The notes beneath the pieces are model-generated. The model was not told where the DNA came from and did no database searches. It was given only the letters and a program-made list of their open reading frames with translations. A DNA stretch of 64,000 nucleotides, taken from Thermoplasmata archaeon. GTDB taxonomy: Archaea > Thermoplasmatota > Thermoplasmata > Lutacidiplasmatales > UBA184. The stretch is from positions 75,375 through 139,374 of the forward strand of contig JAKASE010000001.1 of NCBI GenBank assembly GCA_021819135.1, written 5' to 3'. Shown here in pieces: positions 1-64,000 of this stretch. The translations under genes and the position numbers were made by a program. Each line of letters opens with the position of its first letter. Within the stretch, counting starts at the first letter, position 1.

Positions 1-1395
1 ACATGGCCGGCGAAGCTCATCGCCCGTCCGTGGATCTTCGCCTTCGTCCCGATCAACGCCGCGACGGCCGGGTTCGGGGTCGTGCTCCCGCTCCTGATCC
101 TCATCCCCCTCCACGGGACCTGGGCGAACGTCGCGGTCGCTGCGACGATCTTCAACTCCGCCGTGATCCTGCTCTCCGTCCTCTGGGGACACCTGTCGGA
201 CCGGTATCCGCGGCGGCGGCTCTTCCTCGTCATCAACTATGCCGGCTACGCCGGCCTCTACCTCCTATTGAGCCAGGCCAGCTCGATCACCGAACTCTAC
301 CTCATCTACGCGGTCATCGGGGTCCTCGCCCCGGCGGGCGCGAGCGCGTCCAACCTGTTGATCCTCGAGAAGTTCTCGGAGACCGAGCGGGCGACCGCGT
401 TCGCGTCGTTCCAGGAGATGAGCATGGTCGGGTCGATCCTCGGCCTGCTCGTCGGCTACTTCTGGACGCTCGCGAACGACGCGCTCCTCGAGCTCCTGTA
501 CCTGCTCGGCGTGCTCGCGGCGGTGAGCGCGGTCGCGATCTGGTTCGGCGTACAGGACCCGACGAGGACCTTTACGACCGAGCAGGTCGCCCGGCACCCC
601 GAGAGCCTGGTCTCCCGCCTGCGCACCGTGATCACGTACCGGCTCCCGATCCCGTTCTTCCCGCGTCGGCCGACCCTGAAACGGAACTCGCTCACGCGGT
701 TCCGCGCCTGGGCGCGCGAGGAGCTCCACCACGAGCTGCCGCTGATCCTGGTCGCCTCGTTCCTGTTCAACCTCGCGGCGAACCTGTACAACATCTCCTA
801 CATCCCGTTCCTGTACTCCCTCGGGTTCACCGCCTCGGCGATCTTCCTCGTCAACCTCTCGAACAACTTCGCTCAGACGCTGCTCTTCCCGTTCACCGGC
901 GGGCTCTCGAACCGGGTCGGGGTGGACCGGCTCGTCCAGCGCGCGACCTACCTGCGGAGCATCGGATACCTCGCGACCGCCGGGTTCACCTTCGCGATGA
1001 TCGGGGACCCGGCCGCGTTCGAGGCCAACGTCGCGATCTACGCCGTCCTCGGCGGCGCGATCGCGGTGTACTCGACCGCGAGCTCGCTCATGCTCTTCCG
1101 GGGACTCGTCGGGCGGGATGCGGGCAGCATCCTGGGCGTCAACAGCGCGCTCGGCGGGGTCGCCGCGGTCCTCGGCGCGGCGCTCTCGGGGATCCTCTCG
1201 GTCTACGGGAGCTACCGTCTCGTCTTCCTGGTCGCCGGGGGCTCGCTCCTCGTGTCGCTTCCGCTGTGGACCGCCGCCTCGGTGGCGTACGCCCGACGTC
1301 GGTTCGATCGGCCGGCGGAGGCGACGCGCGTGCCCGCCGCCTCCGTCTCGTCGCGCGCGCCGGAGCCGCCGGCGACGCCCGCAAAAACTCCATAA
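1..1395 (+). CDS. MFS transporter, 5' partial (frame open to window start; first in-window start codon GTG at 82)
   Basis: 12-TM-like hydrophobic profile; MFS motif LSDRYPRRR after TM2; frame 1 has no stop from position 1. Confidence 0.75.
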   Translation, partial: TWPAKLIARPWIFAFVPINAATAGFGVVLPLLILIPLHGTWANVAVAATIFNSAVILLSVLWGHLSDRYPRRRLFLVINYAGYAGLYLLLSQASSITELYLIYAVIGVLAPAGASASNLLILEKFSETERATAFASFQEMSMVGSILGLLVGYFWTLANDALLELLYLLGVLAAVSAVAIWFGVQDPTRTFTTEQVARHPESLVSRLRTVITYRLPIPFFPRRPTLKRNSLTRFRAWAREELHHELPLILVASFLFNLAANLYNISYIPFLYSLGFTASAIFLVNLSNNFAQTLLFPFTGGLSNRVGVDRLVQRATYLRSIGYLATAGFTFAMIGDPAAFEANVAIYAVLGGAIAVYSTASSLMLFRGLVGRDAGSILGVNSALGGVAAVLGAALSGILSVYGSYRLVFLVAGGSLLVSLPLWTAASVAYARRRFDRPAEATRVPAASVSSRAPEPPATPAKTP

Positions 1396-1422
1396 CCCGG
1401 GCCCGGCTCGGGCGCACACCGG

Positions 1423-2562
1423 GTGCGCTCCATGGCAGGGTCGGGCAACGTACAGCGGGGTCTCGAGGACGTGATCGCGCTCGAGTCGCAGATCTGCTTC
1501 ATCGACGGCAAGCAGGGCCGTCTGATCTACCGCGGATACGATATTCGGGACCTCGCGGCCCGATCCACGTTCGAGGAGGTCGCCTATCTCCTCTGGTATG
1601 GCCACCTTCCGAGCCCGGCGGAGCTCACGGAGCTCCGGGCGCGCCTCGCGACCCTGCGGAGGGTGCCGGAGGCCCTTGGCGAGACGATCGACCGGATGCC
1701 GAAGACGGCCCATCCGATGGACGTCCTGCGGACCGCGGTGAGCGCCCTCGGGATCTCCGAGCCGGAGGAGGCGGGACCCGGGGCGAGCGCGATCGGGGGC
1801 GCGCAGCGGCTCACCGCCCTCATCCCCGCCATCCTAGGCCGGTTCCATCGACGCCGGACCGGAGGGAAGCCGCTCTCGCCCCGGCCGGAGCTTTCGCACG
1901 CCGCGTACCTCGTCGAGGCCCTGGTGGGCCGCGCGCCGACCGAGCTCGAGGCCCGGGCGATCGACGTCGCGCTCATCCTCCATGCCGACCACGAGCTCAA
2001 CGCCTCCGCGTTCGCCGCTCGGGTCACGGCCTCGACCCTCTCCGACCTCTATAGCGCCGTGACCAGCGCGGTGGGGACCCTCAAGGGACCTCTCCACGGC
2101 GGGGCGAACGAGCGGGTGATGGAGCTCCTCGACGAGATCCGCACCGTCGACCGGGTCGAGGAAGTGGTCCGGGCGAAGCTCGCCCGCCGTGAGCGCGTGA
2201 TGGGGTTCGGGCACCGCGTCTACAAGGTCGAGGACCCGCGGGCGACGATCCTGCGGGACTGGTCCCGGCGCGTCGGGGAGGAGAAACGCGACCTCCACTA
2301 CTTCGACCTTCTCCGACGGCTCGAGGAGGTCGTCCACCGCGAGAAGGGGCTCTACCCGAACGTCGACCTCTATTCGGGCGCGGTCTACTCCCTCCTCGGG
2401 ATCCCGCACGACCTGTTCACCCCGATCTTCGCGGCGAGCCGCATCGCGGGCTGGACCGCCCACGTGCTCGAGGAGTACCAGGACCTTCGCCTGATCCGGC
2501 CCACGGCCCGATACGTGGGACCGGTCGACCTCGTCTACGGATCGCCCGCCGTCCGCGGGTGA
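1423..2562 (+). CDS. gltA: citrate synthase
   Basis: 379 aa; conserved GFGHRVYK and HGGANE motifs; typical archaeal/short citrate synthase length. Confidence 0.9.
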   Translation: MRSMAGSGNVQRGLEDVIALESQICFIDGKQGRLIYRGYDIRDLAARSTFEEVAYLLWYGHLPSPAELTELRARLATLRRVPEALGETIDRMPKTAHPMDVLRTAVSALGISEPEEAGPGASAIGGAQRLTALIPAILGRFHRRRTGGKPLSPRPELSHAAYLVEALVGRAPTELEARAIDVALILHADHELNASAFAARVTASTLSDLYSAVTSAVGTLKGPLHGGANERVMELLDEIRTVDRVEEVVRAKLARRERVMGFGHRVYKVEDPRATILRDWSRRVGEEKRDLHYFDLLRRLEEVVHREKGLYPNVDLYSGAVYSLLGIPHDLFTPIFAASRIAGWTAHVLEEYQDLRLIRPTARYVGPVDLVYGSPAVRG

Positions 2563-2969
2563 GCCGTCCTCGGACGACGGCGGGCCCGGGCCGCCACGAC
2601 CCGGTCCACGCTCATCAGCGGATAGCGGAGGTCGGGGCGGGGCTCGAGGCGCGCCTCGACCGTGATCGGACCGTCGACGAGCCGCACGCGGACCTCGAGC
2701 ATCTCGGCCGTGAGGTAGCGGTAGGCGAAGCGCCCCTGGCCGACCGGTCCCCCCCGCCCCGGCCGGATGCGGACCCGGACCCGGCGCACGAACGGTTGCA
2801 GCCCGACGGCCCGTTCAATCGTCCGGCCGAGCCCGAGAGCGGTCGACGCCGAGACCGGCGTTCCGAGGTACTGATGGAAGACGCCTCCCAGTTTCACCCC
2901 CGCCTCGAACAGGAGCGCCTCGCGCGGCGTGAGCGGTGCGCGGTGGGTCGGTCGTGTCCGCTCGCTCAT
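2535..2969 (-). CDS. conserved hypothetical protein (144 aa), last gene of rps10-psd-pssA operon
   Basis: ATG at 2969 overlaps pssA stop (ATGA); high GC3 codon usage; sequence FEAGVKLGGVFHQYLGTPVS looks like a conserved small archaeal protein; function not recognised. Confidence 0.5.
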   Translation of the reverse strand: MSERTRPTHRAPLTPREALLFEAGVKLGGVFHQYLGTPVSASTALGLGRTIERAVGLQPFVRRVRVRIRPGRGGPVGQGRFAYRYLTAEMLEVRVRLVDGPITVEARLEPRPDLRYPLMSVDRVVAARARRRPRTAHPRTAGDP

Positions 2970-3724
2970 GGTCTCGCCGGTCCCGAAGCGCTCGGGGACC
3001 GGGGTACGGTGAACGGGCCGGCGAGATAGTAGCTCGCCACGCCGACCAGGAACGCGTAGGCGCCGACCTCGGAAAGGAGGTAGAGCGGGGAGCCGGGCGC
3101 CGGGAAGAACTGGAGCGGCACGAGCGCCACGGTGGCGAAGGCCGCGGTGAGCGCCATCGGGAGGCGGAGAACGCTCCCGCGCCGCACCTTCGGGTACGGT
3201 ACGGGGACGACCATCATCACCGACAGGACCACCACCCCGACCAGGACCCCGGCCGGCGAGACGCTTTCGAAGCCCGGGGTGGAGTGGAAGAGGAGGGCGA
3301 CGATCAGCGCGAGCGCGCTCTCGGGCGTCGGGACGCCGAGGAAGTACGGGTGCTGGAAGGCGTGCGTCGTGAAGTAGGTGAGTCGGGCGATCGCGGCCGC
3401 GAAGTAGACGCCCGCGAGGACGAGGGCCACCGTCGTCCACGGTGACCAGGCCGCCACGCCCCCGTGGAACCCGATCAGGAACGCCGGCGCGAGACCGAAC
3501 GTGAGGCCGTCCGCGACCGAATCGGCGATCCGACCGAACGCGCTCGGTCCCTTCGCGCTGCGTCGCGAGAAGATCCCGTCGAGCCCGTCGAACCCGATCG
3601 CGATCGCGATCAGGAGCATCGCCCAGCGCGGATTGCCGGCGAGCGTGTAGAGGATCGCGCCGACGCCGAGGACCGCGTTCGCGAGCGTGGCCAGGTTGGC
3701 GTAGACCCGCCAGCGGTCGGTCAC
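2966..3724 (-). CDS. pssA: CDP-alcohol phosphatidyltransferase (archaetidylserine synthase-like)
   Basis: Motif DGLDGIFSRR...GRIADSVAD matches DG-x2-AR-x8-G-x3-D-x3-D; polytopic membrane protein; GTG start overlapping psd stop (GTGA). Confidence 0.8.
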   Translation of the reverse strand: MTDRWRVYANLATLANAVLGVGAILYTLAGNPRWAMLLIAIAIGFDGLDGIFSRRSAKGPSAFGRIADSVADGLTFGLAPAFLIGFHGGVAAWSPWTTVALVLAGVYFAAAIARLTYFTTHAFQHPYFLGVPTPESALALIVALLFHSTPGFESVSPAGVLVGVVVLSVMMVVPVPYPKVRRGSVLRLPMALTAAFATVALVPLQFFPAPGSPLYLLSEVGAYAFLVGVASYYLAGPFTVPRSPSASGPARP

Positions 3725-4350
3725 GGCGACCGCTCCCGGGCGATCGGGGTGGCACCGGCGCGGACCCGGGCGCCGACCGTGACGACGGGGGTGACGCGCG
3801 CCGACGGCAGGAGCACGTCGACCCTCGAGCCGAGGACGATCATGCCGAGCCGGTCCCCCTTGCGGGCCCGGTCCCCGGCCGCCACGAACGAGACCAGGCG
3901 TCGGGCGAGGATGCCGGTCATCTGGACGACCTCCACCTCCCCGAGGGGCGAGGAGAGCCGGTAGGCGCGCCGGACGTTGTGGTGGGCGTCGGGTCGGTAC
4001 GCGGGCCGATGCCCGGTCCCGGAGGACTCGACCGATTCGACGGTCGCGTCGACGGGGAACCGGTTGACGTGGACGTTGCCGACGTTCATGAAGACGGAGA
4101 TCCGGAGCCGGTCCCCCTCGACCTCCACCGCGCGCACCCGTCCGTCCGCGGCGCTGACTATCCCGTCGGCCGGGACGCGCTCCGGGTCCCGGAAGAACAC
4201 CGCGAAGAACCCGGCGAGGGCGAGCAGGAACGCGAGGAGCGGTGCGCCGGCGACCATCGGCAGGAACGACGTGAGCCCGAGGAGGAGCGCGACCGCGATG
4301 GCGGCCGCGAGGACCGGGCCGAGGAACCGGCCGGCGCCGGGCGCGAACAC
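3721..4350 (-). CDS. psd: phosphatidylserine decarboxylase-related protein (archaeal short PSD type)
   Basis: N-terminal TM helices followed by FFRDPER motif; ~200 aa; adjacent to pssA. Confidence 0.75.
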   Translation of the reverse strand: MFAPGAGRFLGPVLAAAIAVALLLGLTSFLPMVAGAPLLAFLLALAGFFAVFFRDPERVPADGIVSAADGRVRAVEVEGDRLRISVFMNVGNVHVNRFPVDATVESVESSGTGHRPAYRPDAHHNVRRAYRLSSPLGEVEVVQMTGILARRLVSFVAAGDRARKGDRLGMIVLGSRVDVLLPSARVTPVVTVGARVRAGATPIARERSP

Positions 4351-4354
4351 GCGC

Positions 4355-4666
4355 CTACCCGGTGAGGACGATCTCGATGTTGACGCCGTCCGGGACCTGG
4401 ATGCGCATCACCTGGCGGAGGGCGCGCTCGTCGGCGTCGATGTCGATCAGTCGCTTGTGGATCCGCATCTCCCAGTGGTCGATCGTGCTCGTCCCGCCGC
4501 CGTCGGGTCCCTTGCGGACGGGGACGCGGAGCTTCTTCGTCGGGAGAGGGATCGGTCCGGCGATCGCGACCCCGGTCTTCTGCGAGATCTCGCGGATCTG
4601 CTTGCAGATCGTGTCGACCTTGCGGGAGTCGGTGCCGCTCAGGGAAATCCGGGCCTTCTGAACCAT
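4355..4666 (-). CDS. rps10: 30S ribosomal protein S10
   Basis: 103 aa, unmistakable S10 sequence (ARISLSGTD...[15 protein letters not shown]); follows tuf as in archaeal str operon. Confidence 0.95.
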
Positions 4667-4709
4667 CGATAGCCCCTCCCCGCGACCGAACCCGGACCCG
4701 GCCCCGTGC

Positions 4710-5987
4710 CTACTCGCGCTTCTTGACGTCGACGACGACGCCGGCGGCGACGGTCTGGCCCATGTCGCGCACCGCGAACCGGCCCATCTGGGGGAACTCC
4801 TTGTACTTCTCGATCGCGAGCGGCCGCTTCGGGGTGATCTTCACGACCGCGGCATCGCCGGTCTTGAGCGTCTGGGGGTTCTCCTCCGCGACCTGGCCGG
4901 TCTTCGGGTCGAGCCGCTTCTGGAGCTCGGTGAACTCGCAGGCGACCTGGGCGGTGTGGCAGTGGAAGACGGGCGTGTACCCGACGGTGATCACGCTCGG
5001 GTGGTTCAGGACCTGGATGTTCGCGATGAAGCTCTCGACGACCGTGGGCGGGTTCGACACCGGGCCCGCGACGTCGCCGCGCCGGATGTCGTTCTTGTCG
5101 ATCCCGCGGACGTTGAAGCCGATGTTGTCGCCCGGGATCGCCTCGGTGACCGCCTCGTGATGCATCTCGATCGACTTCACTTCGCCCGACTTGCCGCTGG
5201 GGAGGAAGATGATCTTGTCGCCGACCTTGACCTTGCCCGTCTCGACGCGCCCCACCGGCACCGTGCCGATACCCGTGATCGTGTAGACGTCCTGGACCGG
5301 CAGCCGGAGCGGCTTGTCGGTCGGCTTCTCGGGGACCTTCAGGTTGTCGAGCGCCTGGAGGAGGGTCGGGCCCTTGAACCAGGCCATGTTGGGGCTCGCC
5401 TTGTTGATGTTGTCGTCCTTGAACGCCGAGATCGGGACGAAGACCACCTGGGTGTCGATCTTGAAGCCCACGTTCTTGAGGAGCTTCGTGAGGTCCTCCT
5501 TGACCTCGTTGTACTTCGCCTCGGCGTAGTTGACCTCCTGCCGGTCCATCTTGTTGATCGCGCAGATCAGCTGCGTGACCCCGAGCGTCCGCGAGAGGAA
5601 GATGTGCTCGCGCGTCTGCTCCTGGACCCCTTCGGCCGCGGAACAGACGAGGACCGCGGCGTCGGCCTGGCTCGTCCCCGTGATCATGTTCTTGACGAAG
5701 TCACGGTGGCCGGGCGCGTCGATGATGGTGAAGTAGTACTTCTGGGTGTCAAAGCGCCGGTGCGCGATGTCGATCGTGACGCCGCGCTCGCGCTCCTCCT
5801 TGAGGTCGTCCATGACCCAGGCGAACTCGAACGTCGCCTTGCCCTTCGCCTCGGCCTCGGCCCGGTACTTATCGATCTCTTCCTGGCGGATGTACCCGGT
5901 GTCGAGCAACAGTCGGCCGACCGTGGTCGACTTGCCGTGGTCCACGTGCCCAATGAACACGATGTTGAGGTGGGGCTTCTGCGCCAT
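4710..5987 (-). CDS. tuf: translation elongation factor 1-alpha
   Basis: 425 aa; [10 protein letters not shown]-loop, full EF-1alpha/EF-Tu sequence. Confidence 0.97.
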
Positions 5988-6020
5988 GTATGGGGGACTC
6001 CGGGCGCGGCCAAAAGGTAC

Positions 6021-6030
6021 CCATATATAG
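6021..6030 (-). promoter_or_regulatory. candidate TATA box (CCATATATAG) for tuf operon
   Basis: AT-rich TATA-like element ~35-40 nt upstream of tuf ATG at 5987 in otherwise GC-rich DNA. Confidence 0.4.
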
Positions 6031-6244
6031 GACTATCTTCGGCGCAGGTCGGAGAATCGCGCGCATCGGCGAACGACGCGCCGTCGCCCTCGATCCGAAG
6101 GGGTTCCGAGGAGCGTGCGCCGACGCCGCACGTTGCGGCCGCTCCGGTGTGACCGGGAGCCGCCGCCGTCGGACGCGGAGGACCCTTCCGCCGGCCGCTC
6201 GACGAGCGTTCGGTCGCGCCCTCGCGCGAGGATGGGGTGCGGAC

Positions 6245-6604
6245 CTAGGCCTCGGGCATCAGGGTGTGCTCGTTGCCGTCCGGGTCCCGGACCTGGGCGT
6301 AGGTCCCCCATGACTCGGTCGTCGGCTCGACGGAGAACTCGACCCCGCGGGACTTGAGCTCCTCGCAGGCCGCCGCGAAATCCCCGCCGGGGAGATGCAA
6401 CAGGATCCCGGAGTTGCCGGGCTCCATCCCCTGATTCGGTCCGGCTTCGTCAACCTTGCACAAGTGGAGTTTCCCCGGGCGGCCCTTTCGCCCGACGGTG
6501 ATCCAGTGGCCCTCGTGGTCGATCACGTCGAGCCCCAGCTTCTCGGTGTACCACTTCAAGGACCGTTCCGGATCCGATACCACGACCGCGACACTGGTGA
6601 ACAT
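6245..6604 (-). CDS. VOC/glyoxalase-bleomycin resistance family protein
   Basis: ~119 aa from ATG 6604; glyoxalase-like core (HLCKVDEAG...GILLHLPGGDFAAACEELKSRGVEF). Confidence 0.65.
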   Translation of the reverse strand: MFTSVAVVVSDPERSLKWYTEKLGLDVIDHEGHWITVGRKGRPGKLHLCKVDEAGPNQGMEPGNSGILLHLPGGDFAAACEELKSRGVEFSVEPTTESWGTYAQVRDPDGNEHTLMPEA

Positions 6605-6761
6605 CGGTCCCTTCGGCGCGCGCGTGCTCGGCGACCTGGGCGGCGATTTCGGCATAGGACTCCCCGGGGAGGTCAAGACGGGATGGCTCTTCAACTCGGC
6701 ACGGAGGGGTCCTGAAACACCGGAAGGGCGGCACGCGAAAGATCTGGGTGACCCGTAGTCC

Positions 6762-6796
6762 TTATATCGAAAAAGCGATATCGTTATTCCGATATG
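6762..6796 (+). promoter_or_regulatory. padR promoter/operator: TATA-like TTATAT plus inverted repeat ATATCG-N6-CGATAT and a third CGATAT half-site at the ATG
   Basis: Perfect 6-bp inverted repeats at 6764-6769/6776-6781 and 6790-6795 overlapping TATA (6762-6767) and the leaderless start 6794. Confidence 0.45.
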
Positions 6797-7255
6797 TGGG
6801 CGTACGGATGGGAATCACGCAAGCACCGGGGGCTGCGGGTCTGGGTCCTCCATCTGCTCGAACGGAGCCCATTGACGGGGGCCGAGATCATGGAGCAGAT
6901 GGACCGCATGACGATGGGGTGGTGGCGCCCGTCCCCGGGTTCGATCTATCCGCTCCTCGAGCAGCTCGAGAAGGACAAGCTCGTCGAGAAGGGATCGGAC
7001 AACCGCTATCGTCTCACGGAGCAGGCGCGCAATGGTCCGGAGTGGATGCACGGCCGGCGGTTCCCCGGAAACGCCGGTCCTCGGGACCCGGCGGACGCCA
7101 CCGGCGAGCTCGAGTCGTACGTCCGGTACCTGGAGGATGTGGTCGCGAGCGATCCGGCGAAGCTCGGCCCGGTGCGGGAACGGATCGAGGGGGTCGCGCG
7201 TCGCCTCGACCGCCTCGTCTCGACCGGAGACCCTTCCGCCCGCGGAGGGCGGTAG
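6794..7255 (+). CDS. PadR family transcriptional regulator
   Basis: 153 aa; LTGAEIMEQM...SPGSIYPLLEQLEKDKLVE winged-helix typical of PadR. Confidence 0.8.
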   Translation: MWAYGWESRKHRGLRVWVLHLLERSPLTGAEIMEQMDRMTMGWWRPSPGSIYPLLEQLEKDKLVEKGSDNRYRLTEQARNGPEWMHGRRFPGNAGPRDPADATGELESYVRYLEDVVASDPAKLGPVRERIEGVARRLDRLVSTGDPSARGGR

Positions 7256-7262
7256 CCCGAGG

Positions 7263-7559
7263 ATGGGAGACCCGATGCTCGAGGACTGGAGAGCGGAGAA
7301 GTGGCTCGGGACCCGCCCGCTGTTCCGGGGATGGAGGCGGCGGCTCTTCGCGAGCCTCACGGTGCTCCTCGCGGGGTTCGCCTGGGCGGTGGTGTATGTC
7401 GCCGTTCTCGCGGACCGTCTGCCATGGTACTGGAACCTCGGGGTGGGCCTCGCCACCGTCGCGGCGGTCCCGGCGGCGCTGCTCGCGATCTGGCTCTCCT
7501 GGGTGCTCGGCGTCCGGCGGCGGGTCCGCGAGTGGGTTTACGCCCCGTTCGACCCGTGA
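7263..7559 (+). CDS. small membrane protein (98 aa) downstream of padR
   Basis: ATG 7263 8 nt after padR stop; 3 predicted TM helices; typical PadR-associated membrane partner. Confidence 0.45.
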   Translation: MGDPMLEDWRAEKWLGTRPLFRGWRRRLFASLTVLLAGFAWAVVYVAVLADRLPWYWNLGVGLATVAAVPAALLAIWLSWVLGVRRRVREWVYAPFDP

Positions 7560-8191
7560 CGGTACCGAGTCCCTCCGGCGGCGAGACCGCCGGCTCCGGC
7601 ACCGGGTCGTCCGGTCTTCCGACTCCGCCCGTCGCGGTCGCTCCCCGGCGGTGGCCGTGGACCGTCCGTCGCCGTCGCTCTCTCCTCGATGCCCTCCGGG
7701 CCGGGATCGGTCCGGCACCCGGGATCGCCCTGCTCGACCTCGGTGGCGGAACGGGCGCTGCGGGGGCGTACCTCGGAGTGGGTGCGTCGGAGGTCGTCGT
7801 GCTCGACCCCGATCCGCGCCGGGTCGCCCGGGGTCGGGCCGAACATCCCGACCTCCGTTTCGTGGAGGCCGAGGCGGAGTCGCTCCCCTTCGGACCCGAA
7901 CGATTCCAGCGGCTGGTCTCGCTCTACTCCTTCCACCACTTCCGTGACCCGATGCGGGTCTTTGCGGAGGCCCACCGCGTGCTGGTTCCCGGAGGGACGT
8001 TCACGATCTGTGACGTCATCGGGCGCTCCTGGCACGCCCGTATCTTCCAGCTCCTCCATCGGATCTCGGGTCATGCCGCGTTCCCCTTCCGGGACCCCGA
8101 GGAGCTCGCACGCGGGCTCCGGGACGCCGGGTTCGCTCGGGTGGACCGGGGGACGATCGGCGCGCATTACCGGGTCACGGCGATCCGGTGA
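7424..8191 (+). CDS. class I SAM-dependent methyltransferase (start uncertain)
   Basis: LLDLGGGTGAAGAY glycine-rich SAM motif, Methyltransf_11-like core 7700-8191; no ATG/GTG/TTG in frame between 7559 and the motif, so start must overlap the upstream ORF or is non-canonical. Confidence 0.55.
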   Translation: MVLEPRGGPRHRRGGPGGAARDLALLGARRPAAGPRVGLRPVRPVTVPSPSGGETAGSGTGSSGLPTPPVAVAPRRWPWTVRRRRSLLDALRAGIGPAPGIALLDLGGGTGAAGAYLGVGASEVVVLDPDPRRVARGRAEHPDLRFVEAEAESLPFGPERFQRLVSLYSFHHFRDPMRVFAEAHRVLVPGGTFTICDVIGRSWHARIFQLLHRISGHAAFPFRDPEELARGLRDAGFARVDRGTIGAHYRVTAIR

Positions 8192-8299
8192 CGGGCCGCT
8201 TCGACCGGACCGGGACCCGCCTCCCGGACGGCGGTGGCCGCGCCGGGCGACGGAAATCGCTTTACGGGGCGAGCGGTCGAGGGACCGAGTTCTTCTCCG

Positions 8300-8791
8300 A
8301 TGACCGTTCCTGAACCCGCCCCGGGGACCGTGCGGGAGAGCGAGGCCGCGGTCGTCCGGCTGATGCTGCCGACCGACGCGAACTTCATGGGGAACGTCTT
8401 CGGCGGCCAGATCCTGAGCGAGGTCGACAAGGTCGCCTACATCGCCGCGACGCGCCATGCGAAGTCGAACTGCGTCACCGCCTCGTTCGACCGGGTCGAC
8501 TTCCTGCGACCCGTCCACGTCGGCGAGGTCGTCAACTTCTCCGCCCAGCTCACGTACGTGGGCCGCTGCTCGATGGAGGTCTGGGTAACGGTGCGGGCGG
8601 AGGCGCTTGCCGGAGGGACGCCACGGACCGTGGGGGAGGCGTTCGTCACGATGGTCGCCGTCGATTCGGGCGGCCGTCCCATCCCGGTGCCGCGGCTCGC
8701 GATGGAGTCCGACGAGGAGCGACGCCGGTTCGAGCAGGGGCGCCTCCGGACGGAGGAACGCCGGCGTACCCGTCGCCACGAGGAGAACTAA
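8300..8791 (+). CDS. acyl-CoA thioesterase (hotdog fold, YciA-like)
   Basis: 163 aa from ATG 8300; LMLPTDANFMGNVFGG...FLRPVHVGE typical of 4HBT/YciA thioesterases. Confidence 0.75.
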   Translation: MTVPEPAPGTVRESEAAVVRLMLPTDANFMGNVFGGQILSEVDKVAYIAATRHAKSNCVTASFDRVDFLRPVHVGEVVNFSAQLTYVGRCSMEVWVTVRAEALAGGTPRTVGEAFVTMVAVDSGGRPIPVPRLAMESDEERRRFEQGRLRTEERRRTRRHEEN

Positions 8792-8804
8792 CGGAGGAGG
8801 ACCG

Positions 8805-9257
8805 ATGCTCTGCGAAATGTGCGGGAAGGAGACGGCGCTGAGCGCCCGGGTGAGGATCGAAGCGACCGTGCTCAACCTCTGCCCCGATTGCGCGAAGTTC
8901 GGCGAACGGCTCGACCCCCCGCCGGTGCCGGCGGCCGCCGCGGCCGGTGCCCGTCCTCGATCCACCGCTCCGATCGTCCGGCCTCCCTCGGGCCGGCGCA
9001 GTCTCGAGGAACGGGACCTCTACAAGGACATCGGCGAGCTCGAGCTCGTGCCGGATTGGGGCAAGAGGGTGCGGCTCGCCCGGGAGGCGCGGGTGTGGAC
9101 CCCCGAAGAGCTCGGCAAGCGTCTCAACGAGAAGAAGTCCGTCGTGCTCAAGATCGAGTCCGGGAACTTCCACCCGCCCGACGAGCTCGTCCGCAAGCTC
9201 GAGCGGCTGCTCCAGGTCCGTCTGCGCGCCCCGCCCGACCCGTCCTCCGCCCCCTAG
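8805..9257 (+). CDS. archaeal multiprotein bridging factor 1 (aMBF1): N-terminal zinc ribbon + C-terminal HTH
   Basis: MLCEMCGKE...CPDC zinc ribbon; C-terminal XRE-type HTH (ARVWTPEELGKRLNEKKSVVLKIESG); GGAGGAGG RBS 4 nt upstream of ATG. Confidence 0.8.
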   Translation: MLCEMCGKETALSARVRIEATVLNLCPDCAKFGERLDPPPVPAAAAAGARPRSTAPIVRPPSGRRSLEERDLYKDIGELELVPDWGKRVRLAREARVWTPEELGKRLNEKKSVVLKIESGNFHPPDELVRKLERLLQVRLRAPPDPSSAP

Positions 9258-9272
9258 GGAACGGCCGACCGA

Positions 9273-9665
9273 TCACTCCTTCTCGGAGCCCGGGCCGACG
9301 GCGTCCTCGGGTCCCTCGTCGGGGGCTCCCGCGCGAGGCCCGCGGGAGTGGGGGCTTCGCCGGCTCGGCCCGCCGACGGGCCGTTCGAGCCCGATCCGGC
9401 TCGCGGCCTCGAACCGCCCAAAGTCCCCGGGAGGGCCCCCCTCGCGGAAGCTTCTCAGGTCGCGCGCGTAGCCGATCAGGAGCCGCTGGCCCCACGCGAC
9501 CGCAACGAGCCCGGCGAGGACGAGGCCGAGCAGCGCCGAGAGGCCGACCCACGGTTCCGGGGCCAGGATCGCGACCAGCGAGAGCCCAAGGATTCCGCCC
9601 GCGAGGAGCCCGAGACCCCGCTCGATCTCGCGGTGGGCGCGGCGGTCCCGGTGGGAGAACGCCAT
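9273..9665 (-). CDS. hypothetical small membrane protein (130 aa)
   Basis: ATG start, two hydrophobic helices, coding-like GC3; no recognisable family. Confidence 0.35.
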   Translation of the reverse strand: MAFSHRDRRAHREIERGLGLLAGGILGLSLVAILAPEPWVGLSALLGLVLAGLVAVAWGQRLLIGYARDLRSFREGGPPGDFGRFEAASRIGLERPVGGPSRRSPHSRGPRAGAPDEGPEDAVGPGSEKE

Positions 9666-9695
9666 GCCTCCGAGACCGTTCCCCCGCGTGCCGCC

Positions 9696-10658
9696 TCAGC
9701 GACGACGAGGGCGGGGGCGCGGGCGGGCGACCGCCCACTCGAGGATCGCCTTCTGGGCGTGCAGCCGGTTCTCCGCCTGGTCCCAGACGGCCGCGCGCGG
9801 CCCGTCGAGGACCGCGTCCGTGATCTCCTGGCCCCGGTGGGCCGGGAGGTCGTGGAGAACGAACGCTGTGGGCCGGGCGAGCCCGACCAGCTCGTCGTTC
9901 ACCTGATAGCCCCGGAACGCGGCCTCCCGCGCCGCCGCCTCCGCCTCGTCGCCCATCGAGACCCAGACATCGGTGTAGATGGCATCGGCATCCCGGACCG
10001 CCTCGCGCGGGTCCCGCCCGAGCACGATCGTTGCGCGCGTTCGTTGGGCGAGCGCCCGCGCGGCCTCGAGGACCTCGGGATGGGGATCGTACCCTGCCGG
10101 GACCGCCGCGGCCAGGTCGAGACCGACCGCGGCGGCGCCGAGGAGGAGCGAGTGGAAGACGTTGTTGCCGTCCCCGACCCACGCGAGCCGGCGACCCCGG
10201 AAGCGGCCCCGCCAGCGCTCGTGCATCGTGAGCAGGTCGGCCGCGATCTGGCAGGGGTGCTCGAGGTCATCGAGCGCGTTGATCACGGGGACGGTCGACC
10301 ACTTCGCGAGCTCCGCCATGTCGACGTGACGGTAGGCCCGGTACGTGATCGCATCCACGAATCGGGAGAGGACGCGGGCGGTGTCGGCGATCGTCTCCCC
10401 GCGCCCGAGCTGGAGGTCCTTCGTGGAGAGGTAGAGCGACTGCCCGCCGAGATCGTTCATCGCGACCTCGAACGACGTGCGCGTCCGCGTCGAGGGCTTC
10501 TCGAAGATCATGGCGAGGTTCTTCCCGCGCAGGGTCGGGCGGAGGATCCCCCGGCGACGTTCCGACTTCAGGCGGGCGGCGCGCGCGAGGAGGTCCGGCA
10601 GCTCGGGGGCGATGTCCCGGATCGAGAGGACGTCCCGCTTCGGAGGGGGGCCGGTCAT
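9696..10658 (-). CDS. argF: ornithine carbamoyltransferase
   Basis: STRTRTSFE carbamoyl-phosphate motif, HPCQ and HDLPAHRGQE (HCLP-like) motifs; 320 aa. Confidence 0.9.
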   Translation of the reverse strand: MTGPPPKRDVLSIRDIAPELPDLLARAARLKSERRRGILRPTLRGKNLAMIFEKPSTRTRTSFEVAMNDLGGQSLYLSTKDLQLGRGETIADTARVLSRFVDAITYRAYRHVDMAELAKWSTVPVINALDDLEHPCQIAADLLTMHERWRGRFRGRRLAWVGDGNNVFHSLLLGAAAVGLDLAAAVPAGYDPHPEVLEAARALAQRTRATIVLGRDPREAVRDADAIYTDVWVSMGDEAEAAAREAAFRGYQVNDELVGLARPTAFVLHDLPAHRGQEITDAVLDGPRAAVWDQAENRLHAQKAILEWAVARPRPRPRRR

Positions 10659-10862
10659 GGGCTCGGAACAGAGCCGTGCGGCAAAACGGTTCCTCCGCCC
10701 GCGCCGGACCGGTCGGCTCCGCGGAGAGCGTTATGAACGGGTCCCGGTTGGGGCGCCCGAGGGATCCTTGTGCCGGCCCGTCGAACTCGTCGCAGTGCGC
10801 CTCGCAAGACCGCCCGTCCCACCCGTGCGCCGACCCCGACCTCCCGCGGACGACGCGTGTAC

Positions 10863-12197
10863 ATGGTCGCCGGTGGCGTGACCAAGTTCGCGAAGGCCCA
10901 CCCGGCGATGGACTTCCGGCTGATGGTGAAGCGCGCGTACGACTACGCGCTCAAGGACGTGCCCAACCTCACGAGCGACCGGATCGACGGGAGCCGGATC
11001 TCCTACTTCTCCGACCACTTCACGCGGCAGCTCAAGGCCGCGAGCATGGTCCAGGACTACCTCGGCCTCAACCCGAAGGGCTCGGTCCGCATCGAATGGG
11101 GGGGCGCGACCGGCGGGGAGTGCTTCCAGGCGGCCTACGAGGCCGTCGCGAGCGGGAGGATGGACGTCTGCCTCGCCGCCGGGTTCGAGACGATGAGCCG
11201 GGTGGCGACGTGGAAGGGGAACGAGTTCATCGCGCTCGCCTCCGACACGAACTTCGACTTTCCGCTCGGGGGCTTCTACACCGGCTACTACGCCCTGATG
11301 GTGGTCCGGCACATCTACGAGTACCTCCGGCTGCGGAAGTTCGCCGACGTCAAGGACGAGCGGGAGGCCCAGCGCCTCGCGATCGCCGAGGGCTCCCGCA
11401 TCATGGCGAAGGTGTCCGTCAAGAACCACCTCAACGCGCTCCACAACCCGTACGCCCAGTACCCGAAGCGGCTCACGGTCGACGACGTCCTCCATTCCGA
11501 GATGATCAGCTACCCGCTGACGCGCGAGCAGATCTGCACGATGAGCGACGGGGCGGCCGTCGCGGTCCTGTGCACCGAGGAGCGGGCCAAGGAGCTCACC
11601 GATCGGCCGGTGCGGATCACCGGCGTCGGCTGCGGGACCGACACGATGCGTCTCGCGGACCGGCCGTTCGGTTCCGTCCCGCTTCTCCCGCACGAGCGGG
11701 CGCGGGACTACGAGGACCTTCCGTACCCGGGCATCCACTCGTTCCGCGCCGGGCGTTCGGCCGGCATCGAGGCCTATCGCATGGCCGGCATCACGAAGCC
11801 GGCCGAGGAGCTCGACTTCATCGAGCTCCACGACGCCTACGCGTCGAGCGAGATCCAGACGTACGAGGACCTCGGCCTCTGCAAGTACGGCGAGGGCTAC
11901 GACTTCGTCGAGCGGGGCGACCCGTTCCTCAAGGAGATCGACTACGGCTTCCCGACGCCCAAGGCGGGAGCGATACCGGTCAACCCCTCGGGGGGGCTGA
12001 TCGCCTGCGGCCACCCGGTCGGGGCGACCGGGCTCATGCAGGGGGTCTTCGCGTTCTGGCAGCTCCAGGGGACGATCCCGAAGCACTTCCGGGACCCCGC
12101 CCTGCAGCTCGACCGCCCCCGCCGCGGGGCGATCCACAGCCACGCGGGGACCGGCTCGAGCGTGACCGTGTCGGTCCTCGAACGGGGGTTCCGATGA
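10863..12197 (+). CDS. archaeal thiolase (acetyl-CoA C-acetyltransferase, SCP-x-type)
   Basis: 444 aa from ATG 10863; MVAGGVTKF N-terminus and thiolase fold sequence with GHPVGATG near C-terminus. Confidence 0.85.
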   Translation: MVAGGVTKFAKAHPAMDFRLMVKRAYDYALKDVPNLTSDRIDGSRISYFSDHFTRQLKAASMVQDYLGLNPKGSVRIEWGGATGGECFQAAYEAVASGRMDVCLAAGFETMSRVATWKGNEFIALASDTNFDFPLGGFYTGYYALMVVRHIYEYLRLRKFADVKDEREAQRLAIAEGSRIMAKVSVKNHLNALHNPYAQYPKRLTVDDVLHSEMISYPLTREQICTMSDGAAVAVLCTEERAKELTDRPVRITGVGCGTDTMRLADRPFGSVPLLPHERARDYEDLPYPGIHSFRAGRSAGIEAYRMAGITKPAEELDFIELHDAYASSEIQTYEDLGLCKYGEGYDFVERGDPFLKEIDYGFPTPKAGAIPVNPSGGLIACGHPVGATGLMQGVFAFWQLQGTIPKHFRDPALQLDRPRRGAIHSHAGTGSSVTVSVLERGFR

Positions 12198-12730
12198 GCG
12201 TCCGTCCCCCGACCTTCGTGAAGTTCCGTGACGTCCAGGCGGAGCTCGAACGGAGCGGCGCCGCGATCTTCCGCGACGCGGACGGGGTCGAGAGCCTGGT
12301 GATCCGGAACCCGTACGCGATCTCGTACATCCACAGCTACGCGGAGGACACCCCGTTCTTCCTCGGGCTCACCGAAGGCCGGCTGCGAGGCTCGAAGTGC
12401 CGGAAGCCGAAGTGCGGGTTCGTCTACGCCACCCCCCGGAGCCACTGCATGGTCTGCGGGGCACCGACCGAGTGGATCGACCTGCCGACCCGGGGGCGCG
12501 TCCACTCCTTCACGACCTGCCATTTCGGCAGCGAGGCGTTCCTGAAGGAGACACCGTACAACCTCGCGATGGTGGAGTTCGACGGGGTGGGGAGCCTGCT
12601 CCTCGTGCGTCTCAAGGACTGCGTCGAGTCCGACCTCTACGTCGGGATGCCGGTCGAGGCCCGCTTCGATCCGAACCCGAAGTACTCGATCACCGACGTC
12701 TGGTTCGTCCCCGCCCGCCCGAGCCACTAG
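12194..12730 (+). CDS. DUF35 OB-fold/zinc-ribbon protein (thiolase-HMGCS complex scaffold)
   Basis: ATG overlaps thiolase stop (ATGA); CRKPKCGF...CMVCG zinc ribbon followed by OB-fold region; classic thiolase-DUF35 pairing. Confidence 0.8.
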   Translation: MSVRPPTFVKFRDVQAELERSGAAIFRDADGVESLVIRNPYAISYIHSYAEDTPFFLGLTEGRLRGSKCRKPKCGFVYATPRSHCMVCGAPTEWIDLPTRGRVHSFTTCHFGSEAFLKETPYNLAMVEFDGVGSLLLVRLKDCVESDLYVGMPVEARFDPNPKYSITDVWFVPARPSH

Positions 12731-13310
12731 GGGCGGCCGCGGGGGCGGCGCCGGGAGGCGTCGTTCCGACCGTCAGCCCCACCAGCCCGAGGACGTCGGC
12801 CTGCCCGCGGAGGACCTCCTCCGGACGGAGCCGGTCGAGGTCGAGGAACGAGAGCGCCGTCCAAGGGCCCCCGGTGGGAGGGTCGGAGGTGGGCCACCGG
12901 ACCTCGGTCACGAAGTGGAGGTCCCAGTGCGGGTCGCCGCTCGTCTCCCCCGACCGGCGGTACGCCTCCGAGTGGGCCGAGCTGCGCTCGGGCGCGGGAA
13001 GCTCGGCGCCGAGCTGTTCCCGCGCGATCCTCCGGGCGGCGTCCTGGGGAGACTCGAACAGGAGGAGGTGGCTCGAGGGGAGCATCCAGCCGTCCCCGAA
13101 CCGCGCGACCCGGCCCGGATCGAGAGCGCCGACGCGGGCCCAGGGGCCGGCCGGATTCGGGCGACCGAACAGCACGGTGCGCTCGCGTCCCGGAGGCCGG
13201 ACGACGAGGAACGCCGACAGGCACATCCCCTCGTCGGGAACGACCGAGACCCCCTCTCCCTCGGGAACGGAACCGCGGCGCAGGCGGGCAAACCGTCGCT
13301 CTTCGGGCAT
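12690..13310 (-). CDS. NUDIX hydrolase family protein (putative)
   Basis: 206 aa from ATG 13310; Nudix-box-like ESPQDAARRIAREQLG; convergent 41-nt overlap with DUF35 gene end. Confidence 0.5.
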   Translation of the reverse strand: MPEERRFARLRRGSVPEGEGVSVVPDEGMCLSAFLVVRPPGRERTVLFGRPNPAGPWARVGALDPGRVARFGDGWMLPSSHLLLFESPQDAARRIAREQLGAELPAPERSSAHSEAYRRSGETSGDPHWDLHFVTEVRWPTSDPPTGGPWTALSFLDLDRLRPEEVLRGQADVLGLVGLTVGTTPPGAAPAAAPSGSGGRGRTRRR

Positions 13311-13429
13311 GACCGGGGAAAGAGGATGCCCCCCCGATGAACCTTCGCCCCGGAGCCCGCCTCTCCTCGAGGGGTGGATTGGATTCCACCAAAGGAATAA
13401 CACCCCCTTTTTTTGAAGCGGAAGCCGGT

Positions 13430-13972
13430 ATGCGGGATTCGGAATGGTTCGGCGGCGTGGCGATCATCGCCGCCGTCGTGGTGGTTCTTGTGGGCGGGTT
13501 CGCGATCGCGAGCGAGACGAGCGGCGGCTCGTCAGCGCCGTCCTCGGTCGCGGTGAGCTACCTCAACCTCACGATCCAGATCAACCAGACGACCGGTTGG
13601 CCCCAGTACTCCCCCGCCAACTTCTCCGTCCCGTCGGGCGAGGTTCACGTGAAGATCGTCGACCAGGACATCCCGGCCTCTTGGCCCGGGTGCGCGTGCA
13701 ACGTCACCGGAACCCAGGGGAACGTGGAGTCGATCAACGGGAGCGCTCCGGTCTCGCAGGTGAGCTGGACCGCCGTGGCCCACACCTTCACGGTCGCGCG
13801 CCTGGGGATCAACGTGCTGAGCCCGGCGCAGTCGACGGTCACGTTCACGATCTGGCTCAACCAGACCGGCTCCTACGCCTGGCAGTGTGTCGACCCGTGC
13901 GGCGCCGACGGATTCACCGGGGCACCGATGGGCGTGCCCGGGTTCATGGCCGGCACGATGACGGTGTTCTGA
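13430..13972 (+). CDS. membrane-anchored, sequon-rich cupredoxin-domain protein (COX2/CuA-like, second His ligand replaced)
   Basis: N-terminal TM anchor; HTF..LGINV...PAQS..F.....GSYAWQCVDPCGADGF..M parallels CuA pattern H..C.E.CG..H..M; 6 N-x-S/T sequons. Confidence 0.5.
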   Translation: MRDSEWFGGVAIIAAVVVVLVGGFAIASETSGGSSAPSSVAVSYLNLTIQINQTTGWPQYSPANFSVPSGEVHVKIVDQDIPASWPGCACNVTGTQGNVESINGSAPVSQVSWTAVAHTFTVARLGINVLSPAQSTVTFTIWLNQTGSYAWQCVDPCGADGFTGAPMGVPGFMAGTMTVF

Positions 13973-14035
13973 CGGTCCGAGTCGGCCGAAGGGACCGATC
14001 GGAGGTCACCGCCCCCCGAACGGGGGTGGGAGGGA

Positions 14036-14109
14036 TGCCGCGGGCCGGGCTTGAACCGGCGGCTTCAAGATCTTCAGTCTTGCACTCTCCCAAACTGAGT
14101 TACCGCGGC
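14036..14109 (-). tRNA. tRNA-Phe (GAA)
   Basis: 74-nt cloverleaf: acceptor GCCGCGG/CCGCGGC, D-arm, anticodon loop CUGAAGA, T-arm GGTTCAAGCCC; no encoded CCA. Confidence 0.85.
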
Positions 14110-14136
14110 GTCGGGGGACCCCGACCCGAGTCGCAC

Positions 14137-14143
14137 TATAAAG
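14137..14143 (-). promoter_or_regulatory. TATA box (TTTATAG on minus strand) for tRNA-Phe
   Basis: Centred ~31 nt upstream of tRNA 5' end. Confidence 0.45.
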
Positions 14144-14279
14144 GGTGGCTGGGGAGCGGGGAACCGGCCCGAACGGGGCCCCACCGGGGCCGGGGTCGGG
14201 AACCACGGCCCCCGGTCCCTCCCATCGAACGCGCGCGCTCGCGTTCGGGGCGATCTCCCTCAGCCGGCGGGCCCCGCTC

Positions 14280-14287
14280 TTTATCTA
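14280..14287 (+). promoter_or_regulatory. TATA box TTTATCTA for leaderless topA transcript
   Basis: ~30 nt upstream of the GTG (14313) that begins the conserved topo I N-terminus. Confidence 0.45.
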
Positions 14288-14312
14288 CCGACGCCCGCCT
14301 GCTTACGGCGCT

Positions 14313-16787
14313 GTGAGCCGGACCCTCGTCATCACGGAGAAGTTCAACACCGCGCTGCGCATCGCGATCGTCCTCTCGGACGGGCGCATGAAGCGCACCC
14401 GGATCGAAGGGACCCCGGTCTTCGAGTTCGAGCGACCGGACGGTCCGTACTCGGTCGTCGGACTCCGCGGGCACATCGTCGAGCTCGACTACCCGAAGGA
14501 GCTGGCGGAGTGGGCCCTCGAGACGCTCCCGAAGCTGCTCGAGACCCCGCCGCACAAGCGCGTGACCGAGCGCGGGATCGTCGGGGCCCTCCAGCACATC
14601 GTGCGGCAGTTCGACCGGGTGATCATCGCGACCGACTTCGACCGCGAGGGGGAGCTGATCGGCCTCGAGTGCCTCGAGCTCCTCCAGAAGGTCCACCCGA
14701 CGATCGAGGTCGCCCGCGCCCGCTACAGCGCGCTCACGCGCGACGCGATCGAGGAGAGCTTCGCCCACCTCGATCGGCTCGACCGGGCGCTCGCCGAGGC
14801 GGCGGAGGCCCGGCAGGAGATCGACCTCGTCTGGGGGGCGCTCCTGACCCGATACCTCTCCCTGACCGCCGGCCAGCGCGGCCGGAGCTTCCTCTCCGCC
14901 GGTCGGGTCCAGACCCCGACGCTCGCGCTCCTGGTCGAGCGCGACCAGGCGATCAAGGAGTTCGTCCCGACCCCGTTCTACGAGATCTTCGCCACCGCGG
15001 CCCAGGGTTCGGAGGAGTTCCGCCTCTCCCACGCGCACGGGATCTGGGAGAAGAAGGAGGACGCGGAGCGCGTCTTCCACCGGGTCGACCATGCGACCGA
15101 GGGGGTGGTCCGCGAGTTCTCCGAGGAGGAGACCCGGCGGAGGCCGCCGGTCCCGTTCTCCACGACGCTCTTCGTCGCCGAGTCGACGCGGCTCGGCCTG
15201 GGCGCCGCGATGGTGATGCGGATCGCCGAGGACCTCTACACCCAGGGGCTGATCAGCTACCCGCGGACCGACAACACGGTCTACCCCCGCGGTCTCGGGA
15301 TCCGCACCCTCGTCGAGAAGTTCCGGGAAGGACCGTTCGCCGAGGCCGCCGAGTTCGTCCTCGCGCAGCCCTCGTTCCGACCGACCCGGGGCCGGACCGA
15401 GACGACCGACCACCCGCCGATCTACCCCACGGCCGCGGTCGACCCGAAGAAGCTGCGGCCTGACCATGCGAGGGTCTACGAGCTGGTCGTGCGCCGGTTC
15501 CTCGCGACCGTCGCCCCGGACGCGATCGGGTGGGCCCGACGGGCCGCGGTCGAGATCCGGGGCGAACCGTTCGAGGGTCGGGGCCACCGGGTCACCGATC
15601 CCGGCTGGTACCGGGTCTATCCGTACTCGCAGCCGGAGGACGTCCCGATGCCGGTCCTCACGGTCGGAGGGACGGTGGCGATACGGGAGGTCCGACTGGT
15701 CGAGGACCAGACGAAGCCGCCGCGGCGGTACAGCCAGGGGTCGCTCATCCAGGAGATGGAGCGCCTCGGGCTCGGCACGAAGAGCACCCGGCACGACGTC
15801 CTCCAGAAGCTGTTCGACCGGCGATACGTGAGCCAGCGCCTGCTCGAGCCGACGTCGACGGGCATCGCGGTCACGGAGGCCCTCCGGGCCCATGCCCCGG
15901 TGATCACGCGACCCGAAATGACCCACCGGCTCGAGGAGGAGATGGAGCTCGTGGCCGAGTCGAAGAAGGCGAAGGCCGAGGTCCTCGCCGAGTCCCGCGA
16001 CATGCTGCGCGAGGCCCACCAGCTCCTCTCCTCCAACGCCGCGGGGGTCAAGGAGACCCTCACTGGCGCTCTCGACCGCCAGCACTTCGTCGGGCCGTGC
16101 GTGAAATGCGGGGGCGCGCTCCGTCTTGCCCGGAGCCCGCGCGGGGCCCGGTGGGTACAGTGCGTGAACAACCCGGCGTCGTGCACGGCGACCTACGCCC
16201 TGCCGTCGGCGGGGTTCATCGAGCCCGCGCCCGAGTTCCTCTGCGCGACCTGCAAGGTGCCGCGCGTGAAGATCATTTTCCGGGGCCAGCGCCCCGATCT
16301 CTACTGCATCAATCCGGACTGTGCCGAGCACCACAAGGCGTTCCGTATCGGCGTCTGTCCGAACTGCGGCAGCCCTCTCCATATCCGCTACTCGTTCGCC
16401 GGGAAGCGGTTCGTGGGCTGCTCGGGCTACCCGAACTGCCGCGTGACCTACCCGCTCCCGCAGCGCGGGAAGCTCGACAAGGACCACCCGCCCTGCCCGA
16501 TCTGCCGGGCCCCCGTCGTGACGGCGATCGAGGCCGGTCGGCCGCCCTGGACCCTGTGCATCAACCCCGAATGTCCGTCCCGGGCCAAGGGCGAGGCCTC
16601 CGAGGCGGGCGCCGGGAAACCCAAGGCCCGCCGTAAGACGGCCCGCAAGACGCGGAAGGCTCCGGCGGCCGGAACCCGCGCCCCAGCGGGCCGACGCGGC
16701 CGCCCCCGTGCCGGCGCGGACGACGGGAAGGTCCCCTCCGAACGGGACGGCGCCCCGTCTTCGGGAACGGCCTCGAGCTCGCCGTAG
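14313..16787 (+). CDS. topA: DNA topoisomerase I (archaeal type IA) with C-terminal zinc ribbons
   Basis: Toprim N-terminus (TLVITEKFNTALRIA), catalytic Tyr region (GLISYPRTDN), four C-terminal CxxC zinc ribbons; track start 14145 (GTG) replaced by GTG 14313 next to conserved N-terminus. Confidence 0.9.
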   Translation: MSRTLVITEKFNTALRIAIVLSDGRMKRTRIEGTPVFEFERPDGPYSVVGLRGHIVELDYPKELAEWALETLPKLLETPPHKRVTERGIVGALQHIVRQFDRVIIATDFDREGELIGLECLELLQKVHPTIEVARARYSALTRDAIEESFAHLDRLDRALAEAAEARQEIDLVWGALLTRYLSLTAGQRGRSFLSAGRVQTPTLALLVERDQAIKEFVPTPFYEIFATAAQGSEEFRLSHAHGIWEKKEDAERVFHRVDHATEGVVREFSEEETRRRPPVPFSTTLFVAESTRLGLGAAMVMRIAEDLYTQGLISYPRTDNTVYPRGLGIRTLVEKFREGPFAEAAEFVLAQPSFRPTRGRTETTDHPPIYPTAAVDPKKLRPDHARVYELVVRRFLATVAPDAIGWARRAAVEIRGEPFEGRGHRVTDPGWYRVYPYSQPEDVPMPVLTVGGTVAIREVRLVEDQTKPPRRYSQGSLIQEMERLGLGTKSTRHDVLQKLFDRRYVSQRLLEPTSTGIAVTEALRAHAPVITRPEMTHRLEEEMELVAESKKAKAEVLAESRDMLREAHQLLSSNAAGVKETLTGALDRQHFVGPCVKCGGALRLARSPRGARWVQCVNNPASCTATYALPSAGFIEPAPEFLCATCKVPRVKIIFRGQRPDLYCINPDCAEHHKAFRIGVCPNCGSPLHIRYSFAGKRFVGCSGYPNCRVTYPLPQRGKLDKDHPPCPICRAPVVTAIEAGRPPWTLCINPECPSRAKGEASEAGAGKPKARRKTARKTRKAPAAGTRAPAGRRGRPRAGADDGKVPSERDGAPSSGTASSSP

Positions 16788-17140
16788 CGCCGGCGGACCG
16801 CGGAGCCGTCTGGCACGCGCCATCGTGCTAAGAGCTCGCTCCCCCGCCCGGGAACGGAGAACCGTTTCCCGGCCTCTCGCCCCGCGTTAAATACCCGCGA
16901 CCAGTCTTTCGCCCCGATGCTTCCGCGCTCCTGCCGCGCCCCCGAGCCCCACGCCCGAGCGTCCGGGCGACGGCGGGCCTTCGGTCCCGGTCACCGCCGG
17001 CTCTCCCCCCGTTCCTCGAGCCCGGGGTCCGGTCCGACCCGACGCGCGGGCCCCGCCCTCGGAGAGCCAGCCCGAGCCGATCGTGCCGGGGACCCGACCG
17101 AGACCCCGAACCCCCGCCGGCCGGCCTAGATCGGGGTCCC

Positions 17141-19983
<2,843 letters not shown>

Positions 19984-19987
<4 letters not shown>

Positions 19988-21717
19988 CGCGAGAGCCCCC
20001 GCCGCCCACCCTCCCGTCGTTCGTCCCCGCGAGCCAGCTCGCGGCGGCGACGCGCGAGGGGTTCCGACCCGGACCCGACGTCCCCGGCGTCTACCTGTTC
20101 CGCTCGGCGACGGGAGAGGTCGTCTATGTCGGCAAGGCCCGGAGCCTGCGCCGCCGGGTCCTCGACCACCTGCGGGCCCGGATCGAGAAGGACGGGACGA
20201 TCCTCGCCCAGAGCGCGAGCGTCGAGTTCGTCCCGACCCAGAGCGAGCGGGAGGCGCTCCTCCTCGAGGCGAGCCTGGTCAAGCAGTACCAGCCGCCGTA
20301 CAACGTCCTCCTGAAGGACGACAAGAGCTACCCGTACCTCGCGGTCAGCATCGGCGAGGCGGCCCCGCGGGTCTACCTCGTGCGGCGCCCCCGGCGTCGG
20401 GCGGGGGTCCTTCTGTTCGGGCCGTACACGAGCGCGCGCGAGGCCCGCGGGGTCGAGCGGCTCCTCGGCGACCTCTTCCAGCTGCGCCGGTGCGTCCGCC
20501 TCCCGAAGGAGGCGTGCCTGTACTACCACCTCAAGCTGTGCAGCGCGCCGTGCATCGGGGCGATCGGCCCGGACGACTACCGGGCCCGGATCGATCGGGC
20601 GGTCGATCTCTTGCGGGGCAAGACCGCGCTCGTCCGCCCCACGGTCGAGGAGGAGATGCGGAAGGCGGCGGGCCGGGAGGAGTTCGAGCGGGCCGCGCTC
20701 CTCCGCGACGCGCTGGGAGGGCTCGGCGCGCTCCGGGAGCGCCAGTCGGTCGTCGGGCGGGGGAGCGGCCGCGTGGACGTGCTCGCGGTCGCCTTCCCAC
20801 AGGACGCCTCGTCCCTGCGGGTCGCGGTCGGTCTCGTCCGGGTCGAGGACGGGGAGGTCCGGGGGACCGAGCCCCACCTCGTCACGATCCCGCCGGACGA
20901 CGTCCCCGAGCCGGGCGAGGTCCTCCGGCAGTTCCTCTCCCAGTACTACGGCAGCCAGTTCGACCTCCCCGAGCGCATCCTGGTCGCGGGTCCCCGGCCG
21001 GGCGGGCTCGACGCGGCCCTGGACGAGCTCTTCGGCTACCGCGGCATCGACGTCGAGTTCGCTCCGACCGGGCGGTACGCCGGGATCGCCCGGCTCGCCG
21101 AACGCCTCGCCCGGGCGACCGTCGACCAGGTCGTCCCCCGGGCCGCGCCGCGCGAGGTCCTTCTCGCCCTCCAGAGCCTCCTCACCCTCCCGACGATCCC
21201 GAACCGGATCGAGGGGATCGACATCTCGATCTTCCAGGGGGCCGAGGCGGTGGGGTCCCTCGTCGTCTTCGAGCGGGGGACCGCGAAGCGCTCGGAGTAC
21301 CGCCGGTTCCGCATCCGCACGGTGCCGGGGATGAACGACTTCGCCATGGTCGCCGAGGTCGTGCGACGGCGGTACCTCCGGCGGCTGGCCGAAGAGGAGG
21401 TCCTGCCGGACCTGTTGCTCATCGACGGCGGCGCGGGCCAGCTCTCGGCGGCGCTCTCCGCGCTGGCGGCCCTCGGACTCGCCGACCGCGTCCCCGCGAT
21501 CGGGCTCGCGAAGCGGGAGGAGGAGGTCTACGTCGCGGACCGGGCGGAGCCGATGCGTCCGAACCCGAACGCCCCGCCGATGCTCCTCCTGCGCGCGGTC
21601 CGGGACGAGGCGCACCGGTTCGCGGTCACGTACCACCGGACCCGCCGCCGGATGCGGCTGCGCGAGGAGTTCGCGCGGCCGCTCCCGGACCGCGGGGACG
21701 ACGGGGCGTCGGGCTGA
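19984..21717 (+). CDS. uvrC: excinuclease ABC subunit C
   Basis: ATG overlaps uvrA stop (ATGA); GIY-YIG N-terminal domain (GVYLFRSATGEVVYVGKA), UvrBC and RNase H-like/HhH regions. Confidence 0.9.
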
Positions 21718-21744
21718 GCGGCGCGACCGGCGCCTGGCGCGGCC

Positions 21745-22497
21745 TCAGCTCTTCCCGCCGCGGCGCTCCGGGGTCCCGATGAACGGGAGGCCCTGGACAC
21801 GGCGGGCGACCTCGGCGGGGGGCAGACGCCGTAGCTCGGTCTCGGGCTCGAGGATCGCGATGTCGAGGGACTCCGGCGAGAACGGGGTCGGGGAGCCTTC
21901 CGCGACCGCTTGGACCGCCAGCTTGAACGCCGCCTCCTCGCCGAGATGCTCGGGGACCTTCTCCTCGAGGTAATCGGCGACCGCGCGGCGGTTCCTCCCG
22001 ATCGCGTAGGCCTTCCAGCCGATCGTGGCCCCGCTCGGATCGAGCTCGATCAGCCCCGGGGCCCGTCCGGTGAACCCCCCGAGCAGGAGCGAGACCGCGA
22101 ACGGCCGGGTCCCCCCGAACTGGGTGTACTGCTGGAGCAGGGTCCCGAGGGAGTGGCCGAGGAGGGTGTACGGCGCCGCCTCGCCGAAGGTCAGGCGGTG
22201 TCGCTGGGCCTCGACCCTGAGGAACTCGACCAGGACGCGGGAGTCGGCGATCAGCCCGGCCGTCACGCACCCGAGCCCGGCGTCGATCGCGAAGCTCTTC
22301 TCGATCGAGCCGGCGTCCGCGAGCGAGCTCACGGGCAGGTTGCGGTAGGCGACGAACACGATGCCGGCGTCGTACGTCACCGCGACCGCGGTCCCGCCCA
22401 TCTGGATCGCCTGCAGCGCGTACTCCACCTGGAAGAGCCGCCCGTCCGGTGAGAAGACGGTGCTCGCCCGGTCGTAGGCCATCTGCCCCGGTTGCAT
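21745..22497 (-). CDS. psmA: proteasome subunit alpha
   Basis: Start set at MQPGQMAYDRASTVFSPDGRLFQVEYA (alternative ATG 6 nt upstream at 22503); near-identical N-terminus to Thermoplasma PsmA. Confidence 0.9.
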   Translation of the reverse strand: MQPGQMAYDRASTVFSPDGRLFQVEYALQAIQMGGTAVAVTYDAGIVFVAYRNLPVSSLADAGSIEKSFAIDAGLGCVTAGLIADSRVLVEFLRVEAQRHRLTFGEAAPYTLLGHSLGTLLQQYTQFGGTRPFAVSLLLGGFTGRAPGLIELDPSGATIGWKAYAIGRNRRAVADYLEEKVPEHLGEEAAFKLAVQAVAEGSPTPFSPESLDIAILEPETELRRLPPAEVARRVQGLPFIGTPERRGGKS

Positions 22498-22643
22498 CTC
22501 CATCGCCGTCGCTCCTCCGAAATCGGCGCCGCCGAACCGGGAGGGGGATTTGAGCCTGCTCCTCTTCCGGCCGCGAACTCCACCTAGTGGCATCCGGCCA
22601 CCACGGGAGCTGGCGGCCGCCTGCCCCGGGGGGCCCGGGAAAC

Positions 22644-22650
22644 CCTATTA
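22644..22650 (+). promoter_or_regulatory. TATA-like CCTATTA for leaderless radical-SAM gene
   Basis: 30-33 nt upstream of ATG 22680. Confidence 0.35.
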
Positions 22651-22679
22651 CCGAGCCTGGGCGCTCTGTGTTCCCACCG

Positions 22680-23819
22680 ATGGTCGCTCACGGTCTCGTC
22701 CTCCTGCCTATGGCGTCGAGCCATCGGGGCGAGCTCTCTCCCGCCTGCGTCCAGTGCCAGGAGGGCCGGAAGATGGTCCTCTTCGTCACGGGGGTCTGCC
22801 GGTTCCGGTGCTTCTACTGCCCGGTCTCGCCGAACCGGAACCAGAAGGACGTCGTCTACGCGAACGAGCGTCGGGTCCTCACCGACGCGGACATCCTCGA
22901 GGAGGCCCGGGCGATCGGGGCGGCCGGTACCGGCATCACCGGCGGCGATCCCCTCGGCGTCGTCGACCGGGTCGAACACTATGTCCGCCTGCTCAAGGGG
23001 GAGTTCGGTCCGTCGCACCACATCCACCTCTACACCCATGAGCCGAACCCCGAGAAGCTCGAGCGCCTGGCCCGCGCGGGCCTCGACGAGTTCCGCCTCC
23101 ACATCCCTCCCTACCTCTGGGGGAGCCTCTCGGGCCCGGGGAGCGCGTACCGCCGCGTGCTCGAGAGCGCCCCGGCGTGGGGGATCCGGCGGGGGGTCGA
23201 GGTCCCGGTCCTCCCGGAGAAGGAGGGCGAGCTTCGGCGCCTCCTGCGCGCCCTCGACGCGATCGGCGTCGACGTCGTGAACCTGAACGAGCTCGAGTTC
23301 TCCGAGACCAACGAGACGGCTCTTGCCGCTCGGGGCTACCGGACCGACCCCGAGAACGGCTGGGGCGTGCGCGGCAGCCGGGCCGTCGCGGAGCGCATCG
23401 TCCGTGAGATGCGCCTCGGCGTCCCCGTGCACTACTGCTCGTCCCGGTTCAAGGACAGCGTCCAGTTGCGAGAGCGCCTGCGGCGCCGGGCCGACCGGAC
23501 GGCGCCACCGTTCGCGGCCCGGACGCCGGACGGTACGATCGTGCTGGGCGTGGTCGAGGCCGGGCCCGAGAACGACCTCGCACGTTGGGCCACGCGTATC
23601 GCCCGACGGCTCGGGATCGGACCGGACGACTATCGCCTCGACATCGGCCGGCGCCGGGTCGAGCTGGCCGCCGAGCCGTTGCGGGAGGTAGCCGGGCGCC
23701 TCCCCTGGCCCGCGTTCGAGGTGGAGGTCTACCCGACGGCCGACGCGCTCGAGGTCGAGCGGGACCCTCTCAATCCGCCCGCGCGGGCCCGCTTGGGCGT
23801 CGTGGGCGGGGGCACGTAG
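22680..23819 (+). CDS. radical SAM domain protein
   Basis: CRFRCFYCP CxxxCxxC cluster after N-terminal CxxC; 379 aa from ATG 22680. Confidence 0.75.
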   Translation: MVAHGLVLLPMASSHRGELSPACVQCQEGRKMVLFVTGVCRFRCFYCPVSPNRNQKDVVYANERRVLTDADILEEARAIGAAGTGITGGDPLGVVDRVEHYVRLLKGEFGPSHHIHLYTHEPNPEKLERLARAGLDEFRLHIPPYLWGSLSGPGSAYRRVLESAPAWGIRRGVEVPVLPEKEGELRRLLRALDAIGVDVVNLNELEFSETNETALAARGYRTDPENGWGVRGSRAVAERIVREMRLGVPVHYCSSRFKDSVQLRERLRRRADRTAPPFAARTPDGTIVLGVVEAGPENDLARWATRIARRLGIGPDDYRLDIGRRRVELAAEPLREVAGRLPWPAFEVEVYPTADALEVERDPLNPPARARLGVVGGGT

Positions 23820-23989
23820 CCCTCGTCACAGGCGTGGCCTCCGTACGTGAGGTACCGCTGGTCGCCCCGGCGGTTCTTGATCGAGCAGGGCCCCCACCCC
23901 TCGTCCTCGGCGCCGTACCACATCGGACAGCGGAGGCAACGCAGCGGCTCCCCGGCTGCCGGAAGGGCGTCCTTCCGTGCCGACGTCAC
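23729..23989 (-). CDS. possible small zinc-ribbon protein translationally coupled to folD
   Basis: ATG 23989 overlaps folD stop (ATGA); four Cys (CLRC...C...C); C-terminus overlaps radical-SAM gene end, so true extent uncertain. Confidence 0.3.
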   Translation of the reverse strand: MTSARKDALPAAGEPLRCLRCPMWYGAEDEGWGPCSIKNRRGDQRYLTYGGHACDEGYVPPPTTPKRARAGGLRGSRSTSSASAVG

Positions 23990-24906
23990 CCCGAGCCCTC
24001 CGGGTGCGTCAGCCGACGCCAGGCGTCGACGCTGTTCGCCATCAGCTGGGCCACCGTGACGGGTCCGACCCCTCCCGGCACCGGGGTGAGCGACGCCGCC
24101 CAGCCCTCGAGCGACCCGGCGTCGGCGTCCCCCACGGCGATCGAGGCGCCCGGTCGCGTCGGATCCGGCACGCTCGAGATCCCGACGTCGACGATATGGA
24201 CCCCCTCGGGGACGGTGGCGCGGTTGAGGAGACCGGGCCGGCCCACGCAGGAGAAGATCGTACGGGCGCTCGCGAGGACCTTCGGGAGGTCCCGGCTCTT
24301 CGAGTGGGCCAGCGTGACGGTCGCGTGGATCCCTTCCGCCTTGCCGCCGAGCAGCAGCGCGAGCGGAAGGCCGACCGTCTCCGACCGGCCGAGGACGACG
24401 ACCGGTTCCCCCTCGAGCGGAAGGTGGTAGAACTGGGCGATCCGCACGGCCCCGCGGGCGACGGCGGGCACCTGCACGGGCCGCTGGGCGACCAGGCGGC
24501 CGAGGTTCTCCGGCCCGACCCCGTCGACATCCTTCTCGGGTCGGAGCGTTCCCACCGCCCGGTAGAAATCGAACGGCGGAGGCAGGGGATGTTCCAGGAG
24601 CACCGCGTGGACGGTGGGGTCACGGTCGAGCGCCCGCAGGCGCTCCTCGAGGTCCCCCGGTCCGGCCGAAGCGGCCAGCGCCTCGTCCCGGAACCGGACC
24701 CCGACCTCCGCGGCCGCCTTGGCCTGGCGCTTGAGGTAGAAGCGGAACGGGCTGTCGACGCCCCGGTGGACGCTGATGAGCGACGGGGGCGGAAGCCCGG
24801 GGACCGCGATGATCGCAGCCCGGCTCGCGGCGTTCAGGGCGTCGGCGATCGGCTTGCCGAGGAGACGGTCGGTCACGAGGGGATCCCGCCCGACCGAGCC
24901 GCGCAC
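23986..24906 (-). CDS. folD: bifunctional methylene-THF dehydrogenase/methenyl-THF cyclohydrolase
   Basis: 306 aa; FolD catalytic and NAD(P) Rossmann regions ([15 protein letters not shown]); GTG start. Confidence 0.85.
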
Positions 24907-25012
24907 GGTAGATAAGCGGGTCCCGCTTCGCGCGAAGAGGCGGCGGGACCTTTCCCCTGCCGTCCGCCCGGTGACGCCGGCGACGCAAGGTGAACTCCGG
25001 CCTCCCGAAGGG

Positions 25013-25020
25013 ATTTATAC
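25013..25020 (+). promoter_or_regulatory. TATA box ATTTATAC upstream of lon
   Basis: AT-rich element in GC-rich intergenic region between divergent folD and lon; in-frame GTG at 25040 is an alternative leaderless start. Confidence 0.4.
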
Positions 25021-25081
25021 CGAGGTCCGCTTCATTTACGTGGCGCAACGATCCCGGCGGCTCCGGGCGAGAAACGCCATC

Positions 25082-27103
25082 ATGACAGAAGGAGCGGTCC
25101 GACCCTCCGCGGGGTCCGAAGAGCCGGCGTCGCAGAGCGAGCTCGAACAGTGGACGAGCGCGCTTCCGTACACCTCGACCGCCCAGGTCGAGGTCCCTCC
25201 GCGCCTCCTGGACCAGGTGATCGGGCAGGACGAGGCGGTCGAGGTCGCCCGGAAGGCGGCGACGCAGAAGCGCCACATGATCCTGATCGGCGAGCCGGGC
25301 ACGGGCAAGAGCATGCTGGCCCGCGCGATGGTCGACTTCCTTCCGAAGGAGCAGCTCCAGGACATCCTCGCCTACCCGAACAACGAGGACCCGAACGAGC
25401 CCAAGATCCGCGTCGTTCCGTCGGGCAAGGGAAAGGAGATCGTCGCGGCCCAGAAGCTCGAGGCGGCCCAGAAGAAGGAGCAGCGGACGATCCTGTTCGT
25501 CGTCCTGGCGCTGGCCATCTTCGCCTTCACGCTCTACATCGTGCTCACGACGCACGACCTGACCGCGCTCCTCGTCGGCCTGCTGATCGTCTTCATCGTC
25601 TACGCGCTTGTCCGGTTCTCGGGCGGACGGAACGACTCGGGCACGGGCGTCGCGAAGCTGTTGGTCCCGCACACCCCCGACGACAAACCCCCGTTCATCG
25701 ACGCTACCGGGGCCCATGCCGGAGCGCTGCTCGGGGACGTCAAGCACGACCCGTTCCAGTCGGGCGGGCTCGAGACCCCTCCGCATGAGCGGGTGGAGGT
25801 CGGTGCGATCCACAAGGCGAACGGCGGGGTCCTGTTCATCGACGAGATCAACCTCCTCAAGATCGAGAGCCAGCACTCCCTGCTGACCGCGCTCCAGGAG
25901 CGGAAGTTCCCGATCGTCGGGCAGTCCGAGCGTTCGGCCGGCGCCATGGTGAAGACCGAACCGGTTCCCGCCGACTTCGTGCTCGTCGCCGCGGGCAACG
26001 TCGACAGCGTGCAGAACATGCACCCGGCGCTCCGCTCCCGGATCCGCGGCTACGGCTACGAGCTCTACGTGAAGACGACGATGCCCGACACCGTGGAGAA
26101 CCGGATGAAGATCGTTCGGTTCATCGCCCAGGAGGTCACGAAGGACAAGAAGATCCCCCACTTCGACACCGGGGCGATCGCGGAGGTCATCCGCGAGGCG
26201 CAGCGCCGCTCGGGCCGGTCGGGTCAGCTCACCCTGCGGCTCCGGGAGCTGGGCGGACTCGTCCGGGTCGCCGGGGACATCGCCCTTTCCGAGGGCCTCC
26301 CGATCGTCAAGGCCGACCAGGTCGTGAAGGCGAAACGCGCCAGCCGCTCGCTCGAGCAGCAGATCGCCGACCGCTACATCGAGCGCCGCAAGGAATACCG
26401 GATGTTCTCCACCGAAGGGGCGGCCGTCGGGGTCGTGAACGGTCTCGCCGCGATCAACGCCCAGACCGGCATGGCCGAGTTCTCCGGCATCGTGCTCCCG
26501 ATCGTCGCCGAGGTCACGCCGGCCCAGACACGGGACGGAGGCGTCGTGGTCGCGACGGGGAAGCTCGGGGAGATCGCTCGCGAGGCGGTCCAGAACGTGA
26601 GCGCCCTCATCAAGAAGTACACGGGGGAGGACATCTCCCGCTACGACATCCACATCCAGTTCGTGGGGACGTCGGACGGCGTCGAGGGCGACAGCGCCTC
26701 GGTGTCGATCGCCACGGCCGTCATCAGCGCCCTCGAGGGGGTCCCGGTGGACCAGTCGGTCGCAATGACCGGTTCGCTCTCCGTGCGTGGCCAGGTCCTC
26801 CCCGTCGGCGGCGTCACGGCGAAGGTCGAGGCCGCGGCCGACTCCGGCATCAAGCGGGTCCTCGTCCCCGAGGACAATCTGGACGACCTCGTCCTCGAAT
26901 CCCGGTACCGGGGCATGATCGAAGTGATCCCGGTGCGCACCCTGCGGGACGTCCTCAAGTACGCGCTCGTCGGCCAGGGTTCCCAGAAGGAGTCCCTCCT
27001 CGAGCGGCTCAGCGCGATGGTCCGCGCGACCAGTCGCACGTCCGAAGAGGTCCCGGCTACCGGCGCGGTGCCTCCGGCTCCCGCTCGGCCGGCCGGTTCG
27101 TGA
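25082..27103 (+). CDS. lon: archaeal membrane-bound Lon protease (LonB)
   Basis: AAA+ Walker A GEPGTGKS, inserted two-TM segment ([18 protein letters not shown]...), C-terminal Ser-Lys protease domain ([13 protein letters not shown]...K). Confidence 0.9.
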
Positions 27104-27336
27104 GAGGCAGTTTCCGCATCCCGGTCCATCCGCCGATCGCGACGCGCACCGGCCCGTCGCCGGATCTCGGCGAGGACGAGGACCGGTTCGTCGACCGGCC
27201 CTGCTACGAGTTCAACGCGCTGCTTCGGCCGTCGTGGGACGACCGTCACTGCTCGCACTGCCGCCATTACCTCACCGCCCGGTGCCCCCACATCGACGAG
27301 TTCCTCGACGACGTGGACGATTTGTCCCCGGAGTGA
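27100..27336 (+). CDS. hypothetical small Cys/His-rich protein (78 aa)
   Basis: GTG overlaps lon stop (GTGA); high GC3; C-x17-CSHC-x9-CPH pattern; acidic C-terminus. Confidence 0.35.
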
Positions 27337-27348
27337 GTCGGGGCGGCC

Positions 27349-27888
27349 GTGCGCGGTCTCCTGATCGGGCGGTTCCAGCCGTTCCACCGGGGTCACCTCG
27401 CGGTCGTACGGGAGATCCGCGAGCGTCGGCCGGAGGCGCCGCTCCTGATCGGCATCGGGAGCGCCGAGGAGTCGTACACCTGGAAGAACCCGTTCACCGC
27501 CGGCGAACGGTTCGAGATGATCTCTCGCGCTATCGACGAGGCGGGGCTCTCGCGGGTCGAGGTGGTCCCGATCGCCGACATCCGGCGTCACGCGCTCTGG
27601 GTCCGGTACCTCGAGGGCCTCTTGCCCGGGTTCGACCGGGTCTACACGAACAATCCGCTCACCCGGCTATTGTTCGAGCGGTCGGGCTACGAGGTCGAGC
27701 GCCCGACGCTCGTGGACCGTCGTCGGTTCGAAGGGATCGGCGTCCGGGAGCGGATCGCCTCCGGACGGGGCTGGAAAGAGCTCCTTCCCCCGTCGGTTGC
27801 TCGGTACCTCGCCGAGATCGGCGCTCCGGCGAGACTTCGCCTGCTGAAGGCGGGCGAGGGTCGGTCGTCGGGGGGTCGTCGCCGGTGA
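27349..27888 (+). CDS. nadM: nicotinamide-nucleotide adenylyltransferase (archaeal NMNAT)
   Basis: GTG-start MRGLLIGRFQPFHRGH matches archaeal NMNAT signature; 179 aa. Confidence 0.85.
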   Translation: MRGLLIGRFQPFHRGHLAVVREIRERRPEAPLLIGIGSAEESYTWKNPFTAGERFEMISRAIDEAGLSRVEVVPIADIRRHALWVRYLEGLLPGFDRVYTNNPLTRLLFERSGYEVERPTLVDRRRFEGIGVRERIASGRGWKELLPPSVARYLAEIGAPARLRLLKAGEGRSSGGRRR

Positions 27889-29126
27889 GCGATCCGCCCT
27901 CCTCCGATCCCGGTTCGGAGGGCCCGAAGCGCCGGTCGCGCTTCGAACCCTTGCCGCCCTGGGTCGGCCCGTCCACCGCGGTCGTCCATGGCGGCCGTCG
28001 GCCCGACTACAACGCGGGGTCGGTCGTCCCGCCGATCTACCAGACCTCGACGTTCCACTGGCCGGCCGACCGCTCCGAGTCGTCGGACCGGGCCGAGGCC
28101 TACCTCTACAGCCGGGTGCGGAACCCGACGGTCGAAGTGCCGACCGAGGTCATCCGGGCCCTCGAGGGCGGGGAGGACGCCCGCCTCTTCGGCTCCGGCA
28201 TGGGCGCGATCACCGCGTCCGTCCTCTCGCTCCTTCGTTCGGGCGACTCGGTGGTGGCGCTCGCGGGGCTGTACGGGGGGACGACCGACTTCCTCACCGA
28301 CCACCTCCCCCGCTTCGGCGTGACGGTCCGAGAGGTCTCGGACGACGCGGCGCGCGACCCGGTCGCGTCGGTCCCCCCGGGAACCGCGCTCGTGATCGTC
28401 GAGAGCCCGACCAATCCGCTCCTCCGGGTGCACGACCTCGCCCAGTGGGCCGAGGCGGCGCACCGCGCGGGCGCCCTCCTGCTCGTCGACAACACCTTCG
28501 CGACCCCGATCAACCAGAACCCGCTCGCGCTCGGCGCCGATCTGGTGGTGCACAGCGCGACCAAGTACCTCGGAGGGCACTCCGACCTCATCGCCGGGGC
28601 GGTGGTCGGGTCGGCGTCGTTGATCCAACGGATCGACGCGAAGAGCTACCTCGGCGCGCCGCTCGACCCGTTCGCCGCCTTCCTCTTGGCCCGCGGGCTG
28701 AAGACGCTCGCGCTCCGGGTCGCCCGTCAGAACGAGAACGGCCGACGGGTCGCGGGCGCGGTACGGGCCCATCCCGCGGTCGCGCGCGTCCACTACCCGG
28801 GTTGGGGATCGGGGGAGGAGGAGGCGGTCGCGGCGCGGCAGATGCGGGGGCGCGGCGGCATGCTCTCGATCTCCCTGAACGGGGGGGCGCCGGCCGCCGA
28901 GCGGTTGCTTTCCTCCCTGCGCCTGGTGCACCCGGCGGCGAGCCTCGGCGGGGTGGAGAGCCTCGCCAGCGTGCCCCGGAAGACCTCGCACCGGCACTTC
29001 ACCTCAGAGCAGCTCGGGGAGCGCGGGATCGACGAGGGTCTCGTCCGGTTCTCCCTCGGCATCGAGGAGCCGGAGGACCTGGTCCGGGACTTCACCGAGG
29101 CGCTCGATCGCGTGACGAGCCCGTAG
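27885..29126 (+). CDS. PLP-dependent Cys/Met metabolism enzyme (cystathionine gamma-synthase/lyase or O-acetylhomoserine sulfhydrylase family)
   Basis: GTG overlaps nadM stop (GTGA); SATKYLGGHSD lysine-PLP motif; 413 aa. Confidence 0.8.
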   Translation: MSDPPSSDPGSEGPKRRSRFEPLPPWVGPSTAVVHGGRRPDYNAGSVVPPIYQTSTFHWPADRSESSDRAEAYLYSRVRNPTVEVPTEVIRALEGGEDARLFGSGMGAITASVLSLLRSGDSVVALAGLYGGTTDFLTDHLPRFGVTVREVSDDAARDPVASVPPGTALVIVESPTNPLLRVHDLAQWAEAAHRAGALLLVDNTFATPINQNPLALGADLVVHSATKYLGGHSDLIAGAVVGSASLIQRIDAKSYLGAPLDPFAAFLLARGLKTLALRVARQNENGRRVAGAVRAHPAVARVHYPGWGSGEEEAVAARQMRGRGGMLSISLNGGAPAAERLLSSLRLVHPAASLGGVESLASVPRKTSHRHFTSEQLGERGIDEGLVRFSLGIEEPEDLVRDFTEALDRVTSP

Positions 29127-29763
29127 AGGGCTCGACGGCGCTCACCAGCAGCCGGCGCCGGGCGTGCCGGGGCGACTCGAGCTCGTCGGCGACCGCCACC
29201 GCGAGATCGGCCAGCGAGAGGGTCCGCGCGGGCGGACCTCCCCCGTGCGGGTCGATGCCCGTGTGGTAGCCGCCGGTACGCTTTCCGTCCGCCACGGGTC
29301 CCTCCGGACAGACGTAGGTCCAATCGACCTCCTGCTCCTCCCGAAGGAGATCGAACGTCGACCGGGCGGGGGCGCCCGGGGCCTCGGCGGCGCGCTCCGG
29401 GACGGCCTCGCCCCCCGTGCTCCGCTTCGCCGGGGCCCAGCCCCTCTCCTCGACCACGAGCACGCGGGGCCCGCGGGCCTCGCGCAACCCCTCGAGGAGC
29501 GTGGAGGTCGCCGCATTGAGGTCCGTACCTCGCCCCCGTCCGGGTCGGCCGATCGCCGAAACGGCCGCGTCGTGCCCCGGCAGGACCGCGGAGACGGTCG
29601 CCCGATCCCGTAGGTCGCCGCGGACGAACCGGACCGGTGAGCCCGGAGGGGCGGCGGAGACCGGGCGGCGGACGACCCCGGTCACCCGGTGACCCCGACG
29701 TACCAGCTCCTCGGTCACTCGGGCTCCGACCCGGCTCCCGGCGTCAAAGACGATGACCCTCAT
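29092..29763 (-). CDS. NAD(P)-binding NmrA/SDR-like oxidoreductase
   Basis: MRVIVFDAGSRVG Rossmann N-terminus; 223 aa from ATG 29763. Confidence 0.6.
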   Translation of the reverse strand: MRVIVFDAGSRVGARVTEELVRRGHRVTGVVRRPVSAAPPGSPVRFVRGDLRDRATVSAVLPGHDAAVSAIGRPGRGRGTDLNAATSTLLEGLREARGPRVLVVEERGWAPAKRSTGGEAVPERAAEAPGAPARSTFDLLREEQEVDWTYVCPEGPVADGKRTGGYHTGIDPHGGGPPARTLSLADLAVAVADELESPRHARRRLLVSAVEPSTGSSRDRAPR

Positions 29764-29891
29764 CGTGCCGAACTGGCCAGTTCCGGTACGCCCGCCTGGC
29801 ATATGAACCCAAAGTCGGGGCGCCGCCGCCGCGGGCGGCGAGGCGCGGCGAAACCGAACCGGGACGCGGTCGGAGGGGGAAGCGCGCTACG

Positions 29892-30563
29892 GTGCGCCCC
29901 CGAGGGGCCGCGGGTGCTCCGTGCCCGTCAATTCGCCTCGACCTTGGGTTCATCGTGCCCGTACGCGTCGGCGGAACCGGTTTCGACCGACCGAGGAGGA
30001 CCGGGTGCCAGGGGGCGTCGAGCACGACAGGCACAAGACGCCACTACCGAAGCAAGGTCGAGGTCCTGCGTGACCTCCTCGAGGCGTCCCGGGTGGACCA
30101 CGGTAAGACCCACATCATCGGTCGGGCCTTCCTCAACGAGGACCTCTTCGAGCGGTACGCTTCCTTGGCCCTCTCCGAGGGTCTCCTAGAGGCCGTCGAG
30201 GGGGGATACCGGGTCACTCCTTCCGGTATCACGTGGCTGGAGGCAGTCCGCCGCGTGCTCGAGAAGCGTACCGCGCTCGCTTCCGCGCTCAGTGAGCTGG
30301 CCCGGATCTCGGACCGTTCACCGGCCCCGAGGACGTGGGACGCCCCGCCGGTGGAGCGCAGCGCGTCAAGCCTCTCCGCCGAAGAACACCCGCCGGCGCT
30401 CGATTCGGTGATCGAGGAGCTCGGCCTCCCCGGCACCCGTTCCCCGCCCTCCCCTCGGGGCGAGGGCGCCGGCGGAGCGTCGGCATCCTCCCGGGTCCGA
30501 GTCGATCTCGCGCGAGGCGTGTCGCCCCGGCGCCGGCCGCCGAGGCGAAGGAGCCGTCCGTGA
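29892..30563 (+). CDS. HTH_45-type winged-helix protein with disordered C-terminal tail (start uncertain: ATG 29892 or GTG 29955)
   Basis: RHYRSKVEVLRDLLEASRVDHGKTHIIGRAFLNEDLFERYASLALSEGLLE matches archaeal HTH_45 (RSKIEIL.DIL...); translationally coupled (GTGA) to downstream membrane/peptidase gene. Confidence 0.55.
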   Translation: MRPRGAAGAPCPSIRLDLGFIVPVRVGGTGFDRPRRTGCQGASSTTGTRRHYRSKVEVLRDLLEASRVDHGKTHIIGRAFLNEDLFERYASLALSEGLLEAVEGGYRVTPSGITWLEAVRRVLEKRTALASALSELARISDRSPAPRTWDAPPVERSASSLSAEEHPPALDSVIEELGLPGTRSPPSPRGEGAGGASASSRVRVDLARGVSPRRRPPRRRSRP

Positions 30564-31894
30564 TCTCACCTACGGGAGTCCGCGGCGTACGTCCCTGGCT
30601 TCTCTTCGCTGCCGTGCTCGCGGTCGGGCAGTCGGTCTACTTCGCGACCCCCACGCTCACTCCCGAGGTCGCCCGAGCGGTCAGTCTCGCCGTCCCGCTC
30701 AGCGCGCTCGCGCTCTTCTTCCTGTTCGTCCGGTGGGACGGGAGTACGCCGCGCGACCACGGGCTCTTCCTGCCCCCCGACCCGGCCCGGGCCCTCGGCG
30801 TCGCCGCGCTGCTGGTCGGGGTCTACCTCATCGCCGTCCTCGAACCCGGGTTCGGCTTCGGGTTCCTGGCGGGGGCCGAGGACACCGTGGACAGCGTCCT
30901 CTACTGGATCGCGTACGCTCCGCTCACCGCCCTGGCCGGCGAGGCGGTCTTCCGAGGGTATCTGCTCGATCGCTGGCTCAAGCCGGGCACCCTACCGGCG
31001 TCGCTCGGGGTCTCCTCGGTGCTCTTCGCGGTCGCCGGGACGAACGTGGTCGTCCTCGAAGGGCTCGAGCCGGTCTCGTTGGGACGACTGCTGCTCAGCC
31101 GCGTTGCCCCGCTCGTCGTCCTCGGCGTCGTGCTCGGCTTCTACTACCTCTGCGCCGCGAGGAACCTGCTCGGGCCGTTCGTCCTCCGTACCGGGATCCT
31201 CCTCTTCGTGGGACTCTCGCCGCTCCTCGCCGGCTCGCCCGGCTGGCAGCTCTCCCTGCTCCTCGAGCTGTTCGCCTACGGTCTCGTCCTCGCGCTCCTG
31301 CTCGTCCTGTACCGACCGTCGCGCTTCCTCGCCCGCGCCTATCTCGGGGAGAGGTTCGGTCCCCGCCGGGGACGGTTCCGGGAGATCCGGGAGCGTCGGA
31401 GAGAGCGTCGGTCCCTGGTCGTCGCGAGCGTGGCCGTCGCGCTCGTGCTGTCGGGGACGTTCGTCACCCTCGTGACGACCCTCGGGACCAATCCCCCGTT
31501 CCTCGCCATCTCGAGCGATAGCATGAGCCCGACGATCCACCGGGGGGACATCGTTCTCGTCCGGCAGGCCGACGCCGCGTCGATCGGCGTCGGAACGGTG
31601 ATCGCCTACTCCTCCTCCTGCATGCCCTCCCCGGTAGTACATCGTGTCGTGGCCGAGAGCCCGGGAACCGGCGGCCCAGTGTACACGACGAGGGGGGATG
31701 CGAACGGGGTGAACGATCCGTGTCCCGTGCCGATCGGCGCCGTCATCGGGCAGATCGTTCTGGTCGTTCCCCTCCTCGGTTTCTTCGCCCTCTCGCCGGC
31801 GTTGTCGGTCGGAACGGTGGTGATCGCGGTCGTCGCCGTCGCCCTGCTCCGGCCCTCGTCGTCGTCGTTCTCCCATCGGAGGTGGCATCGATGA
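30560..31894 (+). CDS. fusion protein: polytopic membrane domain (degenerate CPBP/Abi-like EAVFRG motif) + C-terminal type I signal peptidase (SipW/Sec11, S26B type)
   Basis: ~8 TM helices then TM anchor and SDSMSPTIHRGD (Ser box), VVHRVV (His box), TRGDANGVND (GDNN box). Confidence 0.75.
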   Translation: MISPTGVRGVRPWLLFAAVLAVGQSVYFATPTLTPEVARAVSLAVPLSALALFFLFVRWDGSTPRDHGLFLPPDPARALGVAALLVGVYLIAVLEPGFGFGFLAGAEDTVDSVLYWIAYAPLTALAGEAVFRGYLLDRWLKPGTLPASLGVSSVLFAVAGTNVVVLEGLEPVSLGRLLLSRVAPLVVLGVVLGFYYLCAARNLLGPFVLRTGILLFVGLSPLLAGSPGWQLSLLLELFAYGLVLALLLVLYRPSRFLARAYLGERFGPRRGRFREIRERRRERRSLVVASVAVALVLSGTFVTLVTTLGTNPPFLAISSDSMSPTIHRGDIVLVRQADAASIGVGTVIAYSSSCMPSPVVHRVVAESPGTGGPVYTTRGDANGVNDPCPVPIGAVIGQIVLVVPLLGFFALSPALSVGTVVIAVVAVALLRPSSSSFSHRRWHR

Positions 31895-33189
31895 AAGGTC
31901 CGATCGCAGGGGTGGCGGTGCTGATCGTGCTGGCCGCGTGCGCCGGGTACTGGATCGCGTACGACGAGTCCCACGCCTCCCAGACCCCGGTCTCCACCAC
32001 GTTCCAGTACGAGGAGACGGGGGTCTACTCGTACGTGGCCGAGCTGAAGAACAACTCGCTCTACGGACCGGTCAACCTGACGAACCCCAACGCGACCCTC
32101 TTCTACGGGATCACCTCGTGGCTTCACGTCACGTACGTCTACCACATCACGCTCGACCGGGTCGTGAACACGACCGTGAACGCCGAGGTGCCGGTGGTCC
32201 TGGAGAGCTCGGTCTGGTCGAAACCGCTCGGGGCACAGAACGCGACGTTCGCGGCGACCGGCGCGAGAGGGGCGACCCTCGCGGTCACCTACGACCTCAA
32301 CGTGACGTCGGTCGTCTCCTTGGTCTCGTCGATCGTGAACGACACCGGCTACCAGCCGGATGCCTTCGCCGTCCGGTTCAGCCCGACGGTGACGACCTCC
32401 GTGGACACGGGGGGCACGGTGGCTCCGGTAGAGTTCGCCTCCACGCTCGCGTTGAACTTCACCTCCCAGCAGATCGTGCCGAGCGCGCTCCTTTCCTCCG
32501 CTCGGGGGGCCCACACGATCCTTGGAAGCCCGACCGGCGGAGTGCCGGGGATCTGGGGGAACGCCTACCTTCCGATCGGGATCCTGGTCGCGAGCCTCGG
32601 GGCCGCCGGCTATCTCGGGCTCCGTCCGTCCGGCGGATCCGATCGCCACCCCCGATCCCGTCTCGAAGCCGACCTGCGGGCCTACCGGGACGAGATCGCG
32701 GAAACCGATACTCCCCCGCCGCGCCAGCCGTCGGTCGAGGTCCGGTCGTGGGCCGACCTGGTGAAAGTGGCCGACACCCTCGGGCGGCCGATCCTACGGC
32801 TGGCCGACGCGACCGGCGGGGCACGGGAGGGATCGGTCTTCTACGTCCTCGCGGATTCCGTGGCCTACGTCTACCGGATCGAGGAAGCGGACCGGCCCGG
32901 GGAACCGACCGGACTCCGGGGCCCATCTCGCGACGCCCCCGGTCCGGCGGGATCCGTCGACATCCGGGCCGCCGTCGGCGAAGGGGACCGATCGCTCGGA
33001 CGGTTCGTTCGGGAAGTGAGCGACGTCAGCGAACGCCTGCGGACGAGCGGGGTCGGGGGCGAGCCTCGGAGAGAGGTGGACGCGCTCCTCCTTCGCGCGA
33101 TCGCTCGGGCCCGGCAAGGGCATCTGGACAGCGCGGAGCGGCTCCTTCGCGAAGCGGCCGAGCGAGCGGGTCGGACCGACCTCCGATAG
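31891..33189 (+). CDS. membrane-anchored N-glycosylated protein with SipW-cognate-like signal peptide (TapA-like accessory/fibre subunit candidate)
   Basis: ATG overlaps upstream stop (ATGA); N-terminal GVAVLIVLAACAGYWIAYDE resembles GGTWAAFND-type SipW-cognate signal; >10 sequons; second TM near residue 250 and cytoplasmic tail. Confidence 0.6.
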   Translation: MKGPIAGVAVLIVLAACAGYWIAYDESHASQTPVSTTFQYEETGVYSYVAELKNNSLYGPVNLTNPNATLFYGITSWLHVTYVYHITLDRVVNTTVNAEVPVVLESSVWSKPLGAQNATFAATGARGATLAVTYDLNVTSVVSLVSSIVNDTGYQPDAFAVRFSPTVTTSVDTGGTVAPVEFASTLALNFTSQQIVPSALLSSARGAHTILGSPTGGVPGIWGNAYLPIGILVASLGAAGYLGLRPSGGSDRHPRSRLEADLRAYRDEIAETDTPPPRQPSVEVRSWADLVKVADTLGRPILRLADATGGAREGSVFYVLADSVAYVYRIEEADRPGEPTGLRGPSRDAPGPAGSVDIRAAVGEGDRSLGRFVREVSDVSERLRTSGVGGEPRREVDALLLRAIARARQGHLDSAERLLREAAERAGRTDLR

Positions 33190-33336
33190 CTCCGGGGCGG
33201 AGCCCGGGGCCCCGACGCGGTGCCCGGATCATAGGATTCCCGGGTTTGCTCTGGAGCAGTGGGCTCGGACCTTCGCAGTCGGCTTGCCATCGCCCGCCCA
33301 TGCCCGGTACGAGGTGAAAGGCCTCAGGCTGAGAAA

Positions 33337-33876
33337 ATGTCGGGCAAGTGGGTTGTGGGACTGGTCGGAGTGTTCGTCGTGCTGGGCGTCGCGGGGGTCG
33401 GATTCGCGGCCTTCACGGACCCGTTGACCATCAATGGGAGCGCCACGGCAGGTACCTTGGACGTGCATATCGTGGACTACAGCAACAACGTCGCCTACCC
33501 GGGACACACGTACCTCACGCATCTCAGCGGTGACAAGAAGTCGATCGACCTCTATGCGTGGAACCTGGTTCCGGGCCAGTACCCGAACGAGCAGGTGAAG
33601 CTGAAGAACGTCGGCACGCTCCCGGCGCACATCGCCGTCACGCTCGTCAACAGCGACGGGAACCTCGTGGCCATGGGCGGCGCCGATGCCTTCGATGTCC
33701 AGACCACCTCGGGGCTCACCGCGGTGGGAGGTGTCTGGAGCGTCACACACTGGGTGACCCTCTACCCGGGCCACTCGATCTGGGACACGATCTACGTCGG
33801 GATCCCGGCGGGATCGACGTCCGCACCGGCGAGCACGACCTTCACGATCGTGTACACCGCGACCGCGGGCACCTGA
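33337..33876 (+). CDS. TasA/camelysin-like (peptidase M73 fold) secreted protein with SipW-cognate class signal peptide
   Basis: Signal VVGLVGVFVVLGVAGVGFAAFTD (G-x-G-F-A-A-F-T-D); GTLDVHIV...NLVPGQYPNEQVKLKNVGTLPAHIAVTLV parallels TasA GTLDL...NLKPGD...F.NNGSL. Confidence 0.7.
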   Translation: MSGKWVVGLVGVFVVLGVAGVGFAAFTDPLTINGSATAGTLDVHIVDYSNNVAYPGHTYLTHLSGDKKSIDLYAWNLVPGQYPNEQVKLKNVGTLPAHIAVTLVNSDGNLVAMGGADAFDVQTTSGLTAVGGVWSVTHWVTLYPGHSIWDTIYVGIPAGSTSAPASTTFTIVYTATAGT

Positions 33877-34208
33877 GCACCGAGAGACGCCTGCGAGTCG
33901 CAGCGCCGGTCGAAACCCTTTCCGGGCGGGCCGGTGGGGACCCCCACTCCCACCGACCCGCCTCCCGTATCCTTCGCGGTCTCTCCGAAGGGCAGGACTT
34001 TTCCCCCGAGACCCCACCGGATCGTGCGCTCCTGGAGCGCCGCCGGACCTCCGTACCGGTCGGCGGCCGAAGGGCCCGGGGGGTAGCGGCGGATCCCGAC
34101 CCGCTCCGCGGAAGATCCAGGACCGGGCTCTCGACACATGCCTCCGGAGGCCGACCCACTTCTCCGTACGCTCCGAGCCCGTTCGGGCCGTCCGGACGTC
34201 GAAGCGAC

Positions 34209-35018
34209 CTAGGCCGGCAGCCCGCCGTCGATCGGTACCCCGGTCCCGAACATCCCGATCGCCGATCCGAGGGCGACGAGCCAGGACAGCGGCGGGAGAT
34301 GGAGGCTACCGGGCCAGACCTCGGGGAACCGCTTCCGCTTGTCGCCCGAGCGTCCGACCGGTGCCCGCGCCGCCCCCGCATCATGGGACAATGGCCGGTG
34401 AGCAGAGCGCGAGAGGGACCCGGCAGCGAATGTCGGTGCCGACGCGTAGGCGGAGCCCGACGGAATGCTCGGGATCGGCGCCCGTGACGCGGTAGGAGGA
34501 AGACGGACCCTTGCGCCCTCGACCAAGGCGCCCGCGGGTTCTGGCGGGGCCTTCAAAGCGACGACCCACCGATGCCACCGCCCTTCCGCGGACCGGCCTT
34601 CGGCATCCCGGACGGAGAGCGCGGTCAGATCCTCCACGGCGGTGGCGAGCTCCGTTCGACGCTGGATCACGAGGTTCGCCGCGTTGAGCCAATCCTTGCC
34701 CCGGTCCGTAGCGCGGAACCCTATCGCGGTCCGCCGGAGCAGGCCCTGTTGCAGGGCCACTCCGGAGTAGCGAGAGAACGAGTCTTCGTTGAGGTTGGCC
34801 CGCCCGATGAGGCGGCCTTTCCGCATCTCCGACACCGCGGCGGCCACGAGGTCTCGGAGAACCTCGACCTTCGTTCGATACCGCCGACTACCGGTGCTCG
34901 TGGTCGTCCCCCCTCGGCCCGGGGCAAGCGTTCTCCCGGCGCCGGTGAAGGGCGCACGCGCTCCGATAAACGCATAGTGGCACGGAATTGACCTACCGGC
35001 CCGGTTCGCGCGCCTCAC
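34209..35018 (-). CDS. HTH_45-type winged-helix protein paralogue with C-terminal extension ending in a hydrophobic segment (start uncertain: GTG 35018 or ATG 35210)
   Basis: RRYRTKVEVLRDLVAAAVSEMRKGRLIGRANLNEDSFSRYSGVALQQGLL paralogous to 29892-30563 including the conserved TT.TG.RR.YR pre-helix segment. Confidence 0.5.
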   Translation of the reverse strand: MRRANRAGRSIPCHYAFIGARAPFTGAGRTLAPGRGGTTTSTGSRRYRTKVEVLRDLVAAAVSEMRKGRLIGRANLNEDSFSRYSGVALQQGLLRRTAIGFRATDRGKDWLNAANLVIQRRTELATAVEDLTALSVRDAEGRSAEGRWHRWVVALKAPPEPAGALVEGARVRLPPTASRAPIPSIPSGSAYASAPTFAAGSLSRSAHRPLSHDAGAARAPVGRSGDKRKRFPEVWPGSLHLPPLSWLVALGSAIGMFGTGVPIDGGLPA

Positions 35019-35382
35019 GACCGGCGGCGAAGGGTTGGGGCTCGCAAACCCCGTTCGACATGTAGGTCCCGCGCTCTTCCCACTCCCGAGCTCGAGCCGA
35101 TAAGGGCGACCGGGTCGGTCCTCTCTCGGGCGCGCAGAGGGACTTCCTCTGGCGACCGGCTCGGTGGTGTGCCCCTTGACCCGCGAGTTCCAGCAAGGGT
35201 CGGAGGCCATTCCACCGGGACCAAGGCCGGACTCGGGGCTCGGCAGGGCATTCGTCTGAGTTGGCTCGAACGAGGCGTGGGATCACCCTCTCGACCGGCG
35301 GGTCCGAAGAGGGAGCTGCGGCCGTCCTCGAGTGGGCGGGTAGCCCAAACTTATGAAGAACGGGGCATCCGCCCAGACGGTT

Positions 35383-35455
35383 GCCACTGTAGCTCAGTCG
35401 GCAGAGCGGCTGATTCGTAATCAGCAGGTCGGGGGTTCAAGTCCCTCCAGTGGCT
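35383..35455 (+). tRNA. tRNA-Thr (CGU)
   Basis: 73-nt cloverleaf: acceptor GCCACTG/CAGTGGC, D-arm GCTCAGTCGGCAGAGC, anticodon loop TTCGTAA, T-arm GGGGGTTCAAGTCCCTC; TATA-like CTTATGA ~30 nt upstream. Confidence 0.85.
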
Positions 35456-35499
35456 TTGGTCCAAGGGTTCATATCCGTTGACAGCCCTCCCTCGAAGCG

Positions 35500-36742
35500 A
35501 TGGGTCAATCCCCGGTCGAACCGGCCGCCGACAATCGCCGGTTCGACATCCACGACACGCACGCCCAGATCGCCCACGCGGAGGCCCGACTGCGCTCAGG
35601 GGACTCGGGGGTCCCACCCGAGACCGCTCAGGCGATCCTCGAGTTCGTTGAGGCTCGTAGAGAAGCCGTCTCCGCGCAGAGGACGGTGACCTACCTTCGC
35701 GAATCTCCAGGCGGCCTCGAAGAGACTCGGCCGGGACCTTCTGGAACCGAACCGGGAGACGCCCGCGAAGTTCCTGCGGGCCTACCGCGAGAAGGAGGTC
35801 TGGACCAAGCTCACTGTGCGCTCCGTCCTCTACTCATTCTGGAAGTGGCGGTTCAATCGTGATGGGAAGGACTTCCCCCGCTGGCTCAAGATACCGCTCT
35901 CTGCGCGAGGGGCGAGCCGGAAAGACCACAACGATGTGTTGACCCCGGAGGAGGTCGCACGCATCGCCGATCACACAGTCAACCTCCGCGACAAGGCTCT
36001 GATCTGGGTCCTCTACGAGAGCGGAGGACGGATCGGCGAGGTGCTGACCCTGCGAATCGGCGACGTGGAGAGAACCGAATACGGGGCGGTCCGCCTCTAC
36101 TTTCCGACGGGAAAGACCGGTCGACGAACTGTCCCCCTCTTTGAAGCCGCGGTGCCGAACCTTCTCCTCTGGCTCAAGAACCATCCCCGAGCCAGCGACA
36201 GGGACGCTCCCCTCTGGGTCCAGATCGAGCAGGCGAACCCGAGCGGAAGTGGAATCGGCTACCGCTACGTCGTCAAGTTGCTCGAGCGAGCGGCGGCCCG
36301 CGCCGGCGTGGCGAAGCCGGTGAATCCGCACAGCTTCCGGCATTCCCGAGCCACGGCTGTGGCACAGAATCCCCAAGTCTCGACCTCGGTGCTCGAGAAG
36401 TTCTTCGGTTGGCAGCCGGGTTCGTCGATGGCGAAGACGTACGTTCACCTGTCGGGCAAGGAAGTCGAGGACGCCCTTGCCCGAGCCCACGGGATCGACC
36501 TCGGCAGATCGGAAACTCCGATGTCGAAGCTCCCGCGTGTGTGCGCCCGCTGCTCTACCTCAAACGACCCTGACGGGAAGTTCTGCGTCCAGTGCGGTGG
36601 TCCGCTCAGTCTTGAAGGCGTGGAGGAGCGGGCGAAGTGGAAGGCCGAGGAAGATGCGCTTGCCAACCTTCTTGACGACCCGAAGGTCCGCTCATTCATC
36701 GCGCGCCGGCTGAGGGTACATCTCGGCCGTGCAGAGGCGTAA
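35500..36742 (+). CDS. tyrosine recombinase/integrase, apparent +1 frameshift near 35690-35700 (N-terminal domain in frame of 35500, catalytic domain in frame of 35816)
   Basis: Catalytic boxes GGRIGEV (Arg), HSFRHSRAT (His-x-x-Arg), KTYVHL (Tyr); C-terminal zinc ribbon CARC...CVQCG; frame-2 reading open from 35690 encodes genuine-looking FLRAYREKEVWTKL segment lacking any start codon. Confidence 0.75.
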
Positions 36743-36912
36743 CGGTCTGCTCCCCCGGACGGGTCGCGATCTTGGGTCCGTTCCCATTCGAGCCGCAAGG
36801 GTTGCAATCAGTCTCGGAAGGGGGCATTAGGAAACCCTGCTCTCCGCAAAGGATCCGGCAGCGCTCTAGGGTGGGGGGGTTCTACAAGGTGCCCCTTTTG
36901 TGAGCATCGCCT

Positions 36913-37515
36913 GTGGCCCTAGTTCTTGCGATGAGTCGAGGAACACAAGGTGGAGGCTCGAAGACGGCGCCTTCGAGTGTGAGACTACTCGATTGGCTCG
37001 AAGGGTTCGGACCGGAGCAGGCGCGTGTGGTCGACGTACGACGGATTCTCGGCATCCTGTCAGGGGAGGATTTCACGTCTGATTGGCGTATACTCCCTTC
37101 GCTCTACCGCACAGACCGGAAGAAGTATCTCTTTCACAAGCGCAGGATTGACAGATTGCTTCGGGGCTCGCCCTCATCGGTCAACGCGAAGCGACCCTGG
37201 ACGCCTCGAAGGGCCGTACTTGGCGGTCCAGTGAACAGACTCCCGGAGTTCACCGAGGTCAACGGCTTCTTCTGGAACGACAACGACGGAAATCACCGAG
37301 TCGTCGTGGCAAAACGGAAGTGCTACCTCAGGATGAAGGGACTAGTTACTCGCGGCCGGTTCAAGCCCGAAACTCCCCCTCCGCTTCTCCAATGGGTAGC
37401 GAGTATCGAAGCTCAGGCAGAGGCACCGAGAGCGTCGAGTCGTGCGCGGTGGCCAGCTCCGCACATCGCTCCTCTATTGCCGCGTCGGTATCGTCTGCGC
37501 AAGACGACCCCTTAA
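36913..37515 (+). CDS. hypothetical protein (island cargo)
   Basis: 200-aa ORF in lower-GC island with A/T-ending codons atypical of host; no family recognised. Confidence 0.35.
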   Translation: MALVLAMSRGTQGGGSKTAPSSVRLLDWLEGFGPEQARVVDVRRILGILSGEDFTSDWRILPSLYRTDRKKYLFHKRRIDRLLRGSPSSVNAKRPWTPRRAVLGGPVNRLPEFTEVNGFFWNDNDGNHRVVVAKRKCYLRMKGLVTRGRFKPETPPPLLQWVASIEAQAEAPRASSRARWPAPHIAPLLPRRYRLRKTTP

Positions 37516-37594
37516 TCGCGACGGCCCCCACGTCACCCCCGCGTGCACAAATCTCACTCTTCGACTGGCGACCGCCTCCGTGGGCCAAAGTATC

Positions 37595-37942
37595 ATGGCT
37601 CATTTCGGAGTCCACCAGCTGATGCGAGCGCGAGTCGTCGCGGTGGGTGTTCTGATGATGATCGTCGGGGCACTTCTCTCTCTTCTCGCATTCCTGCTCG
37701 CATCCAATCGAAGCTCCTTGGATGGACTGCTACCCGATACAATGATTGCGTATGGTGGCGTCATAGGACTGATTGGATTCGTCCTCTTGATCGTCGGTTT
37801 AGTGGCGAAACGGAAGTCGGGCCAGGCCGTCCCCTCTGCGACGCCTGCGTCCTCGCGGTCTTGCCCTTCACGCGGCGTTGGCAACGCTAGCGCCGCTCTC
37901 TTCTGTCAGAAGTGCGGAAGGCCTCTGCCGCCACCCGCGTGA
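37595..37942 (+). CDS. small membrane protein with C-terminal zinc ribbon (island cargo)
   Basis: ATG 37595; two TM helices then CPSRG...CQKCG. Confidence 0.4.
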   Translation: MAHFGVHQLMRARVVAVGVLMMIVGALLSLLAFLLASNRSSLDGLLPDTMIAYGGVIGLIGFVLLIVGLVAKRKSGQAVPSATPASSRSCPSRGVGNASAALFCQKCGRPLPPPA

Positions 37943-38120
37943 GCATCAGTAGTACAGGCGACCCAGATCGGGATTTGAAAACGGACCGTTACGCCCAACC
38001 CATAGTCGAGGTCGGGTCACTCAATCAGAAGCCTTCAGATTGGTACCTAAGTCACTCAGCCCTCGCCAGCCCGAGGAGGAGCCTATAAACGACCATTGCG
38101 AGTCCACGAACCTTCGACCG

Positions 38121-38759
38121 ATGGCATCGTATGCCCTGCCGGTACCGAGGTTTTGGGTCATCGTACTGGTTCTCCTGCTTCTGGTCATCGTGCCCTCGAT
38201 CACCGGAGGGGTGACCATCGCAGAAGGTTACACGGCCGGCGGCGCCATTCTGGTCTTATTGGCGATAGCAATGCTCATCGGTGCAGTGTGGTGGGTGGAC
38301 TCTTCACACCGCAACGAGTTGGAAGCAGAGAAGGCCGCACACGCTCGAGTCCTCGAAGTCCAAGCAGCCGAAGCTCCGCGAAGATCGGAGCAGGAACAAC
38401 GACGATTAAGGCGTGAAGAGCTGCTCCGGCTCTCTCGACAGGACTTTCAGGATGCCGTCATCGGAATGTTGGGAGGAGTATCGAATCCGATCAAGGCTCG
38501 TGACTTTGGAGTTGACGGTCACCTATCCGATGGAACTCCGATCCAAGTGACGCAGAGCCCGAATGTACCGCGAAACAAGGTCGACCTGTTTCTTGCTGCC
38601 GTTCTCCGCGAGAAGCGGACTGCGGGGACTATGGTGGCGCTCTCATATTCCCAAGGTTCCTTGGACGAGGCGGAGCGGTTAGCGAGGGAACAAGGAGTGA
38701 ACCTGACTCTCCGTACGCTCGACGAGATTCTCGGGCTCTCTTCCCGTGACGTCTGCTGA
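38121..38759 (+). CDS. membrane-anchored PD-(D/E)XK restriction-endonuclease-like (Mrr_cat) domain protein
   Basis: Two N-terminal TM helices, coiled-coil linker, C-terminal FQDAVIGML...DFGVDGH...IQVTQS...NKVD resembling Mrr catalytic domain. Confidence 0.55.
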   Translation: MASYALPVPRFWVIVLVLLLLVIVPSITGGVTIAEGYTAGGAILVLLAIAMLIGAVWWVDSSHRNELEAEKAAHARVLEVQAAEAPRRSEQEQRRLRREELLRLSRQDFQDAVIGMLGGVSNPIKARDFGVDGHLSDGTPIQVTQSPNVPRNKVDLFLAAVLREKRTAGTMVALSYSQGSLDEAERLAREQGVNLTLRTLDEILGLSSRDVC

Positions 38760-38854
38760 GGGGACGCGGATCCAACGACCCCCGTCATCCGTAACCCACC
38801 CCTTAATCACCCAACGTCCCATCCACCCATGCCGCAGAGTGATGGGCAGGCTAT

Positions 38855-39172
38855 ATGCCAACGAGAAAGGACACTGAGAGAGAACCCCCGAGCGAGAAGG
38901 AATACGTGCTCATCCCAAGACATGCAGGGGTGAGGCTCCGGATGACCCAGCTACCCGGCGAGCCCGAGCCGAGCCCTCAGGTGTTTACATGCCCGACGTG
39001 CCCTGCTGACCAACGATTGGTCATGGTGTCCCTTGAAACGGTGAACCTGCGGAACAAGCTTCGACTCCGAAAGCAGGGCAAGAAGGTCGAAGAACTCCAT
39101 CTTATCCTCTCCCTGAATCGAAGACAGGCAGAACAACTCCTCGCGGGGTTTCGTGAAACCGCGCAGCCCTAG
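38855..39172 (+). CDS. hypothetical protein (island cargo)
   Basis: 105-aa ORF, CPTCP motif; low-GC codon usage. Confidence 0.3.
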   Translation: MPTRKDTEREPPSEKEYVLIPRHAGVRLRMTQLPGEPEPSPQVFTCPTCPADQRLVMVSLETVNLRNKLRLRKQGKKVEELHLILSLNRRQAEQLLAGFRETAQP

Positions 39173-39251
39173 AACCGGTCCGAGCTGAAGCTATTCAACT
39201 TGGAGGTTCGGCTGAGGGAATACAGAGGCGCAGAGTCATGGAGGAATCAGC

Positions 39252-39695
39252 TTGCCATTCACATACGGAAGCAAGACGGAGAACAATCTGATTAGTCAAG
39301 CCTTCGACGGCCGTCGGGGGTTTAAAGCTGAGGACAGCGATTCGGATTCGATCATGGAGGACCACGGAGGAACCTGTCCCGAATGCGCGCGCCTTTTCGG
39401 AGAGGATGCCGCCTTCGTGCCCCTGTCTGTCGCCAGGTGGGTCAAACGACACTGCCTTGAGATGAACTTCGTTCACGACGACCGTGAACTCGATGTGCTG
39501 GCGCAGTTGGAGTGGGACGAGGATCTGCAGCGGCAGATGCCCGCGCGTACTCGGCGCGAATTCAGAGCGTGGCGAGAGAAACGCAGTCAAGGGACACACC
39601 CACCTATCGAGCTCGGAAAGGGGATTTTGACGGCTCCCCACCGGACACCTCCGTGCCGTTTCCACGGACGTTCTTTCCGGGTTGGCGGCGTCTAG
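39252..39695 (+). CDS. hypothetical protein (island cargo)
   Basis: 147-aa ORF with CPEC...HC motif; no family recognised. Confidence 0.3.
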   Translation: MPFTYGSKTENNLISQAFDGRRGFKAEDSDSDSIMEDHGGTCPECARLFGEDAAFVPLSVARWVKRHCLEMNFVHDDRELDVLAQLEWDEDLQRQMPARTRREFRAWREKRSQGTHPPIELGKGILTAPHRTPPCRFHGRSFRVGGV

Positions 39696-39705
39696 TTAGC
39701 TCCCC

Positions 39706-40440
39706 ATGCTGAAGGAGAATATGTTCACACCCATGCCGAATCGACGGTGGGGAGATGTCCTGAGGGACAAGTGGTTGGAGGCTATGCGGAACGAAGCGAA
39801 CAGTCGCGGTTGGGCTTTCACGGAAGAGGGGCCGGTAAACAACCGTAAGGACAACACGGCGTTCACCTTGAACACCGCCCCCGCCGCTGACTCAGACCCG
39901 TCCTCGGTAGAAACACCGAACGGTGTCTCTCACATCGTGTGCGGGGTTCTCCACGCCACTTACTCATTGGACCGTTGGGCGGTCTCCCGGAAGATTCTGG
40001 CAGACTTGGACAGCCACTCCAAACTAACCGGGGACAGGTACGTCGCCGTCCTTCTCTATAAGGCTCACGACGTTGGCTGTGTCCTATACCCCAAGGACAT
40101 CCAATCTCGGACTCAAGGGACGCCGATCGAGGGGACGATGGATATTGTGAGAGATGACCTCGATGGTCTGACTTGGTTTGATACGATGCCGTACTGCGCG
40201 GACTGCCTTGTACTCTCAACACCACCACCGGGTTCGTTGACCCTTTCGGGTCTGGATATAGAAGTTCCTCCCTCCCGCCCAATAGACCGTCGTCTCGCCA
40301 AGGAACAGGTGAGGCACGACCAGTTCTGTCCTCATGGCCAAGTGCTCCTTCTCAAGTCACGGGAGAAGGGGGTGAAGGCTGCAGGTGATGGTTGCTGGGT
40401 CGGCGGAGAGCACCCGGACGCTGGAGGTAATACACAGTGA
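39706..40440 (+). CDS. hypothetical protein (island cargo)
   Basis: 244-aa ORF; no family recognised. Confidence 0.35.
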   Translation: MLKENMFTPMPNRRWGDVLRDKWLEAMRNEANSRGWAFTEEGPVNNRKDNTAFTLNTAPAADSDPSSVETPNGVSHIVCGVLHATYSLDRWAVSRKILADLDSHSKLTGDRYVAVLLYKAHDVGCVLYPKDIQSRTQGTPIEGTMDIVRDDLDGLTWFDTMPYCADCLVLSTPPPGSLTLSGLDIEVPPSRPIDRRLAKEQVRHDQFCPHGQVLLLKSREKGVKAAGDGCWVGGEHPDAGGNTQ

Positions 40441-40865
40441 CAGGCTCGGACTCGTTACGAGAGTCCACGGCGGGATTCTATGGACGCGTTGGGAGCGAAG
40501 TCCCCCTATCGGAAGCGTCGCGTGACCGCCGTCTTCAACCCTGGAGTCGTGAACGAAAGGCTGAGACCCGGCTCGGCATGAATCCGAAGCTCCGGCTCGC
40601 TTCTGGCGATTTCTGGTTCTCCGCAGCTAAGTTTAAGATGCACCCGTTGACTGCGCGTTTGGATGACAGGGTCGCGTCGATTTCTCGCCATCGAGCGCGC
40701 GTTCCTGTCGTGTGTGACCGATTGGGCGACCCCGGGTTCGCCATCGGCCGCGGTCCACCGGAGCAGGCATGGACCCAAACGAGAACCCGGAGCCTTCGGA
40801 CAGCCGAGGTAGCGACCGTCCACGTGTGTGCTTCCGCCCACCGGGCGGCCCCGTGGGTAGATTGA
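40437..40865 (+). CDS. hypothetical protein (island cargo)
   Basis: ATGA overlap with upstream ORF; 142 aa. Confidence 0.25.
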   Translation: MTGSDSLRESTAGFYGRVGSEVPLSEASRDRRLQPWSRERKAETRLGMNPKLRLASGDFWFSAAKFKMHPLTARLDDRVASISRHRARVPVVCDRLGDPGFAIGRGPPEQAWTQTRTRSLRTAEVATVHVCASAHRAAPWVD

Positions 40866-41005
40866 ATGACGACCGGAGACTGGGAGGGGCAGATCGTTCT
40901 TGCCCTTCCAGTACGTCGAGCTCCTCCGTCCAGATCCGGGCTACGAGGCCGTCGGTAGGCGGTGTGGGGCTCCGACGGTCTCCCTCGATCGGGCGCCGCC
41001 GGCGC

Positions 41006-41251
41006 ATGCGGTGGTTTACGGTTTCGGTGTCCGTAGTTGCCGTTCTCATCCTCCTATCCTCATCGATCGGATTGATTCGCGCCGCTGGGAGCGGGGGCGC
41101 CTTCCCCGCCGGGATCGTGGGTTCCGCCACTCCGTACTATCCGTTGCTGGTCCCTCCGTCGATGTGGCCGTCACCGGACACTGCCGTGCCGTCCACGTCC
41201 GGGGTCAACCTGTCACTTCCGCAACTAGTGGGCGTTTCCAGAAGTTCCTAG
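41006..41251 (+). CDS. possible small secreted/membrane peptide (81 aa)
   Basis: MRWFTVSVSVVAVLILLSSSIGLIRA signal-like N-terminus. Confidence 0.25.
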   Translation: MRWFTVSVSVVAVLILLSSSIGLIRAAGSGGAFPAGIVGSATPYYPLLVPPSMWPSPDTAVPSTSGVNLSLPQLVGVSRSS

Positions 41252-41268
41252 CCTAGCACGCGGGCCTG

Positions 41269-42032
41269 CTACCACCCGTCTACTTCGGGATCGTAGTCAT
41301 CGAGGCGCTCGAACCCTTTCACTCCGAGGATCGACAGCGCCGAGGGGGAGTCGAGGACCATTTGCCGTATGGTTCCGAGCAGATCCTTCTTCTCCCGTTT
41401 CTCGAGATCCTTCAGCACCTTGTCCAGATCCACGAACGACCGTGGCTTACGCTTGTACGTCTCGAGGAGCGCCGCCACATGCTTGCAGGGGTAGTATTCG
41501 GACGGACACGTGCACTGGGCCTCCTTCTTCCGTCCGGCCGAGGCTTGGGTCCGGTACACGCCGGAGTTCCCTTGGATTCGGCAGACCAAGGTCGACCCGA
41601 CCTTCATCCGTTCCCGCATCCGTGGGGAGTCCACATACTCGTCCACCCGGTCCTCCCACGAACGCCCCATTGCCGGGCTCACTGGAGGTAGGCGAGGCCC
41701 GCGCAATCGAAGCACTCCTCCGGAGTGCCTCCCATCGACCCGCTCGGAAGATACGAGCGCTCGTAGCGCTCCGTGCTGTACTTGTAGAACGCGAAACCCC
41801 ACACGTCCGGCCGCCCGGCATACTCGAGCCGACAGAGGTGGGTCGGAACACTCTCCACCTTCCCCGGCGAATCCTCGTCATAGCAGTAGGCATCCACCTG
41901 GGCGTACCGCCCTCGGAAGCGAACCTCCACCCGAGCGCATCGCTCCCTCCATCGCTGCTGGGCGCGAGCCCGAAGCCGCCCGGTCAACTCCCGCCGCAGC
42001 TTCGGAGGGATTCCCTCCGTCGACCTCTTCAT
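41269..42032 (-). pseudogene. SWIM zinc-finger protein, apparently frameshifted (frames 42032->41679 and 41802->41269)
   Basis: CTCPSEYYPCKHVAALL SWIM signature (CxCx(n)CxH) in downstream frame; upstream frame starts ATG 42032 overlapping IS630 transposase stop (ATGA). Confidence 0.5.
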
Positions 42033-43171
42033 CCCTTCTCCTCGCGATGCAGGGGTTCCGGGTTCTTGGACTCTTCCTCGGACCATCGCTTCAGGTCCGC
42101 TCGAAGGTCCTCCCGCGTGTACGTCCATCGGAAGGGCCGTGGATGTCGATTCCATCGAGCGAGGAACCCACGGATCCTCGCCTCCGCTTCCTCCCGATTC
42201 CGGAAATCTCTCGGTGTCAGTGCCTTCTTCGTCAGGATCGCCAAGAACAGCTCCTCCTGGTCGACCCAGCTCGCGTGCACCGGGGTGTGCACGGCCTGCG
42301 CTTGGGGGAACGCCCCTTTCAGCCATGGCCCGAAGCTCTTCGGATGATGGGCGCTCCCGTTGTCGATCACCCAGAACACCCGAGAGGCCGTGGCGTAGGG
42401 TTCCTTCTCCATCACCTCAGTGACGAAGGCACGAAACGACTCCGCGGTGTTTCGAGGGGGGAGCCCCCCGAACACATCCCCGTGTCGAACGTCGAGCGCT
42501 CCCTGGAAGCAGAGGGTTCCCTTGCGCGTGTATTCGAACTCCACCTTGCCGCGTTCCTTCGGCCGAGGGGCGCGGGTGGCCACCTTCCGCTGAAGGATCT
42601 GGACCCCGGTCTTCTCATCGGCACAGATCACTTGGTCCTGGGGCCCCAACGGCCGACCGTTCCACTGGCCTTCGTAGAGATCGAGGATCGGACCGGCTCT
42701 TTCGAGGAAGTCCGGAGCCCTCTTGTGGATCCACGTGCGATAGAACCACGGTCGAATCCCATCCTGGTGAAGGACCCGCCACAGGGTGGTCCGGCTGGGA
42801 AGCGGCCGGAGCCGTTCCTTCCGAAGGACGGAATGGATCTCGGAGAGGGAGAAGCGGCTGAGCGGTAGGCCCCGCTCGGCGGGCAACTCGCAGGCGATCG
42901 CCTTGAGGGTCGCCAAGGTGCGGGCCGGGAACTGACGAGGTCGGCCGGAGCGAGGTCGGTCCGCCAAGGCCGCCAGTCGGTCACGGACGAAGCGCTTCCG
43001 CCAAGTCTTGACGGTCTGGAGAGCGCAGCCCAGAGTTCGGGCGATCTCGTGGTTCGAAGTGCCCTCCGCGGCCAGAAGGGCGATCCGCGCACGCAAGACC
43101 TCGCGAAACGGAGCAGAGGTCCGACGAAGGCTGGCCTCGAGCCTTGAGCGCTCGCTTTCCGAGAGCACCAC
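42029..43171 (-). CDS. IS630 family (Tc1/mariner-like) DDE transposase
   Basis: 380 aa; N-terminal HTH, DDE region (ICADEKTG..., VIDNGSAHH...) typical of IS630; GTG start. Confidence 0.85.
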   Translation of the reverse strand: MVLSESERSRLEASLRRTSAPFREVLRARIALLAAEGTSNHEIARTLGCALQTVKTWRKRFVRDRLAALADRPRSGRPRQFPARTLATLKAIACELPAERGLPLSRFSLSEIHSVLRKERLRPLPSRTTLWRVLHQDGIRPWFYRTWIHKRAPDFLERAGPILDLYEGQWNGRPLGPQDQVICADEKTGVQILQRKVATRAPRPKERGKVEFEYTRKGTLCFQGALDVRHGDVFGGLPPRNTAESFRAFVTEVMEKEPYATASRVFWVIDNGSAHHPKSFGPWLKGAFPQAQAVHTPVHASWVDQEELFLAILTKKALTPRDFRNREEAEARIRGFLARWNRHPRPFRWTYTREDLRADLKRWSEEESKNPEPLHREEKG

Positions 43172-43440
43172 GGCGTAGCTGGGTGCGAGCAGTAGCCCAC
43201 CTCGATAGAGGTAGGCAACACTAGGCTAAGGACTTATGGAATGTTCCACTAGCGGCGACCGGGATCGGAACCGATCCGACCTTCTTCCTCGTCTACGCGG
43301 CGACCTACCTCGTCCAGGGGTCGAACGGCACCCGGTCGCTCCAGACGGACTTTGACATCCGGGTCGGGGTCTACGCGTCTTGGCTGGCCACCGACATTGC
43401 CACCAATACGACCTCGCGGACACTGCCGCTCAATTGGTCC

Positions 43441-45171
43441 GTGGCTCATACCATCTACACGGCATCCGGGAACTGTTCTTCGACGGCCATCGCCGCCGCT
43501 CCGGACGGTTCGTCGGTTGTGGCCGGGATCACGTGCGGCTCCACGTCCCGGGTGTTTCGTTCCACCCCGACGAATGCACTGACGTCATGGACTGCCCTTG
43601 GGACCCTTTCAGGAACCGGGCTCGAGCTCACCATCGACCCGGCGGGTTACGCTGCGGCCACGACGATCTCGGGTGGAGACGCCGTGCAGAGCGTGTTGCC
43701 GTTCCCGACCGGGCCCGTGACGTCGACCACCCTGGGACCGGCGAGCGCGGCCCGCCCGGTGATCCTTCGTACCGCCGAAGGAGCGGTTCAGGGAGCGGTC
43801 ACCGTTGACCCCGGAAGCTGGACCACGTTCTGGGCCACAACGGAGACCGGGCTCTCACCTATCGCCTACGGGATCTTCCGATTGCCTCAGAGCAACGCGT
43901 CCCCGGTGTTCAACGCGATCGGGTCGACCCAGCTCAGTGAACCCGGGGGGTATGCCAACCAGCTGTCGGTGGCGGTCGTGGGCGACACTCTCGTCGTCCT
44001 GACCACGGTCCAGGAGAACGGGACCATGGAAGCCGCGATCTCGGCCTCGGGAACCCAGGGGGAGACGTGGAACAGCCCGATCATCCTCCCGCTGACGATG
44101 GGCTCGATCATCGACCCCGAGATCTACGGCGGTCAAGATGGGAACATCTATGCCACCTGGTTGGCGAGCGACGGCGGCAATCTCTCCGCGATCGAGCAAG
44201 CCGTCCTCGCGCCGGACGGTCGGCTGCTCTCCGACCCGACCGTCATCCCCGGAGGGATTGGCCCGTGGCCGGTGAGTAACGTCGAAGTTGTGGGTTCAGC
44301 CCTCGATTCGTTCGAGCGTCCCCTGCTGGTGTGGGCAACGCCGGTCGGATCGAACGGGAACGCCCTGATCGAGACGGGCGCGTTCCCGTCTCCATCGAAC
44401 ATCGTCGGTCTCGAGCGAGACGCCCTGTGGAATCTCACCAGCGCGGACCTCGTCGGCTCGGGGAACGTGGCGACCTATGTGAGCGGCATGTCCGGGATCC
44501 TCACGAGCATCGCGAGCGATGCCGGGCGAGCAGGTTCGGGAGGATACTTCAACCTGGCCCGGAATCTCACCGCAGACCTATACCAGAACGACAGTCTCTC
44601 TTCCCTGGGCTACTTCGGCGAGCAGTCCTCGGGCAGCGGGAGTGGCAAGAAGTACACTCTCGCCGGAGGGGCGGACCTGACTCCCGCGGTAGAGACGGGT
44701 CCGGGATACTCCCCACCCGAGACGTATGGTGCCCTCGTTCCTTCGGTCGGCTTCGGTTCCGCCGCCACGTACTTGAGTGTCGAGACGGATTGGTTGCTGG
44801 CCTCCGAAGGTGTGGTCCCGGTGGCGGCTTCGAATCCGCTGAACAACGTCAGTCTGCCCCAAAGCCTGTCTTCATTGCCCGGATACGGGACGCCCGCCTA
44901 TCCGCACAACACGGTGGATGGGAAGCTCAGCTCCGCCACGGTCACCCCGAGTGTCATCAATCCGACCACGGCCGAGCTCGGGATCACCGGGTCCTTCCCC
45001 ACCTATCAGTACCAAACGACCACCGGCACGACGACCTGCGGGAGCACCCACTACCCCCTCCGAACCGATTCCTACACCGACACGCCATCGACCTTCTCGG
45101 ACACGGCCTTCGTCAACAACATGGTCACCGCGCTGGGAACCATTAGCAACCTGAACGGCGCAGCCTCATAG
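43441..45171 (+). CDS. Ser/Thr/Gly-rich sequon-dense surface protein (576 aa) with Asp-box-like motif, no signal peptide in-frame
   Basis: SGTQGETWNS Asp-box-like; many N-x-S/T; GTG start right after IS630; upstream in-frame sequence contains hydrophobic FFLVYAATYLV but no start codon. Confidence 0.5.
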   Translation: MAHTIYTASGNCSSTAIAAAPDGSSVVAGITCGSTSRVFRSTPTNALTSWTALGTLSGTGLELTIDPAGYAAATTISGGDAVQSVLPFPTGPVTSTTLGPASAARPVILRTAEGAVQGAVTVDPGSWTTFWATTETGLSPIAYGIFRLPQSNASPVFNAIGSTQLSEPGGYANQLSVAVVGDTLVVLTTVQENGTMEAAISASGTQGETWNSPIILPLTMGSIIDPEIYGGQDGNIYATWLASDGGNLSAIEQAVLAPDGRLLSDPTVIPGGIGPWPVSNVEVVGSALDSFERPLLVWATPVGSNGNALIETGAFPSPSNIVGLERDALWNLTSADLVGSGNVATYVSGMSGILTSIASDAGRAGSGGYFNLARNLTADLYQNDSLSSLGYFGEQSSGSGSGKKYTLAGGADLTPAVETGPGYSPPETYGALVPSVGFGSAATYLSVETDWLLASEGVVPVAASNPLNNVSLPQSLSSLPGYGTPAYPHNTVDGKLSSATVTPSVINPTTAELGITGSFPTYQYQTTTGTTTCGSTHYPLRTDSYTDTPSTFSDTAFVNNMVTALGTISNLNGAAS

Positions 45172-45174
45172 TAC

Positions 45175-46997
45175 CTACATCTGGCTGACCGCCGCCTTGC
45201 TCGCGCTCTCCAACCGGCTTACCGGCGAGGGAAACCTCGCCGGTAGCCTCCCCTGGACCGATCCGGCTAAATAGGTGTGGGTCTTACGTATGACCCACAT
45301 GGCGGTCAAGCACAACCGCGGCTCGGGCCGCTGTTACCTCTCCCAGTGGCGCACCTACCGCCGAGACGGCAAAGTCGTCAGCGAGTACGTCCGCTACCTC
45401 GGCCTCTGCCCCGAGCACAATGCCGGTCCCTCCACCTCCGTCCTCGACCGCACGGTCCACGGCTCTTCCTATCGGGCGGGAGCGGTCCGACTGCTCTGGA
45501 GCCTCGCCGACGATTTGCAGTTCCGGGCCTCCATCGACCGGATCTGCGGCCGAGATTCCGACCCTTCCGAGCCCTCTCCGGGCCAAACCCTGACGGCCTG
45601 GGCCATCAACCGGGTCCTCGATCCCGCCAGCGCCACCCGCCTCGAACTGTGGACGCCCACCACCGACCTACCTCTCCTCGCTGGGGTCTCGGCGGACGCC
45701 TGGGCGAAGGACACCTTCTTGCGCGCCCTCGACCGGATCTGCTACGACGACCCGGCGCTCGCCCAGGTGGTCGACCACACCGCCGAACTCGAGGAGACGC
45801 TGAGCGCCGGGTGGCGGGAGCGCCACCCGCTCCTGAAGGGGACGAAGGAGGTGATGGCCTACGACCTGACGAACGTGCTGTTCTTCGGCGTCACCTGCCC
45901 GATCGCCACTCCGGGTAGGAACCCCGATCACCAGAATCGGCTCCAAGTGAACGTCGGCGCCGTGGTGAGCCGTCACGACCGGATGCTCTGGCGGCACTTC
46001 GTCTACCGGGGGAACCGGCACGGCGTGGGAACGATGCGGAACCTCTTGGTGGAGCTCCAGCGGGCCCAAGTGGCCCCCGGATTGCTCATCGTGGACCGAG
46101 GCCTCGTGGGCCGGGAGATCGTCGAGGAGGTTCGGGCGGTCGGCTGGCAGCTGCTTGGGGGGCTCTCGCGGAGTTCGAAGGAGGTTCGGGAGATCCTCGA
46201 CACGGCGAAGCTGCGAGAGAACCCCTCGACGTTCGTTCAGAAGACCCGAACGGGGGCGATCTACGCCGCGAAGGTCCGGGCGAGGCTCTGGAAGTCGGAG
46301 CAGGAGGTGGTGCTCTACACGAACGCGGAGCACGCGATGGACGATCGGGTGGAACGGGACCGTGCGCTCTCGATGATCGGGAAGGTGCTCGACACGCTCT
46401 CGGAGAAGGGGAAGGACTGGTCGGAAGGGAAGCTCCACGAGGCGATCGAGGGCGTGCTCGGGGAATCGGCGGAGTTCGTGAACGTCCGGGTGCGTCGGGG
46501 CGGGGCCACGCCGAGAGTGGCGTGGTCCTTTCGGGATCGGGCGGTGAAGGCGGCGGCCCGGCGGGACGGGAAGTACGTGCTGCTCTGCACGGACCCGGGG
46601 CTGTCGGCGGCGGAGGTGGTGGAGCAGTATCTGGGGAAGGACTTCGTGGAGAAGGCGTTCCGGACGTTCAAGTCGGGGATCGAGGTGGAGCCGGTGCGGC
46701 ACCGTCGGGAGCGGCGGGTACGGGCCTACCTGTTCGTGTGTGGGCTCGCGTATCGACTGGAGATGGCGCTTCGGTGGAAGCTCCTGGAGGGCGGTGTGAA
46801 GCCGGAGGACGTAGCGGAGTACCAGGAGCGGCTGCTGGAGGAGCTCGGACGCGTGGAACGAACCGAGGTCCGGCTGGGAGCTCAGGCCCGAACGTGGTAT
46901 CTGAATGTCACGGACCGCGTCCGGGAGGGGTTGAGGCGCCTCAAGCAGACCGGGTTGCTCCAAGAAGGGCCCGTCGCGACCGCGGTACCGGCGTAGG
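45175..46997 (+). mobile_element. IS1634-family insertion sequence with 9-bp target-site duplication TCATAGTAC
   Basis: Direct repeats at 45166-45174 and 46998-47006 flank a 1.8-kb segment carrying a single transposase gene. Confidence 0.65.
45290..46996 (+). CDS. IS1634 family (IS4 superfamily) DDE transposase
   Basis: MAVKHNRGSGRCYLSQWRTYRRDGKVVSEYVRYLG N-terminus and C-terminal YLGKDFVEKAFRTFKSGIEV (Y-x2-R-x3-E-x6-K) signature. Confidence 0.85.
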   Translation: MTHMAVKHNRGSGRCYLSQWRTYRRDGKVVSEYVRYLGLCPEHNAGPSTSVLDRTVHGSSYRAGAVRLLWSLADDLQFRASIDRICGRDSDPSEPSPGQTLTAWAINRVLDPASATRLELWTPTTDLPLLAGVSADAWAKDTFLRALDRICYDDPALAQVVDHTAELEETLSAGWRERHPLLKGTKEVMAYDLTNVLFFGVTCPIATPGRNPDHQNRLQVNVGAVVSRHDRMLWRHFVYRGNRHGVGTMRNLLVELQRAQVAPGLLIVDRGLVGREIVEEVRAVGWQLLGGLSRSSKEVREILDTAKLRENPSTFVQKTRTGAIYAAKVRARLWKSEQEVVLYTNAEHAMDDRVERDRALSMIGKVLDTLSEKGKDWSEGKLHEAIEGVLGESAEFVNVRVRRGGATPRVAWSFRDRAVKAAARRDGKYVLLCTDPGLSAAEVVEQYLGKDFVEKAFRTFKSGIEVEPVRHRRERRVRAYLFVCGLAYRLEMALRWKLLEGGVKPEDVAEYQERLLEELGRVERTEVRLGAQARTWYLNVTDRVREGLRRLKQTGLLQEGPVATAVPA

Positions 46998-47008
46998 TCA
47001 TAGTACGA

Positions 47009-50000
47009 GTGCGCTGTTCAGGTAGCAAGTCGTCTTTCATTCCCAACCTCTATCTCCAGAACCTCTCCGCCGACCGGCTGTTCACCTGGTACGTTACCCT
47101 GAAGGCGACCTACGACGAGACCGATTACTGGATCATCCACAACGCGTGCACGACCCGGGAGGGTGTGACAAACCTGGGGAACAACGTCGTCCAGGGTCCC
47201 GCGTCGGTCTCGATGAGCGGGGGATCCGAGGACTCGACGACCTTGACCACTTCGGCCCAGGTGATCGAGAAGGGTACCAGCGATGTCGAGCTTCAGTGGA
47301 ATAACTCCATGATGGCGGATGGCCAAGGGGTCATCAGCCCGTCCATGGGCGGTAGTGGCCTCTCCGGGTTCGTCTACCAGGCGTCCTGGAACGACACTCA
47401 CACGTTCAGCAGTGGTGTGGCCTACGAAGCCGCCGTGAACACTTCGAGCTATCCGGGAGGTTGGAACAGCTCCTGGAAGCCGTCGATGTCCGCCGCCGAG
47501 CAGACCTCGTCACCGGTGCAGGCCACGAACTCCGTGTGTCAGTTCGTGTATCAGACCAACACGCTCAGCCTCCATGGACTCGTGGGGGTCGGAGGACCGA
47601 ACGACACCGCGACGGTGACTTGGTGGGCGAACGGCTTCGGGGTGGGCGTGCTCGAATACTCGGAGGTCGGCACGTCGTGGAGCCAGACCGTGACGTCGGT
47701 CGTAACGACCGATTCCAATGGGACTGACAAGTACACGGCGACCGTCCACGGCCTGCCCGGTACCGCGTTCTACTCCCTAACGGCCACGACGACGGTGGCC
47801 GCCGGGGGATGCCTCAGTCTCTCGAACGCGATCTCGTCCACGGCGTTCTTCGGACAAGGGTTCACGCTGACGCCGTTCGCGTACGCCTACGATTCGATCA
47901 CGCAGCAAGGTGGCGGTGAGGGGATCTACGCATACCTGTCGCCCCAGTTGTATACCCTCTACACGCAAAGCACGGTAAGTTCGACCGGAGGCTACCTGGA
48001 CTACGGACCGGCCAACGACGCGGGGCCGAACATCACCATCCCCATCTCGTCGCTATCTTCCATCACCTGTGGAGGGAACTGCTTCCTGGTGAACATCACG
48101 CCTACGAGTCCGAACCTGAACTATGTGGTCCAGGAGACGCTCAACTTCTCATGGGACGGCGGATCGTACTCCATGCACAGTGCTCCGACGACCTTCAACT
48201 ACCTCTGGGACACATCGGGGGATGGCCTGACGGATGCGGAGAAGGTCCGCGGCTGGAACGTGACCTACCAGGACCTTGCGGGCACCTACCACACCCGCCA
48301 CGTCACGGCCGAACCCAGCGCCTTTGCGACCAATGGACTCGTGGGAGACTACGTGGAGAAGGAGTTCGGGCTCGACCCGGGCACGGTCGACACGGCAGGC
48401 AGCCACATGCTCGATACATGGAACCTAACGTTCAATCTCCAGCCGGCAGGCGGGAGTCTACCTACCGGCTCGGACCTCCGAGTCTGGTACGAGAACTCGA
48501 CCTACGAGCCGTTCGCGGCAGGTCTTCAGTATTCCCACGGGCTCTATGAGACGGGCAATCCACCGGCCAGCGAGCGGAACGCGACCAACATCTCCGCCAC
48601 GGGAGGCGTCAACATCGGGGACGGGAGCCCATGGGCATCGACTGCGCTCTTCAGCTACCCCGCGCTCGAGACATTCGTCGGTCTGTCCGGTGTCCAGAAC
48701 GCGGGCTGGCTGCGGGCCGTCGAGGGGAGCTGGCAGGGGATCCCGACCCTCACGGTCGAAGGGAAGCTCTCTTGGGGGGCGGATCCCCTGGCCGCATCCA
48801 CCCCGAACGACGGGGTTTCGGACGGGGCGCGGGTCAACCCGCTCTACGATGTCGGTCTCGAGTTCCATTCCGTCTATGCGAACCTGACCGGGCTCGGGTC
48901 GGGCAACGATGGCAATGGCTACGCGGTCGAGATGGTCGAGGGCTACACCGATGATGGCGGGAACTGGCGATACATCAACAACTACTCCACGCCAGCGGTA
49001 TACGGCAACAGCAGCTCCCACCATGGAGACGTCACCGACTACACCACCACGTTGCCGGTGGGTCAAACCCAGCCGACCCAGACGATCTCGCTCGAGGTGG
49101 CGGAGAACATCACTCCGGGCCAGGGGCCCCAGCCGGCCTATATCAACGGGAGCGGTACCGGAATCTCCGAAACGTACGACCTCGTCCGAGGAGGCAATTT
49201 AGTCGTGAATGTCGTCGGCTGGTCCGGGCACGGCGGCTACTCCACGCTCTACGGGGTGTTCACGGAGGTGCCGATGGGAACCAAGGCGCCGACGTGGCTC
49301 TGGGTCCCCACGGACAACTCGACCGTCAACGGTCTCCCGATCGGCCTCCAGCGATACACCGGCGAGCAGTCGTTCGACCTCGTGGTCGTGAACGTCTCCT
49401 CCTCGGCCCTCTCCTCCGACCCGATCCCGCTCCCGTGGGGCGGGACGACACCGACCGGGATCCCGCTCTCGGCCGGCCTGAACGACTTCCTGGTCCCGCG
49501 GGAGCAGTTCCTCTACTCTCCCTTCGGCCAGGCGATCTTCCTCGGGAAGAGCACGAGCTTCAATGCCTCCCAAGCCCTGCCGTTCAACGGCTCGATCGAG
49601 TGGGGCGACATATCGGGGTTCGGCAGTCCGAACCCGATGGTCGACCTCGGCGCCTACTGGCAGAACCGGGCCATCGCCTCCGGACCGGGGAACATCACCG
49701 GGTATAACGAGACCGGTACCGCCGCGGGCACCACGGATGCCATCTCGGTGATGGTCGGTCCGTCCGCCACCACTGCCAACACCGGCGGCCTCCCCTCGAA
49801 CCCGAGCCTCTACTCGACCGTCGGCGATCCCTCGGCCCTGCAGTCCATCGTCACCCTCAACATCACCAGCCCGGACACGCTGGACCTCCTCCTCGCCGCC
49901 CTGCTCGATAACACCACGGGCGGATCCAACGCGGTGAACGGTACCCTCGAGTCCGTCACCTACCAGATCGGGTTCCTCGGACTGAACCCGACCGTACTCA

Positions 50001-51064
50001 ACGCGATCCCGAACGGGACAGAGCCGAACGACGGGCTCTACGGACAACCGAGCAGCACCTGGCCGCCGAACCCGCCGAGCAGCCTCTGGGGCTCCTTCTG
50101 GAACGCGGTCACGAGCTTTGTGGTCAACCCGCTCGGCACGGTCCTGTCGCTCGTCAACACCGTGTGGGACGCCGCTACGGCCGCGTTCACGTACCTGAAC
50201 CACCTCGCGCACGAAGCGGTCGCGATCGGGGCGGAGGTCGTGGCGCGGACCGCAGCCGCGATCGTGCAGGCGGGGAGGGAGATCGCGAACGCGTTCGAGG
50301 TGTTCTTGAACTGGCTCTACACGCTCGTCAAGGACGCACTTGCGGTGGTTATCGACCCGATACTTAACGCGGCCCAGAGTTTCGACAGCACTCTAGCGAC
50401 TCGGGCCAACGTGACTGTGAGCGACCAAGGCTCACTCGGTTACGTGACCCCCGCTGATGGGCTAACTTGGGCACGGGCATTCGACCCAGTAGCCTACCTT
50501 GGGTTTGCATTCGCAGTCGGTATCACCATCGTAATCGGGATTGTTACAGCCGTCACTCTAGGAGCAGGGTTCGTTGTCGGGGTGATCTTGTCCCTCATTC
50601 CCACGCTCGCGCAAGAGCTAATCCATGGACTGGCGACAGTGACGTCACTCACTTCGAGCGCGGTGACAACTCTCGAAGATAGCTTCTCCAACTCGGTCTC
50701 GCAGACTGACTGGGAAGCTTTGGCAGGTGCCGTATCGATCGGGGCGTCGAGCTTCGACTTCTTCTTTGCGTTGGCGACAGCGGCGATGAAGGGACTCACC
50801 AACACCATCGCAGGTACCCTCGCCCTCTCCATCATCGTTGACCTCGTCGTCTTTGTGGTGAGCATCGTGAACTGGGCGAGTCATCTCGCAGACATCGCCA
50901 TCGCCGCCCTCTTGCTGGCGGGCGCCGGAACGTATGTCGCGTTCAGAGCACTGGGTGCGAGCGCGAGCATTCCGGAATTGAAGACTTACGCCACCGTCTC
51001 CGTCATCTTGGCTGGAGTGGGACTTGCTGCTGCCGGGGCCGATGTCCATCTGGCGGAGTCGTGA
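47009..51064 (+). CDS. giant (1351 aa) N-glycosylation-sequon-rich surface protein with C-terminal multi-TM domain; no recognisable signal peptide
   Basis: >70 N-x-S/T sequons, S/T/G-rich beta-like sequence, 6-8 hydrophobic helices in last 300 aa; GTG start 12 nt after IS1634 end. Confidence 0.6.
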   Translation: MRCSGSKSSFIPNLYLQNLSADRLFTWYVTLKATYDETDYWIIHNACTTREGVTNLGNNVVQGPASVSMSGGSEDSTTLTTSAQVIEKGTSDVELQWNNSMMADGQGVISPSMGGSGLSGFVYQASWNDTHTFSSGVAYEAAVNTSSYPGGWNSSWKPSMSAAEQTSSPVQATNSVCQFVYQTNTLSLHGLVGVGGPNDTATVTWWANGFGVGVLEYSEVGTSWSQTVTSVVTTDSNGTDKYTATVHGLPGTAFYSLTATTTVAAGGCLSLSNAISSTAFFGQGFTLTPFAYAYDSITQQGGGEGIYAYLSPQLYTLYTQSTVSSTGGYLDYGPANDAGPNITIPISSLSSITCGGNCFLVNITPTSPNLNYVVQETLNFSWDGGSYSMHSAPTTFNYLWDTSGDGLTDAEKVRGWNVTYQDLAGTYHTRHVTAEPSAFATNGLVGDYVEKEFGLDPGTVDTAGSHMLDTWNLTFNLQPAGGSLPTGSDLRVWYENSTYEPFAAGLQYSHGLYETGNPPASERNATNISATGGVNIGDGSPWASTALFSYPALETFVGLSGVQNAGWLRAVEGSWQGIPTLTVEGKLSWGADPLAASTPNDGVSDGARVNPLYDVGLEFHSVYANLTGLGSGNDGNGYAVEMVEGYTDDGGNWRYINNYSTPAVYGNSSSHHGDVTDYTTTLPVGQTQPTQTISLEVAENITPGQGPQPAYINGSGTGISETYDLVRGGNLVVNVVGWSGHGGYSTLYGVFTEVPMGTKAPTWLWVPTDNSTVNGLPIGLQRYTGEQSFDLVVVNVSSSALSSDPIPLPWGGTTPTGIPLSAGLNDFLVPREQFLYSPFGQAIFLGKSTSFNASQALPFNGSIEWGDISGFGSPNPMVDLGAYWQNRAIASGPGNITGYNETGTAAGTTDAISVMVGPSATTANTGGLPSNPSLYSTVGDPSALQSIVTLNITSPDTLDLLLAALLDNTTGGSNAVNGTLESVTYQIGFLGLNPTVLNAIPNGTEPNDGLYGQPSSTWPPNPPSSLWGSFWNAVTSFVVNPLGTVLSLVNTVWDAATAAFTYLNHLAHEAVAIGAEVVARTAAAIVQAGREIANAFEVFLNWLYTLVKDALAVVIDPILNAAQSFDSTLATRANVTVSDQGSLGYVTPADGLTWARAFDPVAYLGFAFAVGITIVIGIVTAVTLGAGFVVGVILSLIPTLAQELIHGLATVTSLTSSAVTTLEDSFSNSVSQTDWEALAGAVSIGASSFDFFFALATAAMKGLTNTIAGTLALSIIVDLVVFVVSIVNWASHLADIAIAALLLAGAGTYVAFRALGASASIPELKTYATVSVILAGVGLAAAGADVHLAES

Positions 51065-51067
51065 CAG

Positions 51068-51697
51068 ATGGGGCCGACGGAGGATTCGGATGCTCGGGAG
51101 TTTGATGTCGGCACTTTGAATGAGCAATCAAACAGGGCAAAGAAGGCCAAGCTCAAGGTGCTCGTGGGAGGAGCGGTGTTCATTGTCGCGTTCGGGCTAT
51201 TCTTCCTAGCAACTGATTGGACTTCTGCGATTGGTGGTACTCTTTCAACCGTGAGGCTCGCCACGCTTCTCATAGTCTTCATAATCGTTGGATTAGTCCT
51301 TTCGGCGATCATCCCGGGGATCGCGTTGACCCGGGGTGGTGCAAACCATGTTCGGATCGACGATGCCGGGGTGGAGTTCAACACCCTTTCTGGTAGAGAC
51401 ATGCAGATTACTTGGTCCGACCCGCGCTTATCAATGAAACTACTCGACTTCAGCCAAATTCCCCATAGGAGTGAGCTGACCGGCATTCGGCATGTGATTC
51501 GTATCGGCCGAGTCGAGACTCCTCTTTCGCCCGAGGCTTTCGACGAATTGCTTAAGCGCGCAAAACGCCACGGACTCGCGATAAGGAGTTCTCGTGCGAG
51601 CCGCTGGATATACCCTTCGGCGGTTGCCCCCATCGTGTACCGAGTGAGCGGCCGCTCAGGCTTTACCGTCCATTGGCACCAAGGAGGTGGGACCTGA
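51068..51697 (+). CDS. hypothetical membrane protein (lower-GC cargo)
   Basis: ATG 4 nt after giant ORF stop; two TM helices; GC ~52%. Confidence 0.4.
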   Translation: MGPTEDSDAREFDVGTLNEQSNRAKKAKLKVLVGGAVFIVAFGLFFLATDWTSAIGGTLSTVRLATLLIVFIIVGLVLSAIIPGIALTRGGANHVRIDDAGVEFNTLSGRDMQITWSDPRLSMKLLDFSQIPHRSELTGIRHVIRIGRVETPLSPEAFDELLKRAKRHGLAIRSSRASRWIYPSAVAPIVYRVSGRSGFTVHWHQGGGT

Positions 51698-51807
51698 TTC
51701 AGCCTTTCGAGCGCACCCCGACGGGCTTTGCCGTCGCGCGATTTGTGGAACGTGAGGGCCCGGTTTGGTCACGGGGCTCACGCGTAATGGTACGCGCGCT
51801 CACGTTC

Positions 51808-52802
51808 CTATGGAAGACTATCGAGCGTTGTACCGATAAGTCTGAGTCCTGCCTCTCCCTCGAAATCCCGAAACTTGGGTCGCGGCCGTATTCCGGTCGT
51901 CGAGGGGTTGGCCAGTCGAATCGATCGCTTCCCGACGTTTTTTCCCGACTTGTTTCGATGCGCCCACTCGTCGAGCTTGAGTGAGGGGAGCGCCCACCAG
52001 GTTCCCGCGGCTTCCGAGTAGAACATGAAGAGGTAGTTGGGACGAGGATTGCGCAACTCGAAAGCACTGAAGAAGGCTGCATCGCGCGGGGCCACGTCCT
52101 TTGAGCGCGCCTTGACCTGCACGTCCAGATACTTTGGGTGACCGCTGGGGTCCTCCCGTCTTATCACGCAATCAATCCCCTGGTCGTCCACCAATGTCAG
52201 ATAGACGTCGAAGCCGCGCCTTAGAAGCTCGGAAATCGCGACGAACTCCTGGCGCTTGCCGAACGAACCGGAACTTCGGAAAGTCCCTCTCACTTTCGAG
52301 CTATCGTCACGGTCGTCATAAGGAGCCCTCTGGCAACACCCCACATACCACCGAATCGCTGCGTCTGGGACTGGTGCGGCGGCCCTGGAGCACGCATCGC
52401 GAAACGGGTTCGCATGGGAATGTGAGCTCTCCCTTAGCCCGTCGTCTTCTTGGTGGGGTTCCCGAGTATGTTCAACATGTAGAGCCACCACTCCGATTGT
52501 GTGTTCTCCTCGAGTCGCTTGGCGGCCCAGACTGTATCGGTCGAGTGAATCGAGTAGAAGATGTTGAATCCGTTGTCCCTCAGATTCTCGAGAGCTTTCC
52601 AGGTGTTCGCTTCCCCTCGTCCATGGGAGTAGAGCCGGTACCGCACGTCTCCGGTGTGACCCACGTAGAGGGTGTGTTTATCACCTCGTCCCCTCGAGGC
52701 CGCGATGACGTAAGCGGCGGGTCCCTCGAACGGAATCTGACTTGGCTTTAGAGGCGAGCCGTCCGAATTGTACAGGGGTGCCCAATCTGACCAACGCCCC
52801 AT
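51808..52802 (-). pseudogene. GIY-YIG nuclease domain (52802->52434) followed, with a frame change, by Hjc-like PD-(D/E)XK nuclease domain (52491->51808)
   Basis: GIY-YIG: AAYVIAA...LYVGHTGDVRYRLYSH; PD-(D/E)XK: GKRQEFVAISELLRRGFDV...DDQGIDCVIR...YLDVQVKA; 58-nt out-of-frame overlap. Confidence 0.5.
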
Positions 52803-52920
52803 GATGCCCGGGACTGCCCCTCAGTATGAAAGTCTGACTCGGACCCAAGTTCGACAAGGGTACGCGCGCCGCCACCGCCGACCGGTCGGGGTGAGGGCAC
52901 CCCCTGATTGTTATCCTATA

Positions 52921-54654
52921 CTCCGTCAGTCCAGCCCTCGAGGACCCGCGTCGAACAGTAACCCCGCCACGCCGATGGCTCCGAGGAGGGACCGCTGTTC
53001 CTTCGTCATCTCCGTCACGAGCCGGCGACGCCAGCCCGTCTTGGCGAGCTCGACCTCGTTCAGCATGATGGTGCGGAACTGGTCCAGGGCCTTCGCTCCC
53101 GTGAGCTCGTAATCGCGCATTCGGACGTGCAGTTCGACCACCCGCTCGAGGAGATAGGCGAGCACGCAGAGGAAGAGGTGGGCTTCGATCCGTCGCTCGA
53201 GGCGGTGGCGGATTGGGCGGACCTCCAGTCCGCTCTTCAGCTCCCGCCATCCCTGTTCGATGATCGAGAGCCCCATGTAGAGACGGGCGACCTCCTCGGG
53301 GGGAAGATCGGTGTCGGTGGTCAGTACCCACCAACCGGCCAGCCTCCGATCGCGTCGACGGCCTTCCTTGAGCTTCGCCGTCAATCCACGGACCGTCGCC
53401 TCGTCCCACTCGATCTCGAACAGGTCGGAGAGACCCTTTGCCGCCAGAGCGGCGTGGGCCTGTCGAAGGATCGTGTGATGGTGCCGAGGCCGCTTCGCCC
53501 AGGCACGGCGAAGCTGGTAGAGGATCGCCTCGCCCTGGGCGATCCTACGCCCGAGGTTCTCGAGCTCGGTCTTCCGTCGCTCCTCGTTCAAGAGGACGAT
53601 GAACCGTCGTCCCTCTCGGTCGATGACCTCACGGACCTGGTTCTGCTCGCTGACGGCCACTGGCGGGAGTTTCTGGGCCTGGAGGATGATCTCCTCCACG
53701 TTCCGATTGACCTCGGCGAGCACGTAGTGGAATCCGTGGGCGTGGAGGTCCGCGAGGACCTCCTCGCTCTTCATTCCCCGGTCGCCGACATAGGTCCCTT
53801 CCTTCAGTCCGAAGAGCCGGGTCAACCGGTCGACCATCCCGATGACCGTCGTGTTGTCGGTGGTGTTACCCGGATAGACCTGGAGGGTGATGGGGAGGCC
53901 CTCGGGCGTGACGACCATGCCCCAGCTGACCTGAGGCCGATCCGCTCGACGGTCTCTCGAGTAGCCGAACTGGGCGAGGGGACCTCCCTCGCCCTCGAAG
54001 TAGCTGGACGTGAGGTCGTGATAGAGCACTCCCGAGGATTGGCTCATTGGGCGCACGACCCGTTCGAACAGCTTCGGTTCGAACCGGTCCTTCGCTCGCC
54101 AGAAGGCATCCATCGCTCGGTAGAACAGGTTGTCGTGCAACCGCTCGGGGTCGAGGTGGAGGAAGAATGGAACGGCGGTGGTGGGCAACCACTCGAGGAG
54201 ACCATACTTCGAGGTCGGATCGTCGAGGCGGTTCAGCACGATCGCCTCGAGGAGCGCCGCGACCCGTCCCTTGTGCGGCACTCCATTAAGCGTTTCGAGG
54301 GCGAGTTGGTGGAGTCCAAGCTTCCGCCAGAGGAAGTGACCGATGGCCACTTTGCCGTAGCTCCACGACTGACGGACACTGAGCTCCGAGAGATCGGCGA
54401 TGTCCCGCGGTCGAGGAGCCAGGGGGAACCGCGGGTCGGTGGCCAGCCATCGACGGAGGTTCTCGATCTGCTCTGGAGTAACCCGACCGAAGTTGACCAG
54501 GACCTCGGTCCGGACCTTGGTTCCTTCCCGGATCCCTCGGGCCAACTGAGCGTAGGTCTGCCCCCGAGGACGAACGACCTTGATGTAGAGGCCTCGGGGC
54601 ACGCAGGGTAGAGAACTGACGAATAGATAGAAGTATCCAACGTATTCGATATGC
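52921..54654 (-). mobile_element. second IS1634-family element (different from the first); possible 11-bp imperfect direct repeat GTTATCCTA(T/C)A
   Basis: Repeat copies at 52910-52920 and 54655-54665; AT-rich 54620-54680 terminus; no clear terminal IRs found. Confidence 0.4.
52926..54602 (-). CDS. IS1634 family DDE transposase (558 aa)
   Basis: C-terminal LYMGLSIIEQGWRELKSGLEVRPIRH signature; family-typical length; GTG start. Confidence 0.85.
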   Translation of the reverse strand: MPRGLYIKVVRPRGQTYAQLARGIREGTKVRTEVLVNFGRVTPEQIENLRRWLATDPRFPLAPRPRDIADLSELSVRQSWSYGKVAIGHFLWRKLGLHQLALETLNGVPHKGRVAALLEAIVLNRLDDPTSKYGLLEWLPTTAVPFFLHLDPERLHDNLFYRAMDAFWRAKDRFEPKLFERVVRPMSQSSGVLYHDLTSSYFEGEGGPLAQFGYSRDRRADRPQVSWGMVVTPEGLPITLQVYPGNTTDNTTVIGMVDRLTRLFGLKEGTYVGDRGMKSEEVLADLHAHGFHYVLAEVNRNVEEIILQAQKLPPVAVSEQNQVREVIDREGRRFIVLLNEERRKTELENLGRRIAQGEAILYQLRRAWAKRPRHHHTILRQAHAALAAKGLSDLFEIEWDEATVRGLTAKLKEGRRRDRRLAGWWVLTTDTDLPPEEVARLYMGLSIIEQGWRELKSGLEVRPIRHRLERRIEAHLFLCVLAYLLERVVELHVRMRDYELTGAKALDQFRTIMLNEVELAKTGWRRRLVTEMTKEQRSLLGAIGVAGLLFDAGPRGLD

Positions 54655-54768
54655 GTTATCCTACAAAATCCAAGTCCTCAGTCGAGAACCCGATCAGTTT
54701 GTCGAAGGTGGGCTCGGAGCGATCGCCCTCGACTTGACCCTGCCTTTCGCGGATACTGTGGGTTGCTC

Positions 54769-56049
54769 TCAAGCAGGTATCGGCCGAAGGGCGCGCATGG
54801 CCGCCCGCACCCAGTCTGCAGGCGTGAACCGGATTCCGGTGGTCCGTCCGAGAAACCCTCTCTCGCGCTGGTAGGTGAGACGGGCGACGCACTCATACGG
54901 GTTGCCGTCGACATCGGAGACGAGGGCGGTCACGGTGAACTGCTCCTGATCCTCGAAACCCCCCACGTCGCCCAGATCAAACGACCGGGGAGTGTTGGCC
55001 CGGATCCCCGGTTCGGCGAACTCCGACATGGTGCCTCGCCCCGTCGTGACCCGCACACGTAGGCCCACGGCGTCCATTCCAGCGTTGAACACGTCGACGT
55101 AGAGATGGTGGAACAGGACGCCCTGCCCCCTCATCTGAATCCGGATGTCGGGCCGCACTCGTTCGATGCGGTCGAGGGCCGCTCGCCGCTCCGCTGCGAC
55201 CCGGGCGGTTTCCCGATCAGCTGCCTGCTGGAGGGCTTGCCTCTGCAGCTCGGCAGCCTGCTCCGCAGCAGCCCGGGCTTCGCTCGCGATTCGGGCTTGG
55301 GTCTGGATAGCGTCGGCGACGTTCTGCAGCTTGACCGCGATCCCGGCCAGGCCCTCCGACATTGCGAGGCTCTGCGCCTCGATCTTCGCCACGAGCCTGT
55401 CGGTCTGGGATGCGAAGGTCCCGACGAGTCTCTCCGTCTCAGCGAGTCTCGCGGCGGTCCCGATTCTCGAGGTCTCCTCGAGACGGTCGATGAGCCGATC
55501 GCCGTCGGTGCGGAAAGTCATTGAGTTGTACCGCGCGAATACGGCGAGCAGAGCGAGCGTGAGCACGAGGACCGCCAGTTCGACGAAGGGCACGTCGGCC
55601 TGTGGGACGACGGAGGCGAGCCCGGCCCAGAGGAAGCCCAACAGACCCGTCGCGGCGATTCCAATCGCTAAGAGCCCCCACGCAATCGTTCGGGCCCTCC
55701 AGAACTCGTGTCTAGCCACGTGGTCGAAAGTGCGGCCATCCGGCCGCAAGGCGTCCTTCTCGGACTGGCTCCGCAGAACCGCAACGGCCCAGAGGACCAG
55801 GGCAATCGAGCCGCCAAGGAGCGACGCGACTACCTCGTTGGTTCCGAAGCCCTCTGGATCGAACTCCCGGCCTAGGGCCAGCGCGACAGCGAGTCCGGAC
55901 CACCATACCACAGGAGGTAGGACGAACCACAGGTCGGTTGATCGCCCGATCGAGCCCGGCCTGAGCAGGTAGGTCCGCTTGGTCGCCACCGGCGGTGACC
56001 GGGGCGGCCCAACGGGCTCGGCGCCCTGGGATGAGTCGCTCGGAGTCAC
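54769..56049 (-). CDS. hypothetical membrane protein: 4 TM helices + long coiled coil + C-terminal beta-rich domain
   Basis: 426 aa, GTG start; Q/A/E-rich heptad region (AQSLAMSEGLAGIAVKLQNVADAIQTQARIASEARAAAEQAAELQRQALQQAAD). Confidence 0.5.
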   Translation of the reverse strand: MTPSDSSQGAEPVGPPRSPPVATKRTYLLRPGSIGRSTDLWFVLPPVVWWSGLAVALALGREFDPEGFGTNEVVASLLGGSIALVLWAVAVLRSQSEKDALRPDGRTFDHVARHEFWRARTIAWGLLAIGIAATGLLGFLWAGLASVVPQADVPFVELAVLVLTLALLAVFARYNSMTFRTDGDRLIDRLEETSRIGTAARLAETERLVGTFASQTDRLVAKIEAQSLAMSEGLAGIAVKLQNVADAIQTQARIASEARAAAEQAAELQRQALQQAADRETARVAAERRAALDRIERVRPDIRIQMRGQGVLFHHLYVDVFNAGMDAVGLRVRVTTGRGTMSEFAEPGIRANTPRSFDLGDVGGFEDQEQFTVTALVSDVDGNPYECVARLTYQRERGFLGRTTGIRFTPADWVRAAMRALRPIPA

Positions 56050-56245
56050 CGGCCCCCCGGCCCTGTCACGACCGGGTGAGGCCTCCGGCGATTAAACTTG
56101 GCCGCCACGTGCGAGCATAGCGAGACCCAGAACGCGTCACCCTGACGACGGACGCACCTCTTGTACGGCAGTCCTTGCCCATTCCGGAGCAGCTGGCGGC
56201 TTTCTGGCTCGTTTCGAGGAACGGGTTCGCATGTGTTCCAGCCGG

Positions 56246-56632
56246 TTACCTTCGCTGCGGGTTCTTGGCAAGGTGGGCGTGGACCAGCGTCCCGTCGTCC
56301 TTGCGATAGGTCTCGACCCGATGCTCGGTCCCACGGTCTCGGCGCACGTCCTCTTCCCCGCGGTCCTCGACCTCCCATCGGCGGAGCCAGTCCAGATCGT
56401 CACCAGCGGTCCGGTGCAGGCCGGGGTTGTGCTCGCGCCCCGCTACGTTCTGCATGAACAGAAGGCGGTCGACCGTCGTCTTCCAACCGTCCTCCCGCAC
56501 GGACCGCTCGAGCGCACGGTGCCGCGCCTCGGCGCTCTCGTGTTCCTTCCAACCCAGTCGCTCCAAGGCACCGCGATGGAGCTCGACGTCCCTCGCCCAC
56601 TTCCTTTCGCTGCTTTCAGCCATACTGTTCAC
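56246..56632 (-). CDS. hypothetical cytoplasmic protein coupled to PrsW-like protease (first ATG at 56623)
   Basis: GTG 56632 abuts PrsW stop; charged 125-aa protein, no family recognised. Confidence 0.4.
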   Translation of the reverse strand: MNSMAESSERKWARDVELHRGALERLGWKEHESAEARHRALERSVREDGWKTTVDRLLFMQNVAGREHNPGLHRTAGDDLDWLRRWEVEDRGEEDVRRDRGTEHRVETYRKDDGTLVHAHLAKNPQRR

Positions 56633-57295
56633 CTATCCCAGGCTTACTCTCCCCGTCCAGGCGTGCAGCCAGGTCGCGTTGTCCAGATCGTCTCGCACGA
56701 CCGGACTGCGCCGGAGCAGGAGCATGATCCCGAGGACAGCCAGGCCCGCGGCGGCCAGCAACAGCAGCCCGGCCAGCGGGTCCACGAGGACATAAACCAG
56801 GGTCGCGAAGTTCCACGACATGTGGAGGGCCAGCCCGGCCGGGAAGCCCCACGGCCTGCCCCGCCAGGTCAGCGTGGTCAGGGTCGTGGCCGTCGAGTGC
56901 AGCAGGGGGTCGGTGGCCGCCCGGATCGCGATGAGCAACGCCAGCTCCCCAAGTGGGCCGCCCCAGGCCGACCAGAAGTAGAGGGCATTCTCGGTCGCAG
57001 CGAAGCCGATCCCGACGCCGGCGGCGGACGCGAAGTTCGCCCCCAGGGAGCCGCTGGCGAGGAACTTCAGGACCTCCTCGGTCAGTGGCCCGATGAGCAC
57101 CAGGGTCACGGTGGCCGCGATCAACGGGGAGACCGCGTCCTCGGCCAGCAGTTCGATGAAGAGGGCGGCGATCGCGACGGCCGTCGCCCCGAGAGCGATC
57201 CCCCAGTAGTTCGGCCGCAGCCACGCGACGAACGGCGCGACCAGGACGTACGCCGTCAAGAAGGCGTAAACCCAAGGCGTCAACTCCGAGAGCAT
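56633..57295 (-). CDS. PrsW-family intramembrane metalloprotease
   Basis: EExxK (LTEEVLKF), FxxxEN (FAATENALY), HxxxN (LHMSWN) motifs in polytopic membrane protein; ATG 57295. Confidence 0.7.
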   Translation of the reverse strand: MLSELTPWVYAFLTAYVLVAPFVAWLRPNYWGIALGATAVAIAALFIELLAEDAVSPLIAATVTLVLIGPLTEEVLKFLASGSLGANFASAAGVGIGFAATENALYFWSAWGGPLGELALLIAIRAATDPLLHSTATTLTTLTWRGRPWGFPAGLALHMSWNFATLVYVLVDPLAGLLLLAAAGLAVLGIMLLLRRSPVVRDDLDNATWLHAWTGRVSLG

Positions 57296-57449
57296 CACGG
57301 ACTCCCCACCAGGGGGCGTGGGCCCACCCGGATTCCGTGCGAGAACGGCCCCAGACCGTGCGTCGGGGCCGCTTTCGGGGCAGTGGATGGGCACCTACTA
57401 CCGCGATACAGTCCCACTTGGGTGGGGAATGGGTCAGGCGATGGTCCGG

Positions 57450-57809
57450 TCATGCCGTCGACCCGGGGTCGACCCCGGCCCCTTCCCCCTCGCGCGCATG
57501 TAGTGCTCGCGCGCCGGAAGCGTCAAGCGTCAAGCGCTCGGCGGTTTGGAGCCTCTTTCGGATGGATGCGATCAGGTTGGTCGTCACCCCGCGCTTGGCC
57601 TGGATCTGCCTGTAGGTCAGGCCTGCGAGCACGTCGGATTCGACCGCCTCTTGAACGGCGAGCTCCGCGGCGTCCGTCTCGGTCCGAAGCTCTCGAAGCC
57701 GCTCCCGGGCCGGTTTCCCGCGGGCCAAATACGCGAGCGTAGCCTTTGCCACGGCCTCGACGTCCCCCGCAAACTCCGGTCCCGTGAATTGCGCTTCCAT
57801 GTCCTGCAC
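57450..57809 (-). CDS. small HTH protein (sigma-70 region-4-like / LuxR-type helix-turn-helix)
   Basis: LAGLTYRQIQAKRGVTTNLIASIRKRLQ resembles LT.REIA..LG.S..TV; GTG start 57809 or ATG 57800. Confidence 0.5.
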   Translation of the reverse strand: MQDMEAQFTGPEFAGDVEAVAKATLAYLARGKPARERLRELRTETDAAELAVQEAVESDVLAGLTYRQIQAKRGVTTNLIASIRKRLQTAERLTLDASGARALHAREGEGAGVDPGSTA

Positions 57810-57917
57810 GTCGACCTCGATCTTGGACCCCGAAGTCCGAGCGTGAGGTACGGTAGGTCGGTCTCGGGAAGGGGGCCCAGGGCCCCGCGGCGATTGCCTT
57901 TTGGAGCCATCAGGTCT

Positions 57918-59600
57918 GAGTCTCCGACGGGGGAGTGATCCGCGTCTCCTCAGGCGCGCGGGAGGGTACCGCCCGGAGTTGCTCGTTGCTGGTAGCGACG
58001 AGCGAGGAGCCTCCCCTCGGATCGCAATCTGCTTCTTCTCCGACGGGGGAGGTACCGCCCTGAGGAACGAACAGCCGGCAGCGCCGGTTCACGCGACTCT
58101 GGACGTAAGATGATGTGCCGTTACGAAGCCAGACACGTTCCCGTGCGCGCGGAGCTCGCGTCCCAATGGCGGTGGCGTGAGCGTGTACGCCGATTCCTTC
58201 GCGCTCATGCTCGCGCCGTTCACGGACCCCGAACCCTAGCTGTGTCGCGCACGTGACGACTGGGGGAACCACGGTTACCGGACACCCGGACACTGGGTCT
58301 CTTCCGGTCGAGCGACCTCTCCTTGGGTGCGCCTTCGGGGCCGGGATCTCACCCTGCACCATGCACCCTTACACCGGGTCCCTTTCCCCCGAGCGAGCTC
58401 TCCGCGCTTGCGCGTTCGAGCCGGCACATCTTTCGGGATGCTGTCGGATCGATAGACGCTACCCGTTACTTGCTGCTGGCGCGCGCGTACCACACACACG
58501 CGAGGGAGGAACGGGTAGCTCGTCCGGACGAGCGGGACGAGAAGGGCGAGACGAGTCATTCCCTCGCGAGCACTTGCTCACACCGAGCACCGCTTGAGGT
58601 GTCGGCTCAGGTGGTCGAGGGGGAGAACGCTCCCTCGACCGTGGGGCACGGACACGGTCTGAACCCGACGGGGACCCTTGTCAGTTGACGGTTGAGGGTT
58701 CCGGCGCGCACGAACCACGCGCGGGTGAGGGGTACACGGTGGGCACTCGTCCGGGCGAGCCGGTGGGGACGCATGAGCGTCCCTTTGGAGGGGAGCGGGC
58801 CGATCGCGAATCTTGCCCCTTGCCCTGGGTCGGCTTCCTCCGAGCGAGCTCTCCACGCGACGCGCGTTCCGAGTTGACGTCCGCCGGACGCCAGGAGGAG
58901 GCGCGACGTTCGCAGTCACCGCAAGCGCGGGGAGGAGGGAGCGAACCATGCCCCCGCAAGCCCCTCGGAGCCCATGGATCGATGGTCAAAGTTCAACGTC
59001 GAGCGCGCGAGCACTACGCGCACGGGAGAAGAAGACCCGGGCGAGCCGGACGAGGACGAGTCACTCGGCCGGACGGGCAGCGAGTCTGATGCTGGCGTCC
59101 ACAAGGTCACAAGGGGGTCTCCATCCCCCGAGCGAGCTCTCCGCGCGACGCGAGTCCGGAGCGCCCTCGTCGGCCTCTTGGTTCGATGGGTGCCGCACGT
59201 CGGGAGGCGGCCCAATACGAGCGAGTACCCCGACTACGCGAGGAAGGCTCCTCCGAAAGACGTGAGAACATCCCTTGAGGACGAGTGGTTCCCAATTCCC
59301 ACATCCCGAGCCCCGGCGCGCGAGCACCACGCGCGGGGAAGGAGAAGGCGGATGGCACCGGGTCGGACGGGTTACTCGTCCGGACGAGTCGGCCGCTCGG
59401 ACGGGCTCACCGATCCCGCGCATCGTTTGACGTGGCGGGAGAGGTTGTCCCGGCGGACCAGGGTCCTGCATCCCCGGGGGCAGAGGATGCGATCCGAGCC
59501 GGACCAGTTCCCCAAGTGCTTGACGTTTGACGCTTCCGGAGCGTGCGAACTACGCGCGGGTGAGGGAGTAGGGGGGTTGACCGTTGACGGTTCCGGTATT
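57918..59600. repeat. GC-rich non-coding repeat cluster: 3 copies of CCGAGCGAGCTCTCC(G/A)CGCG..CGCG.GTTCGAG, 2 copies of ~50-nt TTGACG(G/T)TTGA(G/C)G(G/C)TTCCGG..GCG(C/T)GCGAAC(C/T)ACGCGCGGGTGAGG, several ACGCGCGGG/ACGCGCACGGG variants, and perfect 14-16-nt palindromes CTCGTCCGGACGAG
   Basis: Motif A at 58386-58420, 58837-58873, 59125-59160 (+ inverted partial 58143-58160); motif B at 58685-58733 and 59520-59570; palindromes 58518-58533 and 59384-59399; direct repeats TCTCCGACGGGGGAG at 57921-57935 and 58037-58051. Confidence 0.6.
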
Positions 59601-60091
59601 CGTTGCGACTTAGAGACCGACGTGCCGGAACCATCCTCGAAGTGGTGGCCGGTTCCCGGTTCCCCGGGCGGTACCTCCCCGCGCGCGGGGGACGAGACCG
59701 GGGTGGTATCGCTCCCGGACGAGCCGGACGAGTGGGACGAGCGGGACGAGCGCGGTTCGACGGGTGGCACGTTCGGCTCCTCGTGCGGATAGAGTTCGAG
59801 TGGGCCGGACCTTGGACTTGGACCCTCCGGCTCCGTGAACGCCTCCCCGCCCGGGACTTCGAGATAGACCGGACCGACGGACGACACGTGCCCCGGACTC
59901 TCTCGGTGGGTCAGGATGACCTCGGACCACAGAGGACCCCCGGTTTCCCAACCGGGATCGCGACGATGATCCTGGCCACAAAGGGCACATCGGGAGGCGG
60001 GAGCTCGGCCGATCACCTGGTCTCGGCAGTTGGAACAGACGAGTGGATCGCTGCCGCGGACACGCGGTCCGTCGTGGGTACAGGCCGTCAC
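59372..60091 (-). CDS. possible zinc-finger protein: N-terminal zinc ribbon (CSNC...CALCG), S/P-rich low-complexity middle, C-terminal C2HC finger (CPRGC...H...C)
   Basis: 239-aa ORF with ATG; mixed codon usage; 3' half overlaps repeat region so may be partly spurious. Confidence 0.3.
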   Translation of the reverse strand: MTACTHDGPRVRGSDPLVCSNCRDQVIGRAPASRCALCGQDHRRDPGWETGGPLWSEVILTHRESPGHVSSVGPVYLEVPGGEAFTEPEGPSPRSGPLELYPHEEPNVPPVEPRSSRSSHSSGSSGSDTTPVSSPARGEVPPGEPGTGHHFEDGSGTSVSKSQRIPEPSTVNPPTPSPARSSHAPEASNVKHLGNWSGSDRILCPRGCRTLVRRDNLSRHVKRCAGSVSPSERPTRPDE

Positions 60092-60275
60092 GGCTCAACT
60101 CGAACGGCGCAATCCCGGTGTTCGGACGATTGGGGCTCTCCACTCGGGGGGAATGGTGGTACCACTTTGCCGAAGCGCCGACGGGCGGCCTCTACCGGGT
60201 TGCTCCGGATAGGCCGTTTGTTCCGACTGCGGATCCTGCGGTAATCCACAGCCCGAACGAAGCCCGGCGACCCGT

Positions 60276-60737
60276 TCATGCGGTCTCACCCCCGAATGAA
60301 CGCGTTACCGGCCCTCGGGCGGTCCCGGACGGGTCGGAAGGGGTCTCGGGGGCGGTACGTGTCCGGACGCTGGAGTCCGGGCCGCTTCTCGCGTGATTTC
60401 GGCGCCGACGCAGGAGCCGCGCCTTCGCCTCCTCGCTCATGGGCCGCCCGGGGCGGTACTGCGGGTTCTCGAAGGCGAAGTAGGTGTCGAACTCGGGCTC
60501 GGCATGGCGGACCAGGTACGCCTCGTCCCAGGACTTGGTCCGACAGGAGAAGAACCACCCGGTACCGCCATCGGAGCAACCCGCCCCGCGGTGATCGATG
60601 AACTCGTACCGACGGACCCCGTGCCGGCCGGTCTCATGTGCCAGGGTCGCCGCCGGGATGTCCTCGGTCCGGCGGCTCTCCTTTCGGTCGGCTTTTCCGC
60701 TCTCGCCCGGGCGCGGGTGGTAGGCGAGGGCGGTCAT
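60276..60737 (-). CDS. hypothetical protein (153 aa), coupled to upstream ORF
   Basis: ATG 60737 overlaps upstream stop (ATGA); conserved-looking core WFFSCRTKSWDEAYLVRHAEPEFDTYFAFE. Confidence 0.4.
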   Translation of the reverse strand: MTALAYHPRPGESGKADRKESRRTEDIPAATLAHETGRHGVRRYEFIDHRGAGCSDGGTGWFFSCRTKSWDEAYLVRHAEPEFDTYFAFENPQYRPGRPMSEEAKARLLRRRRNHARSGPDSSVRTRTAPETPSDPSGTARGPVTRSFGGETA

Positions 60738-61075
60738 GGTTCCGCCTCCTTGAGCCGGACCCAATCGCTCCCCCGGACGACCGAGCCCTCGCCGTAGAGC
60801 CGACCGAGGACGCTGTCGATCTCGGCGGGCGAATACGCCATCGATACCAGCCGGTCCCGGAGGGTCTGTTCTCCGTAGCCCGCTGAGTTGCCGGCGAGTT
60901 CGCGTTGGAGAGCTGAGACCCCCTCCGCAATCCGTCGGTCGTGTTCGGAGTCTCCCGCTCTCGGCTCGGGCGGATCCGGGCCGTGGCCTGGGGTCGGTCC
61001 GGAGATGTGCCGCCACCTACCGCGCTCGTCAGAGGATGGGGTGTCGGCGGCATGTGGGTCTGACAACTGGCCCAT
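60734..61075 (-). CDS. hypothetical protein (113 aa)
   Basis: ATG 61075; lies between intron 5' end and downstream coupled ORF. Confidence 0.4.
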   Translation of the reverse strand: MGQLSDPHAADTPSSDERGRWRHISGPTPGHGPDPPEPRAGDSEHDRRIAEGVSALQRELAGNSAGYGEQTLRDRLVSMAYSPAEIDSVLGRLYGEGSVVRGSDWVRLKEAEP

Positions 61076-61171
61076 CGCGCGTACACCCGCCTGCGCGGAC
61101 GCGGTAGGCGGTACACCGTTCGTGGGAGGTTGTGAGAGCGACGTGTCCACGTCCCCCTTTTTCCCGTCAGA

Positions 61172-63036
61172 GTGCGCCGAGCAACCATGGAGACCAGCAA
61201 CGACCCAAGCTACACGGTAAGTCGTAGCGGAAGGCAGGGTGTCGGGGGAAACCCCGAATCTGAAGGGCCTGACCCGCAAGCTCGTGGGCCGAAGGAAGAC
61301 GAACCGACAACCAGCCTCCTCGCGGAAGGACGACCCTGTTCTGACGGGGGGAAGTCGTGTGTGGCGTACGGCGAGGAGGTGTGTGAGGTCGGCACGCGGG
61401 TATCGGGCCTCCATGGTGACCTCGGGATGCCCTCGGTCCTCCCGGCCGTGGCAAGGAAGGAAGCCTCGGGGTTGGGACCCCGATGGCGAATGGCCCGAGC
61501 TACGGGAAGGGTAGACCTCGTGGCAACACGAGGACGAAGGGACCAGGGTGGCAGAGGGAGCCGTAGTAGTCGTGACGGCCGGGGAAACCCGGAACGAGCG
61601 AAGGGCTCCCGGTCGGCCAAGGGTGGCGCGGAAAAGACCGGCGGAGTGACTTCCCGAGGGCGGGCACGGAATGGTGGGACGACCCATCCCATCCTCTACG
61701 GAGAGCCGCCAAGGGAGGGGAAGGGCGCGGAGCGCCCTCCGAGTCGGTCGAGTGCCATCGGGGAGAACCACCCATGAAGCCGCTTCCGAAGTGGACGGGG
61801 CAGAAGCATTCCTCGCTGATGCCCCTGCTGTTTCGGAAGAAGACCCTCCAGGCGGCATGGGAGCAGGTGAGGAGGAATGGAGGAGCCCCGGGGATAGACG
61901 GCGAGACGGTGGAGGAGTTCGGAGAACATGCGAAGGAACGGCTGTGGGAACTGTCGGAGGAACTCCGACTGCACACGTGGCAGCCGAAGCCGTTGCGTCG
62001 AGTCTGGATACCGAAGCCGGACGGCCGGAAGCGAGGACTGGCCATCCCGAGCGTGGAGGACCGGGTGGTGCACGCCGCCATCGCCATCGTGCTCTATCCG
62101 ATGTTCGAGGACGTGTTCGGGGAGGCGTGCTTCGCGTATGTCCCGGGGAAGAACGCCCAGCAAGCAGTAGCGCGAGTAGCGGAGAAGGGACGAGCGGGGA
62201 AGGAATGGGTCGTGGAGACCGATGTGGCCTCGTTCTTCGACACGGTGGATCGGCGGCGACTGGTGGGGAAGCTCGCGGCGAGGATCGCGGACGGGAGCTT
62301 CCTTCGACTGGTGGGCCAAGTCGTTCGGTCCGGCGTGCTGGGAGAGCGGACCACAGAGGAGAGTGCCGAGGGAATCCCGCAAGGGAGTCCCCTGTCGCCC
62401 CTCCTGGCGAACATCTATCTCGCGGAGTTTGACCGAGAGGTAGGGAAGCGCTGGGAGTTGACGCGGTATGCCGACGACCTCGTGGTGCAGTGCGCCACGA
62501 GGGAGGAAGCGGAAGCGGCCCAGGAGGAGGTGGAGTCCGCCCTCGGGAACGAAGGGCTGACCATGAAGCCGGAAAAGACGCGTGTGGTGTCGTTGCGAGA
62601 GGGGGTGGACTTTCTGGGGTATCGCATCACCCTCGGGGGCGTCTGGCCCTCGGAGAAGTCGGTGAAGCGGCTTCAGGAGAAGGTACGCTCCCTGACGCTG
62701 CGGCACGAGACGCGTCCGCTGAAGGAAGTGGTGCAACGGGTGATGCCCGTGATTCGCGGGTGGACGAACTACTTCTCGATGACCGAGCCATCTCGGCTCT
62801 GGAACCTGGGGATGTGGATTCTGGACCGAATTCGCCTGTGCGCCGTGAAGCACTGGTGGCGAGTGAAGTGGCAGAAAGAAGCGTCCTCCGCACGGCTGTA
62901 CGGGCTGGGATTGAGGCTACCGTATGTCCTCCTCAAGTGGGGCGCCCGATGAGGCCGAGAAAGCCGTGTGCGCTAAACGCGCCCGCACGGTTTGGGGTGG
63001 CGGACGGCGGGGAGTAACCTCCGCCTCCGACCCTAT
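61172..63036 (+). mobile_element. group II intron (~1.86 kb): 5' GUGCG, domain I-IV with IEP ORF, domain V (62961-62993), domain VI with bulged A, 3' end ~63036
   Basis: GTGCG at 61172-61176; RT/maturase ORF in domain IV; DV AAGCCGUGUGCGC-UAAA-CGCGCCCGCACGGUUU with AGC triad and 2-nt bulge; DVI GGCGGGGAG-UA-A-CCUCCGCC. Confidence 0.75.
61774..62952 (+). CDS. group II intron-encoded reverse transcriptase/maturase (RT + X domains, no endonuclease domain)
   Basis: RT blocks: RVWIPKPDGRKRGLAIP (RT1-2), FAYVPGKNAQQAV, SFFDTVDRRRL, IPQGSPLSPLLANIYL (RT5), YADDLVVQC (RT5 YADD); maturase X tail. Confidence 0.9.
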   Translation: MKPLPKWTGQKHSSLMPLLFRKKTLQAAWEQVRRNGGAPGIDGETVEEFGEHAKERLWELSEELRLHTWQPKPLRRVWIPKPDGRKRGLAIPSVEDRVVHAAIAIVLYPMFEDVFGEACFAYVPGKNAQQAVARVAEKGRAGKEWVVETDVASFFDTVDRRRLVGKLAARIADGSFLRLVGQVVRSGVLGERTTEESAEGIPQGSPLSPLLANIYLAEFDREVGKRWELTRYADDLVVQCATREEAEAAQEEVESALGNEGLTMKPEKTRVVSLREGVDFLGYRITLGGVWPSEKSVKRLQEKVRSLTLRHETRPLKEVVQRVMPVIRGWTNYFSMTEPSRLWNLGMWILDRIRLCAVKHWWRVKWQKEASSARLYGLGLRLPYVLLKWGAR

Positions 63037-64000
63037 AGAAGGGGGTGGCGGCACATCTCCGGGAGGTTTCGGCGGATCCCCCTTCCTTCCCGCGCCTTCG
63101 TGGGTCGGCTCGGGCGGTGGGGTGACCCGAGCCTTGACCCCTCGAAGGAACGTTCTCTTCTCCTTCCCGCGGCGCTCGGAGCTGACGCGGGGGTGAGCCC
63201 GGCGGATCGCGGCCGCGACCTCCCGGGGGCTGGGCGGCTCCTCGACGTTTTCCTCCTCCGCCACCTCGTCCACTCGCTTCACCACGTCGTCCAGGGCGAC
63301 TTCCCCCTCGGGATCGTCTACGAGTTCGTGCTCAGCGACCCACAGAGCCGGGTCGGACGACCGCACCCACTTGTCCGCGATGTCGACCGGGAGCGCGGTG
63401 AAGCGCCCCTGTTTCAGCAACCGACGCGAGGCGTCGAAGAACGTGCGGAAGATCCCCGCCCTCTCCTCGAGGAGCTCGGCGGCGAAATCGGGGCGCTCGT
63501 CCTTCGGTTCCACCTTGACTTCCCAGGCGACGAGAAGGATCCGGACCCAGAACGCCGGGGTGGCCCCGGGGACCCTCGGAAGGCGGTTGCAGGAGAAGAC
63601 GAGCTTCGCCGACGGGCGGAACTTGAACGGGTGCTGATACTTCCGCTGAGCCGAGATCTCGTCCCGACCGCCCGTGAGCTCCTGGACCAGACCGACGTTG
63701 CGGATCAACTTCCACGGAATGTCGCTGCGGACGTTCGCGATTTTGTCGGCGATCTCCGCGGCGAGGAACTTGTCGTCCGCGAGACCCGAGAGGTCGATCG
63801 CGGCGATGTTGTCGGTTCCGTAGACCCCGTTGAGGACGGCCGTGAAGGTCGACTTGCCCGTGGTCGATGGCCCCCACAGGACCAGCATCTTCCGCAGCGA
63901 GTTCCAGGGCCAGAGCAGATAGCCGGAGAACTCGAGGATCGCATCTCTCGTCTCGTGGTTCGGGAGGGCCTGCTCGAGGAACTTCTCGAATCGGGGGCAC
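62917..64000 (-). CDS. phage/plasmid P4-family primase C-terminal / D5-like SF3 helicase, 5' partial (continues beyond window end); C-terminal tail read through antisense intron
   Basis: Frame open to position 64000: ...FSGYLLWPWNSLRKMLVLWGPSTTGKSTF (Walker A) ...ELTGGRDEISAQRKYQHPFKFRPSAKLVFSCNRLP; residues after ~aa 284 map inside intron DV/DVI and RT ORF. Confidence 0.7.
   Translation of the reverse strand, partial: CPRFEKFLEQALPNHETRDAILEFSGYLLWPWNSLRKMLVLWGPSTTGKSTFTAVLNGVYGTDNIAAIDLSGLADDKFLAAEIADKIANVRSDIPWKLIRNVGLVQELTGGRDEISAQRKYQHPFKFRPSAKLVFSCNRLPRVPGATPAFWVRILLVAWEVKVEPKDERPDFAAELLEERAGIFRTFFDASRRLLKQGRFTALPVDIADKWVRSSDPALWVAEHELVDDPEGEVALDDVVKRVDEVAEEENVEEPPSPREVAAAIRRAHPRVSSERRGKEKRTFLRGVKARVTPPPEPTHEGAGRKGDPPKPPGDVPPPPSIGSEAEVTPRRPPPQTVRARLAHTAFSASSGAPLEEDIR

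Follow-up and report, generated by a model that had tools for sequence, protein, structure and literature searches.

A group II intron on the antisense strand splits the replicase gene of a probable cryptic integrated element in a Thermoplasmata archaeon

What is the DNA at positions 60276-64000 of the Thermoplasmata archaeon sequence analysed here (the window, 64,000 nt), where a primase-helicase gene runs off the end? An earlier note saw a second integrated plasmid or virus-like element there, with the rest of it outside the window. In our analysis the likely explanation is that a cryptic plasmid-like integrated element has its replication module here, that this module is split by an intron, and that it probably forms the distal end of a single island at a tRNA-Thr gene.

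The P4/D5-family assignment of the primase-helicase was confirmed. The helicase core of the minus-strand ORF at 62917-63888, which is open to 64000, matches DUF5906 in Pfam (PF19263, E=1.6e-13), and the P-loop GPSTTGKST is readable in its translation. The public contig L001, nearly identical to the window (2 mismatches over 12,227 nt), extends the interrupted ORF to an 847-aa product with Prim-Pol (PF09250), D5_N (PF08706) and DUF5906 domains. This product scores 136.9 bits against the P4-family profile TIGR01613 (cut-off 108.7), and the gene matches the PHROG DNA primase at E=4e-62. The Prim-Pol domain, encoded beyond the window, is of the AEP type, as in D5 and pRN1, and not as in P4 alpha. 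The gene consists of the following parts:

About 65460 (GTG, the gene caller's choice) or 65541 (ATG), minus strand: start of the primase-helicase gene, outside the window
63037 to 64000, minus strand: in-window part of the gene, with the SF3/D5-type helicase core and Walker A motif GPSTTGKST
62917 to 63036, minus strand: read-through tail of the interrupted ORF, 40 antisense-intron codons and then the first stop
60734 to 61171, minus strand: displaced 3' end of the gene, 146 codons, with a Pro/Ser-rich linker and a predicted C-terminal winged-helix domain (about 60737-60970)

An antisense intron interrupts the 953-codon frame after codon 807 and splits off the linker and the winged-helix domain. 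The earlier note had overlooked this intron, and positions 62917-63036 of the called primase ORF are intron read-through. The intron and its functional parts are:

61172 to 63036, plus strand, antisense to the primase: complete group II intron of 1,865 nt, 5' GTGCG ... CCCTAT 3'
61165 to 61171, plus strand: IBS1 (CGTCAGA), the final 7 nt of the 5' exon in intron sense, pairing with EBS1
61242 to 61413, plus strand: intron domain I-IV segment (RF02001)
61340 to 61346, plus strand: EBS1 loop in intron domain I (TCTGACG), from covariation with 5' exons
61774 to 62952, plus strand: intact intron-encoded reverse transcriptase/maturase of 392 aa, bearing a YADD motif and lacking an endonuclease domain
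62959 to 63036, plus strand: intron domains V and VI (RF00029), with an AGC triad in V and an A 7 nt from the 3' end

Against Rfam Intron_gpII (RF00029) the intron scores 41.4 bits (gathering 40), with model positions 1-77 of 77 covered, and against group-II-D1D4-3 (RF02001) 33.1 bits (gathering 32, E=5e-4). Domains V and VI fold as a bulged V hairpin and a VI stem (-45.1 kcal/mol); domain V opens with GAGCC, and its AGC triad was read from the sequence. The reverse transcriptase contains RVT_1 (E=2e-36) and GIIM (E=7e-14) domains and reaches 332 bits with TIGR04416, group_II_RT_mat (cut-off 300). Its relatives are 55-93% identical, some of them named Thermoplasmata archaeon, and the nearest solved structures are endonuclease-less (En-less) IIC reverse transcriptases (E ~1e-57). 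Group IIC introns insert directly behind a terminator-like stem-loop, pair through a very short EBS1 and have CGC as the domain V triad. While the reverse transcriptase is nearest to those of IIC introns, the 7-nt EBS1, the AGC triad and the inconsistent upstream hairpin would not be expected of that class; a hairpin and T-run precede the intron site here, and the relatives show no consistent hairpin upstream.

Complementarity between EBS1 and IBS1 is 7/7, extended 9/9. EBS1 covaries with its own 5' exon in three of four related introns (for example, at the aligned positions, CGCACAG with exon end CTGTGCG in L010, and TAATCCT with exon end AGGATTA in L013), and in L007 the pairing is 5/6. It is by this EBS1-IBS1 pairing of 7-9 bp that the intron's site was chosen. 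Both the ribozyme and the reverse transcriptase appear intact, and the match between EBS and IBS speaks for a genuine retro-insertion. The related introns, 73-76% identical across their full length, adjoin a serine recombinase and IS4 transposases, the latter 50-54% identical to the IS4 transposase at 52926-54602 in the window. The intron-in-primase arrangement itself is found on 5 public contigs.

Removing 61172-63036 yields one continuous 953-codon primase frame. The interrupted and intron-deleted translations part exactly at ...PPPPS, and the tail at 62917-63036 is not common to primase homologues. The closest uninterrupted homologue, P0002 (878 aa, 73% identity), which has a different domain in place of PrimPol at its N-terminus, reads PPTPS, then SDEKKGG, through the junction. 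At the DNA level, L002 and L003 provide an exact empty site, in which the window's flanks are joined base for base with no target duplication. The C-termini of P0002 and P0005 align with the segment at 60734-61171, P0002 reaching 59% in the winged-helix part. Since deletion of the intron restores one frame, and the uninterrupted homologue and the exact empty site agree, these sequence comparisons identify 60734-61171 as the primase gene's own 3' end and not a separate gene. Its C-terminal domain is predicted to fold as a winged helix: the AF2 model (pLDDT 79.7) has an H-H-H-beta-beta topology, and the closest folds are the winged-helix domains of Rpa2 and MCM (TM 0.73).

This result changes the reading of the two coupled small ORFs of unknown function that had been described after the primase. 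Two minus-strand ORFs are present and share an ATGA overlap, but a 1,865-nt group II intron intervenes, and the pair was misread because the first ORF is primase sequence. The description holds for the second:

60276 to 60737, minus strand: 153-aa ORF whose ATG overlaps the primase stop (ATGA at 60734-60737), also called as a gene in L001

In the profile search of the ORFs at 60276-61075 that had been proposed, where the other ORF proved to be the winged-helix C-terminus of the primase, the 153-aa ORF had no match in Pfam, PHROGs, NCBIfam or PADLOC. Its AF2 model is poor (pLDDT 41.5), and its termini alone resemble the ORF downstream of the L002 primase.

We propose that the replicase would be one four-part protein, in which an AEP PrimPol domain and D5_N precede an SF3 helicase and, at the C-terminus, a winged helix. 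Judged from pRN1 ORF904, vaccinia D5 and P4 alpha, such a protein would find the origin of the element, melt the DNA there and prime replication of the element itself. An endonuclease-less mobile group II intron then probably reverse-spliced into the antisense strand of the gene. Because the intron lies on the opposite strand, splicing cannot rescue the primase mRNA. The truncated product would keep the primase and helicase domains and lose the linker and winged helix, and the orphaned 3' segment, with the ATGA-coupled 153-aa ORF, would be left without upstream translation. Loss of replicase function is read from MAG assemblies, as is the integrase frameshift described below; the shortened replicase might have kept its function, or expression of the 3' fragment might be separate.

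The same strand continues into the zinc-finger ORF and the repeat-rich region of the earlier note, both of which are real:

59372 to 60091, minus strand: zinc-finger protein of 239 aa, with a CxxC...CxxC ribbon at the N-terminus, a C2HC finger (CPRGC..LSRHVKRC) at the C-terminus and a Ser/Pro linker between them
58381 to 58997, minus strand: decayed zinc-finger gene copies, the core of the repeat-rich region, with 58584-58997 and 58381-58620 in different frames
57450 to 57809, minus strand: 119-aa ORF whose 3' end bears an inverted copy of the repeat's hairpin motif

With 19 representative homologues (11 at E<1e-10, 2 at E<1e-30) and a shared C-terminal signature, WSGxDRxPCPRGCGxxVRRDNLSRHLKRC, the zinc-finger ORF is, by its conservation, a real member of a small family. 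The 119-aa ORF has a codon-position GC typical of local genes and no Pfam or PHROG match; the inverted repeat (57500-57541 and 59512-59553) is 83% complementary. The repeats at ~57.5-59.8 kb are local and non-random, as the 20-nt hairpin motif has 4 matches against 0.06 expected and a 15-mer, CCGAGCGAGCTCTCC, occurs three times exactly. At the DNA level they are 60-64% identical over 250-276 nt. Members of the zinc-finger family match the decayed copies in tblastn at E 1e-4 to 2e-9, and a degenerate finger, ...VPHGRGSVLPLDHLSRHLKRC, is seen in their translation. The repeat-rich region thus appears to consist largely of decayed tandem paralogues of the adjacent zinc-finger gene.

One could speculate that this region (57.5-59.8 kb) is instead a replication origin or partition site, with motifs that bind the winged-helix domain of the replicase or the zinc-finger protein. 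The candidate motifs, a 14-bp palindrome (CTCGTCCGGACGAG), the hairpin (GCGCGCGAGCACYACGCGCG) and the 15-mer, are confined to the repeat region and over-represented there. This region follows the replicase gene at a distance of ~1 kb, and three copies of the 15-mer are identical although their flanks are ~60% identical. Moreover, P4 alpha acts on iterons via its C-terminal DNA-binding domain. However, the palindrome and the hairpin correspond to conserved peptide motifs of the zinc-finger family (TRPDE and PSRVxGSRAP), also present in homologues from other metagenomes, the region gives the shifted-frame protein-level matches expected of pseudogene copies, and the homologous primase elements lack the motifs. 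We therefore regard an origin here as doubtful and favour decayed gene copies. A separate observation is that the exact conservation of CCGAGCGAGCTCTCC within ~60%-identical repeats is unaccounted for by simple gene decay.

Does the primase-helicase belong to a mobile element at all? Among 8,000 word-sharing candidates scored from 5.8 billion clusters, 43 primase homologues were found at E<=1e-5, with relatives named Thermoplasmata archaeon. These sparse homologues adjoin resolvases, methylases and defence genes, in neighbourhoods unrelated to one another, and travel with serine recombinases, not tyrosine integrases; no gene besides the primase is common to the homologous elements and the window. 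In a relative colinear with window positions 20173-29112, the whole region is absent. It is very improbable that the primase-helicase is a resident chromosomal gene of the lineage in which an intron merely landed. A complete, demonstrably mobile copy of the element was not found and the closest homologues sit on short contigs, as a resident gene would allow; yet the region is missing at the syntenic position in the colinear relative, the homologue neighbourhoods are mutually unrelated, P4-family and PHROG primase signatures are present, and the gene lies between IS elements, beside the integrase-tRNA junction. These data support the primase-helicase being a mobile-element replication protein in this archaeon and not a conserved chromosomal gene.

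The boundaries of the element were sought on both sides. The features that define the island are:

35383 to 35455, plus strand: tRNA-Thr(CGU), found by Rfam (71 bits) and ARAGORN
35443 to 35456, plus strand: candidate attL core, the tRNA-Thr 3' end (CCCTCCAGTGGCTT), with a direct 14-nt copy at 66733-66746
35500 to 36739, plus strand: tyrosine integrase in two reading frames, split near 35697 (Phage_integrase, E=1e-21)
42029 to 43171 (IS630-like) and 45275 to 46996: the other two IS elements in the island (DDE_3 and HTH domains; weak DDE_Tnp_1 match)
52926 to 54602, minus strand: IS4-family transposase (DDE_Tnp_1)

Following the sequence beyond 64000, as the earlier note had suggested, recovered the full primase and the 14-nt copy of the tRNA-Thr 3' end. 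The copy, at extended coordinates 66733-66746 (L001 14960-14973), lies ~2.7 kb past the window end, ~1.2 kb beyond the primase start, and follows at 65 nt the last of the ORFs upstream of the primase operon. Together, the tRNA-Thr gene and this copy bracket ~31.3 kb. The pair is the sole att-like one and encloses both the primase and the integrase (35.5 kb); the window would therefore hold most of the element, whereas the earlier note placed the rest of it outside. The candidate right boundary depends on one 14-nt exact repeat (18/20), a length reached in 1/300 shuffles with an analytic chance of ~0.025, 14-mer matches being common in whole-region comparisons. On the left, frame 1 of the integrase aligns with residues 1-93 of its 413-aa relative P0164, and frame 2 with residues 66-413. 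L103 matches the window over the left flank, running from housekeeping genes through tRNA-Thr and an integrase remnant to unrelated genes; neither the right-hand flank of the island nor an empty site for the whole island was recovered in any related genome.

Of the 9 kb past the window, ~1.5 kb belongs to the primase; the rest holds two tiny ORFs and a 172-aa ORF, and then genes for a BNR-repeat protein, a peptidase S58 and a P-type ATPase. Neither a capsid gene nor any integrase or resolvase gene was found there. Across the ORFs at 35.5-66.7 kb no capsid, portal or terminase match was obtained with Pfam, PHROGs or NCBIfam, profiles that divergent archaeal capsids could escape. These searches gave no support for a virus-like nature, and the proposal of a second element stands in part: the integrated element is supported, while a separate second one is not, as neither a second integrase nor a second att pair was found.

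An independent second integrated plasmid or provirus would start at ~60.3 kb or somewhat to the left, extend past the window, carry its own recombination and structural genes outside it, and keep the primase and small ORFs intact. We consider this unlikely, even though GC is higher around the primase (0.66-0.69) than beside the integrase (0.58-0.61), the IS elements at 42-54.6 kb could mark the seam of two acquisitions, and homologous primases accompany serine recombinases rather than tyrosine integrases. The 9 kb without an integrase, resolvase or capsid gene speak against it, as do the lack of an att-like repeat pair flanking the primase module alone and the identity of the first small ORF as primase sequence. 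GC is lower in the island than in the flanking chromosome and remains low (0.60-0.66) past the repeat at 66733-66746. The contrast between the integrase and primase parts would fit a mosaic of two acquisitions or an accreted origin. In the single-island reading that we prefer, the ~31.3-kb island would have integrated at tRNA-Thr in a high-GC Thermoplasmata archaeon via the tyrosine integrase at 35.5 kb, and is probably now immobilised and eroding, with its integrase frameshifted, three IS elements inside and its replicase split.

Known systems offer parallels. Archaeal cryptic integrated elements typically have PrimPol-S3H replication proteins and short att repeats, as in the primpol-S3H fusions of thaumarchaeal iMGEs (PMC6563490), and AEP families occur on MGEs (PMC5862659). 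The order of AEP PrimPol, D5_N and SF3 helicase with Walker A is that of pRN1 ORF904-type, vaccinia D5 and P4-family primases, although similarity to solved structures is very low at the sequence level (7ola, E=2e-6). As in other PrimPol-SF3 systems, there is a C-terminal winged helix and the gene lies on an integrase-bearing island beside a tRNA gene; unlike them, the primase is split by an antisense group II intron. Similarly, as in archaeal islands made by tRNA-targeting tyrosine integrases, the integrase is immediately 3' of the tRNA, a candidate short repeat of the tRNA 3' end is present, GC is below that of the flanking chromosome, relatives differ in cargo and IS elements have built up. 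In contrast to those islands, the integrase here is frameshifted, the right end is marked by a candidate repeat of 14 nt, and no excised or empty form was observed.

Bacterial En-less mobile group II introns, such as RmInt1, act as retroelements (PMC3035460), and Ll.LtrB is a group II intron in the conjugative relaxase gene of a mobile element (PMC6003770). The intron described here shares with bacterial mobile group II introns a GUGYG...AY ribozyme, domains V and VI, and a reverse transcriptase-maturase ORF in domain IV. Like the En-less introns, it has no endonuclease domain, is targeted by EBS1-IBS1 pairing, leaves no target duplication and resides in mobile DNA. However, its host is a Thermoplasmata archaeon, and, unlike Ll.LtrB, it is antisense to the interrupted ORF, where splicing cannot rescue the gene. 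Archaeal group II introns are reportedly known from Methanosarcina, and are said to have been described in 2003 both by Dai and Zimmerly and by Rest and Mindell. An archaeal group II intron that disrupts a replicase is the sole distinctive feature of an otherwise ordinary cryptic integrated element.

We show that the replicase gene at the end of the window was entered on its antisense strand by an En-less group II intron, through EBS1-IBS1-guided reverse splicing, and that this insertion parts the helicase from its winged-helix tail. The intron, complete and on the plus strand, separates the primase ORF from what the earlier note described as two coupled small ORFs after it, and had been overlooked. 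The locus contains the following features:

59372-60091, minus strand: zinc-finger ORF
60276-60737, minus strand: 153-aa ORF, in ATGA overlap with the primase stop
60734-61171, minus strand: orphaned primase 3' segment, a Pro/Ser-rich linker plus a ~70-residue domain
61242-61413, plus strand: ribozyme D1-D4-3 (RF02001, 33.1 bits against a gathering score of 32)
61774-62952, plus strand: reverse transcriptase (RT) ORF, 392 aa (RVT_1, E=2e-36; GIIM, E=7e-14)
62959-63036, plus strand: ribozyme domains V/VI (RF00029, 41.4 bits against a gathering score of 40)
62917-63888, minus strand, open to 64000: helicase-core ORF, D5/P4-type SF3 (DUF5906, E=1.6e-13)

The intron starts with GTGCG at 61172 and ends with CCCTAT at 63036. 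Its RT clears the cut-off of the equivalog model TIGR04416 (332 bits; cut-off 300), and an Rfam E-value scan of 57300-63200 found no other structured RNA. When 61172-63036 is removed in silico, the primase frame joins that of the first small ORF into 953 codons, with the stop at 60734. The closest uninterrupted homologue, P0002 (878 aa, 73% identity), reads KPPGDVPPTPSSDEKKGG across the intron junction, and its C-terminal domain beyond the junction aligns with window 60737-60970; the same tail is present in the homologue P0005. Moreover, the two contigs encoding P0002 (L002 and L003) provide the empty site, in which the window flanks are joined base for base (CCCCTTCT followed directly by TCTGACG), without duplication. 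The predicted plus-strand ligated-exon junction is CCCGTCAGA joined to AGAAGGGGG. Because the antisense intron splits the replicase gene, gene callers and the earlier note broke one gene into separate ORFs, namely an 847-aa 'primase' and a second ORF (317 aa, or small) that is spurious. Since the intron lies on the plus strand and the primase on the minus strand, the primase transcript cannot lose it by splicing, and the last 40 residues of the 847-aa protein are therefore antisense intron sequence (62917-63036). The ATGA coupling of the two small ORFs is real, but they do not directly succeed the primase: the intron lies between, and the first of them is itself primase sequence.

The gene runs beyond the window, and we extended the reading by 8.9 kb using L001 (GCA_027377435.1, contig DAIFDS010000079.1), which was retrieved by exact-protein look-up of the adjoining RT gene and is identical to the window at 12,225/12,227 overlapping bases (window coordinate = L001 + 51,773). 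The 847-aa product called on this contig carries Prim-Pol, D5_N and DUF5906 domains, reaches 136.9 bits with TIGR01613 (cut-off 108.7; 'phage/plasmid primase, P4 family') and matches PHROG DNA-primase families (E=4e-62), in agreement with the P4/D5-family primase-helicase originally proposed. Its homologues are named Thermoplasmata archaeon, so that the host is an archaeon, in line with the earlier note. They are few in number, and their neighbourhoods, which include resolvases, methylases and defence genes, are unrelated; the refuting case named in the note, a conserved chromosomal gene, is thus not borne out. Tblastx comparison with homologous elements (L002, L004, L005, L105 and L102) revealed no shared gene content beyond the primase, and viral contigs gave a single 30%-identity primase fragment and nothing else. 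In P0002 (L002 1822-4458), the D5_N, helicase and WH parts are 73% identical and a different domain replaces PrimPol at the N-terminus, evidence of domain swapping among these replicases. PrimPol-S3H replication proteins are known from plasmids of archaea and from their cryptic integrated elements (PMC6563490, PMC5862659).

The ~70-residue domain of the displaced 3' end is modelled by AlphaFold as three helices and a beta-hairpin (pLDDT 79.7). Foldseek places it closest to winged-helix domains (archaeal Rpa2, MCM8 and MCM4, and Rpc34), with a TM of 0.73 and a probability of 1.0 for the top match, although E-values are weak (0.06 and above). The 153-aa ORF has no match in Pfam, PHROGs, NCBIfam or PADLOC, and its structure model (pLDDT 41.5) was unusable. 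Its resemblance to the 200-aa ORF downstream of the L002 primase (4628-5230) is confined to the first ~12 and the last ~30 residues, as if the frame had been conserved and its middle exchanged.

How the intron found its site can be read from the intron loop at 61340-61346 (UCUGACG), which pairs perfectly with the last 7 nt of the 5' exon, or 9 nt when extended. In related introns (73-76% nucleotide identity), the same loop is complementary to each one's own, differing 5' exon: CGCACAG to CTGTGCG in the L010 intron and TAATCCT to AGGATTA in the L013 intron, with pairing at 5/6 positions in the L007 intron. Such loop-exon pairing, of EBS1 with IBS1, is the mark of a genuine retro-insertion. The relatives have IS4-family transposase genes no more than ~100 nt away, on either strand, and also occupy the 3' end of a gene for a serine recombinase. 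These neighbourhoods fit the retroelement behaviour of bacterial group II introns (PMC3035460) and the habit of group II introns of lodging in other mobile elements (PMC6003770). The IS transposase at 52926-54602 of the window is 50-54% identical to transposases within ~100 nt of related introns (L007, L013), a hint that these introns frequently insert at the termini of this group of IS elements.

The signs of the intron's structural class are mixed. A terminator-like hairpin (GACGTGTCCACGTC) with a T-run at 61140-61162 (plus strand), just upstream of IBS1, resembles class C intron targets; in contrast, the relatives have no consistent hairpin, and IIC-type hairpin targeting was dropped because of this inconsistency. 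Among solved structures, the intron RT is nearest to IIC RTs. A 7-nt EBS1, an AGC triad and the absence of a consistent upstream hairpin in the relatives are out of line with class IIC. Group II introns are rare in archaea and, to our knowledge, have classically been reported there in Methanosarcina only. RT relatives from Thermoplasmata MAGs already carry group II intron RT labels in public annotation, and the literature on Thermoplasmata group II introns holds only a passing mention of one for Ferroplasma type II (bioRxiv 10.1101/538918). It is tempting to speculate, although we consider it rather doubtful, that the intron stands for a group II lineage not yet described and active at present in Thermoplasmata of soil and mine drainage, which has an unusually long EBS1 and colonises mobile elements (IS4-family ends, a serine recombinase gene, the primase) on either strand. 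Such a parasite of parasites could switch off the replicase and help to fix the island in the chromosome.

The zinc-finger ORF proposed in the earlier note is real, an exhaustive HMMER search giving 19 representative homologues (11 at E<1e-10). The family combines an N-terminal CxxC...CxxC ribbon with a conserved C-terminal C2HC finger, WSGxDRxPCPRGCGxxVRRDNLSRHLKRC. In P0296, a metagenomic homologue of 1,869 aa, the Ser/Pro-rich linker module of the zinc-finger protein occurs 12 times, so that it behaves as a reusable repeat in the family. The neighbouring repeat region is made up of degenerate units that share 60-64% identity over 250-276 nt. Zinc-finger family tblastn matches fall within it in other minus-strand frames (58584-58997 and 58381-58620, E 1e-4 to 2e-9), its translation shows a decayed finger (VPHGRGSVLPLDHLSRHLKRC), and its DNA motifs map to zinc-finger peptide motifs (CTCGTCCGGACGAG to TRPDE, the GC hairpin to PSRVxGSRAP). 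The simplest reading is that the repeats would be decayed tandem paralogues of the zinc-finger gene. However, simple pseudogene decay does not explain the 15-mer CCGAGCGAGCTCTCC, present in three exact copies (58389-58403, 58840-58854 and 59128-59142) in surroundings only ~60% identical, and absent from the rest of the window and from 107 comparison loci. We therefore keep an origin, operator or iteron reading as a minor rival, against which stands the match of the repeat motifs to the peptide motifs of the family. A CRISPR or tandem array was rejected, as Tandem Repeats Finder gave only 9-nt x 4.

The replicase belongs to a candidate integrated island beginning at a tRNA gene:

35383-35455: tRNA-Thr(CGU), with a GC fall at its junction with the integrase
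35500-36739: tyrosine integrase, adjoining the tRNA-Thr (Phage_integrase, E=1e-21)
42029-43171, 45275-46996 and 52926-54602: IS transposase genes, one IS630-like and two IS4-like

GC is ~70% up to 35.4 kb and 58-69% beyond. The tRNA region ends in a 14-nt sequence (CCCTCCAGTGGCTT) that is repeated directly at extended coordinate 66733-66746 (18/20 when extended), 65 nt past the final ORF lying upstream of the primase operon; in 300 dinucleotide shuffles, the 45-nt tRNA 3' region gave a match of that length once. This short repeat (14 nt) would form the right boundary, and GC is still low beyond it. Between the two copies lie 31.3 kb that carry, besides the integrase and the primase, an unannotated plus-strand ORF block, three IS elements, the zinc-finger cluster, a PrsW protease and small nuclease-like ORFs. 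The integrase occupies two reading frames, with the break near 35697, its relatives being a single 413-aa protein. Window 20173-29112, with its UvrC, proteasome, FolD and Lon genes, is colinear with a related genome (L103/L030). That genome lacks 29113-35382, and shares the tRNA and an 80%-identical, truncated integrase remnant, followed by unrelated genes. Since 29113-35382 is missing from this otherwise colinear genome, the tRNA is flanked by variable DNA on both sides; these 6.3 kb just upstream of it include ORFs for a DUF5305 protein and an HTH_45 protein. No att repeat of at least 11 nt was found within 11 kb downstream in L103, and 87 Thermoplasmata tRNA-Thr loci gave no match to the right flank, save one related integrase (L030) and weak BNR paralogues.

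Within the island, the plus-strand ORFs 43441-45171 (576 aa) and 47009-51064 (1,351 aa) have good coding signal and no match in Pfam, PHROGs, PADLOC or NCBIfam; the PADLOC matches on the island ORFs were all sub-threshold. At 56246-57394 (minus strand), an unexpected cargo pair is formed by a DUF5771-like ORF and, immediately after it, a PrsW-family intramembrane protease.

Integration itself is supported by the tRNA-Thr/integrase junction, the GC drop and the repeat pair. The distinct second, plasmid- or virus-like element that had been placed at the window end is not: no second integrase or resolvase was found, the primase module alone is bounded by no att pair (only chance-level 13-17-mers), the 9 kb beyond position 64000 contain no recombinase or capsid gene, and no virion gene was found. 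Because the island's two halves are unlike in GC, we could speculate that it may have grown by accretion of two elements at the tRNA-Thr hotspot. By analogy with PrimPol-S3H proteins (PMC6563490, PMC5862659), the replicase would normally start replication of the excised element, while the intron insertion, the integrase frameshift and the IS load would have left the island immobile and decaying.

All components of the locus belong to known kinds, and no new kind of system is present. The main value of our work is a correction, as one replicase gene had been read as separate ORFs. It also provides a clean, base-exact case of an archaeal group II intron outside Methanosarcinales, with an empty site and covarying EBS1-IBS1 pairs, and shows that in these uncultured Thermoplasmata of soil the mobile elements are in turn being eroded, by IS elements and by retro-elements.

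Follow-up and report, generated by a model that had tools for sequence, protein, structure and literature searches.

A Prim-Pol/D5-type primase-helicase gene of a Thermoplasmata archaeon split by a complete antisense group II intron

The window, a 64,000-nucleotide stretch of a Thermoplasmata archaeon contig, contains a complete group II intron of 1865 nt at positions 61172–63036 of the plus strand. The intron is antisense to a Prim-Pol/D5-type primase-helicase gene, as an earlier note on this DNA had proposed, and matches to RF00029, RF02001, RVT_1 and GIIM together with a covarying fold uphold the proposal. With a probability of about 0.9, the arrangement reflects the EBS1-guided insertion of an intact intron without an endonuclease domain (En-less) antisense into a primase-helicase gene carried by an integrated element. 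Selfish elements ordinarily behave in this way, and no new kind of system is involved. The finding changes no concept: group II introns were already known from Thermoplasmatota (PMC8919778), and disruptive insertions are to be expected in mobile DNA (PMC4424553). It does provide a base-resolved archaeal case of a group II intron as a pure retroelement, one that breaks a gene without any splicing rescue. The features are as follows.

60734–61171, minus strand: detached 3′ section of the primase gene; its 145 codons and stop codon continue the frame of the upstream section when the intron is deleted (frame restoration; colinear with P0122, P0125 and P0143)
61140–61162, plus strand: terminator-like hairpin followed by CCCCTTTTT (T5), of uncertain relevance (consensus scan)
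61166–61171, plus strand: IBS1, GTCAGA, the final six nucleotides of the 5′ exon as read on the intron strand (perfect complement of EBS1)
61172–63036, plus strand: complete group II intron (the intron-less L004 aligns to the joined exons with no gap at the junction; Rfam matches support both ends)
61172–61773, plus strand: domains I–III and the 5′ part of domain IV (RNAalifold, RF02001 and a sub-threshold RF01998 match)
61340–61345, plus strand: EBS1, TCTGAC, in a domain I terminal loop (more variable among the aligned copies than any other loop; fits its own 5′ exon in each copy)
61774–62952, plus strand: intron-encoded protein (IEP), RT and X/maturase, 392 aa, without a D/En domain (Pfam RVT_1 and GIIM)
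62917–63036, minus strand: read-through of the primase frame into intron antisense sequence, 39 codons plus stop (translation; agrees with the 847-aa called product P0121)
62961–62994, plus strand: domain V (DV), 34 nt, with an AGC triad (RF00029 alignment and fold)
62995–63036, plus strand: domain VI (DVI), in which the bulged A, 63030, is seven nucleotides from the 3′ end (RF00029 alignment and fold)
63037–64000, onward to window-equivalent 65460, minus strand: upstream part of the primase-helicase gene, codons up to 808 (DUF5906 in the window; product of L001)

Intron boundaries, ribozyme domains and encoded protein

The intron starts with GTGCGCCGAGC and ends with ...CCGACCCTAT. Its 5′ end, GTGCG (GUGCG) at 61172–61176, conforms to GUGYG, and its 3′ terminus, ...CCCUAU at 63036, conforms to the 3′ AY rule. 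Non-canonical 5′ ends (GCGCG, GUGCC) are frequent in the Thermoplasmata-associated family to which the intron belongs. The landmarks first pointed out in the earlier note, i.e., the GUGCG end, an RT/maturase ORF and domain V, are each present at the coordinates listed above, and together they are far beyond chance. The boundaries are exact because an uninterrupted homologue, the L004 gene, whose protein is 73% identical, is colinear over the junction. The joined exons display 75% DNA identity to this gene (product P0122) with zero gap at the junction, and the intron termini coincide with the empty-site junction in L004. A near-invariant block spans the junction in this alignment, CCCTTTTTC(C/T)CGTCAGA^AGAAGGGG, where the caret marks the insertion point. 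The reconstructed empty site around the same point is CCCGTCAGA^AGAAGGGGG.

Covariance models, the check that the earlier note had recommended, recognize both ends of the ribozyme. The Rfam model for group II domain V/VI, RF00029, matches 62959–63036, exactly up to the last intron nucleotide; its 41.4 bits exceed the gathering score of 40 (whole-window E=1e-4). In a permissive scan of 61100–63100, the domain I match, RF02001 (group-II-D1D4-3), covers 61242–61413 and is also above its gathering score (33.1 bits versus 32), and RF01998 gives a sub-threshold match of 23.3 bits at 61512–61606. The fold of domains I–IV common to six family copies, obtained with RNAalifold, has 182 base pairs, 70 of which show compensatory changes. 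The RT ORF lies inside this structured intron, with the domain I–III fold upstream of it and domain V beginning 8 nt past its stop. An AGGAA motif is present in domain I.

An assembly artefact, whereby a repeated intron was collapsed or mis-joined into the primase locus during metagenome assembly, can be given almost no credence. Two related introns, L006 and L008, are indeed contigs that start and end exactly at the intron termini, which is typical of repeats that break assemblies. However, the same junctions and neighbours are found in at least three assemblies (NCBI and ENA records; contigs of 101, 190 and 222 kb), the two exon parts form one continuous frame that is colinear with the intron-less homologue, and EBS1 fits precisely this 5′ exon. 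The intron sequence is 100% identical in assemblies L001 and L020.

The 392-aa protein is recognized by the Pfam families RVT_1 (E=2e-36) and GIIM (E=7e-14) and by nothing else. Since these are the sole matches, the IEP is without a DNA-binding or endonuclease extension. The YADD motif of the RT is intact at 62467–62478. The nearest solved structures are the group IIC intron RTs 7uim and 6ar1 (E~1e-57, 197 bits), and the CL RT TeI4h (6e-38, 134 bits) and the ML RT LtrA (2.5e-30, 109 bits) are more distant, in a PDB comparison where classes D, E, F and g1–g6 have no solved representative. Relatives of the RT from genomes and metagenomes are 73–93% identical, the full-length ones 75–93%, and to judge from these sequences the RT belongs to a Thermoplasmata-associated RT clade. 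No relative was found in IMG/VR. Bacterial plasmid-borne IEPs are at most 39% identical to the RT; class assignment by way of such relatives was dropped, as all of them are less than 40% identical and uninformative.

Target recognition and intron class

The EBS1 loop of the window copy pairs with the end of its 5′ exon at six of six positions. The intron family occupies nine independent and differing insertion sites. At these sites EBS1 pairs with its own exon at 5–6 of 6 positions, perfectly in seven of the nine, and the mean for cognate combinations is 5.8 of 6 versus 4.1 for non-cognate ones. In every copy the loop, which varies more than any other stretch of domain I, complements the final 5–7 bases of its own exon; five copies illustrate the correspondence.

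Window copy: 5′ exon end GTCAGA, EBS1 loop TCTGAC
L002: 5′ exon end ACTCAGG, EBS1 loop CCTGAGT
L006: 5′ exon end TTTCGCA, EBS1 loop TGCGAAA
L012: 5′ exon end AGGATTA, EBS1 loop TAATCCT
L014: 5′ exon end CTGTGCG, EBS1 loop CGCACAG

Because the loop fits its own 5′ exon at nine differing sites, the family retargets by base pairing. The EBS/IBS analysis suggested in the earlier note thus yields covariation at nine independent sites, and at the sequence level such covariation is the signature expected of a family that stays splicing-competent and retargets via EBS1. The nine target sites with their matching loops constitute a small family usable for the study of retargeting.

Other exon contacts are less clear. 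An EBS2 was sought among the variable loops of the aligned copies, and none of them complements exon positions −7 to −14. When all alignment columns were scanned against the first base of the 3′ exon for an EBS3, the best column fitted six of eight sites, which is unconvincing. Target recognition is therefore only partly explained, there being no EBS2–IBS2 pairing and no convincing EBS3 column.

A rival reading is that of a canonical class C (IIC) intron. Its insertion would have been directed by a terminator-like DNA hairpin, as happens with bacterial IIC introns, and its location within the primase ORF would be incidental to a hairpin with a T-run on the plus strand. Examples of group IIC are B.h.I1, GsI-IIC and the integron attC-associated introns. 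Features of IIC introns are a shortened domain V with CGC, an IBS1–EBS1 pairing of 3–4 bp and no EBS2 (Toor et al., PMC1702495), with insertion 3–11 nt downstream of a terminator or attC stem-loop and outside ORFs (PMC1702495). Several properties of the window intron are in keeping with this class: a small En-less RT that is closest to IIC RTs among solved structures, an overall size of 1865 nt (~1.87 kb), the AGGAA motif in domain I, the lack of a detectable EBS2, and the hairpin and T5 at 61140–61162, just upstream of the site. In addition, RF02001 and RF01998 are the only D1–D4 models that match. These are IIC-type models, since two bona fide IIC introns used as references, L017 from Anoxybacillus and L018 from between integron cassettes of a Klebsiella plasmid, match them strongly, with 135–143 bits for RF02001 and 67–79 bits for RF01998.

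The window intron, however, matches the two models only weakly (33.1 and 23.3 bits). Its domain V, like that of its family, has 34 nt and an AGC triad, whereas those of L017 and L018 are shorter and have CGC. The EBS1–IBS1 pairing of the family is 6–7 bp in length and not 3–4 bp. Nor does the insertion site resemble that of IIC introns. The hairpin element ends 9 nt upstream of the insertion site and its stem ends 18 nt upstream, outside the 3–11 nt range; the insertion is inside an ORF; and a consistent 5′-exon stem-loop is lacking. The hairpin with its T5 is the only such motif in 2.7 kb, a count within shuffle expectation, and no comparable hairpin is present at the other family sites. Hairpin-directed, IIC-type targeting as a family property was rejected on folding the last 30–51 nt of the nine 5′ exons as DNA against shuffles: only one of the nine has z < −2 and the rest range from −0.5 to +1.3, i.e., eight of nine fold no better than shuffled sequence. 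A canonical IIC intron with hairpin-directed insertion is accordingly quite unlikely.

Class placement is therefore mixed. Domain I is IIC-like and domain V and EBS1 length are IIB-like, hence the intron is not filed as IIC, and EBS1-guided insertion remains the preferred reading. Perhaps the Thermoplasmata-associated family represents an undescribed structural lineage between IIC and IIB, although we consider this doubtful. Such a lineage would have a compact IIC-like domain I without EBS2, a small En-less RT, a IIB-type 34-nt AGC domain V, a 6–7 bp EBS1 freely re-tuned in each copy, 5′ ends that often deviate from the canonical sequence, and no need of a hairpin. With this combination it could enter coding sequence in either orientation. 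The mixed IIC and IIB character is the only mildly unusual aspect of the family.

The interrupted gene and its integrated element

The primase-helicase ORF enters the window at 64000 on the minus strand, runs through domains VI and V into the last part of the RT ORF, and terminates at 62917–62919. Its translation agrees with the course and the stop described in the earlier note. Inside the window the ORF encodes DUF5906, a P-loop helicase domain (E=1.6e-13). The full product is available from L001, the same locus in a public assembly (GCA_027377435.1, contig DAIFDS010000079.1), and has Prim-Pol (PF09250), D5_N (PF08706) and DUF5906 (PF19263), i.e., a P4/D5-type architecture. A predicted C-terminal winged-helix-like domain completes the resemblance to P4 alpha, poxvirus D5 and pRN1 ORF904. 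Unlike these, the window gene has an N-terminal hydrophobic leader, found only in a few Thermoplasmata-type relatives, and is split by an intron.

When 61172–63036 is deleted, the ORF joins in frame to 61171–60734 and a 953-codon gene results. The split is after codon 808 of 953, at 85% of the gene length. The joined frame is a real gene and not a chance open frame of GC-rich DNA, because homologues are colinear with it: the uninterrupted P0122 (878 aa, listed at 73% identity), encoded in L004, follows it across the junction and on to the C-terminus, and the more distant P0125 (35% identity) shares the last ~65 residues of the reconstructed protein. Two chimeric "hypothetical proteins" in the public annotation are thus halves of one primase-helicase gene. 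The annotated 847-aa product consists of 808 native and 39 intron-antisense residues, which bears out the suspicion that the C-terminal tail of the primase is truncated and intron-derived, and the neighbouring 317-aa "gene", P0164, consists of 172 intron-antisense and 145 displaced native residues. The antisense orientation prevents excision of the intron from the primase mRNA, as had also been surmised. The earlier note had placed the insertion in the "3′ tail" of the gene. The 3′ location stands; the extent was understated, for 145 of 953 codons are severed, including a predicted winged-helix domain. The truncated primase has probably lost its function.

The displaced 145 codons are free of stops and frameshifts. 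An AlphaFold2 model of the last 78 residues, built with three homologous tails, has three helices followed by a beta-hairpin (pLDDT 81). All best Foldseek matches of the severed tail in the PDB are winged-helix domains (Rpa2 WH, Rpc34 WH, MCM WH and MarR-type), with TM-scores of 0.6–0.75 and E-values that are weak, as expected for a 70-residue domain. The last ~70 aa of the severed part are accordingly predicted, on the basis of the model, to be a winged-helix domain, conserved also among homologues. The analogy with P4 alpha and pRN1-type primase-helicases suggests that the domain would bind DNA. An exhaustive profile-free search with the tail gave only two relatives besides the query. By sequence, the tail appears lineage-specific, yet it recurs in P0122, P0125 and P0143. 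The last of these (1004 aa) has the N-terminal hydrophobic leader as well as the tail in common with the primase and differs in its central module.

The left half of the window encodes archaeal EF-1alpha and LonB, and also topoisomerase I and UvrA; the EF-1alpha is in a 90%-identity cluster with "Thermoplasmata archaeon" proteins. A tRNA-Thr gene is found at 35383–35455, and next to it, at 35690–36742, is a tyrosine integrase gene. After the tRNA-Thr gene the GC content also drops, from about 0.71 to about 0.62. At window-equivalent 66733, just past the primase, 14 nt of the tRNA 3′ end recur as an att-like repeat. Because of the tRNA-Thr, the integrase, the GC drop and the repeat, the primase and intron are probably within a ~31-kb element integrated at tRNA-Thr. 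The element carries two DDE transposase genes. A viral nature of the element was considered and rejected, with no RT relative in IMG/VR and no PHROG match for eight island ORFs. The relatives of the intron adjoin IS110 or DDE transposases, a serine recombinase and VapBC genes. The ORF interrupted by the L002 copy has no Pfam match.

The course of events may be envisaged as follows. The intron would have reverse-spliced into the DNA strand that bears the IBS1 match GTCAGA, with pairing between EBS1 and the 5′ exon choosing the target, and relative to the Prim-Pol/D5 helicase gene this strand happens to be antisense. The orientation would have been set by the location of the match, since the IBS1 match is on the plus strand, and host transcription would have had no role. 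The strand was probably also determined by which one was single-stranded at the replication fork, because En-minus introns take their cDNA primer from the fork (PMC4424553). For the primase the insertion is permanent: its mRNA specifies 808 native and 39 nonsense residues, and the linker and C-terminal winged helix (145 aa) are left stranded downstream. Splicing of the intron, and hence its further movement, would be possible only from plus-strand transcripts, i.e., those antisense to the primase.

Age of the insertion and relation to known introns

The insertion was originally thought to be recent. This is plausible, and the intact state of the ORF, ribozyme, EBS1–IBS1 pairing and displaced codons is compatible with it, but the insertion is common to all three sampled variants. 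These three truncated primases are 1–2 aa apart and all have the intron-derived tail. As all the slightly diverged variants carry the intron, the insertion predates their micro-divergence. The earlier note also called for a comparison with intron-less alleles. The 73% identical homologue served for this purpose, but an empty-site allele of the same element did not turn up: no 953-aa or 100%-identical uninterrupted protein is among the matches. The junction pattern had no match in viral contigs. The available 73 kb contain no identical second copy of the intron. The next closest copy, L010, has 89% nucleotide identity, a different EBS1 and another insertion site.

A dead, immobile relic that is decaying along with a defunct integrated element would account for the broken primase and the two transposase genes of the host element, as well as for the single copy in the available 73 kb. 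Most bacterial intron copies are truncated or inactivated (PMC4424553, review), which counts for the same explanation. Against it, the intron has a full-length ORF with YADD and full-length relatives that are 93% identical, all ribozyme domains are present and structurally conserved, and the EBS1–IBS1 pairing is perfect. Furthermore, two assemblies differ at 13 flanking positions in 20 kb and at none in the intron. A relic is thus unlikely, and the features that argue for an intact intron suggest that it may be competent for splicing and mobility at the present day. A faster decay of the broken primase was also considered. Both SNPs between the window and L001 are in the severed fragment; however, SNPs of the third assembly cluster in other genes too, and therefore the SNPs are not evidence of pseudogene decay.

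IEPs of En-minus group II introns belong to classes C, D, E and the F/g-groups, and RmInt1 is an example of class D. The window intron resembles these retroelements in having domains I–VI, a domain IV ORF with RT and X only, and EBS1–IBS1 targeting. Group II introns of bacteria are typically in mobile DNA, are outside housekeeping genes and behave as retroelements (PMC4424553); the window intron likewise is in mobile DNA and needs no splicing from the host mRNA. It differs from En-minus retroelements in that no EBS2–IBS2 pairing was found and in the low identity of its IEP to those borne on bacterial plasmids.

Published archaeal group II introns are still few and are mostly from methanogens. 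In a survey of complete Thermoplasmatota genomes, 15% have group II introns, and the IEPs of archaea belong to the C, D, CL1A and CL1B clades (PMC8919778). Archaeal group II introns were said in the earlier note to home often to sites such as the present one. The report on Methanosarcina gives no support for this statement, as the introns described there are not in host ORFs but nested in the RT genes of other introns (PMC1712230). Like these introns, which are of the CL1 and D lineages, the window intron has an archaeal host and a low copy number, and both appear to be mobile-DNA-associated retroelements acquired from bacteria. Unlike them, it breaks up, in antisense orientation, a protein-coding gene that belongs to an integrated element, and its RT is of the Thermoplasmata-associated clade.

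Probable integrated element at tRNA-Thr

On the left-hand side of the island, a tRNA-Thr gene is followed by a tyrosine integrase, and the GC content falls from ∼0.71 to ∼0.62. A 14-nt repeat of the tRNA-Thr 3′ end, CCCTCCAGTGGCTT, is found just past the primase gene in the same locus of GCA_027377435.1 (L001). Together, these features suggest a ∼31 kb integrated element. Its right-hand end is uncertain, because beyond the 14-nt repeat the GC content stays short of 0.71.

Features of the island (window coordinates)
35383-36742, tRNA-Thr, then tyrosine integrase
45275-46996, plus strand, DDE_Tnp_1 transposase gene
46997-51064, plus strand, 1355-aa open reading frame
52926-54677, minus strand, DDE_Tnp_1 transposase gene
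66733-66746 (window-equivalent; L001 14960-14973), 14-nt repeat

The presence of two DDE_Tnp_1 genes and the group II intron within the element suggests that insertions are accumulating in it. The 1355-aa open reading frame has a strong third-position GC bias and found no match in Pfam and PHROG searches.

About 1 kb past the 3′ end of the primase gene, with a 153-aa open reading frame in between, is a stretch of ∼2.3 kb (57450-59800) in which no open reading frame is backed by third-codon-position GC. It contains many dispersed imperfect repeats, both direct and inverted; GCGCGCGAGCACTACGCGCG and CCGGACGAGCCGGACGAG are examples of their motifs. This stretch could be the replication origin or iterons of the element, or could represent decayed small repeats. 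Within a PrsW-like gene, L001 and a further assembly with the identical intron (L020) differ by six SNPs in 107 nt (57094-57200), and the surrounding kilobases are identical in the two; the cluster resembles a tract of local recombination, or the result of strains having been mixed in the assemblies.

Primase gene calls and relatives

Two public gene calls at the primase locus are each a chimera of real primase and intron antisense sequence. Both are annotation artefacts caused by the intron insertion.

60734-61687, minus strand, P0164 (317 aa)
62917-64000, minus strand, P0121 (847 aa)

The primase has a hydrophobic N-terminal leader (MKTAIPALVIV...AYNNPTFA...; window-equivalent 65200-65460) in common with its relatives P0143, P0157 and P0161 (∼1000 aa), and its C-terminal winged-helix tail is also present in P0143. 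The central modules of the three relatives are unlike that of the primase and have no Pfam domain. This pattern points to a shuffling of modules between the replication proteins that related elements carry.

Related introns

Most relatives of the window intron have GCGCG or GUGCC at the 5′ end and not the canonical GUGYG; therefore, position 2 or position 5 is variable in this family.

Intron 5′ ends at related loci
GCGCG: L006:8, L007:3402, L011, L013, L014
GUGCC: L002:3309, L008:1
GUGUG: L012

L014 (2400-4300) and L015 carry the same intron, with an identical RT (P0014), at homologous sites, with genes for a serine recombinase and for a DDE_5 transposase alongside. The upstream exons have diverged (GGATCCGGGTGCACGCGTTCCTGTGCG vs. 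GGCGATCCCGGGCCATGTGTTCCTGTGCG). This is one homing site kept across diverged hosts.
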